Shown: positions 1-64,000, numbered from the stretch's first letter. The stretch is DNA of 64,000 nt from Spirochaetaceae bacterium (GCA_051531975.1 JAOPTT010000005.1:160001-224000), one strand, 5' to 3'. Notes: generated from the sequence alone by a model not told the origin. A program made the numbers and translations.

Positions 1-1
1 T

Positions 2-418
2 AGTAATCCAGTAAAGAAAAATACTAAGGACATAAATATAAAACAACCATTTGTTCAAAAGGTCGAAAGCTATATAAATAAAATTGCTGTAGATTGTAAA
101 GAATATTCAATCTGCTGTTTTTATTCCAAAGAAGAAGGATTCTCTAAAATATGCTCTACAGTACAAGATATACTGGAAAATGAAAAAAGAAGTAGTGATA
201 TTATGGGATCACAAGAAGAATTATACCTTTTTCTGTTTCTACCTATAAGGTATGAGAATGCAGATTCTGTCTGTAAACGTTTAATAAGTAAGATAATGCA
301 GAAAGTTACAGATGAAACTGTTACATATTCTGTGGTTTCTTTTCCTAGGGATGGCAATAGGGTGGCAGATTTATTAAAGAAAGCTAAACCAGTACAAATG
401 GAGTTAAATAATGGCTGA
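2..418 (+). CDS. 5'-truncated protein ending in a degenerate GGDEF-like domain
   Basis: The frame of ORF 203..418 is open back to position 2. The C-terminus (RSSDIMG...FLFLP...VTYSVVSFPRDG...LLKKA) follows the GGDEF fold pattern but has no GG(D/E)EF motif. Confidence 0.5.
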   Translation, partial: SNPVKKNTKDINIKQPFVQKVESYINKIAVDCKEYSICCFYSKEEGFSKICSTVQDILENEKRSSDIMGSQEELYLFLFLPIRYENADSVCKRLISKIMQKVTDETVTYSVVSFPRDGNRVADLLKKAKPVQMELNNG

Positions 419-1535
419 AAAGATACTTATAGTAGATGATGATAGGCGCAACCTTATGGTACTTGAAGCATTGCTCATCCCCATGGGGTATGAAATATTA
501 TTAGCTTCGGATGGAATCGAAGCTGTGGAAACCGCAGGGAAAGAGTCCCCGGATTTGATCCTGATGGATATTATGATGCCCCGTCTAAATGGCTATGAAG
601 CAACAAAACAATTGAAGGGAGCCAATGAAACTAGTATGATTCCTATTGTCATGGTGACAGCCCTAAAAGAGGTTGAAGATCGGGTTCGTGCATTAGAGGT
701 GGGAGCCGATGATTTTCTGAGTAAACCAATAGATAAAACAGAGTTACGTGCCCGTGTAAAGTCCCTACTAAAGGTAAAAGCTTATAATGATTATATGCTT
801 GATCAGCAAAAAGAGTTGGAGGAAGCAGTTGATTTAAGGACAAAGCAATTAAAAGAAGCTTTGGAACAGGTCAAAGAAGCTTCTCTAGAGAGTATCTATC
901 GGCTGACCCGGGCATCTGAGTATAAAGATGAAAATACAGCGGCCCATATTATGCGTGTTAGCCATTATGCAAAAGAGGTAGCCATTAAAATGGGTTTAAG
1001 CGAAAATGAAGCGGATCTTCTTCTTTACGCTTCACCAATGCATGATGTAGGAAAAATAGGAATCCCAGATAGAGTTTTACTTAAACCGGGAAAGCTTGAT
1101 CCTGATGAATGGGTTATTATGAAACAGCATCCAATAATCGGTAAAAAAATTCTGGAGAATTCAAAACGGGATTATATAAAACTAGCTGAAGAGATTGCCA
1201 TCAGCCACCATGAAAAATGGGATGGCAGCGGTTATCCATATGGACTTAAAGGATCTGATATCCCTTTAAGTGGTCGTATTATTGCTGTAGTTGATGTGTT
1301 TGATGCATTATCATCGGATCGTCCCTATCGAAAACAACCCTTCCCTCTGGATAAGATATATATAATGCTTAAAGAGGGCCGTGGAAAACATTTTGATCCC
1401 GATGTTCTAGATGCTTTTTTTGCTATTGAAGATCAAATCCTTGCCATAAAGGAAAAGATTCAAGATAAAAGTATCAGTCTGCTCTTCCAGATTACAGAAA
1501 GTATAGGAAAAAACCAGAAAGGAGAAAAATTATGA
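411..1535 (+). CDS. Response regulator with HD-GYP c-di-GMP phosphodiesterase domain (RpfG-like)
   Basis: REC domain (ILIVDD, LMDIMMP, KP) followed by HDVGK, HHEKWDGSGYP and RPYRK motifs. Confidence 0.93.
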   Translation: MAEKILIVDDDRRNLMVLEALLIPMGYEILLASDGIEAVETAGKESPDLILMDIMMPRLNGYEATKQLKGANETSMIPIVMVTALKEVEDRVRALEVGADDFLSKPIDKTELRARVKSLLKVKAYNDYMLDQQKELEEAVDLRTKQLKEALEQVKEASLESIYRLTRASEYKDENTAAHIMRVSHYAKEVAIKMGLSENEADLLLYASPMHDVGKIGIPDRVLLKPGKLDPDEWVIMKQHPIIGKKILENSKRDYIKLAEEIAISHHEKWDGSGYPYGLKGSDIPLSGRIIAVVDVFDALSSDRPYRKQPFPLDKIYIMLKEGRGKHFDPDVLDAFFAIEDQILAIKEKIQDKSISLLFQITESIGKNQKGEKL

Positions 1536-1942
1536 GTTTAAGCAATAATATAAAAACCCATTCCAAAACTATACTTGTAGTAGAAGATGATAAGAAGAAT
1601 TTAAGACTAATCAGAGACCTTCTGGTATTTAGTGGATATAAAGTTCTGGAAGCAAGAGACGGTAGACAGGGAGTTGATATTACCAAAAGTAATAAACCTC
1701 ATCTTGTTTTAATGGATATTCAAATGCCAGTTATGGATGGCATTGAAGCTACATCTTTATTAAAAAAAGACCCTGATATTTGTGACATTCCGGTAATAGC
1801 CCTGACATCATATGCTATGAGAGGTGATAAGCAGCGATTCCTGGATGCAGGTTGTGATGGTTACATAACTAAACCTATAGATATTAGTAATTTCCTTGTT
1901 GAGATAGAAAAATATTTAAAGGATAACTTATGTGATGACTGA
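1532..1942 (+). CDS. Single-domain response regulator (DivK/CheY-like)
   Basis: VVEDD, LMDIQMP, LTSYAM and YITKP motifs; 136 aa with no output domain. Confidence 0.92.
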   Translation: MSLSNNIKTHSKTILVVEDDKKNLRLIRDLLVFSGYKVLEARDGRQGVDITKSNKPHLVLMDIQMPVMDGIEATSLLKKDPDICDIPVIALTSYAMRGDKQRFLDAGCDGYITKPIDISNFLVEIEKYLKDNLCDD

Positions 1943-3389
1943 AAAGAAAAGAGTAATAATCATAATGTTAATATACACAGCAATCACTCTATTTGTTGTT
2001 GATTTTACAATTTTCTTGCTCTACAACGCCGGATTTAATGATAACGAGCAGCAACTTGTACATTTAGTCCAGAGTCAGGCCCGCTTAATGGAGGCTATAG
2101 CCCAGTTTGAACAGTATAGTGATCATTCTCATGATCAAGGATGGAAAGATTCTACTATAATGCAAATAATCTACTCCCATGAGACTTATAGAGGTTTTGG
2201 AGATACTGGGGAATTTACTTTAGCTAAACTTGAAGATGAATCTATTATTTTTGTTCTTAGTCGCCGGCACGATGATCTTTACATCCCAGAAACTATACTT
2301 TTAAATTCGGAATATGCAAAACCCATGCAGCTGGCCCTATTAGGAAAATCGGGAACTGTTGTTGGTTATGATTACCGTAAAAAAATTGTTCTTGCTGCTT
2401 ATGAACCTGTGTCTATGCTAAATCTAGGTCTGGTGGCAAAGGTTGATCTGGAAGAAGTCAGAAAACCCTACATAGAGGCTAGTTTGATAGCCTTAACAAT
2501 CACTATTTTTTTTATATGTCTAGGAGTTGTTGTTTTATATAAAATCAGTGATCCAATGCTAAAAACTCTAAGAGAAAATGGTCTACAGTTGAAAAAAATA
2601 AACAAAGAACTACTTGATGGGATAACAATTAGAAAGGCTAAAGAAGTTGAACTACAAATTGCATATGATAAAATGGAAGAGTCTAGTCGTGCTAAATCTG
2701 AGTTTCTAGATTCCATGAGTCATGAACTTCGTACACCTTTGAACGGTATAATTGGTTTTTCTGATATGCTGAATCAAAATTTTGGAGGAGAACTTAATGA
2801 TAAACAGAGTCAGTATGTCCAGGATATACAGGAAAGTGGTCGACATCTTTTAAGCCTTATAAACGATATATTGGATTTTTCTAAAATAGTATCCGGTAAA
2901 ACAGAATTAGAATTAGCAGAATTTAATCTATATGAATTATTGGAACATAGTTTAGTTATAGTGAATGAGAGATGTATTAAGCGGAATATCAGTCTCAATT
3001 TTAATGTTTCTGAGGATATGCAAAATATAAAGGTAAGAGTCGATAAGTGGAGGTTTAATCAAATTATGTATAATCTTCTTTCTAATGCTGTAAAATTTAC
3101 TCCGGATAGTGGTGATATCTCACTGGATGCTGTCTTGAAGGACAATGTCGTTATTGTCTCTGTTGTAGATTCGGGTATCGGAATAACAGAAGAGCAGCAG
3201 AAGATGATATTTGAAGAGTTTTATCAGGTTAAAGGAGGGACTCAGGATAAAACCCCAGGTACAGGACTAGGATTGAATATTGTTAAGAATATGGTTGAGT
3301 TACACGGTGGAAAATTATGGGTAGTGAGTGAAGGTGAAGGTCTTGGTAGTTGTTTCTCATTTTCTATACCTCTAATCACAGAACTTTAG
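1935..3389 (+). CDS. Membrane sensor histidine kinase
   Basis: Two TM segments flank an extracytoplasmic domain; H-box SHELRTPLNG, NLLSNAVKF, DSGIGI and GTGLGL. Confidence 0.93.
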   Translation: MTEKKRVIIIMLIYTAITLFVVDFTIFLLYNAGFNDNEQQLVHLVQSQARLMEAIAQFEQYSDHSHDQGWKDSTIMQIIYSHETYRGFGDTGEFTLAKLEDESIIFVLSRRHDDLYIPETILLNSEYAKPMQLALLGKSGTVVGYDYRKKIVLAAYEPVSMLNLGLVAKVDLEEVRKPYIEASLIALTITIFFICLGVVVLYKISDPMLKTLRENGLQLKKINKELLDGITIRKAKEVELQIAYDKMEESSRAKSEFLDSMSHELRTPLNGIIGFSDMLNQNFGGELNDKQSQYVQDIQESGRHLLSLINDILDFSKIVSGKTELELAEFNLYELLEHSLVIVNERCIKRNISLNFNVSEDMQNIKVRVDKWRFNQIMYNLLSNAVKFTPDSGDISLDAVLKDNVVIVSVVDSGIGITEEQQKMIFEEFYQVKGGTQDKTPGTGLGLNIVKNMVELHGGKLWVVSEGEGLGSCFSFSIPLITEL

Positions 3390-4479
3390 GTAAAACGAAC
3401 CAGAAAGTACTGCCTTTATCAGGTTCACTTATTAAACCTATTTCTCCATTATGAGCCTCGATTACCATTTTACAAAATGTTAACCCCAGACCAGTAGAAT
3501 ACTGTTTGTTTTCACCGTCTATTTTAACCTGTCCAAATTTTTCAAAAACTTTATCATGAAACTCTGTTGGAATTCCTGAACCTTCATCTGTTACCTCTAC
3601 TCTGTGGCTTCCATCTATATTTTCAATTGTAATTCTAACGTTCCCGTCTTCTTTTGTATATTTTATTGCGTTCCCAATTAGATTGTTCATAACACGAAAA
3701 ATAAGGTCTTTATCGCAAGAAATATTAATTTTTTTCTCATTGGAATTAATCATAATTTGATGATCTATGGCTAGAGGTTGTAGAGAATCTACTGATTTTT
3801 GAATAAGAGTAAGTAAATCGCAATTGCATATATTTAGCTCTAGTTTTTCATCTTCCATCTTTTCTATATCCAGTAGGGAACTGATCATCTCAATCAGACT
3901 GTTTAAAATTGCTCTAGAGAAAGTAGCCATTTGTACGATTCCCTGATCTTCTATTTTTTGTTCAAAATATTCCAGATAGCAGTTAATGGAGGTAATCGGT
4001 TGTCGTAAATCGTGAATTATCATATGTGTCAGGCTATCTTTAAGTAGGGTTATTTCTTTAAGTTTTATAAAATTTGTCTTAACTTCATCATGCAGGTGTT
4101 TAGCATATACAGCATTTTTTACACGTAAATTTACTTCAACTTTATCAATAGGTTTTGTTAAGAACTCATTTGCTCCGGCTTCAATGCCTTTTATAAGATT
4201 TTCATGATCAGAAAAGGCTGATACCATAATTACTGGAATTGGGGCAGTTTCAGGATCTTTTTTTAGAATCTTACAGGCTTCAAAACCATTCATTTCCGGC
4301 ATCATAACATCTAAAAGAATAACATCGGGATTTTTTTCATGTGCTTTTTTTATTGCCTGTATTCCATTTACAGCTTCAATTACCTGATAATTGTTCATTT
4401 GAAGCAGACTACTCAGTAAATCTCTATTTCTACGTTCATCATCTACAACTAGAATTAATCCCTGATTATCATCTGACAT
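3376..4479 (-). CDS. Hybrid REC-HisKA-HATPase signalling protein
   Basis: N-terminal REC (LLDVMMP), H-box HDLRQP, NLIGNAIKY, DEGSGI and STGLGL. Its 3' end overlaps the convergent kinase gene by 14 bp. Confidence 0.92.
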   Translation of the reverse strand: MSDDNQGLILVVDDERRNRDLLSSLLQMNNYQVIEAVNGIQAIKKAHEKNPDVILLDVMMPEMNGFEACKILKKDPETAPIPVIMVSAFSDHENLIKGIEAGANEFLTKPIDKVEVNLRVKNAVYAKHLHDEVKTNFIKLKEITLLKDSLTHMIIHDLRQPITSINCYLEYFEQKIEDQGIVQMATFSRAILNSLIEMISSLLDIEKMEDEKLELNICNCDLLTLIQKSVDSLQPLAIDHQIMINSNEKKINISCDKDLIFRVMNNLIGNAIKYTKEDGNVRITIENIDGSHRVEVTDEGSGIPTEFHDKVFEKFGQVKIDGENKQYSTGLGLTFCKMVIEAHNGEIGLISEPDKGSTFWFVLPKVL

Positions 4480-4491
4480 CTTTATTCTCCA

Positions 4492-4617
4492 TCAGCCCTC
4501 AATAAAACTTAGTAGTTTGAACATTCTAAAAAGTTTTTAGATTCCAGCAGTACCTATATAAAGTGCTCTTTCAACCATAGGATCTGTGAAAAAGGCTGTA
4601 ATAACTAATAAAATTGT
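4492..4617 (-). pseudogene. Probable remnant of a receiver-domain gene (C-terminal half)
   Basis: Manual translation gives ILLVITAFFTDPMVERALYIGTAGI*KLFRMFKLLSFIEG*, matching the REC beta4-alpha5 pattern with an internal stop. It ends just before the RBS of 3376..4479. Confidence 0.45.
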
Positions 4618-4818
4618 TTACTCAATAAATACCACCTAAATCAGTAATTTGTATTAAATAACACATTATATATTAATAATAATACATCCTGTATGAATGT
4701 ACATAAGGAAAAAATATTTATTTTTTTTTGTTAATAATAATTAACATTAAATGATTAGGATAGAAAAAAAAACACTTATGACTTGATTTCGCTTATACTT
4801 AAACTGTGGGTTAGTGTT

Positions 4819-5658
4819 ATGTTTAAGATAATATTGATGTTGTTTATACCCTATTTTATTTTCTCCCAGGATAAAGTCTTAAAACTAGTATATAAAGAGA
4901 CTGGTAAAGTTCCCTATATGCAAAAAGCTCCCGATAACTCCGGTTTATATTTAGATCTAATGAGCAGAGCCGCTGAAAAAATTGGATTTGAGATTGACGT
5001 TATTCGTCTTCCAAAACAAAGAACATATAAAATGCTTGAACTTGGTGATGCTGATCTATATGCCAGTGGAGAATTCAGAGATTATAGATCTAATTTTCTA
5101 TTTTATTTTAGCAATGGACTATATCGAGAAGAGATTTTTTATGGGTTAACAACTTCTGACATACCTGAATTATTATCCATATCCGATATAAACAGATATA
5201 ACCTGACCTGGGAATTTGAATTAGGAAATTCATGGCCAATTTTAGCAAAAAGGTATAATGTGAAATATCATCAAATTAAAGATGGAAATGTAATAGATAA
5301 AGCTATTCTGCTATTAAAAGCAGGAAGGCCTCTGTTTTTCAGATTTACTATTGAGGAAATAGAAGAATATTTAAAATCAAATAATTTAGATTCATTGGGA
5401 AGTTTAGGAATAAAAATCCATCAAAACTTAGGTGATAAACATCAGGCTCCACTTTATGCATCATTCTCCAGATTTTCAAAGTATTATAAAGAACAAAAAA
5501 ATATAAAATTCAATAGTGATAAAAGGCTGGGAGTCGATAATTTTCCTGTTGAATTAGTACCTGGATCTATTCCATATAAACTACAATCATCCCTTTTAGA
5601 GATGATAGAGTCAGGGGAAGTAGAACTTTTGATTAAAAAATATGGGTTTAAAAAATAA
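4819..5658 (+). CDS. Extracytoplasmic solute-binding protein (family 3-like), orphan
   Basis: Signal peptide; PY...GLYLDL...AEKIG...RLPKQR...LELGDAD pattern; C-terminal L.EMIESGEVELLIKKYG. ATG at 4819 is preferred over TTG at 4783. Confidence 0.7.
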   Translation: MFKIILMLFIPYFIFSQDKVLKLVYKETGKVPYMQKAPDNSGLYLDLMSRAAEKIGFEIDVIRLPKQRTYKMLELGDADLYASGEFRDYRSNFLFYFSNGLYREEIFYGLTTSDIPELLSISDINRYNLTWEFELGNSWPILAKRYNVKYHQIKDGNVIDKAILLLKAGRPLFFRFTIEEIEEYLKSNNLDSLGSLGIKIHQNLGDKHQAPLYASFSRFSKYYKEQKNIKFNSDKRLGVDNFPVELVPGSIPYKLQSSLLEMIESGEVELLIKKYGFKK

Positions 5659-5688
5659 AAGGCCGCAAAACGACCTTTTATTTATTTT
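5657..5688 (-). terminator. Intrinsic terminator between convergent genes
   Basis: Minus-strand stem AAAAGGTCG/CGGCCTTTT with one G-U pair; T-runs on both strands. Confidence 0.7.
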
Positions 5689-7473
5689 TTAATCATGTAC
5701 TGTACGTTTAGTATAATGGGTGTGCAGAAGTTCATGAGCTTTGTGACTGTTAGGTGTCCCAAGAAAATCGTGATAAATAGTTTTGATCAAAGGATTCTCA
5801 TGAGATTTCCTCAATTGTTTTCCTTCATCTTCTTGAATTATTGCACGAAACCGCAACTTCTTAACTTCTTCTGTGGACCTTCTAGGTTGTCCTCCACCGG
5901 AAATACAACCACCGGGACAGCCCATAACTTCAATTAAGTGATATGGGGATTTTCCAGCTTTTACATCCTCCATTAGAACTTTAGCATTACCCAGACCTGA
6001 TGTCGCAGCTACTCTTGCAGTTACACCATTTAGCCAGCTATATTCAGGTAAACAATTTTCAAATAAAAGACTCGCTTCACGTATGCCTTTAATATCCATG
6101 AGATCTGTTACATGAAGTCCATCCATTGGTAACTCTTTACCCGTAACCAGTTCATAGACAGTTCTAATTGCAGCCTCTGTAACACCTCCAGAATTGGCAA
6201 AAATATCAGCAGCACCACTTGAGCGACCTAAAGGATCATCAAACTCAGAATCATGTAGATTAACAAAATCAATAGTGTGTTCACGGATTATCTTTCCAAG
6301 CTCTCTTGTAGTGAGCACATAGTCTACATCCTGAAAGCCACTTGCTCTCATTTCCGGTCTTGCCGCTTCATATTTTTTTGCAGTACAAGGCATAATGGAG
6401 ACAGAGACAATATCTTTTGGATCAATATTTTTACTCTTGGCATAATAGGTTTTAATAATTGTACCCATCATCTGCTGTGGGGATTTTGCAGTTGAAACAT
6501 TTGCTGTTAACTCTGGGAAATAATGTTCAAGATATTTAACCCATCCTGGAGAACAGCTTGTTGTCATTGGAAGTGAAACAGTGTTGTCTTTATCTACAAT
6601 TGCTTTCTTGAGACGTGTTAATAGTTCTGTTCCTTCTTCAATTATTGTTAAATCCGCCGAAAAGTTTGTATCAAAAACAGAATCAAATCCTAAAAGATTT
6701 AACGCTGTAACCATTTTTTTGGTAACAAGAGTTCCAGGAGGAAGCCCCTGTGTTTCCCCTAATGCAGCCCTGATTGCAGGAGCAGTTTGCACAACTACAT
6801 GTTTAGTTGGGTCATTTATTGCAGCTCTTACATTTTCTATATCATCTCTTTCATAAATTGCATTTACCGGGCATACAGCAATGCACTGACCACAGTTAAT
6901 ACATATTGTATCTCCTAAGTTTTCAAATGCAGGCTGAACTAAAGAACTAAAACCTCTTTCCATTATTCCTATGGCATGAATATCCTGTACGTCCTGACAA
7001 ACTGTGATACATCGTCTACAGAGAATACATTTACTGTTATCCCTTACTATGGATCGTGACGACTGATCGATAGTCTCATCGCAAATACTAGTTTCAAAAC
7101 GATATGCATCAACACGGAACTGATTTGCCAATTCCTGAAGTTCACAGTCCATACTCCTATCACAACTTAGACAGTCTTTTCTATGAGCTGATAACATTAG
7201 TTCCAATGCTGTTTTCCTTGCTTTATGGATCTGTGCTGTATTAGTATCAATTACCATACCCTCAGTAACTTGTAATACACAAGCAGCAAGTAAATTGGGT
7301 CTTCCCTCTACTTGAACTACACAAATCCGACAAATCCCATGTGCATGTAGTTCCGGCAGGTGACATAGTGTAGGTATATTAATTCCTATATCCTTTGCTG
7401 CCTTTAATACTGTTGTTCCAGCGGCCACGACCGTTTGGATTCCATTAATAGTTAATTTGATATTTTCATTCAT
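5689..7473 (-). CDS. hydA: [FeFe]-hydrogenase group A catalytic subunit (HydA/HndD-like)
   Basis: H-cluster motifs TSCSPGW, MPCTAKKYE and EVMGCPGGCISGGGQP; N-terminal 2Fe-2S, His-ligated 4Fe-4S (HRKDCLSC..C) and two CxxCxxCxxxC motifs. ATG at 7473 follows a GGGAGG RBS. Confidence 0.96.
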   Translation of the reverse strand: MNENIKLTINGIQTVVAAGTTVLKAAKDIGINIPTLCHLPELHAHGICRICVVQVEGRPNLLAACVLQVTEGMVIDTNTAQIHKARKTALELMLSAHRKDCLSCDRSMDCELQELANQFRVDAYRFETSICDETIDQSSRSIVRDNSKCILCRRCITVCQDVQDIHAIGIMERGFSSLVQPAFENLGDTICINCGQCIAVCPVNAIYERDDIENVRAAINDPTKHVVVQTAPAIRAALGETQGLPPGTLVTKKMVTALNLLGFDSVFDTNFSADLTIIEEGTELLTRLKKAIVDKDNTVSLPMTTSCSPGWVKYLEHYFPELTANVSTAKSPQQMMGTIIKTYYAKSKNIDPKDIVSVSIMPCTAKKYEAARPEMRASGFQDVDYVLTTRELGKIIREHTIDFVNLHDSEFDDPLGRSSGAADIFANSGGVTEAAIRTVYELVTGKELPMDGLHVTDLMDIKGIREASLLFENCLPEYSWLNGVTARVAATSGLGNAKVLMEDVKAGKSPYHLIEVMGCPGGCISGGGQPRRSTEEVKKLRFRAIIQEDEGKQLRKSHENPLIKTIYHDFLGTPNSHKAHELLHTHYTKRTVHD

Positions 7474-7492
7474 GATAATTTCCTCCCAGTTC

Positions 7493-10400
7493 CTAGACTT
7501 CACACTCACGATAATCACATCGTAAACATCTCTTTACCTCATCAAGGATTTTATCTTCCCAGTTGACTCCACGATTAACTAAAAGAAAGTTCTTAATTCT
7601 ATCTTCTGCAGCTGAATATTCAACTTCAACTCTATCGGATTCAACAGGATCGACATCTGAATTAAAATAAACATCAGGAGAAATTGTTTTTTGCCATGAA
7701 AAGTTTTTAATAATACCAGGATTCAAATATTTTTCAATTGATACACCTACTTTCTCACCCTGTCCAATAGCCACTGCAAGATTTGCCAGACCTAGAACAT
7801 CTCCAGCAGCAAATACTTTAGGATCTGAAGTTTGAAAAGTATCTTTATCTACTTTTATTGAACCATTTCTATTTTTCTGGAGACCTTCAGCAAAAGAAAA
7901 ATCAATTACTTGAGAAATAGCAGGGATCAGGTAATCACATTCATATTCCACAATGCTCTCTTCTCCGTCCAAAGGACTTGGACTTTTTCTTCCTGAAGAA
8001 TCAAATCCACCTAAAGACTGTTTTCGACATCGAATTGCTTTGACTTTTCCATCTGAAACTATAATCTCATCTATATCAGTTAATTCTACAGGATTAATAC
8101 CCTCTTCTATTAATTCTGATATTTCCTCTTCCTCTGCTGGCATCTCATCAATTGTCCTTCGGTATGCCAGAGTTATCTTTTTTGCACCTAGGCGCAGAGC
8201 GGTTCTTGCAACATCTACTGCTGTACTTCCACCCCCAATAATAACAATATTACCTTCAACTTTCTTAAGATCATTATGTGCTACCATCCATAAGAAGTCA
8301 GTTCCACCAATGATCCCTTCAGCTTCCTCACCACTCATGTTCAGTTTTTTGCTTTCCCAACCACCAACTGTAATTACTACAGCATCATGTTCTTCTTTAA
8401 TCTGATCCATGGTAATGTCTTTACCAACAAGTGTAGATAATTTACAATCCACACCCATTTCTATAATATTATTTATCTCATTATTCAATAAAGCCTTAGG
8501 ATATCTGTATTCGGGAATCCCATACATCATCATCCCTCCTAATTTTTCCTGGCCTTCATAAATAGTTACATTATGTCCTAACCTTTTTAGGAAAAATGCA
8601 GCAGTTAATCCTGCAGGACCTCCACCAATTATTGCAATGTTCTTTATCTGGGAAGCTGTCCTAGTCATAATTGGTGGCATAGGATAAACACCCTGTTTTC
8701 CACCTTTTTCAGTCATGAAACGTTTAACTTCCCGGATAGCCAATGGAGCATCCAGGGTATCTCGACGACATTTTGTCTCACAAGGATGTGTACAGGTCAA
8801 CCCACATGCTATTGGGAACGGGTTTCTATCCAGATGGGAAATAAGGGCTTCTTCATACCTTTTTTCAGATGTTAATGCGACAAAAGCTGGAACATTTACA
8901 CCTGCAGGACAGGCATTTTGACAAGGGGCATATACTAACTCTGTACACACTCCTGCTGGACATTTTTTATCTCTTATATGAGCTTCATATTCCTCTCGGA
9001 AATTTTTAATAGTTGATAATACTGGATTTGGTGCAGTTTGACCTAATCCACATATAGCTGTAATTTTAATATCTTCACCAAGGCTGATAAGCTCTTCAAT
9101 ATCTCCCTCTTTTCCTTGACCATTTGATATACGATTTAAAATATCCAGCATCTGTTTTGTTCCTATACGACACGGAGGACATTTTCCACAAGATTCATCC
9201 TGGATAAATTCCATAAAGAACTTTGCTAGGTCAACCATACAGGTATCTTCGCTCATAACAATTAAACCACCAGAACCCATCATGGCTCCAGCTTGTTTTA
9301 AAGATTCATAATCAATTGATACATTGAGTTTGTTTTTAGGTAGACATCCACCTGACGGGCCACCAATCTGGGCAGCTTTGAAATCTTTAGCATCAATAAC
9401 ACCACCTCCGATATCAAAAATTATCTCGCCTAGAGTAATACCCATAGGAACTTCTATTAAACCTACATTTTTAACTGCACCGGCTAATGCAAAAATCTTT
9501 GTACCTTTGGATTTTTCTGTACCTATTGTATTTAATTTATCTGCACCAAGGCGGATAATGTGAGGTATATTTCCAAACGTTTCTACATTATTTACAAGGG
9601 TAGGGCAGTCCCATACTCCTTTTTGGGCAGGAAATGGTGGCTTTGGCCAAGGTTCACCTCTTTTACCTTGAATGGAATTGATTAATGCAGTCTCTTCTCC
9701 ACAGACAAATGCTCCTGCTCCCATTCGTATTTCGATATCAAAATTAAAATTTGTATTACAGATATTGCCACCTAATAATCCGTATGACCTGGCCTGTTTT
9801 ATTGCTAGATCAAGTCTATCAATTGCCAGTGGATATTCTGCTCTACAGTAGATGTATCCTCTCTCTGCACCAATAGCAAATGCAGCTAGAGCCATGCCTT
9901 CAAGGATAGTGTGGGGTAAATCCTCAAGTTGGCTTCTATCCATAAAAGCCCCCGGATCACCTTCGTCAGCGTTACATACTACATACTTTTTTCCATTGTC
10001 AGATTTTGATTTAGCAGTAATCTGCCATTTTAAACCGGTTGGAAAACCACCACCACCACGGCCTCGAAGTCCTGAATCTATAACTGAGGTTACAACATCT
10101 TCAGGTTTCATTGATGTAATAGCCTTAAGCAGTCCGTTATATCCACCAACTGCAATATATTCATCAATCTCTTCAGGGTTTATAAGTCCCGCATAATCCC
10201 GGGCAAATATTTGTTGTTTCCCAAAAAATGGAATATCTTTCATTTCCATAACTGGTTTGTTTGTATTTGGATCTTTATATACTAATGTCCCTACAGTATC
10301 ACCATTTATCAGATGGCTGGTTACTATTTCACTAGCATTTTTAGGTTCGATTTTTGTATAAAGAACACCGTCAGGATATATCATAACCAGGGGTTCCAAT

Positions 10401-10636
10401 TCACACATTACATTGTTCCCTGTTTTTATAATTTCCACTTTATTACTTAGTTCTTTATCTTTGTTAACTTCAGCAGTTATTGCTGCTGCTACTTTTTCAC
10501 AATCCTGGGATGGATTCCCGGTACCACCACAGACTAAAATGAATTTCCTGTCTGTTTTTGCACCAATTTTCCGAGGAAGCATTTTCTCTCTATTTGTCTC
10601 TACAATTTTTTCCAGATCAATTAAACTCTTTATCAT
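7493..10636 (-). CDS. hydB: HydB/NuoF-like FMN/NADH subunit fused to a C-terminal GltD/NfnB-like FAD oxidoreductase
   Basis: NuoF core: GLRGRGGGGFPTG, NADEGDPGAFMDR, FVCGEETAL, GGPSGG, ESCGKCPPCR. GltD-like part: PCQNACP, CTHPCETKC, IIGGGPAGL, GGGSTAVD, YRRT, FAAGD. ATGA overlap with the hydC stop. Confidence 0.92.
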   Translation of the reverse strand: MIKSLIDLEKIVETNREKMLPRKIGAKTDRKFILVCGGTGNPSQDCEKVAAAITAEVNKDKELSNKVEIIKTGNNVMCELEPLVMIYPDGVLYTKIEPKNASEIVTSHLINGDTVGTLVYKDPNTNKPVMEMKDIPFFGKQQIFARDYAGLINPEEIDEYIAVGGYNGLLKAITSMKPEDVVTSVIDSGLRGRGGGGFPTGLKWQITAKSKSDNGKKYVVCNADEGDPGAFMDRSQLEDLPHTILEGMALAAFAIGAERGYIYCRAEYPLAIDRLDLAIKQARSYGLLGGNICNTNFNFDIEIRMGAGAFVCGEETALINSIQGKRGEPWPKPPFPAQKGVWDCPTLVNNVETFGNIPHIIRLGADKLNTIGTEKSKGTKIFALAGAVKNVGLIEVPMGITLGEIIFDIGGGVIDAKDFKAAQIGGPSGGCLPKNKLNVSIDYESLKQAGAMMGSGGLIVMSEDTCMVDLAKFFMEFIQDESCGKCPPCRIGTKQMLDILNRISNGQGKEGDIEELISLGEDIKITAICGLGQTAPNPVLSTIKNFREEYEAHIRDKKCPAGVCTELVYAPCQNACPAGVNVPAFVALTSEKRYEEALISHLDRNPFPIACGLTCTHPCETKCRRDTLDAPLAIREVKRFMTEKGGKQGVYPMPPIMTRTASQIKNIAIIGGGPAGLTAAFFLKRLGHNVTIYEGQEKLGGMMMYGIPEYRYPKALLNNEINNIIEMGVDCKLSTLVGKDITMDQIKEEHDAVVITVGGWESKKLNMSGEEAEGIIGGTDFLWMVAHNDLKKVEGNIVIIGGGSTAVDVARTALRLGAKKITLAYRRTIDEMPAEEEEISELIEEGINPVELTDIDEIIVSDGKVKAIRCRKQSLGGFDSSGRKSPSPLDGEESIVEYECDYLIPAISQVIDFSFAEGLQKNRNGSIKVDKDTFQTSDPKVFAAGDVLGLANLAVAIGQGEKVGVSIEKYLNPGIIKNFSWQKTISPDVYFNSDVDPVESDRVEVEYSAAEDRIKNFLLVNRGVNWEDKILDEVKRCLRCDYRECEV

Positions 10637-11175
10637 ACACATGATACGGCCTCACTTTCACTGTAGGATTTTAATATTTGTTTTAATTTATTTGATTTAA
10701 CTCTTCGATGGGTATCATTATTTACCATTACTACAGGAGCAAGGGCACAAGCACCAACACATCTGACAATTTCCAGAGAGTACATACCATCGTCAGTAGT
10801 TTCACCGATATTAATGTCTAAATCATTTTGGAGCTTTTCAAGTAGGACTTTTCCACCACGAACAAAACAAGCTGTTCCCAGACATACTTTAACTGAATAT
10901 TTTCCTTTGGGAAAACGATTAAAAAAGGAGTAAAATGATGCTACCCCGGCAACTTTGATTACAGATGAATCTAGCTTCTTTGCTACGTATTTAATAACTT
11001 CTTTTGGAAGATAGCCAAAAATACTTTGTGCAATATAAAGTGCATTTATCATGTTGCCTTCCTGATCCTCATAGAGTTTCAGAATTTCATCAAGACGAGC
11101 ATACTTTTCTACCTCTGTTAATTCCTCACATTTACATCCCTCGGTCGCAACCTTTAATGGGTTTAATAGCGACAT
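10633..11175 (-). CDS. hydC: HydC/NuoE-like 2Fe-2S subunit
   Basis: VASFYSFF, VCLGTACFVRG and RCVGACALAP (four Cys); GGAGG RBS. Confidence 0.94.
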   Translation of the reverse strand: MSLLNPLKVATEGCKCEELTEVEKYARLDEILKLYEDQEGNMINALYIAQSIFGYLPKEVIKYVAKKLDSSVIKVAGVASFYSFFNRFPKGKYSVKVCLGTACFVRGGKVLLEKLQNDLDINIGETTDDGMYSLEIVRCVGACALAPVVMVNNDTHRRVKSNKLKQILKSYSESEAVSCV

Positions 11176-11351
11176 ATATTTACCTCCTATATAAATTAAA
11201 ACTTAATAATAGTTCTCTTAATTCAAGATTCTATAAATTAAATATTTCATAATAGATAAATTAATATTCATGTTATTTTTATATTAGTGCCCACCTGAAT
11301 AGGACACAAGCATTTTTTTTTAAATAAAATTTAATAACTCGAATTAATGAT

Positions 11352-11389
11352 ACTAGGCCACAATATTTGATTAAATAGTGTGGGCTAGT
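11352..11389. repeat. Palindromic repeat / terminator, copy 1
   Basis: Core CCACAATATTTGATTAAATAGTGTGGG (11358-11384) is 25/27 identical to 62996-63022. Confidence 0.7.
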
Positions 11390-11399
11390 TCATAATATG

Positions 11400-12545
11400 C
11401 TATTTTCTAATGCCCTCAGTTATCTCTTTTAAAATATCCAGGTATCTTGTTCCATAGTCTTCATATTTATAACCAGCCCCGTAATCCAGTCCACTTTCTG
11501 AAACATCTTTAGTTGTCTCTGGCTGTGTACCAGCAGTAGGTTCTATTTGTGAATCTTCATGCCATTCGTTAAATGATGTAATTAACATAATATTTCCACA
11601 ATTTTCATCTAGGTTAGGGAATGCTGCATCTTGTATCATCGCTTTAAAAACATCTCCATAACTAGAGCCTGACTCTTTATTAAAATATCTTGGAGCAGGG
11701 TGGTGGTTCGCTTCCATACGTACACCAGTATCAACATAACCAGGTGCAACTGAAGGTATAAAATGATAGCCATATTTTTTTGCCTTTTTCTTAGCGGCTG
11801 CATAAATTCTATTTAACTTTTTTATCTCTTTTTTAGTAGCACCATTTTTACCACCACCAACTGATTGTCCATATACATCGTAATTATTTACAGCATCGAG
11901 GTATCCACTTTTTGCAGCATTAATAAATACAAATAGGTCGTCACCAATAATATAGAGTTCAGGAAATTGCTCTTTTAATAACCGTAACTGATCGGCTCTA
12001 TCACCTTTAAAATACTCTCTAGTAAGGTACATGTATACAACCGGCTTACCATCAATTCTAAGATAGTTCGCATCACTAAAATAGTTATCTTTCAAATACT
12101 GCATATCTGTAAATAGGTTTGTATAATCAGGATTTTCAAAACTACCTAATCGACCTGCTGACTCGTATAGTATGGCATAATCTAACTTGTGTGCATTAGG
12201 ATGTGTCATTATATGGTCTTTTAAAGCCTTATCCTCTCCTCCGTTTGGTCCCCACCAGCTGGAAATCCAGAAATCAATTCCACTTTGCACACTCCACTCT
12301 ATATGTTGACTAATTACTTCAGGATCCATTGAGTCGTACTCTCCAAGTGCTGGGAGTTGCTGGGGATCAAGGTAAGTCCGAAATGTGTGGTCTATTGCTG
12401 TATGTGCTCCTCTTTCAACTCCGTACCATGGGTAGTAAAAAGCTCCAACTTTTAATTCTGTTATCTCTTTGCTACTCTTTTCTGTAATACAAGATAAGAA
12501 AAAAGGAATCATTATTGTTAAAATTGTAATACGTAGTAATTTCAT
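11400..12545 (-). CDS. GH99/GH71-like glycoside hydrolase, predicted lipoprotein
   Basis: Lipobox FFLSC; AFYYPWY, GEYDS, SWWG and ITSFNEWHEDSQIEP. ATG at 12545 follows GGAG. Confidence 0.8.
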   Translation of the reverse strand: MKLLRITILTIMIPFFLSCITEKSSKEITELKVGAFYYPWYGVERGAHTAIDHTFRTYLDPQQLPALGEYDSMDPEVISQHIEWSVQSGIDFWISSWWGPNGGEDKALKDHIMTHPNAHKLDYAILYESAGRLGSFENPDYTNLFTDMQYLKDNYFSDANYLRIDGKPVVYMYLTREYFKGDRADQLRLLKEQFPELYIIGDDLFVFINAAKSGYLDAVNNYDVYGQSVGGGKNGATKKEIKKLNRIYAAAKKKAKKYGYHFIPSVAPGYVDTGVRMEANHHPAPRYFNKESGSSYGDVFKAMIQDAAFPNLDENCGNIMLITSFNEWHEDSQIEPTAGTQPETTKDVSESGLDYGAGYKYEDYGTRYLDILKEITEGIRK

Positions 12546-12567
12546 GTTAAATCTCCATTTAAATTTA

Positions 12568-12577
12568 TGATATATCA
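12568..12577. promoter_or_regulatory. TGATATATCA palindromic operator candidate
   Basis: The same 10-mer lies upstream of three co-oriented genes (12568, 15804, 17528). Confidence 0.6.
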
Positions 12578-12689
12578 AATTATTTTATTCTATATATTGT
12601 GAACCAAAGAGATAGACCCTATCCTCAAAAACATGGGATTTTCCATCGGGATGTACTCATTTGATGGAAGAAAAGGTTTTAATCTCTCT

Positions 12690-14279
12690 CTATTTATGTA
12701 TTACGTTCTCTGATACTAATCTTACTAGCTCATCTGGTGTTACAACTTTTACATTGGAATCTAGACCATCTATAACATTTTGGATGTTGTCCAGACCGTT
12801 ACTCCAGGCGTGAACTAAAACAAGGGAGTAACCTTTGCCACTAGTTGGATCTTTATCATTTTTGTTAAGACTCTTAATTACAGACTCTTCGTTACAACCT
12901 CTTAAACCTTCCCACAACATCTCCCGGGGTGTAATTATCGGTTTATTATTGGACCAACGTATTTTACCTTTATGATATTTATGATTACTGTATTCCAGAT
13001 AGAATAGTGCATCAATATTCTCTTGTTTTGTATAGGTATCCCATATGCTATTTTTTTTAAATGATCCAAAATCAATGATTTCAACAACTCCTAAATCAGC
13101 CTGTCCCATTCTTTTATTAAGTCTCTCTGTATGGATAGATAGCGCCTCGGGACTGTAGTCACTTGGGTAGAGGTATCCACTACCGGAAGGTCCAACAACA
13201 AAATGATCCATTGAAGCTTCCTCGTAATACCGGTTAAGAATAGTTGGAGCAACGTCGAGCATTATTGGGGATGTAGCCCAACCCATTGGAATAGAAGCTC
13301 TTTTATCATTTCCCCACCATTTGGAATCGGAATATAAATCACCAAGCATCCATTGGATATTATCCCCATCACTCATTAAAAAAGAGACATAATGAACATC
13401 TTCTTCTACAATAGTTGTAACATTGTCCTTCTGCTTCATCTCTACAGCATCAAAGCCACTAAATACAGAGAGATTTCTAGTATGATCTGCCGGTATAGTA
13501 TAGAGATCACTTTTAGAGCTCATTCCAACAAATTTTTCTTCACCACCTTTAGCTCCCCAACCAAAAACTGGGACATCCTGATTAGTCCACATAGCCACCT
13601 CTTTTCTAAAAGAGGAGTTACCATCAAAGAATATATAAGCACCTGTAGCAACTGCAAAATCTCTTAATGCTGGAATAAGAACCTCTTTCTGTTCAAAGAC
13701 TATATCTCTGGAAAGTTGATTTTTATAGTTTTCAAAGACCCATTTATCATCTTTTCCTCGGACATCCTGAACCATAGTGAATCCGGCATCTTTTATTTTT
13801 TGTTCCAGTGATTCATCCACAGCTGGAGCCTTTAAGAGGGATACGAGACTGTTGGCAACATTAATAGACTGATCATTTAAAGACTGATTATCATGAGTCA
13901 ATTCTCCTACAGAGCAGAGGATGTATCCATCAATATACTGCTTAAATATTTCTAATACAGACCAAGGATCACTAATTTCCACTAACTTAACCCCTTTTGC
14001 AGCTAGATCCTCCAACCATACATCGTATCCTCCATAGTGAGGATGTAAATATATCTGGGTTGTTGAAAAGTTAGAAACTAATCCTTGTAAAGTACTAAAC
14101 AGCAGTTTCTCTTCAGTAGATAGTGTATTTGCATTTATAACAAGAAGCTTTTCTGCTTTTAAAATTCTATTGGTTACATCAGATAACTCAGCAGCTCTGT
14201 CTGCTGAATCTTTTGTTGTATATGATTTACAGCCCAATAAAGCTAACATTATAATAGCAATGTTCAATATATTTTTCAT
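12690..14279 (-). CDS. GxGYxYP-domain putative glycoside hydrolase, lipoprotein
   Basis: Lipobox LLGC; SDGDNIQW, GPSGSGYLYPS and VHAWS motifs. Confidence 0.85.
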   Translation of the reverse strand: MKNILNIAIIMLALLGCKSYTTKDSADRAAELSDVTNRILKAEKLLVINANTLSTEEKLLFSTLQGLVSNFSTTQIYLHPHYGGYDVWLEDLAAKGVKLVEISDPWSVLEIFKQYIDGYILCSVGELTHDNQSLNDQSINVANSLVSLLKAPAVDESLEQKIKDAGFTMVQDVRGKDDKWVFENYKNQLSRDIVFEQKEVLIPALRDFAVATGAYIFFDGNSSFRKEVAMWTNQDVPVFGWGAKGGEEKFVGMSSKSDLYTIPADHTRNLSVFSGFDAVEMKQKDNVTTIVEEDVHYVSFLMSDGDNIQWMLGDLYSDSKWWGNDKRASIPMGWATSPIMLDVAPTILNRYYEEASMDHFVVGPSGSGYLYPSDYSPEALSIHTERLNKRMGQADLGVVEIIDFGSFKKNSIWDTYTKQENIDALFYLEYSNHKYHKGKIRWSNNKPIITPREMLWEGLRGCNEESVIKSLNKNDKDPTSGKGYSLVLVHAWSNGLDNIQNVIDGLDSNVKVVTPDELVRLVSENVIHK

Positions 14280-14310
14280 GAGGTTTTCCTAAATGTATAT
14301 GATTAATTAG

Positions 14311-14343
14311 ATCTTTTAGCAGAGATGCGCTCTACTAAAAGAT
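14311..14343 (-). terminator. Intergenic hairpin (terminator or mRNA stabiliser)
   Basis: 14-bp stem ATCTTTTAGTAGAG/CTCTGCTAAAAGAT on the minus strand with one G-U pair. Confidence 0.55.
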
Positions 14344-14362
14344 AGTGATTATATTTCTTTAT

Positions 14363-15733
14363 TTAAATATGCGCAGCATGTTTTTCATTAATGCCTTTCT
14401 GAATCTCTCTTTCACGTTTAAGACCTAGGGGAACACATGCCAATAATATAATACCTACAGTAAGTATAGCAGCTGGAACAAACCCTGTTCCAATCCGAAT
14501 AGCTTGTACAACCTCAGGCGCCTGAACTTTAACAGTGCCGTCATAACCTGTAGCTGATAATAACGTACTTAAAATTAAAGGTTGAAAACTTGCCGCTGGA
14601 ATCATTACAACAGCCATAATACCTCTAACAACACCTGGTTGTCTTTTTCCTGTCTTTAACTCTATGTGGTCTATTACTAAACCAGCAAGAGGTTCATTTA
14701 TTGCAGATGGGAAAGCAAAACCTAATAGAATTACAATATAAGCAGCTGCTGCTACCCAGTAATTTATTTGAAAACCTAGGATTGCAAATCCTATAACAGA
14801 GATAATTAATCCTTTCCAAAGAGTTCTTAGAGCTCCATTCTTTCTAACAGCCAGTACTACTAATGGTAAAATTGCCATTTGAGCAAAACCGGTAATAAGA
14901 TCCGGAATAGTTGCTTTTAAACCTGATACAAGGACTACATTATCCATATAGTATATATATCCTGCAAAGTAGTTTCCTGTCGCTGCCTGAATGAATAAAA
15001 ATGCTGTGATAAATAGCAGGAATGTTCTATCAGTAAAAAGTTCTTTTCCAAGTCTAAACAGTTGTTTTAGACCTCTTGTTACTTCCAGTTTTTCATAAAA
15101 CTTAGGATCTTCCTTAACAAATTTAGAACCAAACCATACAAGAGCAAGACCTAAGAGAATAGATACTGAAAAAATTGCAACAAGTGTTCCTTGAGAATAA
15201 TCTCCAGTTAAGAACCATATTGGGATCATACCACCTAAGAAAGTAGGGATCATCTTAACATAACTACCAATAACCTGAACTTCTGTCCTGTCATCCATTG
15301 ATATAAAAGTATTAACAGTAAATGCCATAAAACTAACGTTTAGTAGTGTTTGAGCTCCTTCATAAATTACCAATAAAACAAGTAGTGATACCGCTATTAG
15401 CATTTGACTCCAACTAGGAGGTGATAACAATATTAATATCATAGGTATACCAATTACAGGAATTGAATAACGTATTAGCGGTTTATATTTACCTATACCC
15501 TTCCTGAATGGTTGTTTATCAGCCCAATAACCAATAACAGGATCGTTTACACCATTCCAAATACTAAAAATAAGAAAAACTAAACCGTACATAGCAGGGC
15601 TTAATCCAACAACATCAGTAAAGTATTTCATAAGTGAACTATTAACTATAATAGAAATCCATACTCCACCACCTCCTACAAGATTTAAGAGAATCATTTT
15701 TGGTATAGTATAATACCCCTTTTTTTTACCCAT
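14363..15733 (-). CDS. MFS glycoside-pentoside-hexuronide (GPH) sugar:cation symporter
   Basis: About 12 TM segments; WNGVNDPVIGYWAD, DHIELKTGKRQPG and TGYDG motifs. Confidence 0.88.
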   Translation of the reverse strand: MGKKKGYYTIPKMILLNLVGGGGVWISIIVNSSLMKYFTDVVGLSPAMYGLVFLIFSIWNGVNDPVIGYWADKQPFRKGIGKYKPLIRYSIPVIGIPMILILLSPPSWSQMLIAVSLLVLLVIYEGAQTLLNVSFMAFTVNTFISMDDRTEVQVIGSYVKMIPTFLGGMIPIWFLTGDYSQGTLVAIFSVSILLGLALVWFGSKFVKEDPKFYEKLEVTRGLKQLFRLGKELFTDRTFLLFITAFLFIQAATGNYFAGYIYYMDNVVLVSGLKATIPDLITGFAQMAILPLVVLAVRKNGALRTLWKGLIISVIGFAILGFQINYWVAAAAYIVILLGFAFPSAINEPLAGLVIDHIELKTGKRQPGVVRGIMAVVMIPAASFQPLILSTLLSATGYDGTVKVQAPEVVQAIRIGTGFVPAAILTVGIILLACVPLGLKREREIQKGINEKHAAHI

Positions 15734-15803
15734 CTATTCCTCCGATGTTATATAATCATTCAATATTATTTTCATTGTAAAATCTTTAATAAAAAACATT
15801 CAA

Positions 15804-15868
15804 TGATATATCATATGTTTGATTATTATTATTTGATATAACATTAACATGAATAACTTAGATGTCAA
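15804..15868 (-). promoter_or_regulatory. Sigma70-type promoter with two TGWTATATCA operators
   Basis: Minus-strand TTGACA at 15863-15868; TGATATATCA at 15804-15813 and TGATATAACA at 15834-15843. Confidence 0.6.
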
Positions 15869-15924
15869 GATAAAGATATTATAAACTTTGAAGTAGGAGA
15901 GAGTAATACATAGTATTGCTCTTT

Positions 15925-17433
15925 TTAATACTGCTCACTTTTTAGTACCATGAGGTTATAATCCCAAGCCTGTTTATATTTCTGGAACCTGAAACTTTTG
16001 ACATCAGATGGTTTATAACTTCTGTTTGATCTGGAAAAAGCTTCCCACCAGAACTTACCCCAATGAGTCTTAGTCTCGTCCCACTCATCTCGGTTTTTAA
16101 CCATTTTATCCCTTAGAGTTTTAATTACGTCCCTATATTCTGGATTAGAAGCTAGGTTTTTAATCTCTAGAGGATCATTTTGAAGATCAAAGAGTTGGGT
16201 TTTTAAATGTTTACCCCTAAGAACATACTCTATTAGTTTGTACTGTTTAGTTTTAACTCCACGTTGGTATCTACTATATACTAGATATAGATCGTCTCTC
16301 ACCGACTCTTTTTTTCCATAGATTAGAGGCATCAGACTCTTTCCATCCACAGTTTCCGGGGTGGACAGTCCTGAATAATCACACAGTGTAGGATAAATAT
16401 CATAGAGATAAACCATTGAATCCAATTGTACATTCTCTGGAATTCCAGGACCGGAAAATATAAGAGGAACCCGGACACTATGTTCATGACAACTCTGTTT
16501 TCCCATTAAACCATGTTGTCCCAGTGCTAAACCATTATCCCCAGCAAGAACTATAATTGTACTCTCTAGAAGGTTTTGGTTCTGGAGCTCATCTAATACA
16601 CGACCTATCTCATAATCTAAATGACTTATCATTCCATAATATTCAGCTATATGTTCTTTTACTTCATCTGGTTTCCTCGGGTATGATGCCAGTTTTTCAT
16701 CCCTATTTCCAAGCCCACCATTATTAAACGGATATTTTTTAAGAAAGTTTTTTGGTAACTCTATGGTATTAGGATCATACATTTTTTTAAAATTATCAGG
16801 CATAGTTCTTGGATCGTGGGGAGCTAAAAATGATAGATACATAAAAAATGGATTTGATTCATCACGCTCTTTCAAATAATCTATTCCTGCCTGGGCAATT
16901 ATTTCACTGGAGTGACGGCCTTTGTAGCAGTAATCATACTTATGTGTTTTTGTTTTATTCGTTTTAAAAGGATTAGTAATATAACGACCATTACCCTGGT
17001 ATTTACCAGTTGAATCATAATCATACATTGGTACATTCCAATGATCTGCCATACCTCCAAAAAAGATATGTGAGCCTCTGTTATGGTTACGATTAAAGGA
17101 TTTTTTCCCATTATGCCATTTTCCACTACCAAATGAGTCATAACCTGAACTTTGTAATTTTTCACCTAGTGTAGTCTGATCTTCAGCTATGGATTCACCA
17201 GCGTCTTTAATTCTGAATAGAGATCGACCAGTAAATAACATTGCTCTACTTGGCATACATACTGCTCCATGAGTTCCTCCAGGAATATGAGCCTGGGTAA
17301 ACGATGTTCCTTTTTTTACAAGACGATCCATATTAGGTGTTATTATATTAGGATTTCCTAGGGCTGCAATTGTATCGAAACGTTGATCATCTGTGAAAAG
17401 AACAACAATATTAGGACGTTTTTCTGTACTCAT
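15925..17433 (-). CDS. Cys-type formylglycine sulfatase (S1 family)
   Basis: RPNIVVLFTDDQ, CMPSRAMLFTG, GKWH, PHDP, GDNG and GKQ. ATG at 17433 follows GGAG. Confidence 0.93.
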   Translation of the reverse strand: MSTEKRPNIVVLFTDDQRFDTIAALGNPNIITPNMDRLVKKGTSFTQAHIPGGTHGAVCMPSRAMLFTGRSLFRIKDAGESIAEDQTTLGEKLQSSGYDSFGSGKWHNGKKSFNRNHNRGSHIFFGGMADHWNVPMYDYDSTGKYQGNGRYITNPFKTNKTKTHKYDYCYKGRHSSEIIAQAGIDYLKERDESNPFFMYLSFLAPHDPRTMPDNFKKMYDPNTIELPKNFLKKYPFNNGGLGNRDEKLASYPRKPDEVKEHIAEYYGMISHLDYEIGRVLDELQNQNLLESTIIVLAGDNGLALGQHGLMGKQSCHEHSVRVPLIFSGPGIPENVQLDSMVYLYDIYPTLCDYSGLSTPETVDGKSLMPLIYGKKESVRDDLYLVYSRYQRGVKTKQYKLIEYVLRGKHLKTQLFDLQNDPLEIKNLASNPEYRDVIKTLRDKMVKNRDEWDETKTHWGKFWWEAFSRSNRSYKPSDVKSFRFQKYKQAWDYNLMVLKSEQY

Positions 17434-17495
17434 TTTCCACTCCAAATAAGATTGAATTTAATAATTGACAGGTAATTATTTTGTGTTGTATTAAA

Positions 17496-17537
17496 TGTTA
17501 TATCACCCATTATGGCATCTGTAAAGCTGATATATCA
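17496..17537. promoter_or_regulatory. Two TGWTATATCA operators upstream of the sulfatase
   Basis: TGTTATATCA at 17496-17505 and TGATATATCA at 17528-17537. Confidence 0.6.
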
Positions 17538-17673
17538 ATTGGAAAATTGAACTAACTATAAATTATATAATTTATACAAAACAACGATAAGACTACTTTA
17601 ATGAATAGATATTAACTAAATTATAGGAGAGGTAGTATATTAACCTTTATTTTCACACTACCTAGAATCATTT

Positions 17674-17689
17674 AGTTACGCGTGTAACT
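17674..17689. promoter_or_regulatory. LacI-type operator (distal)
   Basis: AGTTACGCGTGTAACT, a near-palindrome with central CG; 14/16 identical to 17864-17879. Confidence 0.7.
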
Positions 17690-17828
17690 GCATAGGTATA
17701 TACTAATAAAAAGAATTAGATGATATGAAATCACTTTTGTAAAGCTTTAATATCCTCAGTCTAAGTCCGTAATTCAGCCTTTAGACCGTAAAACATTCAT
17801 TATTCATAACAAAATATAAAAATATTAC

Positions 17829-17879
17829 TTGACGACTCAATATAGTGATGTTAGATTTAAGCCAGTAACGCGGGTAACT
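17829..17879 (+). promoter_or_regulatory. Sigma70 promoter with overlapping LacI-type operator
   Basis: TTGACG-17bp-TAGATT with an extended -10 TG; AGTAACGCGGGTAACT at 17864-17879 covers the expected start site. Confidence 0.72.
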
Positions 17880-17913
17880 AAGTGTTTCTGAAAAAGATTT
17901 ATTGAGGTATGCA

Positions 17914-18936
17914 ATGGCAACTAGACAAGATGTAGCAAATAAAGCTGGAGTTTCTCCTGCAACAGTCTCCCATGTAGTTAACAATACTAAATATGTAAGC
18001 CCAGAGCTGAAAGTTAAAATAGAGCGTGCCATAGAGGAATTGAACTATGTCCCAAATAAAACGGCCCGTAATCTGGCTATGAATAAAACGGAACAAGTTG
18101 GAATCCTAGTCCCTAGTTTGAGTAATCCTTATTTTGGAGCTATAGCAGAGGGGATGGAAAAGGTTGCAAGGAAAAACGGTTATATCGTTTCACTTTTTGC
18201 TCCAGAAGGACCGGATGACCAGTATATAACTACAATTATAGAGAGACAGATGGATGGGGTATTTCTTGCAAATACAGGTTTTCAATTCTCAGAGAGTCAA
18301 TTAAGGCACATGGAGAGAAGTGGAGTTTCATTTGTTACAGGTAATGAAATTGAAACTTCCGGTGATAATGGTTCAAAATTTAATAATTCAATTGTAAGTC
18401 TGGATTATGATGTGTCAATAAAAAAAATGTTTAAGTACCTAACAGATCTGGGACATAAAAAAATAGCTTTTTTGAGCGGGATGCCTGAAGATAATGGTGA
18501 TTTAAGAAAAAAGTATTACCTAGAAAATATGGAAGCTTTTGGATTGGATTTTAAGGAAAAATATATTGTTAACGGAAATTTTCCTTTTACAACTACAGCA
18601 AGAGACGGCTACAAAGATATGAAGAAATTTTTAAGTACCGGCAGTGATGTTACTGCTGTTTTTGCAATAAATGACTTAATGGCAATTGGTGCCATGAAAG
18701 CAATAAGAGAAGCCGGATTAAATGTTCCAGAGGATATCTCTATTGTAGGTTGTGATAATATTTTCCTCTCTGAGGCATCAGATCCTCCATTAACAACAAT
18801 TAATGTTCCTAAAGAAGAGATGGGGCGTAAAGCAATGGAGTTGCTTTTAAGAATGATAAACAATAAAGAAAGTAATGAAATATCCCTGGAAACAGAGCTT
18901 GTAATCAGGGAATCTACATCTTTCGCAAAAAAATAA
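17914..18936 (+). CDS. LacI-family transcriptional regulator
   Basis: TRQDVANKAGVSPATVSHVVN helix-turn-helix, hinge YVPNKTAR, and NDLMAIG...PEDISIVGCD. Confidence 0.96.
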   Translation: MATRQDVANKAGVSPATVSHVVNNTKYVSPELKVKIERAIEELNYVPNKTARNLAMNKTEQVGILVPSLSNPYFGAIAEGMEKVARKNGYIVSLFAPEGPDDQYITTIIERQMDGVFLANTGFQFSESQLRHMERSGVSFVTGNEIETSGDNGSKFNNSIVSLDYDVSIKKMFKYLTDLGHKKIAFLSGMPEDNGDLRKKYYLENMEAFGLDFKEKYIVNGNFPFTTTARDGYKDMKKFLSTGSDVTAVFAINDLMAIGAMKAIREAGLNVPEDISIVGCDNIFLSEASDPPLTTINVPKEEMGRKAMELLLRMINNKESNEISLETELVIRESTSFAKK

Positions 18937-18999
18937 TTATTTTTACTCGATGTGTGAGGCCTCTTCATCGGGAATGTTATATAAAAATTAGGAGATACA

Positions 19000-20604
19000 A
19001 TGAAAAGAATTTTATTAGTGTTGTGGACAATTTGTTTTGGTATTTTTTCTGTTATGGCATCTGGTCAAGATGAAAAAGGTCCAGTAGCCCAGCAGGTAAC
19101 TGATGAGAAGATAGAATTAGAAGGTACTATTACAGTCAATATGCCTTCAAAACTTGGAGCAAAGGAAGCTTGGCAGGCAGTGGCCGATAGTTATATGGAA
19201 CGGCATCCAAAAGTAAATGTAATTGTAGAGTTAAAGCCCGAAGAAGGTTATGGCGACTGGGTAAAAACTCAATTCAGCGATAGCAATCCATCTGCCGATC
19301 TTATCGGTATAAATTATGCCCACGCTTATAAAGGTGATAAAGCTATAAATTTTATGGAATATGCCAATCTAGATAGTCCTTATTCAGGTGATCGTTGGAC
19401 AGATCAGTTTAATTTCCAAATGCAGCAAAAAGATCTTGCTACTAATGAGTGGGACAACATTTCTCTAGAATCAGTTCAGGTACTCTGGGCATATAATAAA
19501 GATATCTTTTCAGAAGTTGGAGTAAAACCTCCTAAAACCTGGAATGAGTTTGTTAAAGTATGTAAGAAGATTGAAGAAGCAGGGTATCAAGCTCTTGCAG
19601 TAGCAGGAGACTTTAATAGTTTTTATGCTGGTCAGATGGGGTGGCTTACTCAGGTCTATACAGATCAGACATCCCGTACCCTTTTAGAAAAATTCCGTTC
19701 ACAACCTGGTGATTATAACTATGATCCAGATATGGATGGTGCTTTTAAACTTAATATTAATGATCCTTTCAACGATGATCCCTGGAAAGTTAATGTTAAT
19801 AAAGTAAGAGCCATGAATACAATTATTAATGGAGAGTTTAGAGGTGATTCTGAAGGTATGAAGACTGTATTATCAGAATTAAAGAGAGTTTTTCCTGTAT
19901 ATGCCGGAGAAGAGTCGTTTTTTGGTACAAAAGATGCCGCTCCTCTCTTCTATCAAGCAAAAGCTGCAATTCTTCTAGATGGTGCCTGGAGAATTCCTCT
20001 TTTTAAGAACGATATGGACAAGATGGCCTTAGGTGAGGATATTGTTTCCGGTGAAACAACCATTGAAGGAGTTCAAAAATTTGAATTAGGAACCTTTAAC
20101 ATGCCATCCATGGAAGGACCTGGAATTGAAGCTCCTGCCAGAACTATTGAAGTTGCTTTAGGTTTTATCGGTGCTATAAAAAAAGAAAAAGTACACGATG
20201 ACCTGGTAGCCGATTTTCTAATGTACTACTCTTCCTCTTTTGGATTCAGTGATTATATGTCAGCTGGACTTGAATCGGGGTGGGTTCCTGCAGGACCATC
20301 ACTAGTAAAAGGTGTTGAACTACCTGCAGAATATGGAGCGATGTTTGAAAACCTTGATTTTATCGGTAATGTACAGAAAGGTTTTGGGCAGGCAATAGCC
20401 CGTGGAGTACCAGGTGATGTTCAGGAAAGTCTTAGAGAATGGTATTCATATACTCAGGATTATTTTACAAATAAGATTGATGTAGATCAGTGGGGAGCTT
20501 TTCACCAGAAAAACCTCGAAACACATATTGATGCATCTTTACAGGCACAGAAGATAGGACGAAATGATCTTCTTAATCCTCAGAATACCCCAGCCGGGAT
20601 ATAG
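19000..20604 (+). CDS. Sugar ABC transporter substrate-binding protein
   Basis: Signal peptide then ASGQDE; YNKDIF..VGVKPPKTWNEF; lies upstream of two permeases. Confidence 0.9.
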   Translation: MKRILLVLWTICFGIFSVMASGQDEKGPVAQQVTDEKIELEGTITVNMPSKLGAKEAWQAVADSYMERHPKVNVIVELKPEEGYGDWVKTQFSDSNPSADLIGINYAHAYKGDKAINFMEYANLDSPYSGDRWTDQFNFQMQQKDLATNEWDNISLESVQVLWAYNKDIFSEVGVKPPKTWNEFVKVCKKIEEAGYQALAVAGDFNSFYAGQMGWLTQVYTDQTSRTLLEKFRSQPGDYNYDPDMDGAFKLNINDPFNDDPWKVNVNKVRAMNTIINGEFRGDSEGMKTVLSELKRVFPVYAGEESFFGTKDAAPLFYQAKAAILLDGAWRIPLFKNDMDKMALGEDIVSGETTIEGVQKFELGTFNMPSMEGPGIEAPARTIEVALGFIGAIKKEKVHDDLVADFLMYYSSSFGFSDYMSAGLESGWVPAGPSLVKGVELPAEYGAMFENLDFIGNVQKGFGQAIARGVPGDVQESLREWYSYTQDYFTNKIDVDQWGAFHQKNLETHIDASLQAQKIGRNDLLNPQNTPAGI

Positions 20605-20620
20605 AGTTTAATTTTATATA

Positions 20621-20652
20621 GAGGGCAGGGTAAAACCTGCCCCTTTTTTTTT
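20621..20652 (+). terminator. Hairpin plus U-tract after the binding-protein gene
   Basis: GGGCAGG-loop-CCTGCCC followed by nine T. Confidence 0.8.
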
Positions 20653-20679
20653 AGATAGATTTATAAATAAGGAGAGCAT

Positions 20680-22626
20680 ATGAGTATTTCTAAAATAACT
20701 GCCTGTATCAGTCTTGTTCTGGTGATATTGGCAGGTATTTTTCTAATCAATATAAGAACAGAATCCGACATTCTAAAACAATATGAATTTAATACGGGAG
20801 AACAGAATATTACTTTTGCAGGTGATATACAATCAGACTTCTTGCTGATTGGAACAGGACAAAATAATCTTCTTGCATATAATTCATATGGTGAAATCAA
20901 ATGGAAATTTTCTGCAGCTGGACTGTTCAAAGAGGTTCTTATTAACGAATTCACAGGTGAAGTATTCGCTGGAAATGAAGATCGTAATATTTATGTTTTG
21001 AACCTTGATAATGGTAAACTACTCAGAACAATTCAGATCCCCGGAAAGTTATTTGACATGGATCTTAACCAGAAAAATGGACAATTGATTGTCTCTTCAG
21101 GAATTTCAGCTGTAAAACATTATTTAAGTCTTTTTAATGGATCAGGTATTCCTATATGGGAAAAAAATATCGAAATTATTTCCCGAAGTACAGTAATTTA
21201 TCAGGACAAAATTATATATGGGACAGACCGTGCTGAACTTGTTCTTTCAGATATTAGAGGTAATGAAATAAAAAAAATGAAGTTAGATGGTCAGATAATA
21301 GATTTGATCTCTAGCGATAGAGGGGAAATAGCCTGTCTGACAGAGAGAGGATCTCTATACTTTTTAGATTTTGATCTAAGACAGACCGGAGGTCTACAGG
21401 TTAAAGGCGAGGCAAAGAAGGCTTCGGTTTTGTGGGACCAAAACCGAGTATTTATAGGGATGAAAAACGGATCTTTACATATTCTTGAAAAGAGCGGACA
21501 TAATCTGAAAACTGTAAATTTTCCTTTTAGTATCAGTGGTATTTATGCCTGTGAACAGAGTGTTAAAGTTTTATGCCGTGATGGATTTTTGTATACAATG
21601 GACAATTCAGATATAAAAGACATTCCAAAAAACAGACTTAAAATGACATTAGTTGTTTCTGTTTTTGTTATGTTACTCATTGTATTTATCACAACTCTCT
21701 TTTTTATATTCCCAGCTATTACTGAAATGTTTTCCCGGTTTTTTTGTACTCTCTTTAAACATCGAACCGCATATATTATGTTATTGCCGATTTTTTTCTT
21801 GCTTATTCTTTTTCATTATTATCCCGTAGTGATCGCTATGATCAGATCATTTACAGATTGGAATGTACACAGTGAAAAGATTAATTTCAACGGCCTTGAT
21901 AACTTCAGGCTGATGATTAATGAGGGATATTTCTTAGCTGGTGTTAAGAATCTCGGGATTTTATGTGGGATGGCTTTCATTAAACTGTTTACTATGCCTC
22001 TACTGGCAGCAAAACTGGTTTTTCATCTGCAAGGTAGATTTAAACGCGCCTTTCGTCTTATGTTTGTACTGCCTATGATTGTCCCTGGTATTGTTGTAGC
22101 TTTGGTGTGGCAGAATATTTATGATCCCAACATTGGACTATTGAATAACCTATTGGAAGTATTAAATCTGGAGCACCTGCAACAGGTGTGGTTGGGTAAT
22201 GAAAAGACAGCTATATGGTCAATTGTTTTTATGGGTTTCCCATTTGTAGATGCCTTTGCTTTTCTCGTTTATTACGGTGGATTGATTAATATTTCATCGG
22301 AGCTCTTTGAGGCTTCAAATCTTGACGGGGCAAACGGTTGGTGGAATTTCTGGAAAATTGAGATTCCTATGATTACACCTCAAATAAAAATGCTGATTAT
22401 TCTGATATTCATAGGCGTCGTTCAGGATTTTGCACCTATATTAATCTTAACTGGTGGGGGGCCTGGTATTTCTACCTACGTTCCTGGACTGGAACTGTAT
22501 TATAACATTACCCGTTTTGGAAGATATGGATATGCCAGCGCCCTTGGGCTTGTTATGTTTATTTTTATTTTTGCCGGAACTCTGCTGAATCTGCGGATAA
22601 AAACTTCTTCCGACAATGAATTATAG
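20680..22626 (+). CDS. Sugar ABC permease with N-terminal PQQ/WD-like beta-propeller domain
   Basis: TM anchor, ~290 aa of G-x-x-x-W blade-like repeats, then a CUT1 permease (ELFEASNLDGA, LTGGGPG, YGYASA). Confidence 0.85.
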   Translation: MSISKITACISLVLVILAGIFLINIRTESDILKQYEFNTGEQNITFAGDIQSDFLLIGTGQNNLLAYNSYGEIKWKFSAAGLFKEVLINEFTGEVFAGNEDRNIYVLNLDNGKLLRTIQIPGKLFDMDLNQKNGQLIVSSGISAVKHYLSLFNGSGIPIWEKNIEIISRSTVIYQDKIIYGTDRAELVLSDIRGNEIKKMKLDGQIIDLISSDRGEIACLTERGSLYFLDFDLRQTGGLQVKGEAKKASVLWDQNRVFIGMKNGSLHILEKSGHNLKTVNFPFSISGIYACEQSVKVLCRDGFLYTMDNSDIKDIPKNRLKMTLVVSVFVMLLIVFITTLFFIFPAITEMFSRFFCTLFKHRTAYIMLLPIFFLLILFHYYPVVIAMIRSFTDWNVHSEKINFNGLDNFRLMINEGYFLAGVKNLGILCGMAFIKLFTMPLLAAKLVFHLQGRFKRAFRLMFVLPMIVPGIVVALVWQNIYDPNIGLLNNLLEVLNLEHLQQVWLGNEKTAIWSIVFMGFPFVDAFAFLVYYGGLINISSELFEASNLDGANGWWNFWKIEIPMITPQIKMLIILIFIGVVQDFAPILILTGGGPGISTYVPGLELYYNITRFGRYGYASALGLVMFIFIFAGTLLNLRIKTSSDNEL

Positions 22627-22635
22627 GAGCACTTT

Positions 22636-23538
22636 ATGGCTAATATTGAAATGATACAAAGTTCGGAAAGAACTGAACTAAATTATATTATAAAAAATCG
22701 AAGGATTAGCACAAAACAGAAAAAAAACATAGGACAGATTGTTCTGCTGTTTAGTGCGATACTCCTCTTATTACTCTGTTTCATGCCAATGATTTTAATG
22801 ATTATATTATCCTTAAAGTCCACGGTGCAGATCTATGGTAATTTCTGGTCCCTACCTTCGCCGGTTGCCTGGTCAAATTATGGTAAGGCGTTCAGTATGC
22901 TTCTGGGTAATATGTTTAATTCTACAATCCTGGTACTTATCGCTATGGGACTTACAGTTTTTCTCTCAGGAATGGGTGGTTATGTCTTTTCTTGGTTAGA
23001 CTTTCCCGGGAAAAAAGTTCTTTTTATTATGATTCTTAGTTTGATGATGATTCCCGGAATTCTCACATTGACTCCACGATATCAACTTATTGTTGATCTG
23101 AATTTGAAAAATACATGGTGGGCATTGATTCTTCCCTGGGTATCGGGAGGTCAGGTATTTGGAATCCTGCTGTGCAGGACTTTTATGGCTGAACAACCTG
23201 CAAGTCTTTTTGAAGCGGCACGTATGGATGGAGCAACGGAGTGGCAGAGCTTTATAAAAATAGCTGTTCCTTTAGCTAGGCCTATTTTGACAACAGTTGG
23301 AGTAATGCAGATTATAGCTTTCTATAACGATTTTATCTGGCCACTAATGGTTATTGATTCCAATAGTAAACAGGTAATTACTGTGGCTATTAGAGTATTT
23401 CAATCCGTAACAGGAGCGACAGACACTGGATCCATGGTAGCTGGATTTGTATTTACTACCATACCACTTCTTGTGGTATTTATATTTGGTTCCCGTTATT
23501 ACATTGAGGGAATTACATCAGGAGCAGTTAAATCATGA
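22636..23538 (+). CDS. Sugar ABC permease (MalG-like)
   Basis: EAA motif LFEAARMDGA, NDFIWP and C-terminal GAVKS. Confidence 0.93.
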   Translation: MANIEMIQSSERTELNYIIKNRRISTKQKKNIGQIVLLFSAILLLLLCFMPMILMIILSLKSTVQIYGNFWSLPSPVAWSNYGKAFSMLLGNMFNSTILVLIAMGLTVFLSGMGGYVFSWLDFPGKKVLFIMILSLMMIPGILTLTPRYQLIVDLNLKNTWWALILPWVSGGQVFGILLCRTFMAEQPASLFEAARMDGATEWQSFIKIAVPLARPILTTVGVMQIIAFYNDFIWPLMVIDSNSKQVITVAIRVFQSVTGATDTGSMVAGFVFTTIPLLVVFIFGSRYYIEGITSGAVKS

Positions 23539-26198
23539 AAAAGTTAGAAGTATACGACTTACGTTGTGAATATTTATCAAACCCTATAGGACTTGAAGAG
23601 AAATCTCCTCGGCTTTTCTGGAAGCTAAGGAGTGGAGATAAAAATATAGTTCAAAACAGATATAGAATTATATATTCCAATATATTAAATAATCTGTCAG
23701 ATAGTTATTCTGATACAGGTTGGATTGAATCAGATCAAAGCACTTTTATCACTTTTCCAGGAGGTAAGTTAAATCCTGAAGAACGTATTTACTGGCAGGT
23801 CCAGATAGAAGATAGCACTGGACATAGAAGTGAACTAAGTGATTCTGCATATTTTGAGTCAGGAATTAAAAATTGGAAAGCTAATTGGATTAGTTCCCCG
23901 GATATTCCTAAAGAAAAGGCACTAAAACCATCTCCTTTGATGAGAAAATCCTTCACATTACCAGATAAGCTTATTACTAGAGCAAGGCTTTATTGTACAG
24001 CTAGAGGTTTATATGAATCATCTCTTAATGGGGAAAAAGTTACAGAAGCTCTGTTTACCCCGGGATGTACTAATTATAAAGATAGAATTCTATATCAGAC
24101 TTACGATATTGGTCACAAGTTAAAATCCGGTGAGAATGTAATAGCTTCGACCCTATCAACAGGGTGGTATGCGGGAAATTACGGTTACGAGGGCCTTTGG
24201 AATATCTATGGTGATACCTTAGCTCTTTTATGCGAAATTCATGTGGATTTTGAAGACGGAACTACAAAAACAATCTGCTCCGATGATTCATGGAAAACAA
24301 CTCTGGGACCTATAGAACATTCGGATATGTATATGGGTGAAAGTTATAATGCGGGAAAAGAGATCCCCGGTTGGAACAATACCGAATTTGATGATACTTC
24401 ATGGATAAATGTTCTAGAAGAGGATCTACCTTTAGATCTTCTCCAGGGTCATCAGGGGGAGTATATTCAGCGTACAAAGGAAATAAAACCACTAGAAATT
24501 ATTAAATCACCTGCCGGTGAGACTATCATTAATATGGGTCAGAATATGGTGGGATGGCTTAAAGTCCAGATAAAGGGAAAAGCAGGAGACAAACTCTCAT
24601 TCGATTTTGCTGAAGTTCTGGATAAAGAAGGTAATTTTTATACGGAAAATCTCCGGGGTATAGCCGACATGAAAGATATATATACTCTGAAAGGGGAAGG
24701 TTATGAGATATTTGAACCATCCTTTACTTTTCACGGTTTTCAGTATGTACGAATTATTGAACATCCGGGAGATATTAAACTTGATGATATTACAGGTGTA
24801 GTTATACATTCAGATATGGAACAAACCGGTTCTTTTAAGTGTTCCGATCCAATGATAACTCAGCTTCAAAAAAATATAGAGTGGGGACAGAGGGGTAACT
24901 TTCTTGATATACCTACAGACTGTCCACAAAGGGATGAGAGGCTTGGTTGGACCGGAGATGCACAGGCTTTTATCAGAACTGGAAGTTTTAATTTTAATAC
25001 AGCTCCTTTTTTTACTAAATGGCTAAGAGATCTGGCTTCAGAGCAGCTGGACAATGGGAATTTACCTGTTGTTGTACCAAATGTTTTAAGGGGAATGAAT
25101 CATCCTCCATACGGTTCTGCCGCCTGGGGTGATGCAGCTATTATCTGTCCCTGGACAATTTACGATTGTTACGGTGATAAAAAGATCTTAGAAGAACAAT
25201 ATCCTATGATGATCGCATGGAATCATTATGTTACAGGGAAAACGGAAAACCATATTTGGAAAAATGACTTCCACTTTGGTGACTGGTTGGCTCTTGATCA
25301 ACCCGCCGATTCTCCTAGTTGCTTTGGTGGTACCGATAAGGAGCAGGTGGCAACGGCTTTTTATGCTTATTCCACATCGTTAATGGTTAAAATCGCCAGT
25401 GTTCTGGGTAAAAATGAAGATAAAAAGAAATATGAAGAGCAGCTAGTCAAAATCCGGTCAGCCTATTTTAATGAGTTTGTAACCAGATCTGGAAGAATAA
25501 ATTCCAATACACAAACGGCTTATGTTCAAGCTTTAATGTTTGATCTTCTTCCTGAAGAAGAGAGGGGAGAGGCTGCTAGACGACTGGTTGCAGATATAGA
25601 GACAAGAGGTTACCACAACTCAACAGGGTTCACTGGTTCTGCTTATATAATGCATGTTCTATCAAGGTTTGGATATACAGATGTAGCGTACAAGCTTCTG
25701 TTACAAAAAGAGTATCCTTCATGGTTGTACCCTATTACAAAGGGAGCTACTACAATCTGGGAGCGTTGGGACGGTATAAAACCCGACGGAAGTTTCCAGA
25801 CAGCCGGAATGAACTCATTTAACCACTATGCCTACGGAGCTGTAGGAGACTGGATGTATCCTAATATTCTTGGTTTTAGTGGCACTAATGGATTTCGTGA
25901 TCTTACATTCACACTACCAAAAGATTGTCCTTTTGAATGGGCGGAAGGTTCATATCAGTCCCTTTACGGTCTGATAGAATCCAAATGGAAGAAGAATGAC
26001 AAGGAGTTTACCTGGAGTATTACCATTCCTGCCAACAGCAGAGGATTAGTAGTTCTCAGCAGTGAACAGTGGAATTATGTACAGAAGAAGAGTGATAGCT
26101 TTGAAGCTCAACCAACTAAGGAGGATGGTGACTTGGTCACTGTTTTCATAGGATCTGGACAGTATTCTTTAACAATCCCAATGGAAAATATGCATTAA
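23535..26198 (+). CDS. GH78 alpha-L-rhamnosidase
   Basis: PTDCPQRDERLGWTGD, FTFHGFQY, GATTIWERWD and SFNHYAYG; no signal peptide. Confidence 0.94.
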   Translation: MKKLEVYDLRCEYLSNPIGLEEKSPRLFWKLRSGDKNIVQNRYRIIYSNILNNLSDSYSDTGWIESDQSTFITFPGGKLNPEERIYWQVQIEDSTGHRSELSDSAYFESGIKNWKANWISSPDIPKEKALKPSPLMRKSFTLPDKLITRARLYCTARGLYESSLNGEKVTEALFTPGCTNYKDRILYQTYDIGHKLKSGENVIASTLSTGWYAGNYGYEGLWNIYGDTLALLCEIHVDFEDGTTKTICSDDSWKTTLGPIEHSDMYMGESYNAGKEIPGWNNTEFDDTSWINVLEEDLPLDLLQGHQGEYIQRTKEIKPLEIIKSPAGETIINMGQNMVGWLKVQIKGKAGDKLSFDFAEVLDKEGNFYTENLRGIADMKDIYTLKGEGYEIFEPSFTFHGFQYVRIIEHPGDIKLDDITGVVIHSDMEQTGSFKCSDPMITQLQKNIEWGQRGNFLDIPTDCPQRDERLGWTGDAQAFIRTGSFNFNTAPFFTKWLRDLASEQLDNGNLPVVVPNVLRGMNHPPYGSAAWGDAAIICPWTIYDCYGDKKILEEQYPMMIAWNHYVTGKTENHIWKNDFHFGDWLALDQPADSPSCFGGTDKEQVATAFYAYSTSLMVKIASVLGKNEDKKKYEEQLVKIRSAYFNEFVTRSGRINSNTQTAYVQALMFDLLPEEERGEAARRLVADIETRGYHNSTGFTGSAYIMHVLSRFGYTDVAYKLLLQKEYPSWLYPITKGATTIWERWDGIKPDGSFQTAGMNSFNHYAYGAVGDWMYPNILGFSGTNGFRDLTFTLPKDCPFEWAEGSYQSLYGLIESKWKKNDKEFTWSITIPANSRGLVVLSSEQWNYVQKKSDSFEAQPTKEDGDLVTVFIGSGQYSLTIPMENMH

Positions 26199-29100
26199 TG
26201 GATAATATAGAAAAGATTTTTAATAATCCCGGTCCCCAGTGGCGTGGAAAACCCTTCTGGTCCTGGAATGGAGATCTGAAGGAAGAGGAACTGCTTCGAC
26301 AGATTCAGATATTAAAGGATATGGGATTTGGTGGATTTTTTATGCACTCCCGTACCGGATTGGCTACGGAATACCTGGGAGAAAAGTGGTTTCAGCTGAT
26401 TAACCGCTGTGCAGAAGAGGGTGAAGATCTCGGAATGGAAGCCTGGATCTATGACGAAGACCGCTGGCCCAGTGGTACTGCCGGTGGGATGGTAACAGAA
26501 AATCCTGAGTATCAGATGAAATTTATCCATCTGGATATTTCAAATGGTAGGGATTTTTCTCTTAAAGATGCAGAAAAACAGGAGGGCAAATGGCTTGGAG
26601 CCTGGTCCTGTCGTTTAAAAAATAAATTTGATATTTATGATCTTAAAAAGGTAAACAAAGAGACTTCTTTGAAGGAGATTCGTAATAAGAAAATTCTATC
26701 ATTCCGGGTTGTCCCTATGGAATCAAGTCCTTTCTACAACGGAGCCACTTATGTGGATACAATGAAAAGAGAGGCTACCGATGAGTATATCAGACTAACT
26801 CATGAGGCTTATAAGGAGCACTGTGGAGAGCATTTTGGAAAAGCTATAAAGGGTGTATTTACAGATGAACCCCATCGTGGTCCTTTTATGAGCGGTTTTT
26901 CCCTTCATCATTACAAAGGGGGGAATCCCCTTTTTATGGTGCCCTGGACTGATACTCTTTTTGAGGAATTCTTCAAGGTTTTTGGATACTCAGTGGAAGA
27001 GAATCTTCCTAAGCTTTTCCTCCGCTATAAAGGGCAGAAGGTATCAGATATAAAAGCCCATTATGCTGAGATTATGTTAAAGCTTTTTATAAATAATTTT
27101 GCAAAACCCTGCTATAACTGGTGCGAAGATAACAATCTTAAACTAACAGGACATGTTCTCCACGAGAACAACTTCTCTTCTCAAGTCTCTACAAATGGTT
27201 CGGTTCAGCGCTATTACCCACATATGCATATCCCCGGTGTGGATGTACTATCCGAGCATACAAGGGATTACTGGCTTGTCAAACAGGTGGATAGTACAGC
27301 CCGCCAGTTTGGACAGAAATGGATACTTTCTGAATTATACGGGTGCACAGGCTGGCAGATGAGTTTTCAGCAGCATAAGGCTATGGGAGCCTGGCAGACA
27401 CTATTTGGAGTAAATCTGCGGAGCCATCATCTATCATGGTACTCTATGCAGGGTGAATCTAAACGTGATTTTCCAGCCAGTATTTTTCACCAATCTCCCT
27501 GGTACAAAGAGTACGATAAGGTGGAAACCTGGTTTTCCCGGCTCGGTTATTTCAGGAGTCTTGGTAACCCCATCTGCGATTTGCTGGTTATAAATCCTGT
27601 GGAAAGTGTCTGGGGTAGAGTATATCCCGGTGCTATTAAAGTAATGGATGCACAGGACAGAGGTATTAAGAAACTTGAGAAAAAATACTCTAAACTCTTC
27701 CACATTCTAGCAGGTAATCAGATCGATTTTGACTATGGTGATGAGGGATTACTGGAAGAGCACGGGAGTGTGTCTGGCGAAACATCCGAGCTAAAACTAG
27801 GTGAAATGAAGTATAAAACAGTTCTAGTTGCTGGTATGTCCACCATTCGAAAATCTACTCTTGTTCTGTTACGGCAGTTTCAGAAAGTTGGTGGAAGGCT
27901 TGTATTTGCAGGTGATATTCCAGATTATGTTGACTCAAAACTGAGTTCTGAAGTAGAAGATCTTCTGTTTTCTGGTCTACAATGTGAATTTAGGGAGAAA
28001 GAGATAGTGGAAACCCTAACATCTATAATTGATCGTCCCTGCCGCATTCTAGGTTCCGCTAGTGGAAAAAGAGAGAAACAGGTATTTTCTCAGTTTAGAA
28101 AAGATAAAGATGGGGAATATCTGACTGTTCTGAATATGAACCGAAAGAAAACTCTTAGTATTGATATTGAATTAAATCGGACAACTGATGCTGTGGAAGA
28201 GTGGAATCTTGATGATGGACAGAGGTATAAAGAGAAAACGCATATCTCCAATGGTCGACTTTACATCGATACACTGAAGCTTGCTCCTTCTGGGGCCCTC
28301 TGTTTCCGTCTTGCTTCAAGTACGGATCTTCCCGCTAAAAAAGATGAGTTTAAAGCAACCTCTCACCGAAGTAAACTATCGGGTAGTTGCAATTACAGTC
28401 TAGGTGAAAAAAACATCTGTGTCCTTGACAGGCCTAAATGGAATCTGATGGATGCGGGATTCTCAGGACCTATGGAAATCCTACAGATAGACCGTTTGAT
28501 CCGAAATAATCTTAATATCCCTCTTAGAGGGGGAGAAATGGTCCAGCCATGGTTCAGGGCGAAGCAGAGTTTTGAATCTCTGGGTAGTCTAAAGCTGGAG
28601 TATAACTTAAAAATAACTGCAGGAGCTCTGCAATCAATGAAAACAGCTGAACTGGTTCTGGAAACACCGGAACGATTCAATCTGATTGTTAATGGTCAAT
28701 CCGTTGACCTGAAACAGGATAATGGATTCTGGACCGATATCGCCTTCCGAAGAATTCCTCTGCCTGAAGATATCTTTGTTGAGGGGATAAACCACTTGGA
28801 ACTCAGTTGCGATTTCCGTGAGGATGTTAATCTTGAGGCACTTTACCTAATCGGAGATTTTGCAGTTGATGTTAGCCGTAGGACTCTCTGTATCAATCCT
28901 CTTCCCAAAAAAGTGGTTCCAAGGAATCTGGTTAAACAGGGTTTCCCCTTTTACAGTGGTTCTTTCTTTTATCACTATGATGTCCCTCAAAATTTACAAG
29001 ACAGTGAGGTGCTTATCACGATTCCACAATATTATGGTGCATATGTCAAACTGCACAGTGGAACTCATGACAAAATAGTTCCCTGGCTTCCAGCAGAGAC

Positions 29101-29302
29101 AACCTTCTCTATTCATAAGGAAATAGTCGTGGAAGTCTCTATTACAAGAAAAAATACATTTGGTCCTCTTTACAATCCTCTCTCTAATATGGGAACTGTT
29201 GGGCCAAAATCGTTTATAACAGGGTGGAAATGGTTCTACAGAAAACCTACTTTCATTAAATCAGGTCTTATTAGACCAATTATTATCCATAGGAGTAAAT
29301 AA
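26198..29302 (+). CDS. GH106-like glycoside hydrolase (putative alpha-L-rhamnosidase)
   Basis: PFWSWNG, GGFFMHSR, WIYDEDRWPSG, FTDEP, PGVD and SELYG. Confidence 0.8.
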   Translation: MDNIEKIFNNPGPQWRGKPFWSWNGDLKEEELLRQIQILKDMGFGGFFMHSRTGLATEYLGEKWFQLINRCAEEGEDLGMEAWIYDEDRWPSGTAGGMVTENPEYQMKFIHLDISNGRDFSLKDAEKQEGKWLGAWSCRLKNKFDIYDLKKVNKETSLKEIRNKKILSFRVVPMESSPFYNGATYVDTMKREATDEYIRLTHEAYKEHCGEHFGKAIKGVFTDEPHRGPFMSGFSLHHYKGGNPLFMVPWTDTLFEEFFKVFGYSVEENLPKLFLRYKGQKVSDIKAHYAEIMLKLFINNFAKPCYNWCEDNNLKLTGHVLHENNFSSQVSTNGSVQRYYPHMHIPGVDVLSEHTRDYWLVKQVDSTARQFGQKWILSELYGCTGWQMSFQQHKAMGAWQTLFGVNLRSHHLSWYSMQGESKRDFPASIFHQSPWYKEYDKVETWFSRLGYFRSLGNPICDLLVINPVESVWGRVYPGAIKVMDAQDRGIKKLEKKYSKLFHILAGNQIDFDYGDEGLLEEHGSVSGETSELKLGEMKYKTVLVAGMSTIRKSTLVLLRQFQKVGGRLVFAGDIPDYVDSKLSSEVEDLLFSGLQCEFREKEIVETLTSIIDRPCRILGSASGKREKQVFSQFRKDKDGEYLTVLNMNRKKTLSIDIELNRTTDAVEEWNLDDGQRYKEKTHISNGRLYIDTLKLAPSGALCFRLASSTDLPAKKDEFKATSHRSKLSGSCNYSLGEKNICVLDRPKWNLMDAGFSGPMEILQIDRLIRNNLNIPLRGGEMVQPWFRAKQSFESLGSLKLEYNLKITAGALQSMKTAELVLETPERFNLIVNGQSVDLKQDNGFWTDIAFRRIPLPEDIFVEGINHLELSCDFREDVNLEALYLIGDFAVDVSRRTLCINPLPKKVVPRNLVKQGFPFYSGSFFYHYDVPQNLQDSEVLITIPQYYGAYVKLHSGTHDKIVPWLPAETTFSIHKEIVVEVSITRKNTFGPLYNPLSNMGTVGPKSFITGWKWFYRKPTFIKSGLIRPIIIHRSK

Positions 29303-30318
29303 TGAACAAAGAAAAAAAGAATGGTTATATAGATAATAGACCAGTAGCAATAAAGAGAATGGAAGCCCAGGATGAAGGGGTTATTTTAAAACATGGTGAC
29401 ACCTTTGATTCCTTCGGAGCTCGGGATGTTTTTGTATGGGAAGATAATAATACATATTACATGCATTATGATGCCGCAGATCCAGATGTTGGCTGGCTTT
29501 GCTCACTTGCGACCAGTAAAGATCTTAAAACATGGGTAAAACATGGTCCAATTCTGGAGTTGGGGAAACCTGATGAGGAAGACTCAAAAAGTGCCAGTTA
29601 TGGTACTACATATTTTAGTGAAAACAAATGGCATATGTATTATTTAGGTACACCAAACACCTTTCCAGCCCCGGAAAGGGTTCCGGCATTTCCATATATG
29701 ACAATGAAAGCTACTTCACATTCACCTATGGGACCCTGGACAAAACAGAAGGAAGTTATTCCATTTAGACCAGTACCCGATAGTTATTACAGTGATACTG
29801 CTAGCCCCGGTCAGATTATAAAACACAAGGGTGAATATCTTCAGTTTTTTAGTGCTTCAATATCTTTTTATGATGAAAAGACAAAAGTTATGGCAAAAAG
29901 GACCCTGGGAATTGCCAGAACTAATAACTTCGATGGAGCTTGGACTGTTGATAAAGATCCCATTCTACCTTTAGAAGAACAGGTAGAGAATTCTGCCCTA
30001 TATTATGAAGAGCAAAACAAAACCTGGTTTCTTTTCACAAATCATATTGGTATAGAAGAGGGAATTGGCGAATATACAGATGCAATATGGGTATATTGGT
30101 CAGAAGATCTGAATAAGTGGAACAGAGATAATAAAGCTGTAGTTCTGGATAATCAAAATTGCACATGGTCAGATAAAATTATTGGATTACCTTCGGTAGT
30201 TAGAGTCAAAGATAAATTAGCAGTTTTTTATGATGGTCTATCAGATGAATCTACTTCCCACTGCCACAGGGATGTTGGTTTGGCCTGGCTTAATCTACCT
30301 CTTGAAATTCCGGAATAA
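29302..30318 (+). CDS. Five-bladed beta-propeller glycosidase (GH32/43/130-like superfamily)
   Basis: Repeated blades YYMHYD...LATSKDLKTW..GPIL, WHMYY and YWSEDLNKW; final DVGLAW. Confidence 0.7.
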   Translation: MNKEKKNGYIDNRPVAIKRMEAQDEGVILKHGDTFDSFGARDVFVWEDNNTYYMHYDAADPDVGWLCSLATSKDLKTWVKHGPILELGKPDEEDSKSASYGTTYFSENKWHMYYLGTPNTFPAPERVPAFPYMTMKATSHSPMGPWTKQKEVIPFRPVPDSYYSDTASPGQIIKHKGEYLQFFSASISFYDEKTKVMAKRTLGIARTNNFDGAWTVDKDPILPLEEQVENSALYYEEQNKTWFLFTNHIGIEEGIGEYTDAIWVYWSEDLNKWNRDNKAVVLDNQNCTWSDKIIGLPSVVRVKDKLAVFYDGLSDESTSHCHRDVGLAWLNLPLEIPE

Positions 30319-30406
30319 TTAGCTTTCCTATAAACAACGGGAGGAATATTTTTCGTGAAAAAACTTGAAAGGTTTTATATATAAATAAGATAAATGGAAG
30401 AAGGTA

Positions 30407-32398
30407 ATGAATAAAATAGAGAAAAAAGGGCAATTTATCTGGAATGGTAATACTAAAACACCAAATCAGCATGTAGTTTTAAAAAAAGATTTTGTATTGG
30501 AAACTCTACCAAACCAGGCTTATGCCTATATTGCTGTAGATACTAAGTACTGGTTAGAGGTTAATGGGACTATGGTTATTTTTGAAGGTGGTCTGTTTCG
30601 GGAGAGTCTGCCTGGGAGTGGTTATACCGATAAAATAGATCTGGCACCATATCTGATTAAGGGTGAAAACAGACTCTCTGTATATGTCCATTATTATGGT
30701 AATGGTGGGCGAAATAGTTCTGACAGTGGTAGCCCTAGTTTCTTATTTCAATGTGATGAAATAAGTCTTTACAGCGATGATACTTTCAGATGCACAAACC
30801 ATCCTGCCTATTACAATACGGGAAAACCACAGCCGGCCTATCTTTATGGTGGACATAACATCGGTTACGATGGGCGTAAAACTCTGGAAGAAAAAGAGTT
30901 TGTGAATGCTATAGTACTTACCAAACACTCTTTTGGTGAAATGTATGAACGGCCAGTTCCATTAACAAAATTGATGGACTTGAATAAGGGGGAATATACA
31001 AATGTTAATGACAATGTATACTCTCTTAAATTGCCCTATGCTATGGCCATGTCCCCATGTTTTGTCATTCAGGCAAACGAGGGAACAGTTATAGATATAA
31101 GAACAGACAGGTATACAGTTCCCGGGGGACCTGGAGATAATGCCAACTCCTATAATAGTCACCGAATAGAGTATATCTGTAGGGATGGTGAAAACGAATT
31201 TAAATCCCAGCACTATCTTTTTGGTGAGGAGATTATCTTTAAAACAGACAAACCTATCCAGATTAAGTGGTTGGGTTATAAGGAAAGTGGTTACGATACG
31301 GATATCGTCGGATCTTATGATTCGAGTTGTCAGATTATGAACAAACTTGTGGAAAAATCAGCTAGAACTCTCTACGTCTGTATGAGGGATAACTTTATGG
31401 ATTGTCCAGACCGGGAGAGAGGGCAGTGGATAGGGGATGTCTCAGTTCAAGCACCCCAGGTCTTCTCCCTCTTATCATTATCAGCCAGAGCCTTGCTAAA
31501 AAAATCAATTATGGATTTTATCAACCTTAGAAAAGCAGATGTGCTTTTAGGTAATGTTCCGGGAGATAATTTTTCTGAGCTTCCTTCCCAGAGCCTTAAT
31601 GCTATCAGTGAACTGGGGATGATCTCTAACTATTATAAATACACAGGGGATAAGCAGGTTATTGAGGCTTCATTTGAACCATGTATCAAGTATCTAAAAC
31701 TCTGGGATATGGACAGTAACGGTCTCATTACTCACAGAAATGGAGACTGGGATTGGCAGGATCACTTACACAATGTTGATAAACCGGTTCTATCAAATGC
31801 CTGGTACTATTCTGCTCTTAAATTTGCATTAAAAATGTCAGATATTCTGAATGAAAAAAAGCATGACCAGTTTCTAGAATCGAGGATAAAATCCATAAAA
31901 CTCAATTTTAATAGACTCTTTTGGAAAGAGAATTATTATAGTTCAGAAGGTGTTGTTGACGACAGAGCCAATGCCCTGACGGTTCTAGTGGGGCTATGTC
32001 CACAAAATCAGTATAACAAGATCAAGTTTGTATTACAGACTACTTTTAATGCGAGTATTTATATGGAAGGTTATGTCTTAGCCGCCCTTTGTGAAATGGG
32101 TTTTTACAAAGATGCATACCTGAGATTAAGATCCCGATATTATAATCTTGCTGTTAATGAAAATAGCACTCTGTGGGAAGATTTTTATGTGCTCGGTACA
32201 AAAAATCACGCATGGAGTGGGTCTCCGGCTACAATTGCCTTTAAGTATTTTATGGGTATAGATACTACCGATGGATTCAACACATTTACAGCTAACCCGG
32301 TTCCGGATCTATTTGAGTACCAGAAAATTAAGTTTATGTTATCTGGTGGGGAATTAATTACACTGGAGTACAAAAATAATAAATTGATACAATCTTAA
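30407..32398 (+). CDS. GH78-related alpha-L-rhamnosidase-like protein
   Basis: FMDCPDRERGQWIGD, STLWE and NHAWSG. Confidence 0.85.
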   Translation: MNKIEKKGQFIWNGNTKTPNQHVVLKKDFVLETLPNQAYAYIAVDTKYWLEVNGTMVIFEGGLFRESLPGSGYTDKIDLAPYLIKGENRLSVYVHYYGNGGRNSSDSGSPSFLFQCDEISLYSDDTFRCTNHPAYYNTGKPQPAYLYGGHNIGYDGRKTLEEKEFVNAIVLTKHSFGEMYERPVPLTKLMDLNKGEYTNVNDNVYSLKLPYAMAMSPCFVIQANEGTVIDIRTDRYTVPGGPGDNANSYNSHRIEYICRDGENEFKSQHYLFGEEIIFKTDKPIQIKWLGYKESGYDTDIVGSYDSSCQIMNKLVEKSARTLYVCMRDNFMDCPDRERGQWIGDVSVQAPQVFSLLSLSARALLKKSIMDFINLRKADVLLGNVPGDNFSELPSQSLNAISELGMISNYYKYTGDKQVIEASFEPCIKYLKLWDMDSNGLITHRNGDWDWQDHLHNVDKPVLSNAWYYSALKFALKMSDILNEKKHDQFLESRIKSIKLNFNRLFWKENYYSSEGVVDDRANALTVLVGLCPQNQYNKIKFVLQTTFNASIYMEGYVLAALCEMGFYKDAYLRLRSRYYNLAVNENSTLWEDFYVLGTKNHAWSGSPATIAFKYFMGIDTTDGFNTFTANPVPDLFEYQKIKFMLSGGELITLEYKNNKLIQS

Positions 32399-32558
32399 GT
32401 GAGGGAATAAAATATACAGATAAAAATCTAAATGGTATTCTTAATGCATGACGGAATTATCCTATTAATTGACGGTATTATTAAGGTTGATAACAGATTA
32501 CAGGTTGATAATGGATTTTATATTGTTGACTAGATTGAGTCCTGAAACCTAGATCCTT
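32399..32558 (+). repeat. Intergenic repeat unit, copy A (homologous to 41244-41436)
   Basis: Shares long identical runs (e.g. ATGCATGACGGAATTATCCTATTAATTGACGGTATTATTAAGGTTGATAACAGATT) with copy B; both copies end at GATCCTT. Confidence 0.9.
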
Positions 32559-32695
32559 TGGGTTCAAAACATTTACAGCTAATCCGGTACCCGATCTATC
32601 TGAGTACCAGTAAATTAGGTTTATGTTATCTGGTGGGGAATTAATTACATTAAGTACACAAATAACAAACTTATACAATCTTAGGTGAGGGAATA
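32559..32695 (+). pseudogene. Diverged duplicate of the 3' end of the GH78-like gene
   Basis: Aligns to 32272-32409 with an in-frame stop (AAA>TAA) and a 1-bp deletion; supplies the GAGGG RBS of the next gene. Confidence 0.9.
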
Positions 32696-32701
32696 TTTTT
32701 C

Positions 32702-33985
32702 ATGAACAATAAAAATTATGATGTCATTGTAATAGGTGGTGGAACAGCAGGAGTGATTGCCGCTATTCAGGCAGGAAGAGCCGGAGCTAATACACTTATT
32801 GTTGAGAAAACTGGTATCTTTGGCGGTACCATTACAAATGGTGGTGTTAACTTTCCTGGGCTTTTTCATGCATGGGGAAAACAGATCATTGGTGGTATAG
32901 GCTGGGAATTGGTAGAACGAACTGTAAAAGAGTCAGGAGAAACTCTACCTGACTTTTCCAATTATCAGGGCCATCACTCTAAACTTCAAATTCCCATTAA
33001 CAAATTTGTCTATGGGGCTTTAGCCGATGAACTGATTGTTGATGCAGGAGTTGATGTTCTATTTCACTCTATGCCTAGCAGCATAAACAAGGATAAGAGC
33101 ACAAGAGGGTGGAATGTTAACCTCTGTACCAAGAGTGGTGTTCTGGATCTTACAGCGACTATACTTATAGATACCACAGGAGATGCAAATGTTGTAACCC
33201 TTGGGGGATTTCCCACTAATGTTCCAGAAGAGACACAACCAGCTACATTGTCCTGTCTGGCAAGTGGTTATAATCTATCTGATCTGGATATAGAAACTAT
33301 AAACCGGAATTTTGATAGGGAAGTAAAAGCCGGACGTCTATCTTATACAGATGTCTCGTGGAATACGACCGCACCGGATATTGGTGTGTGGCTCCATAAC
33401 AAAGGTGCCAATAGCAATCACATTCACCACATTAATGCTTATAACAGTCAAAACAGAACGGAGCTGGAGCTTGAATCCCGAAAAGCTCTGTTTCGTCTTT
33501 ATAGATTCCTTCGTACACAACCTGGATTGGAAAATCTAGTAATTGATCAGGTCTCTCACGAATGTGGTGTTAGGGAGACAAAAACAATTATTGGAAAATC
33601 CACTATAACTGTCCAGGATTACCAAACGGCTAGAATATGGAATGATGCTGTTTGTTATGCTTTTTATCCTATTGATCTTCATAGCTCTTCAGGAGAAGGA
33701 CTGGACATGAGAGAACTTGGGGAAGGAAAGGTTCCATCAGTTCCTAGAGGGGCACTGCTACCGGAAGGCAGTAAAAATCTTCTGACAGCAGGGCGCTGTA
33801 TATCAAGCGATCGTCTTGCAAACTCCGCCTTACGTGTCCAAGCTACTTGTATGGCAACAGCTCAAGCGGCAGGAGCTATGGCGGCGCTGAGTGTACAGAC
33901 AGGTATGGAGTTGGAAGAACTTCCAATAAAAGAAATTCACACATTATTATATGAACATGGGGCAATTGTACCTGAAATAGGATAA
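32702..33985 (+). CDS. FAD-dependent oxidoreductase (PF12831-like)
   Basis: VIGGGTAGV, IDTTGDA, GVRET and AGRCISSD...RVQATCMA. Confidence 0.88.
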   Translation: MNNKNYDVIVIGGGTAGVIAAIQAGRAGANTLIVEKTGIFGGTITNGGVNFPGLFHAWGKQIIGGIGWELVERTVKESGETLPDFSNYQGHHSKLQIPINKFVYGALADELIVDAGVDVLFHSMPSSINKDKSTRGWNVNLCTKSGVLDLTATILIDTTGDANVVTLGGFPTNVPEETQPATLSCLASGYNLSDLDIETINRNFDREVKAGRLSYTDVSWNTTAPDIGVWLHNKGANSNHIHHINAYNSQNRTELELESRKALFRLYRFLRTQPGLENLVIDQVSHECGVRETKTIIGKSTITVQDYQTARIWNDAVCYAFYPIDLHSSSGEGLDMRELGEGKVPSVPRGALLPEGSKNLLTAGRCISSDRLANSALRVQATCMATAQAAGAMAALSVQTGMELEELPIKEIHTLLYEHGAIVPEIG

Positions 33986-33998
33986 AAAAGAGATAACA

Positions 33999-35357
33999 AT
34001 GAAAAAACCAAATATTATTTATATATATACAGATCAGCAGAGTGCTTCGATGATGAGTTGTGCCGGAAATAATTTTTTAAAAACACCGGCAATGGACTAT
34101 CTGGCAGCTGGTGGTACTAGGTTTACCAGAGCTTATTCTCCAAACCCTGTCTGCGCACCAGCCCGGGTTAGTATGATGACTGGCCAGTTTCCTGGAGTCT
34201 TTAATGACAGTTCCGGGAATCAGGTGAGGGAGAATGACGGTGCCATGAGTATAGCTGGTATACCTTCTAATATTATGGAAAATACACTTGGCTCAATTAT
34301 GGGGAAGTCTGGGTACGATCTTTATTACGGTGGGAAAGAACATCTTCCTGTTGAATTAAAACCTGAAAATCAGGGTTTTACAAAGTTTACCTCTGATGAA
34401 AGAGATAATTTAGCAGATAAAGCAGCAGATATAATTTCTAATAGAAGTGATAATCCTTATTGTATGATCGTTTCACTAATCAACCCACACGATATCTGTT
34501 ATATGGCTATCAGGGACTTTGGCGGTCCTGAAGAGAAACGGACTATTTTAGAGGGAGCAAATGTGGAGCTTGATACTCTGGATAAAGCCCTTAAGGTTCC
34601 AAGTGGAATCTCTGAAGAAGAATTTTTTAACAGTCTTTGTCCACCAATTCCTAATAATTTCGAACCACAGGAAAATGAACCGTTAGCTATTAAATCACTT
34701 ATTGAAAGCCGTCCCTTTCGTAAAAATGCAAGAGATAAATATTCAAAAAAAGAGTGGCGGATGCACCGCTGGGCTTATTGCCGTCTAACAGAAATGGTTG
34801 ACACCCAAATAGAGATTATTCTTAATGCTGTGAAATCAAGTGGCAGTGAAGAAGATACAATAATCATTTTTTCAAGTGATCATGGTGATAATGACAGTTC
34901 TCATAAACTTGAGCATAAAACAGTGCTCTATGAGGAATCGGTCAATATTCCTTTTACGGTTATGTGGAAGGGACATATCCCAGCTGGGAATGTGGATTCG
35001 ACACATTTAATTTCTAACGGTTTGGATATTGTACCTACTATCTGTGATTATGCCGGAATAGAAGTAAAAGCTGATCCTAGAGGCGCAAGTCTGCGTCCTC
35101 TACTGGAAAACAGTGATCAAAATGAAACAGTAAAATGGCGAAGTACCCTTGGAGTTGAAAGTGAGATTGGTCGTATGGTTATACGGTCCGATGGTTTAAA
35201 ATATATCAGATATGATAGCCAGGGGATGGAAGAACAACTGTTGGATTTAAAGGTTGATCCTGGAGAAACAAAAGATTTTTTCACACAATCTACATATCAA
35301 ATTAAGTTAAATGAAATGCGTCAGAGTTTTGAAAATGATTGGTTTACAGGATTCTGA
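33999..35357 (+). CDS. Cys-type sulfatase
   Basis: KPNIIYIYTDQ, CAPARVSMMTG, NPHD and SDHG. Confidence 0.92.
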   Translation: MKKPNIIYIYTDQQSASMMSCAGNNFLKTPAMDYLAAGGTRFTRAYSPNPVCAPARVSMMTGQFPGVFNDSSGNQVRENDGAMSIAGIPSNIMENTLGSIMGKSGYDLYYGGKEHLPVELKPENQGFTKFTSDERDNLADKAADIISNRSDNPYCMIVSLINPHDICYMAIRDFGGPEEKRTILEGANVELDTLDKALKVPSGISEEEFFNSLCPPIPNNFEPQENEPLAIKSLIESRPFRKNARDKYSKKEWRMHRWAYCRLTEMVDTQIEIILNAVKSSGSEEDTIIIFSSDHGDNDSSHKLEHKTVLYEESVNIPFTVMWKGHIPAGNVDSTHLISNGLDIVPTICDYAGIEVKADPRGASLRPLLENSDQNETVKWRSTLGVESEIGRMVIRSDGLKYIRYDSQGMEEQLLDLKVDPGETKDFFTQSTYQIKLNEMRQSFENDWFTGF

Positions 35358-35399
35358 AATGAATTATAAAATACGCTGTAATGATTATAGGACAAAACA

Positions 35400-36263
35400 A
35401 TGAAAAAAAACTTAAAAGTGGAGAATGAAGTTATCTCTGTAAATGTGGACCTCACACGGGGAGGAGCCATAAACGCTATTATTTTAAAAGACCGTTGGAA
35501 CAATAGGAGCATCGTTAATATTGCGGATGAAGGCCGGTATATTCAGCAGTCCTATTATAGTGGGAATAACTTGGACAGAACGGCTGAAGGACAATCAAAA
35601 GATTGGAGTCCCTGGTCGTGGAATCCTATCCAGGTAGGTGATTCCTATGGCAATCGGGCAGAAATTCTGGAATATACAAGTAAAAAAAACAGTATCTATG
35701 TAAAGTGTATACCTATGCTTTGGGATATGAAAAATGAACTGGCTGAAGCTGTAATGGAGCAGTGGATGGAAATAGATAAAAATATAATAAAAGTTACTTC
35801 CCGTCTTACATCCAACAGAAGCGATGTCATTTATGGGGAAGGTATAATAAAAGCTCAGGAATTACCTGCCGTATATCCAGTTTCAGCACTGAATCGACTG
35901 GTTTCCTACAGGGGAAGTAAGCCTTTTAGTGGAGATTTGCTGGAGGAGTTGGAGGTAATTAAACTTTCCAGCGGATTCTGGGGCTGTTACACAGAAGAAA
36001 TTACAGAGAATTGGATGGCTTTTGTTGATGACCAGAATTACGGTATCGCTGTTTATAACCGGGCTACCTCTAGTTTTCTAGCCGGTATGGCGGGAAAACC
36101 GGGAGAATGGTGTGATGGCAGCTCCACCTCTTATATCTCTCCGGTAAAGAAGGAGATTATAAATAAGGATACAGTCTATGAGTACAATTATTATCTGATA
36201 GTCGGTGAACTGGATAAAATACGTAAAGATATCTATGAAATAGAAAAGGTATTGAAAGAGTAG
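35400..36263 (+). CDS. Hypothetical protein (beta-rich, probably carbohydrate-active)
   Basis: Intact 287 aa ORF in the operon with Trp/Tyr-rich motifs (DEGRYIQQSYY, WSWNPIQ); family not recognised. Confidence 0.6.
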   Translation: MKKNLKVENEVISVNVDLTRGGAINAIILKDRWNNRSIVNIADEGRYIQQSYYSGNNLDRTAEGQSKDWSPWSWNPIQVGDSYGNRAEILEYTSKKNSIYVKCIPMLWDMKNELAEAVMEQWMEIDKNIIKVTSRLTSNRSDVIYGEGIIKAQELPAVYPVSALNRLVSYRGSKPFSGDLLEELEVIKLSSGFWGCYTEEITENWMAFVDDQNYGIAVYNRATSSFLAGMAGKPGEWCDGSSTSYISPVKKEIINKDTVYEYNYYLIVGELDKIRKDIYEIEKVLKE

Positions 36264-36265
36264 TC

Positions 36266-37591
36266 ATGAAAAAATTAAACAGCCGGATCAGAAAGAGCCG
36301 GGATTATGAATTCAATACTAACCAATTAAACCTGATATTAAATGGTATTTTATCTTCAGGGTATAACATCTTAATTTTTGGAGTATTTCTTACGGGGTAC
36401 GCTCTGTGGCTAGGGGCAACTGATGCCCAGGCTGGAATGATAATGTCCATAATCTACATGGCTAACATTTTACAACTGTTACTAGTTAGGTTGTGGCAAA
36501 CAGTTAAACGTGAAAAATCCACTATCATCTTTTTTGTTCTTTTTTCAAGGCTCATATTAATTGGTATTATCGGTATTCCCTTTATGAACCTGACATCTTA
36601 CCGGTTCACTTTGCCACTATTTGGGCAGATGAATGGAAGTGTTTTCCTGTTTTACTGTATCTTTATTGTAGGGATGTTTTTTGGTTCCTCGTCGGGAGTA
36701 AAGCTTAATCTGTGGATGATGAGCCATCTTCCAAGACATATGCGGGGGAATTTTTTCACTGTAAGAAATCGTAGTGCCATGATAGTGACTCTTATTTTTT
36801 CACTAGCAGCGGGACAGTTTCTCGATTATATGAACAAAGCAGGTTACCAATACAGGGGATTTCTGATTATTTTTATTACTGCGGCAATTTTTGCAATAAT
36901 CGACTCATTTACTCTTGGAAAAATTGATTTTTTTGAAGAGGGAATTATTACAAAAAGGGATAAAAAGAGCAGCTTATCGATATTAAAACCCTTTAAAGAT
37001 ATTCACTTTTTAAATGTTCTAATCTATCAAATAATATGGACTATGGGGATCAATATATCTATACCTTTTTTAACTGTCTATATGATAAAGCAGTTAGGGA
37101 TAAGTTATTCCAATATTACAATATTATCTGTTCTTCAGGTACTGTTCAGTGCCTTTTTAATCAAACAGTGGGGTCTTCTTGCCAATAGACACCGATGGGT
37201 GACAATACTTAATATATCCCTCCTTTTATTTGTATTCCAATTGATTATCTGGCTTATAATAATCCCTTCCTCCAGTTATCTACTACCTGTGGTTTTTATA
37301 CTTGCCGGCATATTTGGTCCTGCATATAACATGTCCACATTTAATCTACCCTACAGCCATCTGAAGAAAAAGGATGAGACTGTTTATATGAGTGTAAATA
37401 CCACTATTATCTCTGCAGCAGGGATGGTTGGTATTTTTATCGGTGGTAAGTTATTGGAGTATGAAGGAAATTTTATATCAATTACCGATCATTATATGGA
37501 AAAAAATATAATAATTACTGTAGTTTTGCTTCTCATCGCTATTGTGTTTAGTTTTTTACGTATGGAAAAGAGAGAGAGAAATGAGAGTTAA
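36266..37591 (+). CDS. MFS transporter
   Basis: About 12 hydrophobic segments; LPRHMRGNFF and WGLLANR motifs. Confidence 0.85.
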   Translation: MKKLNSRIRKSRDYEFNTNQLNLILNGILSSGYNILIFGVFLTGYALWLGATDAQAGMIMSIIYMANILQLLLVRLWQTVKREKSTIIFFVLFSRLILIGIIGIPFMNLTSYRFTLPLFGQMNGSVFLFYCIFIVGMFFGSSSGVKLNLWMMSHLPRHMRGNFFTVRNRSAMIVTLIFSLAAGQFLDYMNKAGYQYRGFLIIFITAAIFAIIDSFTLGKIDFFEEGIITKRDKKSSLSILKPFKDIHFLNVLIYQIIWTMGINISIPFLTVYMIKQLGISYSNITILSVLQVLFSAFLIKQWGLLANRHRWVTILNISLLLFVFQLIIWLIIIPSSSYLLPVVFILAGIFGPAYNMSTFNLPYSHLKKKDETVYMSVNTTIISAAGMVGIFIGGKLLEYEGNFISITDHYMEKNIIITVVLLLIAIVFSFLRMEKRERNES

Positions 37592-37604
37592 AAGGATATG
37601 ACAA

Positions 37605-38708
37605 ATGAAAAAATATGATGTAGCAGCCTATGTATGGCCCGCTTATACTGGGGATGAACCAAGAACTAGAATGTTTTGGCCCGAAGGTATGGGAGAATGG
37701 CAGAGTGTTAAAAATTCTGTAAAAAAATATCCAGGACATAATTGGCCAAGGAAACCTCTCTGGGGTTATGTCAACGAGGCCGATCCATATGTTATGGAGT
37801 CCCAGATAAGCGCTGCCTCAGATCATGGTGTCAATGTTTTTATCTATGACTGGTACTGGTATGACAAACGGCCTTTTCTTGAGAACTGTCTGAATGACGG
37901 TTATCTTAAGGCTAAAAACAATGATAAGGTCAAATTCTACCTAATGTGGGCGAACCATCATGTTCTAAATCTTTGGGATATAAACCTATCCCATGATCAG
38001 GAAACTGTTATATGGGACGCTAGGGTGGATAGAAGTGAATTCGAAAGAATTTGTAATAGACTAATCGATAAGTACTTTCACCACCCCTCGTATTATACAA
38101 TAGAGGGTAAACCGGTGTTCAGCCTGTACGATATTCAGAATCTTATAGATGGGCTGGGAGGAGTGGATGAGACAGTCCGTGCCCTTAAATGGTTCAAAGA
38201 ACAGACTATAAAATCCGGATTACCAGGCCTGCACATACAGCTGACAAAATGGGGAATCAATCAACTGAATTTAAGTGGACTGGACGAAGGTAAAAGGGCT
38301 ATCCCAAATGAAATGGTTAATAACCTTGGATTCGATAGCATGACTCACTATCAGTATGTGCATTTTACCGATATTGATAGGGATTATAGTGAAATTATGT
38401 CGGATGTGGAGAAAGAGTGGTCGCAAGTTGATAAAGAATATGATACTCCTTATTACCCACATGTTTCCGTTGGATGGGATAATAATCCCCGTTTCAAAGA
38501 TTTCAAACCAGGCGTCGTAAAAAACAATACTCCAGGGGAGATCAAAAAAGCTCTAATAAAAGCTAAAGAATATATAGATGCCCATCCTGAACAGGCTCCA
38601 CTTGTTACAATTAATAGCTGGAACGAATGGACTGAAACAAGTTATCTTCAACCTGATGATATCTATGGTTACGGATATCTGGAGGCGGTGAAAGATGTCT
38701 TCTGTTAA
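37605..38708 (+). CDS. GH99-like / WbsX-family glycoside hydrolase, copy 1
   Basis: PLWGY, FIYDWYW, LMWANH, GWDNNPR and INSWNEWTE. Confidence 0.82.
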   Translation: MKKYDVAAYVWPAYTGDEPRTRMFWPEGMGEWQSVKNSVKKYPGHNWPRKPLWGYVNEADPYVMESQISAASDHGVNVFIYDWYWYDKRPFLENCLNDGYLKAKNNDKVKFYLMWANHHVLNLWDINLSHDQETVIWDARVDRSEFERICNRLIDKYFHHPSYYTIEGKPVFSLYDIQNLIDGLGGVDETVRALKWFKEQTIKSGLPGLHIQLTKWGINQLNLSGLDEGKRAIPNEMVNNLGFDSMTHYQYVHFTDIDRDYSEIMSDVEKEWSQVDKEYDTPYYPHVSVGWDNNPRFKDFKPGVVKNNTPGEIKKALIKAKEYIDAHPEQAPLVTINSWNEWTETSYLQPDDIYGYGYLEAVKDVFC

Positions 38709-40074
38709 TAAACCAAATATCATCTATATTTTTGCAGATCAGATGCGGGGGCATGCGACCGGATATGCAGGAGATCCTAATGTTCAAACACCATATTTAG
38801 ATAAACTATCAAAAGAGAGTCTGAATTTTGTAAACGCAACTTCGACCTGTCCAATCTGTACTCCTTATAGGGCATCACTTTTAACAGGTCAATATCCGTT
38901 AACCCATGGATTGTTTATGAATGATCTATGTCTACCTGATAATGGCCACTCATTAGGTCAGGAGCTAAAGTCTGCTGATTATAATACTGGATGGATCGGG
39001 AAATGGCACCTTGATGGCCATGGTCGAAATGGCTATATTCCCAGGGAACGAAGACAGGGATTTGATTATTGGAAAGTCCTTGAGTGTACCCACGATTATA
39101 ATAATTCTCAGTATTACCAGGGAGATAATAAAGAACCGGTTTTGTGGGAAAAATATGATGCTTTTTGTCAGACAGAAGATGCTGTGGACTATATCACGTC
39201 TCACCAGGACAAACCCTTTGCACTATTTGTCTCTTTTGGAACTCCACATGATCCTTATGATACAGCTCCGGTCGATCTTAAGGCTTTATATCCGGCTGAT
39301 AAGTTGATTTTAAGAGAGAATGTTTATAAACATCGCCAACCGCAGGCCTGTGAGCAGTTATCCGGATATTATGCCCATATTACTGCCATAGACAGATGTG
39401 TAGAGAAAATTGATGAAGCTCTGGAACAAACCGGTCAGAAAGAGAATACAATTTTTATTTTTACAGCTGATCATGGTGATCTACTGGAATCCCATAACCA
39501 ATCTGGTGACAATGAAAGAGGACCAAGGAAACAAATGCCTTACGATGAATCGGTAATTGTACCTTTTTTGCTGAGATATCCCGGGAAATATACAAATAGT
39601 AAAACCATAAATCTGACCCTGGGAACACCTGATATTATGCCGACCCTGCTTTCAATGGCAGATCTGGGAATACCAGAAACTGTAGAAGGTAATGATCTTA
39701 CTAAGTTGATAAAAAAGGAAATTCAGTCTGAGCATATTAAAAAAGAAGATAGTGGAGTGCTCATTGTCAACTATCACCCTTTCGCTGACTGGCGGAGGGA
39801 ACTCGGAGGAAGAGCATATCGAGGTATTCGTACAGAGAGATATACTTTCGTCCGGGATCAAAATGGACCCTGGCTCCTGTTTGATAACCGGAATGATCCA
39901 TACCAGTTGGAAAATATTGTGAATAAACAGGCTTTTAAACAAGTTCAAGAAAAACTAGACTCACAGCTGAAAGAGCTTTTAAAATGTCAGAATGATGAAT
40001 TTGAAACTCCAGAGGAATTGAGAAAACGGTGGAATTATAAAGTTAATGAATTTGATGAAATACCTTATAAATAA
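38695..40074 (+). CDS. Cys-type sulfatase
   Basis: KPNIIYIFADQ, CTPYRASLLTG, GKWHL, PHDP and ADHG. Confidence 0.93.
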   Translation: MSSVNKPNIIYIFADQMRGHATGYAGDPNVQTPYLDKLSKESLNFVNATSTCPICTPYRASLLTGQYPLTHGLFMNDLCLPDNGHSLGQELKSADYNTGWIGKWHLDGHGRNGYIPRERRQGFDYWKVLECTHDYNNSQYYQGDNKEPVLWEKYDAFCQTEDAVDYITSHQDKPFALFVSFGTPHDPYDTAPVDLKALYPADKLILRENVYKHRQPQACEQLSGYYAHITAIDRCVEKIDEALEQTGQKENTIFIFTADHGDLLESHNQSGDNERGPRKQMPYDESVIVPFLLRYPGKYTNSKTINLTLGTPDIMPTLLSMADLGIPETVEGNDLTKLIKKEIQSEHIKKEDSGVLIVNYHPFADWRRELGGRAYRGIRTERYTFVRDQNGPWLLFDNRNDPYQLENIVNKQAFKQVQEKLDSQLKELLKCQNDEFETPEELRKRWNYKVNEFDEIPYK

Positions 40075-40143
40075 ATTACAGGATATATTTTAGGAAATGT
40101 CCTCCTTATTAATTGGATAATCCCGTTTAGTGATTATTAATAT

Positions 40144-40172
40144 TTGATAAGTAATCTAAATAACAGTATAAT
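40144..40172 (+). promoter_or_regulatory. Sigma70 promoter of the TA pair
   Basis: TTGATA-17bp-TATAAT. Confidence 0.7.
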
Positions 40173-40189
40173 GAATTACAGGAGTGTTT

Positions 40190-40438
40190 ATGCCAGTAAT
40201 AACAAGATTTTACGGAATACTCATCAAGATGTATTTTAATGATCACCTACCACCACATTTTCATGCAATATATAATGAATATAACGGGATATTTGATTTA
40301 AAAACACTTGATTTATTAGAAGGGGATCTTCCCAATAAAGCAATTAAATTAATAAAAGAGTGGGCACAAAATTATCAAACAGAATTAGAACGTATGTGGG
40401 AAACAAAAGAATTTATAAAATTACCAGGGTTAGAATAA
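40190..40438 (+). CDS. DUF4160 protein (putative type II toxin)
   Basis: MPVITRFYGILIKMYFNDHLPPHFHA signature. Confidence 0.85.
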   Translation: MPVITRFYGILIKMYFNDHLPPHFHAIYNEYNGIFDLKTLDLLEGDLPNKAIKLIKEWAQNYQTELERMWETKEFIKLPGLE

Positions 40439-40686
40439 TGAATATTCCAAAAATAATTAATGTATATCCAAAAGAACATCTTATTTTATCTATTATTTTT
40501 TCAGATGGTGTTACTAGAGAATATGATTGTTCAAAAATCATAAATAGAAATGATCATTACGAAAAATTAAAAGACGATAATTTTTTTAAAAATGTACACA
40601 TTGATGTCGGTGGACATGGAATAAGCTGGGATGATTATGTGGATATTAGTGAATATGAAATATTAGAAAATTCAATAAATAGGTAA
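40438..40686 (+). CDS. DUF2442 protein (putative antitoxin partner)
   Basis: L.IIFSDG...YD...F..V.ID..G.GISW...DI pattern; TAATG translational coupling with DUF4160. Confidence 0.82.
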   Translation: MNIPKIINVYPKEHLILSIIFSDGVTREYDCSKIINRNDHYEKLKDDNFFKNVHIDVGGHGISWDDYVDISEYEILENSINR

Positions 40687-40765
40687 GACCTAATACAGAC
40701 TCTAGGTATCGATATAAGATCCATCGGCGTTATCCTGCGTAATGAATACAGCGAGTTTTTCGGGG

Positions 40766-41243
40766 CATGGATCAGATATCTAAAACTCTGGAATATGGAT
40801 AGGGACAGTCTAATTACCCACCGAAATTCGCCTTAAGAATGTTAGAGATTCTGTGTGAAAAAAAGTATGACCACTTTCTGGAATCGAGGATAAAATCAAT
40901 AGAGCTCAATTTTAATAGACTCTTCTGGAAAGATAATTCTTACAGTTCAGAAGGCGTTGTTGACGACAGAGCCAATGCCCTGACGGTTCTTGTGGGGCTA
41001 TGTCCACAAAAGCAGTATAATAAGATTAAGTTTGTGCTTGGTACAAAAAACCACGCCTGGAATGGATCTCCGGCTACAATTGCCTTTAAATATTTTATGG
41101 GTATAGATACTACCGACGGATTCAAAACATTTACAGCTAATCCGGTACCCGATCTTTTTGAGTACCAGAAAATTAGGTTTATGTTATCTGGTGGGGAACA
41201 AATTACATTAGAATATAAAAATAACAAATTGGTACAATCTTAA
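40766..41243 (+). pseudogene. GH78-like pseudogene fragment with two internal deletions
   Basis: Aligns to 31680-32398 but lacks about 31742-31823 (AAAT microhomology) and 32032-32190 (TGT microhomology). Confidence 0.92.
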
Positions 41244-41436
41244 GTGAGAGAATAAAATATGCAGATAAAAATATCGGGATACAATACGAACCAGATGAAC
41301 CTTATATAAATGGTATTCTTCATGCATGACGGAATTATCCTATTAATTGACGGTATTATTAAGGTTGATAACAGATTTCAGGTTGATAATGGATTAAATA
41401 TTATTGACTAGATAGAGTCGTGGGACCCTGATCCTT
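41244..41436 (+). repeat. Intergenic repeat unit, copy B, containing an MFS 5' remnant
   Basis: Homologous to 32399-32558. Segment 41282-41320 encodes NTNQMNLI/NGIL (frameshifted) versus NTNQLNLILNGIL at 36313-36352. Confidence 0.85.
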
Positions 41437-41527
41437 GAATTATAAAGTTCATGATTTTGATGAAGTACAGTATAAATAAATTACAGGATATTTTTTAGGA
41501 AATATCCACCTTATTAATGTTTGATAA
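41437..41527 (+). repeat. Diverged duplicate of the sulfatase 3' end and downstream hairpin
   Basis: GAATTATAAAGTT...TATAAATAAATTACAGGATA...CCTTATTAAT matches 40032-40112, then TTGATAA matches 40144-40150. Confidence 0.88.
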
Positions 41528-41556
41528 AATTAACTTAATGTGAGGATTTAAATATT

Positions 41557-41930
41557 ATGCAAAATAGATTGGACAAAGAAAATAATAACCCCGATGCACA
41601 CAATCTGCATTTAAACGAGCAGTTTGTCCTCATGTTTTGGGCTCCGGCCCGGTATGATAAAAAGGGACAACTTCTCCCGCTGTTTACATACGAGCATGGG
41701 CTACTATGATGTTGGAACTTGCACGAGCCACCGGGGAGGACTCCTATCGGCAGCGGGCTATTCAATCCATGAACCTGGTAACCTATTGCCTGCAGCCAGA
41801 TGGACGAATCCTCACAGGTATTGATTTTAAACATGAGAGAACCGAATGTTCATTCAACCAATTCTGGTTCAGCCTTCATTTTTGCTCTGCATACTTTATG
41901 ATGGAGTTTTTAAAAAACTATGAAAATTGA
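41557..41930 (+). pseudogene. Probable internally deleted gene (N-terminus joined out of frame to a helical-barrel-like C-terminus)
   Basis: RBS plus ATG at 41557 gives 50 codons; a different frame then encodes RAWATMMLELARATGEDSYRQRA..., which overlaps the next gene start. Confidence 0.45.
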
Positions 41931-42927
41931 TAAAAAAACAGTTAAGAAATGGTCTGAACCTTTTAGATATTGGCATTATTATCCCAGTTATGTGATTCCG
42001 GGGAATCCTGGAATTAAAGGGCATGAGGATATCAAGATGGTTGATGTTCCTACAGTTTACCAGCTTCCCGGTGATGATAACTGGTACATGAGTTTCATCG
42101 GATTTAATGGCCAGGGGTATCAGTCCTTTGTTTGTAGGAGTAGTGACCTTGTATCATGGACAGATTTCCGACTCGCCATGGGGTTTGGTAAAAAAGGGGA
42201 ATTCGATTTTGGAGGATGTGTAATAGGTTCGTATCTCTATGAGTCCTATGATATAAAAGCACGGAGAACTCTAAAACAGAAGGATGAAAAGTATTGGACT
42301 CTTTACGGATCTTATGCAAAACAAGGTGGATATGAACTGGATCCCGGTTATGAAGGGGTCGCTTCTTCAGTTGATGGTCTTTGTTGGCAACAGGCCAAAG
42401 AGAGTTACATACTATCGATACATGAAACGGATGTAGGGGCATGGGAAAAAGACTGTATCTATCAGCCCTGGCTGGTTGAGTTTGAAGGAAAATATTACAA
42501 CTTCTACAATGCCAAGGAAATGCCTCAGTGGATCGAGCAGATTGGACTTGCAACATCAGAGGACTTGATGAACTGGCAACGTCATAGTGTAAATCCGATT
42601 ATTAAGGTGTCCCCTTTAGGTTATGATAGTAAGTTCGCCTCTGACGCCAAGGTTTTTAGAGACGGCGACCATTGGGTGATGTTCTATTTTGGTGTAGGTC
42701 TGAAGGGGGCTCATATCATGGCCGCTTATTCGTGGGATCTTATCCATTGGACTGTTGACCCTGAACCACTTTACAAAGCGGGAGGGCATCCTGCCGGTCT
42801 GGATGAACAATATGCCCATAAGATTTCACTGGTATGGAATCCGGTAAATAAGACTTTTTATATGTATTATAACGGTGTCCAGGAGAATGGTCGTGGTATC
42901 GCTTTAATTACAAGTAAACCTATATGA
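41920..42927 (+). CDS. Five-bladed beta-propeller glycosidase (GH32/43/130-like superfamily)
   Basis: VDVPTVY, WYMSF, SSDLVSW, IGLATSEDLMNW and WVMFYFG blade motifs. Confidence 0.72.
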   Translation: MKIDKKTVKKWSEPFRYWHYYPSYVIPGNPGIKGHEDIKMVDVPTVYQLPGDDNWYMSFIGFNGQGYQSFVCRSSDLVSWTDFRLAMGFGKKGEFDFGGCVIGSYLYESYDIKARRTLKQKDEKYWTLYGSYAKQGGYELDPGYEGVASSVDGLCWQQAKESYILSIHETDVGAWEKDCIYQPWLVEFEGKYYNFYNAKEMPQWIEQIGLATSEDLMNWQRHSVNPIIKVSPLGYDSKFASDAKVFRDGDHWVMFYFGVGLKGAHIMAAYSWDLIHWTVDPEPLYKAGGHPAGLDEQYAHKISLVWNPVNKTFYMYYNGVQENGRGIALITSKPI

Positions 42928-42958
42928 AGTTAAATAAGAATGTAAATAAGGATTCAAA

Positions 42959-43864
42959 ATGACAGTAACAGAAAATAAACCAGCCTTCACACTCTGGCAG
43001 TTACCCGAGCAGACGAATTCTCAGATGAGTAGCTATGTGATCCGGACAGCCGGCAATGAGGTGATCGTAATTGACGGAGGTACAAAAGGCGATGCTGCCT
43101 ATCTTCGTAAGTTCATTGGAGGTATTGGCAACCATGTCCACGCCTGGTTTATATCTCATCCACACTTGGATCACGTCGATGCATTAACGAAGATACTTAA
43201 TGATAAATCCGATATAACAATCGATGTAATATACGCATCGTTACCCGACGATAACTGGCTGAAGAAGAATCAGGACTCTCACGCCCTAAGGACCCAGAAA
43301 ACATTAAAAGCTGCTCTTAAGAAGTCCGGTCACAAACTCATGGAGCTTTCACCCAGTCAGAAAATCGAATTTCAGGAGACTACCTTTGAGGTTCTTGCAG
43401 TGTGGAATCCTGAATTGACCTTCAACGCAGTTAACAATCAATCCGCCGTCTGGCGTGTGGATGGCGGTGGAACATCTGTTCTTTTTCTGGGTGATCTTGG
43501 AGAAGAAGGGGGGAATAAGCTTCTAAATAGTCCCTATCGGAACAGACTCAAAGCGGATTGTGTACAGATGGCCCATCATGGCCAGACAGGTGTGAATGAG
43601 GAGTTTTATAAAACTGTGAATCCGAAGTTCTGTTTATGGGCTACCCCTGCCTGGTTATGGGAAAACGATAGTGGGAAAGGGCGAAATTCGGGGCCGTGGA
43701 AGACACTTGAAGTGCGTGCATGGATGGATAAACTGGACATAGAAGGGCACTATATTTCCAAGGATGGACTGCACCGAATTGACATACCCAATAACTGTGA
43801 AAAACCAAATGTAGAACAATATACTGCTAACGATAATATAAAGGAGGCACTTAAAGATGTCTAA
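42959..43864 (+). CDS. MBL-fold metallo-hydrolase (ComEC/Rec2-like subgroup)
   Basis: VIDGG, SHPHLDH, NNQS, LFLGD and QMAHHG. Confidence 0.88.
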   Translation: MTVTENKPAFTLWQLPEQTNSQMSSYVIRTAGNEVIVIDGGTKGDAAYLRKFIGGIGNHVHAWFISHPHLDHVDALTKILNDKSDITIDVIYASLPDDNWLKKNQDSHALRTQKTLKAALKKSGHKLMELSPSQKIEFQETTFEVLAVWNPELTFNAVNNQSAVWRVDGGGTSVLFLGDLGEEGGNKLLNSPYRNRLKADCVQMAHHGQTGVNEEFYKTVNPKFCLWATPAWLWENDSGKGRNSGPWKTLEVRAWMDKLDIEGHYISKDGLHRIDIPNNCEKPNVEQYTANDNIKEALKDV

Positions 43865-45374
43865 AGTAAATAAACCAAATGTACTGTTTATAATGACAGA
43901 TCAACAGCGGTACGATACTATCGCATCCCTTGGAAATGAATACACATATACACCAAATATGGACCGTCTTGTAAAGCGAGGTTTAAGTTTTTCTAACGCC
44001 TACTCTCCATGTCCCGTTTGTATTCCCGCCCGGTATATTATCCGGACCGGTTGTGAGTCTCCAACTATAAGGAGTTTTAACAATGGATTTTTAGATCCAG
44101 CACTGGGACAAGCAAAAACTATAGAAGGACGATGTGGTCTGTATCTGGGTAAAACAATGAATAAATTAGGGTATCGAACATTTGGTATCGGGAAGTTTCA
44201 TAGTTCTCCATGGAATGAAGATCTAGGTTTTGAGACTCATCTGCATAGTGAGGAGCTCTATGAAACACCAAATCAGAGAGAAGGGGATGCCTACGCTTCC
44301 TGGCTTAGTAAAGAGCATCCTGAGTATGACCATGTGGAAGCATTAATGGGAGAACGTTCCGAGATGTATTATATGCCCCAGATGAGTGTTCAACCTGCAG
44401 ACTGTGCAGTTGAATCCTGGGTGGCGGATAGAGCTGTAGAGCAGATTAATATTGGTGATGAACGGCCCTATTTTGGAATGGTCTCATTTATTGGCCCTCA
44501 CCCTCCTTTTGCTCCACCTATTCCATTTAACCGGATGTATAATCCAGATAAGATGCCCGGTCCAATCCGTGGAGATATAAAAACCGATCATATGGATCAG
44601 CAGATACCATTTATGAATGATATCATTTGGGCGGAATCCATTAATGATCCCCATTCCCGTATTTTAAAAGCGAGATATTATGGTGAAATATCCTATATAG
44701 ACGGTTGTTTGGGACGTATTCTTGATGCTGTAGAATCCAGGGAGGACAGTGACAATACGGTTATATGTTTTTTTACCGATCATGGTGACCATTTAGGGGA
44801 TCATAGTGCATGGCAGAAGGAGAGTTTTTTTGATGTTAGTGCACGAATCCCTTTTCTTGTAAGCTGGCCTAAACAGCTGCCATCAAACCAGCGTAGATCT
44901 GAACTGGTTAGCCTTACAGACCTTTTTGGAATTGCAACTGGTGCTGCAGGAAAAACTGAAGCCAGGGAGGGTGTTGATCTACTTGGTATTATTGAAGGAA
45001 GTTGTGAACCCCGTGATATGCTTTTTGGTTATTATGGTGCGCCTGGAACAGATGAATTCAAAATTATGGTCCGGGATGACCGGTGGAAATATATCTATTT
45101 TGCAAATGGTGGACAGGAACAGCTTTTTGATCTGGATAGTGACCCTGGGGAGATTAACAATCTTGCACAACATGAGAGGGATACAGTTTATAGGCTTAAA
45201 AAAAGAGCAGTAGAGGCCTGTTCTAAACCAGGTTCATTGGAGGCTCTTGATGGTAATGAATTAAAGGTTTTGCCTCTAAGAGAGTGGAAATGGAAAGGTG
45301 AAAGAGTCTATCAGTTTGATCAGTCCAAAGGTATTAATGGTTTTCCAGATAATCCGGGGGATCTCTTGAAATGA
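43857..45374 (+). CDS. Cys-type sulfatase
   Basis: KPNVLFIMTDQQR, CIPAR, GKFH, PHPPF and TDHGD. Confidence 0.92.
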   Translation: MSKVNKPNVLFIMTDQQRYDTIASLGNEYTYTPNMDRLVKRGLSFSNAYSPCPVCIPARYIIRTGCESPTIRSFNNGFLDPALGQAKTIEGRCGLYLGKTMNKLGYRTFGIGKFHSSPWNEDLGFETHLHSEELYETPNQREGDAYASWLSKEHPEYDHVEALMGERSEMYYMPQMSVQPADCAVESWVADRAVEQINIGDERPYFGMVSFIGPHPPFAPPIPFNRMYNPDKMPGPIRGDIKTDHMDQQIPFMNDIIWAESINDPHSRILKARYYGEISYIDGCLGRILDAVESREDSDNTVICFFTDHGDHLGDHSAWQKESFFDVSARIPFLVSWPKQLPSNQRRSELVSLTDLFGIATGAAGKTEAREGVDLLGIIEGSCEPRDMLFGYYGAPGTDEFKIMVRDDRWKYIYFANGGQEQLFDLDSDPGEINNLAQHERDTVYRLKKRAVEACSKPGSLEALDGNELKVLPLREWKWKGERVYQFDQSKGINGFPDNPGDLLK

Positions 45375-45556
45375 TGAACATATCCATATACGACCCCGTA
45401 GTGACAATTTCTTCGGGGAAACTAAATTTTTACCATTATTTCAACAAAATAACGAAGGAAAGACTATTTTTACAACTTTTAGAATAAACCTAGATTGTAA
45501 AAATATTTTAGATATAATTTTTTATTGAAAATTAACTAGCTTCTCTATAATAGAAA

Positions 45557-45585
45557 TTGACCAGGTATATATCAAGGTATATACT
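45557..45585 (+). promoter_or_regulatory. vapBC promoter with autoregulatory inverted repeat
   Basis: TTGACC-17bp-TATACT; GTATATA (45565-45571) and TATATAC (45578-45584) form an inverted repeat. Confidence 0.8.
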
Positions 45586-45608
45586 TGTATAGAAGAAGGG
45601 AGAATAAA

Positions 45609-45839
45609 ATGCAAACAGCAAAATTATTTTTGAATGGTAGAAGCCAGGCAGTAAGACTTCCAAAAGAGTATCAATTTAAAGGTGATGATGTTTATATTCA
45701 AAAACATGGTGATGCAGTAATTTTAATACCACACGATAAAGCATGGGAAGTATTTATGCATGGTTTAAATTCTTTTACAGATGATTTCATGGAAGATGGA
45801 AGAGAGCAAGGTCCTAATCAAGAAAGAGAGGAGTTCTAG
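45609..45839 (+). CDS. vapB: VapB antitoxin (AbrB/MazE fold)
   Basis: TAKLFLNGRSQAVRLPKEY. Confidence 0.93.
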   Translation: MQTAKLFLNGRSQAVRLPKEYQFKGDDVYIQKHGDAVILIPHDKAWEVFMHGLNSFTDDFMEDGREQGPNQEREEF

Positions 45840-46240
45840 TGTATTTACTAGATACTAATATTTGCATCTATGCCATAAAAAACAGACCTTTGAATGTTCT
45901 TAAAAAAATCTCTGAGAATTTTAGTGATGGAATATATATTTCATCATTAACAGTTGCAGAACTAGAATTTGGTGTTTCAAATAGTCAGAATCCTGAAAAA
46001 AATAGAATCGCACTTCTTGAGTTTATATCAATTTTTTCAATTCTTCCGTTTAATGAAAAAGATGCTGTTCCATATGGAAAGATTAAAGCGACTCTGAGAA
46101 AGCTAGGAAAGATAATTGGTCCAATTGATCTTTTATTAGCAGGTCAAGCAATATCAAATGAACTAACATTTATAACTAATAATACTAAAGAGTTCCTACG
46201 AGTTCCTGGAATTAAATTAGAAGATTGGTCTATAGAGTAA
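45839..46240 (+). CDS. vapC: VapC PIN-domain toxin
   Basis: YLLDTNICIY, VAELEFG, IGPIDLLLAGQA and TNNTKEF. Confidence 0.94.
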   Translation: MYLLDTNICIYAIKNRPLNVLKKISENFSDGIYISSLTVAELEFGVSNSQNPEKNRIALLEFISIFSILPFNEKDAVPYGKIKATLRKLGKIIGPIDLLLAGQAISNELTFITNNTKEFLRVPGIKLEDWSIE

Positions 46241-46301
46241 TTCATCATTACTTAATATAGATAAAATATTTGAGACCTAGATTCCACCATTAATTAAATT
46301 G

Positions 46302-47939
46302 TCAATCAGGCTGACCATAAAGCAATCTGTATTTACTAGGCGTATTCCCGGTTGATGACTTGAATATTTTACTGAAATATTTTGTATTTCTGAAACCGAC
46401 CATATTTGAGATTTTGCTTATCTGAATGTTTGATGTAGTCAGGTAATGTTTTGCCTTAGACATCCTCAAATTTGTTACATAATTTATATAAGTATCCCCG
46501 ACAGTTTTTTTGAACTCCCGGCTGAAGTGTTCCGGACTCATATAGATCTGTGATGCTACTTTTTCCAGGCTGATATCATTTGCAAAGTTGGAATCAATAA
46601 AATCCTTGGCTTTATAGATAGACGAAGTGGAACTGGTTAGAAGTAGGTCTTTAAGAGAATGAAAGCATTTAATAATTATATTTTCAAACCAGAGTATCAT
46701 AGCATCGACACTGGTTTGATTATTGACTTCTGTATATAAAATATACTCATCTCCAAGTAGTTCTTCAGGATCAAGTTTTATTTGCCTGGTAATTTTAAAT
46801 ATAAGTATTAGCAATTGATAATTAAGATTCTGTAATTTTTCAACATTAATATAAGTTGATTCTATAACCTCGGCATACAATTTTTTGATCACTGAAAGGG
46901 CAGCTTCCTTCTCTTCCTTCTCAAAACAACGAAGTAAAGTTCTTTCAGTTTCAAAGTCCAGTATTACGGGGTGATCATTTTCTGATCCATGTACATTTTG
47001 ATAATAGACTCCATCTGCATTTACTAATTTTTGAGCCATAGCATTCAAAGCTGCCGTATAGGATCTGTTTAGAGAAGAAACCGAGTTAACAATCGAACCA
47101 ATGGCAATAGTTATGGGGATGTTTAGTTTGGAATCGATCACTCTTTTAAATTTTATAAACTTTGAGTAAAGTTCGTCTAAATCCTCCATAGGTATATTAG
47201 AGTTAAAATTCATAAGAAACCCACTTCCTTGCTTATAATCAAATACGTTAATTTCTAACTCCCAGGATGAAAAACTATCAAAAAATATTTCATTCAATTT
47301 TTGGTATTGTAAACTGATTTCCTGGCTCTTTTTCATTGCAGATTGATCATTTCTTTTTTCAAGAATGGCTAATATTACAATATAATTTTTTCTATGAAAT
47401 TCGAACTTGAGCTTTTTCATCTGAGTTGTAATGTAATGTGATTCAGAAATAGGATTGACTATAATCGAGGATAGGAAATTCCTCTTTAAAACCTTTAAAT
47501 TTTCATGATACTGTTCCTTAAATAATTGGGAGTTTTCCTTGTCAAATCTTTCATTATCGATTTGAACTTTCGCTAAAGTTATAGTGTGTATCAGTTCTTC
47601 ATCTTTTATAGGCTTTAAAAGATAGGAGAAAGCCCCATAACTAATTGCTTTTTGAGCATTTTGAAAAGAGTCGTATGCACTCAATATGATAAAAACAGAT
47701 TCTTTAGACTTTGTTTCTTTTGCTTTCCCAAGTAAAGTAATACCATCCATTACGGGCATTTTTATATCTGATATAATTAAGTCTATTTTTTCTTTTTCTA
47801 GAAAATTCAAAGCTTCTTTTCCGTTATCAGCTTCTAAAACATTTTTTAGCCCCATTTTAGAAAGAATCCGTTTTACATGTATGCGGACTTTTACTTCATC
47901 TTCAACCAGCAGTATTTTCAAATAATCAGCTCCTTTCAA
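46302..47939 (-). CDS. YesN-like response regulator (REC plus AraC HTH)
   Basis: ISDIKMP, YLLKP; C-terminal HFSREFKK...YFSKIFK..TG.TP..YR. Confidence 0.93.
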   Translation of the reverse strand: MKGADYLKILLVEDEVKVRIHVKRILSKMGLKNVLEADNGKEALNFLEKEKIDLIISDIKMPVMDGITLLGKAKETKSKESVFIILSAYDSFQNAQKAISYGAFSYLLKPIKDEELIHTITLAKVQIDNERFDKENSQLFKEQYHENLKVLKRNFLSSIIVNPISESHYITTQMKKLKFEFHRKNYIVILAILEKRNDQSAMKKSQEISLQYQKLNEIFFDSFSSWELEINVFDYKQGSGFLMNFNSNIPMEDLDELYSKFIKFKRVIDSKLNIPITIAIGSIVNSVSSLNRSYTAALNAMAQKLVNADGVYYQNVHGSENDHPVILDFETERTLLRCFEKEEKEAALSVIKKLYAEVIESTYINVEKLQNLNYQLLILIFKITRQIKLDPEELLGDEYILYTEVNNQTSVDAMILWFENIIIKCFHSLKDLLLTSSTSSIYKAKDFIDSNFANDISLEKVASQIYMSPEHFSREFKKTVGDTYINYVTNLRMSKAKHYLTTSNIQISKISNMVGFRNTKYFSKIFKSSTGNTPSKYRLLYGQPD

Positions 47940-49752
47940 TATATGGCAGAGTTATTTTTACTATTGTATTTTCGCTCTCTTTACTGGATATTGATAATCC
48001 AAATTTTTTATCAAAGTGTAGTTTTATTCTTGAATTGACATTGTATATGCCTATTGAAGCATTAATAGATTCTATCTCTTCACTACTGTCTGATAATGCT
48101 GCATTAATTAGAGACAATTTTTTCAGGGGGATACCAATGCCGTTATCGTAAACATAGATAATTAACTTGTTGCCCAACCGTTTTGTCGTTATTCGGATTT
48201 CCCCTTTTCCCTTTTGAAGTTCAATACCATGCTGCATTGAATTTTCTAGTAAGGGCTGCAGAGTGAGCCATGGTAATTGGGCATAAATTGTATCTTGAGC
48301 TATTTCATATTTGATTTGAAATTTATCCTCATATCGTTCTTTTTGAATGTTCATATAATTCTTTGCATGTTCAATCTCTTCATATAAACAGACATTGGTT
48401 TTTTCATTTTTTAATGTGTACCTGAGAAAATCTGAAAGATTCAATAACATCGTTGATGCTGTTTTATTACTGTTTGAATCAATAACCATCTTGATGGAGT
48501 TCAATGTATTATATAAAAAATGGGGATTGATTTGACTATATAAAGAGTCTAATTCAGCCTGTTTTCTAAGCAGATTGGCATTATACTTTTCTTGTATTAA
48601 TAATTGTATATTTGTTACCATTTTATTGAATAGTATAGCTATTTCAGATATTTCATCAGTTCCTTTTTCCGGGATACTGATCTGAAAATTACCACAACCA
48701 AGTTCATTAAAAATCGATTTGATGTCCTCAATCCTGAAAGTAATTATTCTTGAAATTATGAATGAGGCAACAATGATAATAACAAGTAGAATTAGAAGAA
48801 CATAAAAAGTATTGTTTCTGAGAAATACACTACGCAGTAATAGATCGGAAACAGGCAGTGCCGATATGATTCTGAAACCGAATTTACTGGGGGAACTTGC
48901 CATAAACAGTATTTCATTTTTTTTGATTGTTTTGTTTAATGTGGCTGTATTAGTATCTGCCTTTTGGTTCACATCAATAAAGCCAATAATCATTTCTCTA
49001 CTTAATTCCCTGTTTGAATAGACTAATTCTCCCTGGTTGCTGAAGATCACTAATGAATGATTCTTTGATAAGAAAGATTTAGAGGGATATCCGAAGAATT
49101 GTTCTGTTTCCTGGTCCAGTAGTATCACACCGATAGGAGTACCGTAATTAGGGTCGAAGATTACTTGTGAAATGGATACAATACTGGTTTTATTAGATCC
49201 TGTCGGGTAAAATAAAAAGTCGTTGTAATGGGGCTGATGGAACAGAGTCCTTCCGTTTAAAACGATTGTCTCAAGAAACCAGTCTTTGTCTTTGACGGAT
49301 ATTAAACTGGAGTTGCTCCCATCGAGGTTCATGGTGAATTTTAAATCACCATTCATATCAAATAATGAAATTCCATAAAGGTTGGCGTTGGAATTAAATT
49401 GGAAACTAAAAAAATTATCCAGTTGGTTTATCACATCAAAATATTTATCTGTATATAATTCTGATTCGCTATTCAGTATATATTTGATATCGTCCTGAAG
49501 GATCAATTGGGAAAATATCTGTTTCTGAAGGGAGTAGTAACTATCATCGATGCTATTGCTGATTTTTATATTATTATCCTGATTATACATAATGAAATCA
49601 GTTTCCACGGATTTTGAAGATAATTTGTAAGAGATAAAACCAAATAATAACACTGGTGTTAGAATGGCAAAGGTGCTTATAAAAAAGATTTTGTATCGAA
49701 TTTTGCTATTTATATTAGTTCCGATATGAGTAATAAATTTATTTTTAAGCAC
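47926..49752 (-). CDS. YesM-like sensor histidine kinase
   Basis: TM-sensor-TM-HAMP, then SQINPHFLYNTL, LQPLLEN and DNGIG. GTG at 49752 after GGAG is preferred; start uncertain. Confidence 0.9.
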   Translation of the reverse strand: MLKNKFITHIGTNINSKIRYKIFFISTFAILTPVLLFGFISYKLSSKSVETDFIMYNQDNNIKISNSIDDSYYSLQKQIFSQLILQDDIKYILNSESELYTDKYFDVINQLDNFFSFQFNSNANLYGISLFDMNGDLKFTMNLDGSNSSLISVKDKDWFLETIVLNGRTLFHQPHYNDFLFYPTGSNKTSIVSISQVIFDPNYGTPIGVILLDQETEQFFGYPSKSFLSKNHSLVIFSNQGELVYSNRELSREMIIGFIDVNQKADTNTATLNKTIKKNEILFMASSPSKFGFRIISALPVSDLLLRSVFLRNNTFYVLLILLVIIIVASFIISRIITFRIEDIKSIFNELGCGNFQISIPEKGTDEISEIAILFNKMVTNIQLLIQEKYNANLLRKQAELDSLYSQINPHFLYNTLNSIKMVIDSNSNKTASTMLLNLSDFLRYTLKNEKTNVCLYEEIEHAKNYMNIQKERYEDKFQIKYEIAQDTIYAQLPWLTLQPLLENSMQHGIELQKGKGEIRITTKRLGNKLIIYVYDNGIGIPLKKLSLINAALSDSSEEIESINASIGIYNVNSRIKLHFDKKFGLSISSKESENTIVKITLPYIERS

Positions 49753-49935
49753 CTCATACTCTCCATTGTCTAAATAATGTCTAAATAATAACATGGTAAT
49801 TGTAATTTGTGATGAAAGATTATTGAAAGTGAAAAAGTCATCAAATATGTATACTTTTATCAATTTATTGTGCCTATACTGATAAAGAATCTGGATCTAG
49901 ACTTTATAAAGTAAACAAATATTAAGGAGAATTTT

Positions 49936-51231
49936 ATGTTAAAAAAAATGCTTATGTCTATGTTTCTGATTTTATTATCAGCATCTGTAATTTTCGCTTC
50001 TGGTCAGAATGAGACTAATGAAACGGTAATCAAATCAGATTCAGATAATTTCACTATTAAGGTTTCCAGTTGGAATCTGGGTGATGAACCCTCTGGAATC
50101 ATCAAATCCTACAAAGAGTCTTTTGAAAAGATTTATAAAGAGAAATATCCAAATGCTACGATTGAGATTATCAATACACCGGGTGAAAAATATTTTGATG
50201 TATTAAAGGCGCAGATGGCTTCCAACTCTGCCGCTGATGTCGTGCAGTATCAAGGTACGGAAACGGCCCTTTTTGCACAGGCAGGATTCCTGGCGGACTT
50301 ATCTGATATGTCGGTAGTAGATAATATAAGTGTACTGGAGCCTGTTTCTTATGATGGGAAAGTCTACGGAATCCCATTTGATACAGGAAGCTGGGGAGTG
50401 TGGTATAGCAAAAAAATATTCAAGGAAAACAATATCTCTGTTCCTGTAACCTGGGATGAGTTTCTTGCAGCTTGTGAAAAAATCAAAGGTCTGGGCATTA
50501 CTCCAATAGCTGGAGGATTTTTAGATAGCTGGATAGCAAATATGACTGTGAGTGTATTCCGTCCAAATGACTACGGAACTGTAGATTACGAATTGGATCT
50601 ATACAACGGTTCTAAAAAAATTGCCGGACCTGAAATGGAAAAAACATTTAGAAAACTGCAAATAATGATTGATAATGTTTATTTTGGTGAAGATGCCTTG
50701 AGCAACGGCTGGGATTTACAACGAAACGGTTTTGAGAATGGAAAATCAGCCATGATCATTCACGGTTCTTATATGGCCGGTCTTGCAAATATAGAAACTG
50801 CAGATCAGGGAGGAATGGAAACAGGTTTCTTCGCCATTCCAAATGATACTGGAAAACCTTTACTGGGTGTAGGTGTTGGTATGATTACAGGTGTTAACTC
50901 AAAAACTGATGATCTTGAACGGGCTAAAGACTTGGTTGCAGCAATGAATTCAGCTGAAGCTATCGTAGTAAGAATGAAAGATGCTGGAATGTTTCCTGCA
51001 ATAAATGGAATAGAAATCGACTATAAAGAAACAGGTAACAAAGAGTTTCTTCAGGTTCTAGGATCTTCGGAAACAGTTAGTGTTAATAGATTTATTCCTG
51101 GTTCTGTAACAGATTTGACAGGTCAAATATTTACAAAAATGCTCTCAGGTCAGACCTTTGATCCCGAATGGTTAAATAACCTGGATTCAACATATCTAAA
51201 TGATAAATCATTGTTAGCACCTCCACAATAG
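49936..51231 (+). CDS. Sugar ABC transporter substrate-binding protein
   Basis: Signal peptide then ASGQNE; YDGKVYGIP, VPVTWDEF and FENGKSAM. Confidence 0.92.
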   Translation: MLKKMLMSMFLILLSASVIFASGQNETNETVIKSDSDNFTIKVSSWNLGDEPSGIIKSYKESFEKIYKEKYPNATIEIINTPGEKYFDVLKAQMASNSAADVVQYQGTETALFAQAGFLADLSDMSVVDNISVLEPVSYDGKVYGIPFDTGSWGVWYSKKIFKENNISVPVTWDEFLAACEKIKGLGITPIAGGFLDSWIANMTVSVFRPNDYGTVDYELDLYNGSKKIAGPEMEKTFRKLQIMIDNVYFGEDALSNGWDLQRNGFENGKSAMIIHGSYMAGLANIETADQGGMETGFFAIPNDTGKPLLGVGVGMITGVNSKTDDLERAKDLVAAMNSAEAIVVRMKDAGMFPAINGIEIDYKETGNKEFLQVLGSSETVSVNRFIPGSVTDLTGQIFTKMLSGQTFDPEWLNNLDSTYLNDKSLLAPPQ

Positions 51232-51260
51232 GGAGTAAAAAAAGCAATATAATCAAACTC

Positions 51261-51292
51261 GTATATGCTGGTAAAATATAGCCGGCATATAC
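51261..51292 (+). terminator. Hairpin after the binding-protein gene
   Basis: GTATATGCTGG...CCGGCATATAC stem. Confidence 0.55.
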
Positions 51293-51313
51293 TGTATTTT
51301 AATAGGTGGTATT

Positions 51314-52192
51314 ATGATTTCTAATAAACGAGACTTGCTGATAGATATTATATTTATCTTACCGGTCTCCATTCTGTTTTTTATTTTTACAATTTATCCG
51401 TTTTTAGGTTCATTTTATTACTCTTTAACCCAATGGAACGGGTTTACGGAACCTGTATTTATAGGAATAGCCAATTTTAAAAGGCTGTTTGACGAGGGAA
51501 GTTTTCTTATATCTTTAAGGAATACGATATTATTTGCATTATCTGGCTTATGTATTTCAAATGTGATAAGTCTCTGTCTTGCACTGGCTTTGAAGAGTGC
51601 AGGTAAAATGTCCTCTGTGTTGCGAACAATCTTCTATCTTCCGGGAGTAGTCAGTTTTGTTTCAATGTCCATTATCTGGTCTTCTATTTATCATTATAAT
51701 GGGGCTCTTAATCAGTTATTACGGAAATTCGGATTGGAAGTCTTAACTAAGGAGTGGTTAGGCACATACCAAAGTGTTATACCGTCACTGATTGTCATAT
51801 TAGTTTGGTCCGGTATGGGTTTTGGTCTTATTATTTTCATCGCCGGTCTTAATTCCATACCAAAAGAGTTGTATGAAGCGGCAGATGTAGATGGTGCTAG
51901 TCCAATTACAAAATTCAGAATAATCACATTTCCACTTCTTATGCCGTCAATCACTATTGTTACATTTCTTGGATTCGTAACAACTTTGAAGATTTTCGAT
52001 CTTCCTTTTATTATGACAGGCGGTGGACCGGGTGATGCATCTAATACAGTTGCAATGATTATTTACAAACAGGCCTTCAGTTACAACAATTATGGTTATG
52101 CAAGTGCTGCAGGAATTATACTGTTTATTCTCGTTGGAATCGTCTCTGTTGTGCAAATGAGATTAACCAGAAGTAAAGAGGTACAAATGTAA
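51314..52192 (+). CDS. Sugar ABC permease
   Basis: ELYEAADVDGA, MTGGGPG and YGYASA. Confidence 0.94.
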   Translation: MISNKRDLLIDIIFILPVSILFFIFTIYPFLGSFYYSLTQWNGFTEPVFIGIANFKRLFDEGSFLISLRNTILFALSGLCISNVISLCLALALKSAGKMSSVLRTIFYLPGVVSFVSMSIIWSSIYHYNGALNQLLRKFGLEVLTKEWLGTYQSVIPSLIVILVWSGMGFGLIIFIAGLNSIPKELYEAADVDGASPITKFRIITFPLLMPSITIVTFLGFVTTLKIFDLPFIMTGGGPGDASNTVAMIIYKQAFSYNNYGYASAAGIILFILVGIVSVVQMRLTRSKEVQM

Positions 52193-53061
52193 TGGAAACG
52201 CTAAGTTTACAAAGTAACAATACATCAAATAAATTCTCCACTAAGAATATATCGGGAGTAGTAATTAATTCATTTATGTGGATATTTGCCACCATAGTAT
52301 TTGCCCCTTTTGTATTATTTATATTAAATACGTTTAAAGAAAAAGAGCATATATATGATGTTTTTCATATACCCGATCTAAGGTATCTTGATAATTACAA
52401 GGCAGTATTTGAAACCTCAGATTTCTTTCAGTCTCTTTTTTTGACAGTGTTGATTTCAAGTATAACCTTAATAATAATAGTGAATATATCCGCTTTGGCA
52501 GGATATGCTATTAGCCGGTCAAAATATAAAATAATTAAATACTTATATGTAATTCTGGTTGCCGGACAGATTGTACCAGCACAGACAAGCATGATTCCCA
52601 TTTATAAAATAGGAGTCGCAACACATCTTATCAACACAGTTCCTTTTCTAATAATCCTCTATGTAGCGGGTGGAAGTGCTTTTGCAACGATACTTATAGC
52701 TGGATTTACAAAAACGATTCCACTAGCCCTTGAAGAAGCTGCCAATATCGATGGATGCGGGAGATTCAAGACTTTTTATAAAATAGTATTTCCATTACTT
52801 ATGCCGGCTATAGCAACAATTGTTGCGACGACTATTTACTGGTACTGGAATGATTTTCAAGGGCCACTTATTTATTTGAATAATGGTAAAGTCGGAACCC
52901 TCATGATGACAATTTACAATTTTATGGGATCAAATAACACAACAGACTGGGGTCCTGTATATGCCCTATGTTTATTAGCTTCAATACCAATGGTTGTGTT
53001 CTACATTTTTACACAAAGAATATTATTGAAAGGATTGGTCGTAGGATCAGTAAAGGGTTAA
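52192..53061 (+). CDS. Sugar ABC permease
   Basis: LEEAANIDGC, WNDFQGP and GSVKG. Confidence 0.94.
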   Translation: METLSLQSNNTSNKFSTKNISGVVINSFMWIFATIVFAPFVLFILNTFKEKEHIYDVFHIPDLRYLDNYKAVFETSDFFQSLFLTVLISSITLIIIVNISALAGYAISRSKYKIIKYLYVILVAGQIVPAQTSMIPIYKIGVATHLINTVPFLIILYVAGGSAFATILIAGFTKTIPLALEEAANIDGCGRFKTFYKIVFPLLMPAIATIVATTIYWYWNDFQGPLIYLNNGKVGTLMMTIYNFMGSNNTTDWGPVYALCLLASIPMVVFYIFTQRILLKGLVVGSVKG

Positions 53062-53065
53062 ATGA

Positions 53066-54175
53066 ATGAATAAAAAATATGATGTAGCAGCCTATGTTTG
53101 GCCTGCCTATACTGGCGATGAGCCTCGAACCAGAATGTTTTGGCCCGAAGGTATGGGGGAATGGCAGAGTGTTAAAAATTCAGTAAAAAAATTTCCAGAA
53201 CATAATTGGCCAAGGAAACCTCTGTGGGGTTATGTTAACGAGGCCGATCCCTATGTTATGGAGTCCCAGATAAGCGCTGCTGCTGACCATGGTGTTAATG
53301 TTTTTATCTATGACTGGTACTGGTATGACAAACGGCCTTTTCTTGAGAACTGTCTGAATGATGGTTATCTTAAGGCTAAAAATAATGACAGGGTCAAATT
53401 TTATCTCATGTGGGCGAACCATCATGTTCTTAATCTTTGGGATATAAACCTATCTCATGATCAGGAAACTGTTATATGGGATGCCAGGGTGGATAGAAGT
53501 GAATTCGAAAGGATTTGCAATAGATTAATCGATAAGTACTTTCACCACCCCTCGTATTATACAATAGAGGGTAAGCCGGTGTTTAGCCTGTATGATATTC
53601 AGAATCTTATTGATGGATTAGGAGGAGTGGACGAGACAGTCCGTGCCCTTAAGTGGTTTAAAGAACAGACTATAAAATCAGGATTACCAGGCCTGCACCT
53701 GCAGCTGACAAAATGGGGAATCAATCAACTAAATTTAAGTGGACTGGACGAAGGTAAAACAGCAATCCCCAATGAGCTTGTTAATAACCTTGGATTCGAT
53801 AGCATGACTCACTATCAGTATGTGCATTTTACAGATATTGATAGGGATTATAGTGAAATTATGACGGACGTGGAGAAAGAGTGGTCACAGGTTGATAAGG
53901 AATATGATACTCCTTTTTACCCCCATGTTTCGATTGGGTGGGATAATAATCCCCGTTTTAAGGATTTCAAACCTGGGGTTGTAAAAAATAATACTCCACA
54001 GGAGATCAAAAAAGCTCTAATAAAAGCTAAAGAATATCTCGATGCCCATCCGGAGCAGGCTCCACTTGTTACTATTAATAGCTGGAACGAATGGACTGAA
54101 ACCAGTTATCTCCAGCCCGATGATCTCTATGGTTATGGCTATCTGGAAGCTGTAAAAGATGTCTTCTGCAAATAA
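53066..54175 (+). CDS. GH99-like / WbsX-family glycoside hydrolase, copy 2
   Basis: Near-identical paralog of 37605..38708 (13 internal aa substitutions by my count). Confidence 0.82.
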   Translation: MNKKYDVAAYVWPAYTGDEPRTRMFWPEGMGEWQSVKNSVKKFPEHNWPRKPLWGYVNEADPYVMESQISAAADHGVNVFIYDWYWYDKRPFLENCLNDGYLKAKNNDRVKFYLMWANHHVLNLWDINLSHDQETVIWDARVDRSEFERICNRLIDKYFHHPSYYTIEGKPVFSLYDIQNLIDGLGGVDETVRALKWFKEQTIKSGLPGLHLQLTKWGINQLNLSGLDEGKTAIPNELVNNLGFDSMTHYQYVHFTDIDRDYSEIMTDVEKEWSQVDKEYDTPFYPHVSIGWDNNPRFKDFKPGVVKNNTPQEIKKALIKAKEYLDAHPEQAPLVTINSWNEWTETSYLQPDDLYGYGYLEAVKDVFCK

Positions 54176-54210
54176 AACCAAACCTACTGATCATTCATGT
54201 CGATCAAAAC
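54159..54210 (+). pseudogene. 5' remnant of a sulfatase gene
   Basis: ATG TCT TCT GCA AAT AAA then, after one extra A, PNLLIIHVDQ. Occupies the same overlap position as MSSVNKPNIIYIFADQ after GH99-like copy 1. Confidence 0.65.
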
Positions 54211-54434
54211 CATTCTGATTACACCACTGAAGGAAGTCAAGTTATCTTTTAAGAAAGGAGTCACCAGCGTGTCGTTACATTTGCTTACAATTGGGGTTTA
54301 TAACTGTTGAAGCGGATCACTTAACAAATAACTTAGGGAAGCATTATCTGGTTCCCCGAGTTGATTGTTGCTATCTTTATAACAGATATTTGTCGAAAGA
54401 TCAGTCATATTATTCGCATTTCAAGAACTTTATC

Positions 54435-54462
54435 TTGACTACTTGTTCGTTTTATGCGAACA
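54435..54462 (+). promoter_or_regulatory. higBA promoter/operator
   Basis: TTGACT -35 box; inverted repeat TGTTCG-N7-CGAACA (54444-54462). Confidence 0.65.
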
Positions 54463-54480
54463 TTTAATTATGGGGCAACG

Positions 54481-54558
54481 ATGCATATCATCAAGAAAAA
54501 AACATTAGTAGCATACTATGCAGTATATCCTTCAGTGGAGATAGCATGTAATGAGTGA
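54481..54558 (+). pseudogene. higB: Truncated HigB-type toxin (25 codons)
   Basis: MHIIKKKTLVAYYAVYPSVEIACNE* resembles HigB N-termini and lies directly upstream of higA. Confidence 0.65.
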
Positions 54559-54973
54559 AAATATAGAAAGACAAATAAAGAAAGTTAAAACCAGTAAGTC
54601 AGATATCCACATTGCTAATTTTTTAAGAAATACACAGATACATAATGATACTGACCTGGAGAGGGTTACAGAGTATTGTGAACAGTTGGCTGCTCTGTTT
54701 GAAGCTGGAAACAAAGAGATTGAACCTCTCTTTGATTATGTTGTGAACGTTATCGAAACATATGAAGATGTGCATTACCCTGTTGGGAAGTCCTCTCCAG
54801 TGGAAATGCTTAAGTTTCTTATGGATCAGCATGGACACAAACAGAAGGATCTAACAGATGTAGCTCCCAAATCTACGATCAGTGAGATATTGAGCGGTAA
54901 AAAAGAGATGAGTAAATCTGTAATAAGAAAACTTGCTGAGAAATACCACACAAATCCTTCAGTATTCTTTTGA
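54551..54973 (+). CDS. higA: HigA-like XRE HTH antitoxin
   Basis: IETYED.HYP...PVEMLKFLMDQHGHKQKDL...SEILSGKKEMS...KLAE. Confidence 0.85.
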   Translation: MSENIERQIKKVKTSKSDIHIANFLRNTQIHNDTDLERVTEYCEQLAALFEAGNKEIEPLFDYVVNVIETYEDVHYPVGKSSPVEMLKFLMDQHGHKQKDLTDVAPKSTISEILSGKKEMSKSVIRKLAEKYHTNPSVFF

Positions 54974-54984
54974 TATTACTTTAT

Positions 54985-55063
54985 AAACAGTTGGCATCTA
55001 TTGATTCCAGATCTTTAGGATCAGTCAGAAAATTGACATATTAATCAACTGTTCCAATAGATA
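54985..55063 (-). pseudogene. Shard A of the SGNH hydrolase 3' region
   Basis: Aligns to about 60257-60333. Confidence 0.88.
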
Positions 55064-55160
55064 TGTTCTACACCATTAGATAATATGGATGTATATTTAA
55101 ATAAATTATTGACACCGTAACCTAACTCATCAGCAAATCCAATCTCCCTAAATACTCTAT
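55064..55160 (-). pseudogene. Internal shard of an AlbA/RecG-C-terminal-like (HATPase_c_4) ATP-binding protein gene
   Basis: Manual translation RVFREIGFADELGYGVNNLFKYTSILSNG; no start codon and no remainder of the gene. Confidence 0.6.
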
Positions 55161-55244
55161 TTGGGAGTTATTCACCAAACACTAAGTTTAATTCACTAAT
55201 TTATAGTTTAAACTCTTACTATTTGATGCTATTATAATATTACT

Positions 55245-55523
55245 ATGAAAACATATGATGAAGTAATAAATTTTATTACTAATAACAATTTACAATTAAA
55301 ATATCATCTGAAAAGAATAGGTTTGTTTGGTTCTATCTTAGACAAAGACAACCCTAATGATATTGATGTTCTTATTGAAGAGTATTCAGATCATAAAGAT
55401 CTTATTAAATTTCAAGATGAACTAGAGCATGCAACTGGAAAATCAGTTGATCTAGTAATTGAAAAATATGCAAGCCCAATTATTTTATATAGAGCAAAAC
55501 GGAATATAAGTTATGTTAGCTAA
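55245..55523 (+). CDS. Minimal nucleotidyltransferase antitoxin (MntA-like)
   Basis: GLFGS...NDIDVL and C-terminal VDLV. Confidence 0.85.
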   Translation: MKTYDEVINFITNNNLQLKYHLKRIGLFGSILDKDNPNDIDVLIEEYSDHKDLIKFQDELEHATGKSVDLVIEKYASPIILYRAKRNISYVS

Positions 55524-55875
55524 ACCAGAGAACGACCTATTTCATTTTCTAACAATATTAGAATCTATGGGTAAAATTAATAAATATTTAGAAGGCATAT
55601 CCAATGCTGATGATTTTATCGAAAAAGATGATCAAATTTATTTTAATGCAACTCTTACATTATTAACTAATATTGGTGAAGTGTTTGGTAAAATTTCTAA
55701 AGAATCCCAAGCTCATTTCAATGATGATGACCTTATAGGTTTAAGAGGAATTAGGAATAGAATCGTCCATGATTATACCGGTATAGATTCATTTAGAATA
55801 TTTGGTAATTCCCTGAAACCAGCTAGTTGCCATCTTCTGGTAACAGGAATTTGTAGGATGATTTATACTGTTTGA
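55513..55875 (+). pseudogene. HEPN/DUF86 (HepT-like) toxin with its C-terminus replaced
   Basis: NIGE and RNRIVHDY (Rx4HxY); from about 55800 the frame runs into antisense SGNH shard B. Confidence 0.78.
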
Positions 55876-55955
55876 AAAACATTTGATGTCTATTGATTCC
55901 AGGTCTTTGGGATCTGTTAGAAAATTGACATATTGATCTACTGTACCAATAGATA
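55800..55955 (-). pseudogene. Shard B of the SGNH hydrolase 3' region
   Basis: Encodes SIGTVDQYVNFLTDPKDLESIDIKCFSNSINHPTNSCYQKMATSWFQGITK; aligns to about 60180-60333. Confidence 0.92.
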
Positions 55956-55970
55956 GAACCAAGTGACAAC

Positions 55971-56252
55971 ACTTTAGTATGGGTTTACGATGTAGGACAT
56001 TTTTTCTTTTCAAGGTTTACAGCAAATTGTCAACGACTCCCAAATGGTAATACTTTGATATTTGAATCCATGAGCAAAAGACTTTTTGAAGTTACTCCTG
56101 ATAAAGAGATTGTATGGGAGCATGTTTTAACTGACGACGCCCAACGGGTTTACCAATATGCTTATGATTATTGTGAATTGACCTCTGATCTGGGAACACA
56201 AAGTGAAAAAGAGGTGACACCTCCAGAAATACTACGTAATGAACCTAGATAG
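55971..56252 (+). pseudogene. 3' fragment of an arylsulfotransferase (ASST-family beta-propeller) gene
   Basis: Extending ORF 56055 upstream gives LVWVY...FFSRFTANCQRLPNGNTLIFES...RLFEVTPDKEIVWE; the 5' part is missing. Confidence 0.72.
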
Positions 56253-56419
56253 TAATTAGATGATTACTAAACTCGACTCTTCCAATAATCTACATCAAAA
56301 TATCCTTGAACGTTTTATTACTCAGCCTGATAGTGGGTATCATAAACTATTTGTCTTCACCAGATCGATAGATTTTCTGTCTACTTAAAAAAATGTTTAA
56401 AGTCGATTGGTGAGACTGC

Positions 56420-56689
56420 TTATCCGAATAAAATCGCTGTCATCGCAGTAAGAATGGAAACCACTACTCCAAGTCCATTTGATACTATAAGAGGCCAATC
56501 TTTAATCTCTTTTAAGTAACCATATATAGTCCACGTGCTACAATTAATAAAAGTTGCCAGTGGGAGGATAACCGAACCAGGATGTCCTGTTACATTTAGA
56601 CGTATTTGATCTAAGAATGAAAAAAACATGCATATACCAAAGAATGAGGCGAACCAGCCTACTTTATGAACCGTTTTCTGTTTAATCAT
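56420..56689 (-). CDS. SemiSWEET-family sugar transporter
   Basis: About 89 aa with 3 TM; MFFSFLDQI, NCSTWTIYG and DWPLIVSNGLG; TAATG-coupled to the upstream gene. Confidence 0.82.
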   Translation of the reverse strand: MIKQKTVHKVGWFASFFGICMFFSFLDQIRLNVTGHPGSVILPLATFINCSTWTIYGYLKEIKDWPLIVSNGLGVVVSILTAMTAILFG

Positions 56690-58914
56690 TAGACCTGACT
56701 CCTTTCCATCACTAACACCCAATCCTGAGGGGATGGTATCGGTGGCGCCCAGTCTTCTCCACTACGGAGTAACCATTTATCGGATTCCTCCTGAGGCTGT
56801 ATTTGCATTGGGGTTTTTGATGCTTTTACATTCTTATAGATACAATTCCCCTGCCACAGCCCGACTTTGCCACCTTTAATATTATCTATTTTAACAGGAG
56901 GAGTAAAGTACTGATTTGTGCCGTCATCTATACGCATGGAGTAATAATTCTCTTTGCAGACAACGGTCATGATAAAGTTATCGTTAAGTTCGGGTACATC
57001 TATCCAACCTTTCTGGAGCGGTTCGTATATTCTGAAAAATGAGAATCTGCCGCCTCTGCGATCCAAAAGATAGATGGCCTTCTTATCCGCGTCATAAAAA
57101 GCAATAATATGATTATCAATGTTCTTATACCCAAGAACTATTCCGGCGGATTCTTTACCGTTGGTACAGACTTCCACGCTGACCATAATATCATTATCAT
57201 CCAACTTTTTATTCAGCAATACACGATTGGATAAATGCAGTTCTCCGCTAGTGGTAGCCACGCCCTCCAACTCTGCATCACCCTGGATTCCAGTCAATAA
57301 CTCCCAGTTGCTCTTATCATCCATAGAGTCTTCAAAGAATATCGCCTCTTTATGATCCTTGAATGGTGCGGGATGATCAGCTACTTTCATTAGTGTACCT
57401 ATATCGAAACGCCTTCCAGTGACCGGGTCAAAATAGTACCCATTGTAAGGAATATTTTCCTCCATCCCCTTAACTCGCGGAGGAGTCCAGTCATATGTGT
57501 TGCGGTTCGGTCGGTAGATAAAGCGTAATTCTCCAGGAATTCCGGCAGAATAGCAATCCGGGTCGCTCCATTCCTGGTGGGGTTCGATCTTGTGCCATGG
57601 ATAAGTTTCTAGCAGTTTTCGTCCTATTCCCACTTGTGTGGCACCGAGAAACTCCTTGGCCTGCTGCCAGGTGGTATAATCCCAGGAGCAAAGCACTACA
57701 GGCTTATCACTGAACACCTCACTGTCCCGCTTGTTATTATAGTCCCAGGTAGGACTCAAACCTAAATCACCTTCAACACCCATATGATGCAGTCCCGCAG
57801 CTCCGTAAGTGTGTCCCGCAGCACCATTGAGTATATACATCCAAAAGACATATCGCTGGGTGTCGGCAAAGTGTCGCTGCATGTGTCCTTCGTATCCGGT
57901 TTCCCCACAGACCAATGGCATGGTGGGTTGTTCGTCATATCGATCTGTAAAAACTTTCAATGTATTAGGACTTATTGGTGAAAAATGGCTTCCACCGACA
58001 AATTCAAAATCATTCATTGGTTCTTCGTCACGATACGGGCAAGCATATTCATGACTCGTTTTGAGTCGGTTGAAGGGATCTATTTCACATAGATAGCTCA
58101 CTACCTCTCCCCAGTCTCCCTCTCCGAATTTGGCAACACCGGGAACTTCTCCCCCGGGAACGAGAATTAGTGGATAGGCAGCATAACGGGCGACCAGATA
58201 ACGCCAATGTCTTTTTAGTCCACCTACACCTGCGATCTTCATGGCATTACAGTCGCTTCTGCCCCAAGCTCCGACGAGAGCCGGCATCAATCCGGTTTCG
58301 ACAAGTAGATCAAGACGCCTGTCAGCATAGTTGAAATATTCAGGATTTACCTTGGTGTATGCTTTGTCGGCATACATGGTTCCACCTTCATTGTCCCAAC
58401 CGGGCTCAAAGGCTTCTTCGTCGGGATATGGTCCACAGACTATCTGCACAGTATTGAATCCCTTGGATCTGCGATCTTCGCAGAGTTCCTGGAATCCCTC
58501 CCAAGAGAGTCGTTTGCTTAGTGCTTTCCACCAGGTATCCGCAAGCCAGAGAAAAGGAGTTCCATCGTGGTATTTGAAATGACGCTGATCCTCGGCAATG
58601 CCGATGGGGCCGTGTTTATAGAAAGGATTGTCACCTTTATAGGGTACTACTTCAACCTGGCCATTTTGGTCTGCTAACCCGTTGTCATCTGCATTACAGA
58701 TTGTACAGTATGGATATGTTCCGACCATAGGTGATGAAAAACGCACTTTCCATTCGTTACCACCAGCCCAGAAGGCAGGTACCACCATTTTTTTGCTGTT
58801 AGGATGAATAAATTCAACATCAAGAAGAACCTCTATAAAGGGATTATGATAGGTTTTCTGTGCATTAAATGTTATTTCAATTACTCTATTTGTTTTTGAT
58901 TCATAGGTGGTCAT
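56689..58914 (-). CDS. DUF5060/DUF4038 protein (GH140 apiosidase-like glycoside hydrolase)
   Basis: NPFIEV..., FWAGGNEWKVRF, DGTPFLWLADTWW, GFNTVQ, YLVARY, GETGYEG and GHTYGA. Confidence 0.8.
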   Translation of the reverse strand: MTTYESKTNRVIEITFNAQKTYHNPFIEVLLDVEFIHPNSKKMVVPAFWAGGNEWKVRFSSPMVGTYPYCTICNADDNGLADQNGQVEVVPYKGDNPFYKHGPIGIAEDQRHFKYHDGTPFLWLADTWWKALSKRLSWEGFQELCEDRRSKGFNTVQIVCGPYPDEEAFEPGWDNEGGTMYADKAYTKVNPEYFNYADRRLDLLVETGLMPALVGAWGRSDCNAMKIAGVGGLKRHWRYLVARYAAYPLILVPGGEVPGVAKFGEGDWGEVVSYLCEIDPFNRLKTSHEYACPYRDEEPMNDFEFVGGSHFSPISPNTLKVFTDRYDEQPTMPLVCGETGYEGHMQRHFADTQRYVFWMYILNGAAGHTYGAAGLHHMGVEGDLGLSPTWDYNNKRDSEVFSDKPVVLCSWDYTTWQQAKEFLGATQVGIGRKLLETYPWHKIEPHQEWSDPDCYSAGIPGELRFIYRPNRNTYDWTPPRVKGMEENIPYNGYYFDPVTGRRFDIGTLMKVADHPAPFKDHKEAIFFEDSMDDKSNWELLTGIQGDAELEGVATTSGELHLSNRVLLNKKLDDNDIMVSVEVCTNGKESAGIVLGYKNIDNHIIAFYDADKKAIYLLDRRGGRFSFFRIYEPLQKGWIDVPELNDNFIMTVVCKENYYSMRIDDGTNQYFTPPVKIDNIKGGKVGLWQGNCIYKNVKASKTPMQIQPQEESDKWLLRSGEDWAPPIPSPQDWVLVMERSQV

Positions 58915-59052
58915 TATCGATTCCTCTCTTTTATTTTAACAACTCTTCAAATTCATTCTTATGGTTTAATTATAAGAGTATATCCGGGGATTTAAAATAG
59001 ATGAAACTGTCAAATTTATGGACAAATCTCAATTGTGATGAAATAATAGTAT

Positions 59053-59892
59053 ATGATAAAAAGAAAAGACATTAATCAAAATACCAACCTGGAAACAGTA
59101 TTTGCAAAGGCTATGCTAAATGCAATCCATATACGTTTAATTGATGTGCAAATGGATACTCATCACAAGGAAAGCTTACAGATTAAAAATCATCGTCGTT
59201 CCTTTAACGTTTTATATGCGGTACATAAAGGAACTGAAACGTACACAAATCTAAATCATACGATTAAACTTCGACCGGGATCCCTTGTATTCTTTCCTAT
59301 AAATTCAAGTTATGAAGTCAATATTCAAGGTCCTCTCTCTTATTCTGTACTGCGATTTTATACCGATACTGCTTTGGGCCTGGACTTGTTCCATTCATTT
59401 AGGGATGGCTTTGAACTCAATAAACTCTATAAGAACTTTAATGAGCAGTTTAATAAAAGTATTTTAAATCCGGAAAAGCACATTTTTTCTTTAAAGTCAC
59501 TAACTTATAAATGCTGCCAACATGTGATTGAAAAAACCGGTTATAACATTGAAAGACAACACAAAATGTATGATAAGTATCAAGCTGTTTTTAAAGGGTA
59601 TGCGGATAATCCGCATTTGAAGGTGGAAGAAATTTCGACAAGGATGAATATCTCTCCTACAAATCTAACTACCCAATTTAAAAAAGATATGGGTATGCCA
59701 GTTTCCGAATACCGTAATCAACTCCTCATTAAAAAAGCTGCTACGCTCCTTAGTGGGACAAATCTCCTTATACGTGAGTGTGCCATAAGACTTGGTTTTA
59801 CAGATGAGCTCTACTTCTCCCGCTTTTTTAAAAAACAAATAGGATTGTCTCCGAAAAAATTCCGTGAAATTACCCTTGTGAAAAAACAATAA
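59053..59892 (+). CDS. AraC-family transcriptional regulator
   Basis: Cupin-like N-terminus; LGFTDELYFSRFFKKQIGLSPKKFR. Confidence 0.92.
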   Translation: MIKRKDINQNTNLETVFAKAMLNAIHIRLIDVQMDTHHKESLQIKNHRRSFNVLYAVHKGTETYTNLNHTIKLRPGSLVFFPINSSYEVNIQGPLSYSVLRFYTDTALGLDLFHSFRDGFELNKLYKNFNEQFNKSILNPEKHIFSLKSLTYKCCQHVIEKTGYNIERQHKMYDKYQAVFKGYADNPHLKVEEISTRMNISPTNLTTQFKKDMGMPVSEYRNQLLIKKAATLLSGTNLLIRECAIRLGFTDELYFSRFFKKQIGLSPKKFREITLVKKQ

Positions 59893-59931
59893 ACAATAAT
59901 TTGTATTCAGGAATGTGTATTGTGTCTATCT

Positions 59932-60001
59932 AGCTAACTACTAAGCTCCAGGCAGACCTCCGCACTTATTGTGCTGCGGCTGCTGAGTTGGATCGTTCTA
60001 C
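59932..60001 (+). mobile_element. Solitary, slightly degenerate integron attC-like site
   Basis: AGCTAAC...GCTCCAGGCAGACC...GCAC-TTATT-GTGC...GGCTGCTGAGT...GTTCTAC: 70 bp, AAC/GTT ends, imperfect stem with extrahelical bases. Confidence 0.6.
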
Positions 60002-60156
60002 GGTCTAAAAATTTAAAGATAAAATAAAACAAATGAAAACCTTAAAGGTCAGCTACACGTAACATATCATCTTCAGACTTAATCTTATACTTTTGTTGTC
60101 CCATAAAGAGATGCATTTGTCAATTTGTGAATAAGGAATTGGTAAAGAGTAACAAT

Positions 60157-60840
60157 TCAAAATGTCCCATTAAGCCTATTTTTTGTAATTCCTTGAAACC
60201 AGCTAGTTGCTATTTTTTGGTAACAGGAATTAGTTGGATGATTTATACTGTTTGAAAAACAATCGGCGTCTATTGATTCCAGGTCTTTAGGATCTGTTAG
60301 AAAATTGACATATTGATCTACTGTTCCAATAGAGAATCCCATTTTATCAAATACCGGTACCAGAGTCTTTCGAATATAGAGGTTGTAGTTGACTATATCC
60401 TTATTAAACTTCTGTAGGGGAGTTATTTGTGCGACCAGTAGTTTGATATTTGGAGAAGTATCAAAAATAGTCCTGACCAGACTATCCAGTTGTTCAGGAC
60501 TCTTTATACTAATACCATTAATCCCTATCATCAGTAAAATGATATCTGGCTGGTCCTCTTTAATCCACTTTTGAATGTTCTTTTCTATTTTCCTGATATC
60601 CCATCCACCGTACCCGCGGTGATTATCCTGTTGAAAAGATTCGTTAAAAGTTGGAACACCGTATAGGTTGTTAAATGGCTCCTCTGATTCACCGACATAT
60701 TCAAAGTTTAAACCGGAGGTTTTAAGTTTTTTATGAAGAGCAGCACGATAGCCATATTCAAAGGGGTAATTCCAGTCGGGATTATCGGTATACCCGGCTG
60801 TAATTGAATCACCAAGAGGCATTATCTTCAATTTATGCAT
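60157..60840 (-). CDS. SGNH/GDSL hydrolase (carbohydrate esterase-like)
   Basis: PLGDSIT, HRGYGG, LMIGIN and INHP. Confidence 0.88.
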   Translation of the reverse strand: MHKLKIMPLGDSITAGYTDNPDWNYPFEYGYRAALHKKLKTSGLNFEYVGESEEPFNNLYGVPTFNESFQQDNHRGYGGWDIRKIEKNIQKWIKEDQPDIILLMIGINGISIKSPEQLDSLVRTIFDTSPNIKLLVAQITPLQKFNKDIVNYNLYIRKTLVPVFDKMGFSIGTVDQYVNFLTDPKDLESIDADCFSNSINHPTNSCYQKIATSWFQGITKNRLNGTF

Positions 60841-62002
60841 TATCTCTATTAAAAGTCTTTCTCATAAGTTTACAGTAATACTGTACATTTTCCCATTTTG
60901 CATCAGGAGCGATTCTATGATCGGGGCATGGGATGTATCCACCTAGTTCTGTAAGCTTTTTTAATCTTTCAACCTCTTCTTCAATGGCAACAAAATCCTT
61001 GGAAAACATGTTTTTATTCATACCTCCAACACCTTTGATACTTTTGCCGTACTTCTCACGCCAAGGAGCTATACTAGCATCCCAGGTTCCAACTTCTATA
61101 GGGAACATAGTGTTTACACCGTTTTCCATCCAGATAGGAAGTAATTTATCCACAAGGCCATCGCAGTCAACGGATACAATATCAATGCCGTATGATGACG
61201 CAAGGTCTGTAATTTTTTTATAATGTGGCCCAACTAACTCTTTAAACAGAGCTGGATTAACAAGAGGTCCATTTTTATAACATATATCTTCCCAGAAATG
61301 TAGATAATCGAACTTAGCTCCTGTTTTTAAAACTGATTCTATGATTTGGTAGTTTAATTCTGCAACTGTATCGATAACTTCTTTAAGAAGTTCAGGATCG
61401 TCCACAGTAAGATAGCTCAGGTTTTCTACTCCAACAAAGTTTCTAATAAAACCAAGAAGGCTACCGCCATGTAGGCCTAGAGGTGTCTCTCTGTTATCTA
61501 TATCCAGCAGGTAGTCCATACCGCCTTTTTCTAGGGTAAGCAGACGGTCTTTTGCTGGAACAGGAGTATTTAGATACCGCTTAGCAGAATATTCAAGTTT
61601 TGCCTTAAATTCGTTGTCCCACTCTTTTCGTCCTTTAAAATAGTGGTCAACTTCTGTTGGAATAGAAACAACGTCTCTTTTTTCCATGACAATTACACCG
61701 TCTTCGTTTAAAACTTTCATGGTACCGTCTTCTTTTTCATCAAGAATTGTTCGGGGAAAAGCAGGGTCTAAGTTGTAATAAGGATTAAATGTTTGACTCC
61801 AGTTAAAATCAAATCCCAATTTTTTACCTATCGAGATATCGGCTTCGCTACAGTCGGACCATGTAATGGCTTCTTCTCTGGTTATATGGCCTTCGTCTGC
61901 CCATTTAATTAGAGTTTCTGCCCAGAATCCAAAATGGACGATTGGCATGGTGTCATAAGGTTTATAATGTAAAATAGCCTGTACATTTTCCCGTAAAGTC
62001 AT
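60833..62002 (-). CDS. Uroporphyrinogen decarboxylase (URO-D/MtaA-like) family protein
   Basis: G.ENLSYL..DDPEL, WEDICYKNGPL, VDCDG, GGMNK and GGYIPCPDH. Confidence 0.82.
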   Translation of the reverse strand: MTLRENVQAILHYKPYDTMPIVHFGFWAETLIKWADEGHITREEAITWSDCSEADISIGKKLGFDFNWSQTFNPYYNLDPAFPRTILDEKEDGTMKVLNEDGVIVMEKRDVVSIPTEVDHYFKGRKEWDNEFKAKLEYSAKRYLNTPVPAKDRLLTLEKGGMDYLLDIDNRETPLGLHGGSLLGFIRNFVGVENLSYLTVDDPELLKEVIDTVAELNYQIIESVLKTGAKFDYLHFWEDICYKNGPLVNPALFKELVGPHYKKITDLASSYGIDIVSVDCDGLVDKLLPIWMENGVNTMFPIEVGTWDASIAPWREKYGKSIKGVGGMNKNMFSKDFVAIEEEVERLKKLTELGGYIPCPDHRIAPDAKWENVQYYCKLMRKTFNRDNA

Positions 62003-62102
62003 AGTGTTTAATCTCCTGAAAATTTTAATTTAGTTTTATTGAATATGAGTCTATAATAAACCTCAAACACAGTAACCAGGAATGGAGTGAAATAGGAACA
62101 AC

Positions 62103-62960
62103 ATGGACTATAATAAGATACTACCTATAAAAGAGATTCAGCCATCAGTTCATATTGTTAATTATATTAAATGGGATGATATGTCACAAATCTGGGGCCC
62201 CAGGATTATTGCAGATTTTGAGATGATACTAATTAGAGAGGGTACCTTCTCTTACATCGAAGAAAAAGTTTTTCCAAACTCATTTCAGTGTGATAAGAGA
62301 ATTAATGGGTCTTTGAATCTTACTCTTAAACCTGGCGACATGCTTCTGATTCCTCCTGGAGTTGAACATGTACTTAAAACCGAATCCAATGCCGGTGCCT
62401 TTTCCTGTATTCATAATGATCCATACGGAGATCATTCTAATAATAATAATAATATAAAATTGTCTCCAACTCCTGAATATAAAACAGATCTTTTTGAACA
62501 TATGGAGCTTTTTGACAGTCTATTTTTCAGGACTAATGAGCTTTTTGAAAGTTATCAACTCTATAGAGATGAGCTGCTTAGTACATTGTGTCGGGAGATC
62601 TGGCTCCGCTGTGCTGCCAGGTGGGACGTTCAGTCAAAAGAAGTACAGATTAGTGAAAGAATGAAAATGATGCTAGGATATATAAAAGTAAATTGCCAAC
62701 GGGATATAGGAAGGAATGAACTGGCAGAGGAATTTAATCTGACTGCCGAACATGTTAACTCACTGTTCAAAAAGGAGTTGAATATTTCTCCCTCAACCTG
62801 TATCAATCGCGAGCGAGTTCTCCTGGGATATTCCAAAATATACAATGGGGGATTATCCGTGAAAGAAGCTGCCTTTGAGTGTGGTTTTAATGATCCTCTC
62901 TACTTTTCCAAAGTCTTTAAAAAAGTACTTGGTGTATCACCATCCTCTTTGAGAAGATAG
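62103..62960 (+). CDS. AraC-family transcriptional regulator
   Basis: Cupin LKPGDMLLIPPGVEH; CGFNDPLYFSKVFKK. Confidence 0.92.
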   Translation: MDYNKILPIKEIQPSVHIVNYIKWDDMSQIWGPRIIADFEMILIREGTFSYIEEKVFPNSFQCDKRINGSLNLTLKPGDMLLIPPGVEHVLKTESNAGAFSCIHNDPYGDHSNNNNNIKLSPTPEYKTDLFEHMELFDSLFFRTNELFESYQLYRDELLSTLCREIWLRCAARWDVQSKEVQISERMKMMLGYIKVNCQRDIGRNELAEEFNLTAEHVNSLFKKELNISPSTCINRERVLLGYSKIYNGGLSVKEAAFECGFNDPLYFSKVFKKVLGVSPSSLRR

Positions 62961-62987
62961 ACACTTTGATAATGAACTTATACTTAC

Positions 62988-63030
62988 AAAAACCGCCACT
63001 ATATTTGATTAAATAGAGTGGGGAAGTTTT
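62988..63030. repeat. Palindromic repeat / terminator, copy 2
   Basis: Core CCACTATATTTGATTAAATAGAGTGGG (62996-63022), between convergent genes. Confidence 0.7.
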
Positions 63031-63064
63031 TATCTTTTATAATATAACCTCGTCAGTTATCACT

Positions 63065-64000
63065 TTATTTACAAATAGCATATTCTTTAAACAGTTTGAT
63101 ATACAATTTATAATCTTCCATTGATACTTCTGGCGGAGTCTGGTGGTCTACGCTAATAATATATCCACCTTTTTTAGCTGCAGGAATCACTCTTTCGAAC
63201 TCTTTCCGAATAGCATCTTCTCCTAAATGCATAACGGTTTTATCAAAATGACCTATACATTTAAAATGTGGATATTTTTTCTGTAATACATCTATATCCA
63301 CTCCCGCCTGTCTTTCTAAAGGTAGAGCACCAGCAATACCAGCATCCTGGAACCACTGTATTGGTTCAGTTATATCACCATCTGAATCGATAATTGTATG
63401 TGTTTTTGTACCTTCAAATTTCTTTATTATCCTTTTATTGTATGGGAGGATAAACTCTTCATACTGATCCCGACTTACCATTGGCCCATGATTGTAACTC
63501 ATATCCTCGGCAAATGTAACAAAGTCAGGTTCTATATGGTCTAGAACATAGTCGATAGTTTTGCTCTGATAGTTACAAAGATCCTCATTCATCCGGTGCA
63601 TTAGATCTGGTTGATCATAAAAAGAGTATAGATGTCTTTCGATACCAAATAACTCTCTGGGGTACCAGAAAAATCCCTGCATTCCAAAACGGAAGATATT
63701 GTCTCCCTTTTTATTGTCTTTTATCCACTGTTTCTCAATGGGACTGAATCTGAAGGGCTTAAAGAGGGTTGGAAGTATTTTATCATACTCTTCTTCTGTT
63801 TCTGCAATACCTTTACCATGGGATTTTGTCACTGGTGTTTCACGGGATTGAGCAACGCAGGCCGTCTCCCTATACATATCCAATCCAAAATATTCGTACA
63901 TTTTGTAACGATCGGTATTTGGCAGACCTTCTGATTTCCACCTTGTAACTGTCTGATCCCACCATACAGCCCACTCTATTATCGGTAGTCTGTCTACTGG
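63065..64000 (-). CDS. URO-D/MtaA-like family protein (5' end beyond the window)
   Basis: Frame stays open to the window edge (PVDRLPIIEWAVWWDQT...); AEDMSYNHGPM, IDSDGD and GGYIISVDH. Confidence 0.82.
   Translation of the reverse strand, partial: PVDRLPIIEWAVWWDQTVTRWKSEGLPNTDRYKMYEYFGLDMYRETACVAQSRETPVTKSHGKGIAETEEEYDKILPTLFKPFRFSPIEKQWIKDNKKGDNIFRFGMQGFFWYPRELFGIERHLYSFYDQPDLMHRMNEDLCNYQSKTIDYVLDHIEPDFVTFAEDMSYNHGPMVSRDQYEEFILPYNKRIIKKFEGTKTHTIIDSDGDITEPIQWFQDAGIAGALPLERQAGVDIDVLQKKYPHFKCIGHFDKTVMHLGEDAIRKEFERVIPAAKKGGYIISVDHQTPPEVSMEDYKLYIKLFKEYAICK

What the first reader, a model, noticed from the sequence alone, without database searches (positions are those of the whole stretch)
7493..10636. 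HydABC hydrogenase whose HydB carries a whole GltD/NfnB-like NADP(H) flavoprotein in place of the ferredoxin domain
Seen: the NuoF core keeps GDPGAFM, KIFAL, GGPSG and the H..C..C site (EAHIRDKKCPAGVC). The usual C-terminal 2x[4Fe-4S] ferredoxin-like domain is absent. From about 8930 a ~475 aa module follows with Fe-S cysteines, an FAD GxGxxG and GGGSTAVD...YRRT. Known: canonical bifurcating HydABC uses that ferredoxin-like domain for the low-potential branch, and YRR marks NADP(H) binding in GltD/NfnB proteins. Inference: the enzyme may couple H2, NADH and NADPH within one complex, or add a second flavin branch. NuoF-GltD fusions are not unprecedented in annotations, but I do not know of biochemistry for this pairing with an [FeFe] HydA.
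Basis: partly seen in the sequence, partly recalled or inferred. Interest (0 to 1): 0.72.

Follow-up and report, generated by a model that had tools for sequence, protein, structure and literature searches.

The report
Hydrogenase flavoprotein carrying NADPH module
A marine sugar-fermenting bacterium carries an intact three-gene iron-iron hydrogenase whose flavin subunit has an NADPH-binding flavoprotein module where the ferredoxin-docking domain normally sits; the design is real and widespread, was already catalogued from genomes, and has not been tested biochemically in any paper I could find.

Summary
On the minus strand lie hydC (10633-11175), a 1049-aa hydB fusion (7493-10642) and hydA (5689-7473). 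HydB keeps the FMN/NADH core, the [4Fe-4S] cluster, the His/Cys zinc hinge and all three published "bifurcating-type" signatures. Straight after the hinge, the two-cluster ferredoxin domain is replaced by a GltD/NfnL-like module (2x[4Fe-4S], FAD, NADPH-type YRR).

The fusion is no artefact: 119 full-length homologues share the junction, and hydC-hydB-hydA order recurs. New here: the module is the circularly permuted cassette of StnC/NfnA transhydrogenases, and carries their lysine cluster ligand, not the glutamate of bifurcating NfnL. That argues against a second bifurcating flavin. This lineage has also lost two of four cysteines of the N-terminal metal site.

The architecture is already in print from genomes (2018; "sub-type I BfuB", 2024), and this scan noted it before on other DNA. 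I found no biochemistry.

Most likely it is a ferredoxin-independent hydrogenase linked to both NAD(H) and NADP(H). Whether the two are energetically coupled is open.

The parts
10633..11175 (-). hydC (BfuC/NuoE-like, 180 aa) with the four Cys of the [2Fe-2S] C1 cluster (C98, C103, C139, C143)
   Evidence: ORF and translation. PF01257 29-171, E 9.3e-50. The four Cys are invariant in 14 of 14 HydC sequences from fused operons. Its stop overlaps the hydB start.
7493..10642 (-). hydB fusion (1049 aa): NuoF-type flavoprotein joined to a permuted NfnL/GltD-like module; an alternative start lies at 10636
   Evidence: A GAGG lies 8 nt before the ATG at 10642, and the ATG at 10636 overlaps the hydC stop as ATGA.
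10268..10555 (-). N-terminal thioredoxin-like domain (residues about 30-125) with a degenerate B5 metal site: C38, N43, N76, C80
   Evidence: the pattern is CCCC in 116 of 120 rows, CNNC in the query and CHNC in P0005 and P0006. No PF01257 hit for the query, unlike most homologues. It is the fastest-evolving domain.
9008..10177 (-). NuoF core (residues 156-545): FMN/NADH site, SLBB domain, four-helix bundle with the B1 [4Fe-4S] cluster (C485, C488, C491, C531)
   Evidence: PF01512, PF10531 and PF10589. Best solved match is A. woodii HydB 7q4v_B at 724 bits. The bifurcating-type signatures A232/M234, F312 and GGPSG hold in 120 of 120 rows.
8930..9007 (-). Zinc-hinge (B2) motif H555-x5-C561-x4-C566, with C433 of the core; the fusion junction follows it directly
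   Evidence: The motif is shared with the canonical HydB and the Fdh-type NuoF of the same genome. H555, C561 and C566 are kept in 120 of 120 rows and C433 in 118 of 120. The 3Cys+His zinc site is described in the paper text.
8678..8929 (-). Fe-S domain of the NfnL-like module (residues 572-655): C574, C578, C613, C617, C621, C625 and K640
   Evidence: PF14691. The alignment to StnC/NfnA starts at their residue 102. The Cys are kept in 119-120 of 120 rows and K640 in 120 of 120. K640 aligns with StnC K170 (paper text).
7718..8677 (-). FAD- and NADP(H)-binding Rossmann domains (residues 656-975): GGGPAG 673-678, R713, GGGSTA 803-808, YRR 827-829
   Evidence: PF07992 668-962. The motifs hold in 120 of 120 rows. 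YRR(T/S) is shared with 9bov_A, 8oh5_C, 9n5u_A and 4ylf_B.
7496..7717 (-). Permuted C-terminal tail (residues 976-1049) ending in RCLRC (C1039, C1042), which is the N-terminal segment of ordinary NfnL/GltD proteins
   Evidence: It aligns in one piece with the StnC/NfnA tail. hhalign of the tail profile against 17 canonical NfnL-like proteins maps residues 1000-1042 onto NfnL 26-67 with probability 97.4% and E 1.4e-11. C1039 and C1042 are kept in 120 of 120 rows.
5689..7473 (-). hydA ([FeFe]-hydrogenase catalytic subunit, 594 aa from the ATG at 7473; the ORF is open from the GTG at 7518)
   Evidence: A GGGAGG lies 8 nt before the ATG at 7473. Pfam finds Fer2_4, NADH-G_4Fe-4S_3, Fer4, Fe_hyd_lg_C and Fe_hyd_SSU. 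NF040763 scores above its cut-off. Best solved matches are T. kivui and A. woodii HydA1 at 565 bits, with TSCSPGW, MPCTAKK and CPGGC kept.

Best explanation
This is an intact hydC-hydB-hydA operon for a soluble trimeric [FeFe]-hydrogenase of the HydABC/Bfu family, of the kind catalogued as 'sub-type I'.

Shown: HydA has the full Fe-S chain and the H-cluster motifs. HydC has its [2Fe-2S] cysteines. HydB keeps the FMN/NAD(H) site, the adjacent [4Fe-4S] cluster, the zinc hinge and the sequence signatures of bifurcating enzymes. Seven residues after the hinge, the ferredoxin-reducing B3/B4 domain is replaced by a circularly permuted NfnL-like module with two [4Fe-4S] sites, FAD and an NADPH-type pocket.

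Inferred: NADP(H) takes the place of ferredoxin as the third substrate. Electrons run from the H-cluster through the HydA clusters to B1 and FMN, where NAD(H) reacts. From the flavin site they pass through the mobile HydC cluster into the module's two clusters, then to FAD and NADP(H).

The enzyme would then catalyse 2 H2 + NAD+ + NADP+ <-> NADH + NADPH + 2 H+ without free ferredoxin. In this fermenter it would most likely run towards H2. In that direction NADPH (about -380 mV) helps to pull NADH (about -280 mV) oxidation up to roughly 100-150 Pa H2 (my Nernst estimate).

The confidence given is for this functional reading. The architecture itself is near certain.
For: All cofactor ligands and nucleotide motifs are conserved in 118-120 of 120 full-length rows.

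The core is closest to proven bifurcating HydB (7q4v_B, 724 bits). It carries the A/M, F and GGPSG signatures of Losey et al.. The NuoE::NuoF HydB of the same genome carries the non-bifurcating ones, GEPGTFK, Y and GGASG.

The module is closest to the NADPH-oxidising modules of NfnA/StnC: 373 and 357 bits, against 244 and 236 for NfnL. It shares their permutation and their Lys ligand.

The module sits directly behind the hinge that carries B3/B4 in solved enzymes, where the HydC/NfnC cluster delivers low-potential electrons (paper text).

Gene order is conserved. hydC lies upstream in 17 of 17 loci, and hydA with its H-domain lies downstream in 12 of the 14 loci that have downstream sequence. 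One further locus pairs the same fused subunit with a [NiFe] hydrogenase, so the module goes with the BfuBC core rather than with HydA.

The genome also encodes a canonical HydABC, a non-bifurcating-type HydAB, NfnAB, PFOR, RnfD/NqrB-family genes (Rnf or Nqr) and G6PD. The fused enzyme is therefore an extra isoenzyme in a cell that has both ferredoxin and NADPH pools.

The redox potentials are from the table quoted.
Against: No activity data exist for any member that I could find, in eight answered literature searches.

Sending the costly low-potential electron to NADP+ wastes energy in the H2-uptake direction. The two nucleotide sites could also work independently, without coupling.

The path from HydC to the module's clusters is inferred from where the module is attached, not from a model.

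This lineage has lost two of the four Cys of the N-terminal B5 site. The JBC 2025 text says that mutagenesis found the B5 cluster essential for bifurcation in an FeFe-HydABC, although the same site holds a redox-inert zinc in active Nfn-Bfu enzymes.

The conserved Arg713 and the four-Cys second motif are also found in bifurcating NfnL.
Confidence: 0.42

Rival explanations
1. The enzyme is an uncoupled dual-specificity hydrogenase. NADH at the FMN and NADPH at the FAD each exchange electrons with the H-cluster independently. It is then a ferredoxin-independent NAD(P)H hydrogenase with no bifurcation or confurcation.
For: The B3/B4 domain is absent, as in the non-bifurcating enzymes discussed. 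Two of four B5 Cys are lost in the query and its two closest relatives, and B5 was reported essential for bifurcation in an FeFe-HydABC. NADPH at about -380 mV can drive H2 formation on its own at moderate H2 pressure (potentials; the inference is mine).
Against: The NuoF core keeps every bifurcating-type signature in 120 of 120 rows. The truly non-bifurcating-type HydB of the same genome has lost them. The Bfu-specific hinge histidine is kept. 116 of 120 family members keep all four B5 Cys.
Confidence: 0.27
2. The FAD of the module is a second, NfnL-like bifurcation centre, as Zheng and Huang postulated in 2024. The module's clusters would still reduce ferredoxin, so the enzyme would handle H2, NAD, NADP and ferredoxin.
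For: The module is homologous to NfnL. Arg713 is conserved, and its equivalent contacts flavin N5 in NfnL. The second Cys motif has four Cys, as in NfnL. The idea is in print.
Against: The proximal-cluster ligand position holds Lys in 120 of 120 fused proteins. That matches the electron-transfer modules of StnC/NfnA. It holds Glu in 15 of 17 canonical NfnL-like proteins (paper text). The module scores far higher against NfnA/StnC than against NfnL. There is no NfnS-like partner in the operon. In NfnA the homologous FAD lies at the start of a single path.
Confidence: 0.12
3. The module serves another partner or a regulatory role. It might pass electrons to a separate enzyme, as GltD does for GltB, or it might sense the NADPH/NADP ratio rather than act as a substrate site of the hydrogenase.
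For: GltD-like modules are electron-delivery parts for many enzymes. HydDB's group A2 is annotated as 'glutamate synthase-linked'. The 2018 genome paper suggested a link to glutamate.
Against: No gltB or other candidate acceptor lies next to the operon; its neighbours are glycoside hydrolases, transporters and two-component genes. The conserved unit across phyla is only hydC-hydB-hydA. All catalytic motifs of the module are invariant.
Confidence: 0.07

Closest known systems
'Sub-type I' BfuABC(D) [FeFe]-hydrogenase of Hydrogenedentota and other phyla (Zheng and Huang, mSystems 2024, PMC11406978), and the enlarged HydB of Vallitalea guaymasensis L81 (PMC6163223)
   Same: The architecture is the same. 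The B3/B4 domain of BfuB is replaced by a DPD_II two-cluster domain plus a C-terminal FAD/NAD(P) domain, next to BfuC and an M3a-type BfuA (passages).
   Different: Those are descriptions from genomes only. This operon has no bfuD gene. It belongs to a separate clade, 63-91% identical within the clade but about 50% to the rest. It has lost two B5 cysteines. Those papers' passages do not mention the permutation or the Lys ligand; I did not see their supplements.
Electron-bifurcating HydABC (Acetobacterium woodii 7q4v/8a5e, Thermoanaerobacter kivui 8a6t, Thermotoga maritima 7p5h)
   Same: HydA scores 565 bits to 8a6t_A and 7q4v_A, with H-cluster motifs as in A. woodii. HydC matches. HydB residues 32-571 score 724 bits and include the FMN site, B1 and the zinc hinge.
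   Different: The C-terminal ferredoxin-like domain, which carries B3/B4 and where ferredoxin is reduced, is missing and replaced. B5 is degenerate here.
Stn / NfnABC (Nfn-Bfu) transhydrogenases (Sporomusa ovata 8oh5, Caldicellulosiruptor saccharolyticus 9bov, Thermococcus sibiricus 9n5u)
   Same: The NfnL-like cassette is the same: it aligns end to end (residues 572-1048 against 102-575), with the permuted RCLxC tail, the Lys ligand, the FAD site and the YRR NADPH site. The BfuBC-type core is also the same.
   Different: There the cassette is inserted into the NuoG-like A subunit and feeds the mid-potential chain. The B subunit keeps B3/B4 and reduces ferredoxin, and there is no H-cluster. 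Here the cassette hangs on the B subunit in place of B3/B4. StnC C114 has no equivalent here (Val, Ile or Ala), and the query keeps a Cys (C613) that StnC lacks.
NfnSL / NfnAB (Thermotoga maritima 4ylf, Pyrococcus furiosus 5jca)
   Same: The GltD fold, two [4Fe-4S] sites, FAD, the NADPH YRR motif and the conserved Arg are shared.
   Different: NfnL is not permuted. It has Glu where the query has Lys, needs an NfnS partner, and its FAD bifurcates. The genome has its own separate NfnAB pair.
Non-bifurcating NADH-dependent HydAB(C) (Syntrophus aciditrophicus, Syntrophomonas wolfei; Losey et al. 2020, PMC7311640)
   Same: Both are multimeric [FeFe]-hydrogenases whose beta subunit lacks the B3/B4 ferredoxin domain and works without ferredoxin.
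   Different: Those beta subunits carry T/S and K/S/A, Y, and no GGPSG. The query carries the bifurcating pattern and an extra flavoprotein module.
HydDB group A2 'glutamate synthase-linked' [FeFe]-hydrogenase (putative)
   Same: An [FeFe]-hydrogenase is associated with a GltD-like NAD(P)H flavoprotein.
   Different: In A2 the GltD-like protein is a separate subunit without NuoF. HydDB's rule sends any neighbour that contains NuoF to A3, so this fusion is filed as A3.

Membership tests
Bfu/HydABC family, B subunit (BfuB/HydB) | NuoF-type FMN/NAD(H) domain with the adjacent [4Fe-4S] cluster (B1) | tested here: met
   PF01512 and PF10589. C485, C488, C491 and C531 are kept in 119-120 of 120 rows.
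Bfu/HydABC family, B subunit (BfuB/HydB) | His/Cys hinge site (B2), with the histidine said to be conserved in nearly all Bfu B subunits | tested here: met
   H555, C561 and C566 are kept in 120 of 120 rows and C433 in 118 of 120. The feature is taken from the paper text.
Bfu/HydABC family, B subunit (BfuB/HydB) | Sequence signatures of bifurcating beta subunits (A/E and M in GDPGAFM, F near the FMN, GGPSG) | tested here: met
   They are present in the query and in 120 of 120 rows.
Bfu/HydABC family, B subunit (BfuB/HydB) | C-terminal ferredoxin-like domain with two [4Fe-4S] clusters (B3, B4) | tested here: not met
   There is no Fer4-type hit. The alignment shows the domain replaced.
Bfu/HydABC family, B subunit (BfuB/HydB) | N-terminal thioredoxin-like domain with four metal ligands (B5) | tested here: not met
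   The query has C-N-N-C. 116 of 120 family rows have C-C-C-C.
'Sub-type I' BfuABC [FeFe]-hydrogenase (Zheng and Huang 2024) | BfuB with a DPD_II domain plus a FAD/NAD(P) domain in place of B3/B4, next to BfuC and an M3a-type BfuA | tested here: met
   PF14691 and PF07992 follow PF10589 in HydB. HydA has Fer2_4, NADH-G_4Fe-4S_3, Fer4, the H-domain and the SSU domain, with no C-terminal [2Fe-2S] domain. HydC has PF01257. The definition comes from the passages.
'Sub-type I' BfuABC [FeFe]-hydrogenase (Zheng and Huang 2024) | Placement inside their sub-type I clade in a concatenated ABC tree | not tested
   Their sequences and supplementary data were not available to me.
NfnL-like cassette of NfnA/StnC (Nfn-Bfu) | Circularly permuted topology, with the RCLxC segment at the C-terminal end | tested here: met
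   The alignment to 9bov_A and 8oh5_C is continuous through the tail. hhalign of the tail against NfnL N-termini gives probability 97.4% and E 1.4e-11.
NfnL-like cassette of NfnA/StnC (Nfn-Bfu) | Lysine ligand of the FAD-proximal [4Fe-4S] cluster (Sov K170, Tsi K165) | tested here: met
   K640 aligns with StnC K170 and is kept in 120 of 120 rows. That it binds iron here is inferred.
NfnL-like cassette of NfnA/StnC (Nfn-Bfu) | Inserted in the NuoG-like A subunit between its [2Fe-2S] domain and the rest | tested here: not met
   Here it is appended to the C-terminus of the B subunit.
NfnL of bifurcating NfnSL | Glutamate ligand of the proximal cluster, unpermuted N-terminal CxxC, and an NfnS partner gene | tested here: not met
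   The position holds Lys, not Glu; Glu is found in 15 of 17 canonical NfnL-like proteins. The module is permuted. There is no NfnS-like gene in the operon.
[FeFe]-hydrogenase group A catalytic subunit | H-cluster motifs P1 (TSCxP), P2 (MPCxxK) and P3 (CPGGC), and the accessory cluster domains | tested here: met
   TSCSPGW (as in A. woodii HydA1), MPCTAKK and EVMGCPGGC are seen in the alignments. PF02906 has E 3.1e-92. NF040763 scores above its cut-off.
NADP(H)-specific GltD-type nucleotide site | Second GxGxxA motif followed by YRR at the end of the next strand | tested here: met
   GGGSTA 803-808 and YRR 827-829 hold in 120 of 120 rows. The same motif is seen in four of the four printed alignments to NADPH-using solved relatives. 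Actual specificity cannot be tested with these tools.

The most novel reading that the evidence does not exclude
The enzyme is an obligately coupled, ferredoxin-free H2:NAD+/NADP+ oxidoreductase. It would be the first Bfu-type bifurcating core whose low-potential branch ends on a pyridine nucleotide through a built-in flavoprotein. It would poise H2 (around 100-150 Pa) midway between the cell's NADH and NADPH pools. This lineage, which has lost the N-terminal B5 ligands, would be a natural proof that B5 is dispensable for the mechanism in an [FeFe] enzyme.
Probability: 0.3. Interest if true: 0.75.

Novelty: new member of a known kind. Interest (0 to 1): 0.4.

Why it matters
How HydABC/Bfu enzymes split electron pairs is still debated. 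The open points are the role of the B5 site, the gating by the mobile HydC cluster, and the route to ferredoxin.

This natural variant offers a simple test object. The ferredoxin-reducing domain is swapped for an NADPH flavoprotein, so all three substrates (H2, NAD, NADP) are small molecules that can be followed optically. In this lineage B5 is also degenerate.

For physiology, such an enzyme would let fermenters vent NADPH and NADH as H2 without ferredoxin, or make NADPH from H2. HydDB's rule and NCBIfam's name both file the fusion among ordinary NuoF-linked or NADH-dependent hydrogenases. Models of hydrogen turnover built on such labels could therefore misassign the cofactors.

It matters less as a discovery, because the architecture is already catalogued.

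Tried and rejected
Assembly artefact or gene-call fusion: rejected. There is one open frame with no N. The same junction occurs in 119 full-length homologues and in 97 of the best 150 representative clusters.

Hinge cysteines C561/C566 as ligands of the module's clusters: Pfam's Fer4_20 model aligns its N-terminal part there. I rejected this in favour of the tail cysteines. The hinge motif is also present in HydB and NuoF proteins without the module, and the tail is homologous to the NfnL N-terminus.

A triple fusion NuoF-ferredoxin-GltD in relative G025: one search showed a 1278-aa frame, but it is two ORFs of 584 and 688 aa.

Promoter and terminator scan: promoter-like sites were no more frequent than in shuffles (24 against 24.1), and no terminator-like hit lies right after hydA. 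Nothing was concluded.

Expression: a metatranscriptome of the same marine sample holds four short contigs (161-195 nt, at least 99% alike) on hydA and hydB at depth about 2-2.6. The tool warns that DNA can sit in RNA libraries, and I could not lay a silent control stretch. This is only a weak hint.

Tree: the FastTree topology does not resolve whether all fused HydBs form one clade, because the deep forks are open. No claim of a single origin is made.

Structure prediction and complex prediction were not available, so no model of where the module sits was obtained.

Literature searches that found no biochemistry of this architecture.


Full report
**What is there**

Three co-directional genes lie on the minus strand.
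- hydC: 10633-11175, 180 aa.
- hydB: 7493-10642, a 1049-aa gene.
- hydA: open from 7518. A GGGAGG lies 8 nt before the ATG at 7473, so it most likely starts there and gives 594 aa.

The hydC stop overlaps the hydB start, and hydA starts 19 nt after the hydB stop.

Pfam and NCBIfam results:
- HydC is a thioredoxin-like [2Fe-2S] protein.
- HydA is a group-A [FeFe]-hydrogenase with the full N-terminal cluster chain. NF040763 scores 837.7 bits against a cut-off of 765.
- HydB reads Complex1_51K (189-360), SLBB, NADH_4Fe-4S (471-555), Fer4_20 (547-649) and Pyr_redox_2 (668-962).

No ferredoxin-type dicluster family is found in HydB. The canonical 596-aa HydB of the same genome has one. The alignment shows the two proteins parting right after the shared H-x5-C-x4-C motif.

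**Not an artefact, and not rare**

A database search listed 120 homologues, and 119 of them are at least 950 aa (P0093, 723 aa, was dropped). They are 50-91% identical. The names their sources give span Spirochaetes, Bacillota, Lentisphaerae, Armatimonadetes, Chitinispirillaceae, Smithellaceae, Pontiellaceae and Phycisphaerae.

In an alignment of these 119 plus the query (120 rows), conservation is nearly complete:
- B1 cysteines: 119-120 of 120.
- Hinge His/Cys: 118-120 of 120.
- The eight module cysteines: 119-120 of 120.
- K640, R713, both GxGxx(G/A) motifs and YRR: 120 of 120.

A junction probe (residues 520-700) against 1.84 billion cluster representatives gave 135 hits at E of 1e-30 or better. 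Of the best 150, 97 span the junction by BLASTP. Many of these representatives are fragments.

Among 41 genomes of the same class, 13 hold a full-length or contig-cut fused copy. None was found in the three same-genus genomes, which are 96, 81 and 71% complete.

Seventeen loci hold a full-length fused gene in one BLAST segment. Six came and 11 from the 80 loci. L055, L063 and L082, which had partial or multi-piece matches, were not counted.
- hydC lies upstream in 17 of 17.
- Fourteen of the loci have downstream sequence. In 12 the downstream gene matches HydA into the H-cluster domain. In 2 (L023, L045) it matches only the N-terminal cluster domain.
- L045 continues with a NuoG/molybdopterin-fold subunit and [NiFe] small and large subunits. 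L023 has a molybdopterin-fold subunit cut by the contig end.

So the fused B subunit also serves at least one [NiFe] enzyme.

**What the two halves are**

Against solved structures, residues 32-571 match bifurcating HydB best: A. woodii 7q4v_B at 724 bits, and [NiFe]-HydB 7t2r_B at 700 bits.

Residues 572-1048 match the NfnL-like part (residues 102-575) of C. saccharolyticus NfnA (373 bits), S. ovata StnC (357 bits) and T. sibiricus NfnA (316 bits). These scores are well above those for T. maritima NfnB (244) and P. furiosus NfnL (236).

The match to NfnA/StnC runs to the very end, including a tail with RCLRC. A profile of that tail aligns to residues 26-67 of 17 ordinary NfnL-like proteins with hhalign probability 97.4% and E 1.4e-11. 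The module is therefore a circular permutation of NfnL. Its first Cys motif is split, with PCxxxCP at the start and RCLxC at the end, exactly as in the cassette inserted into NfnA/StnC.

This gives eight module cysteines. It leaves H555, C561, C566 and C433 for the zinc hinge described in solved Bfu enzymes (JBC 2025, section read).

The papers state that the FAD-proximal cluster has a Lys ligand in NfnA/StnC, whose FAD only transfers electrons. In NfnL, whose FAD bifurcates, the ligand is Glu. The query's K640 aligns with StnC K170. It is Lys in 120 of 120 fused proteins. The same column is Glu in 15 of 17 canonical NfnL-like proteins of this genome and its relatives; the two exceptions belong to a different Fer4-GltD subgroup.

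YRR(T/S) is shared with all four printed alignments to NADPH-using relatives.

**The core**

Losey et al. (section read) separate bifurcating from non-bifurcating beta subunits by A/E and M in the NADH loop, by F against Y near the FMN, and by GGPSG.
- The query and all 120 rows have the bifurcating pattern.
- As an internal control, the NuoE::NuoF HydB of the same genome has GEPGTFK, Y and GGASG.

[quoted passage not shown] Its four metal ligands read C-N-N-C in the query and C-H-N-C in its two closest relatives, against C-C-C-C in 116 of 120 rows. The fourth exception, P0055, is N-terminally short. The domain is kept but is the fastest-evolving part, while the module's Fe-S domain is the most conserved.

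The JBC 2025 text says this site is a [2Fe-2S] cluster in other solved structures, that mutagenesis found it essential for bifurcation in an FeFe-HydABC, and that it is a redox-inert zinc in an active Nfn-Bfu enzyme. The Commun Biol 2025 text reports zinc there in a second one.

**Genome context**

The only public run that holds most of the stretch (0.98 of the sampled words), which may be the source of this DNA, is labelled marine metagenome. The window is rich in sulfatases, rhamnosidases and sugar transporters.

The genome also encodes the following:
- a canonical hydC-HATPase-x-hydB-hydA cluster;
- a NuoE::NuoF HydB with its own HydA;
- a NuoE-NuoF-FdhA set;
- an NfnAB pair;
- PFOR;
- RnfD/NqrB-family genes;
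- G6PD.

The fused enzyme is thus a third [FeFe] isoenzyme in a fermenter that has both ferredoxin and NADPH pools.

Its gene is only about 49% identical to the fused copies of same-family genomes. It groups with a separate clade of metagenomic sequences (support 87). This fits the mobility of these clusters reported in the 2024 paper.

**How it most likely works**

In solved Bfu enzymes the mobile C-subunit cluster carries low-potential electrons from the FMN site to B3/B4, which hang on the zinc hinge. Here the module's Fe-S domain begins seven residues after the last hinge cysteine. I infer that its clusters take the place of B3/B4 and lead to FAD and NADP(H).

Calculations from the in-vivo potentials quoted (NAD -280, NADP -380, Fd -500, H2 -414 mV) are my own:
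- A coupled NADH + NADPH -> 2 H2 reaction would equilibrate near 150 Pa H2.
- NADH alone would equilibrate near 3 Pa.
- The NADH + ferredoxin enzyme would equilibrate near 0.15 bar.

Together with NfnAB this would allow more NADH per ferredoxin to leave as H2. All of this is inference.

The uncoupled reading is a serious rival, especially given the lost B5 ligands. The published idea of a second bifurcating FAD is weakened by the Lys/Glu and permutation evidence. Structure and complex prediction, which could have placed the module, were unavailable.

**Prior knowledge**

- The 2018 Vallitalea genome paper describes an enlarged HydB with a GltD domain replacing the two-[4Fe-4S] domain (passages).
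- HydDB's rule 'GltD but not NuoF' files such neighbours under A3 (passages).
- Zheng and Huang 2024 define 'sub-type I BfuB' with DPD_II plus a FAD/NAD(P) domain in place of B3/B4, and ask for biochemistry (passages).
- The JBC 2025 paper notes the NfnL-like domain in '[FeFe] hydrogenase group A' (section).

Eight full-text searches found no assay or structure of such an enzyme. Supplements were not read and could hold more. Subscription papers are not in the library.

Earlier notes of this scan report the same architecture on other DNA, and they pointed me to the 2024 paper. I checked that claim.

**Verdict**

This is real, intact and conserved. The function is plausible but untested. The design is already catalogued from genomes.

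The added value here is threefold:
- the cassette is identified as the permuted, Lys-type electron-transfer module;
- the B5 loss in this lineage is documented;
- the isoenzyme context is laid out.

Noticed in passing
window 11400-18000 and 19000-45400: The hydrogenase operon sits in a polysaccharide-utilisation landscape. There are five sulfatases (15925-17445, 33999-35357, 38695-40074, 43857-45374, plus SGSH_C domains), two alpha-L-rhamnosidase-type genes, a GxGYxYP hydrolase, GH99/WbsX-like genes, MFS and ABC sugar transporters and a LacI regulator. This suggests a degrader of sulfated, rhamnose-rich marine glycans.
   Followed up: partly
window 26198-29302 (+): A 1034-aa ORF between a rhamnosidase and a GH43/GH130-like gene has no Pfam family at E of 1e-5 or better. 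It may be an undescribed carbohydrate-active enzyme.
   Followed up: no
window 20680-22626 (+): A 648-aa protein combines a beta-propeller region (weak PF13570 match, below its cut-off) with an ABC permease domain (BPD_transp_1). This is unusual for a binding-protein-dependent transporter.
   Followed up: no
window 45839-46240 (+) and 55513-55875 (+): A PIN-domain protein and a HepT-like ribonuclease are candidate toxin halves of toxin-antitoxin pairs. Their partners were not examined.
   Followed up: no
own genome, G000:C10:59000-66000 (locus L010): Next to the NfnAB pair lies a 593-aa Fer4-dicluster::GltD-like protein followed by a 348-aa protein with a Complex1_49kDa / [NiFe]-large-subunit-like domain. 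This is another GltD-linked redox unit of unclear function.
   Followed up: no
own genome, G000:C6:539500-546000 (locus L008): A NuoE::NuoF fusion (541 aa) with non-bifurcating-type signatures sits directly before a 596-aa HydA. This is the S. aciditrophicus-type dimeric NADH hydrogenase architecture.
   Followed up: partly
loci L062 and L065: In a Deltaproteobacteria (Myxococcota) MAG and a Halanaerobiales MAG, the fused hydCBA operon lies in tandem with a second hydCBA-like set whose HydB matches only the NuoF part.
   Followed up: no
relatives G021:C2:2730908-2733495 and G038:C143: The NuoF half and the GltD half match in two adjacent pieces rather than one frame. These may be split or frameshifted versions of the fusion.
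   Followed up: no
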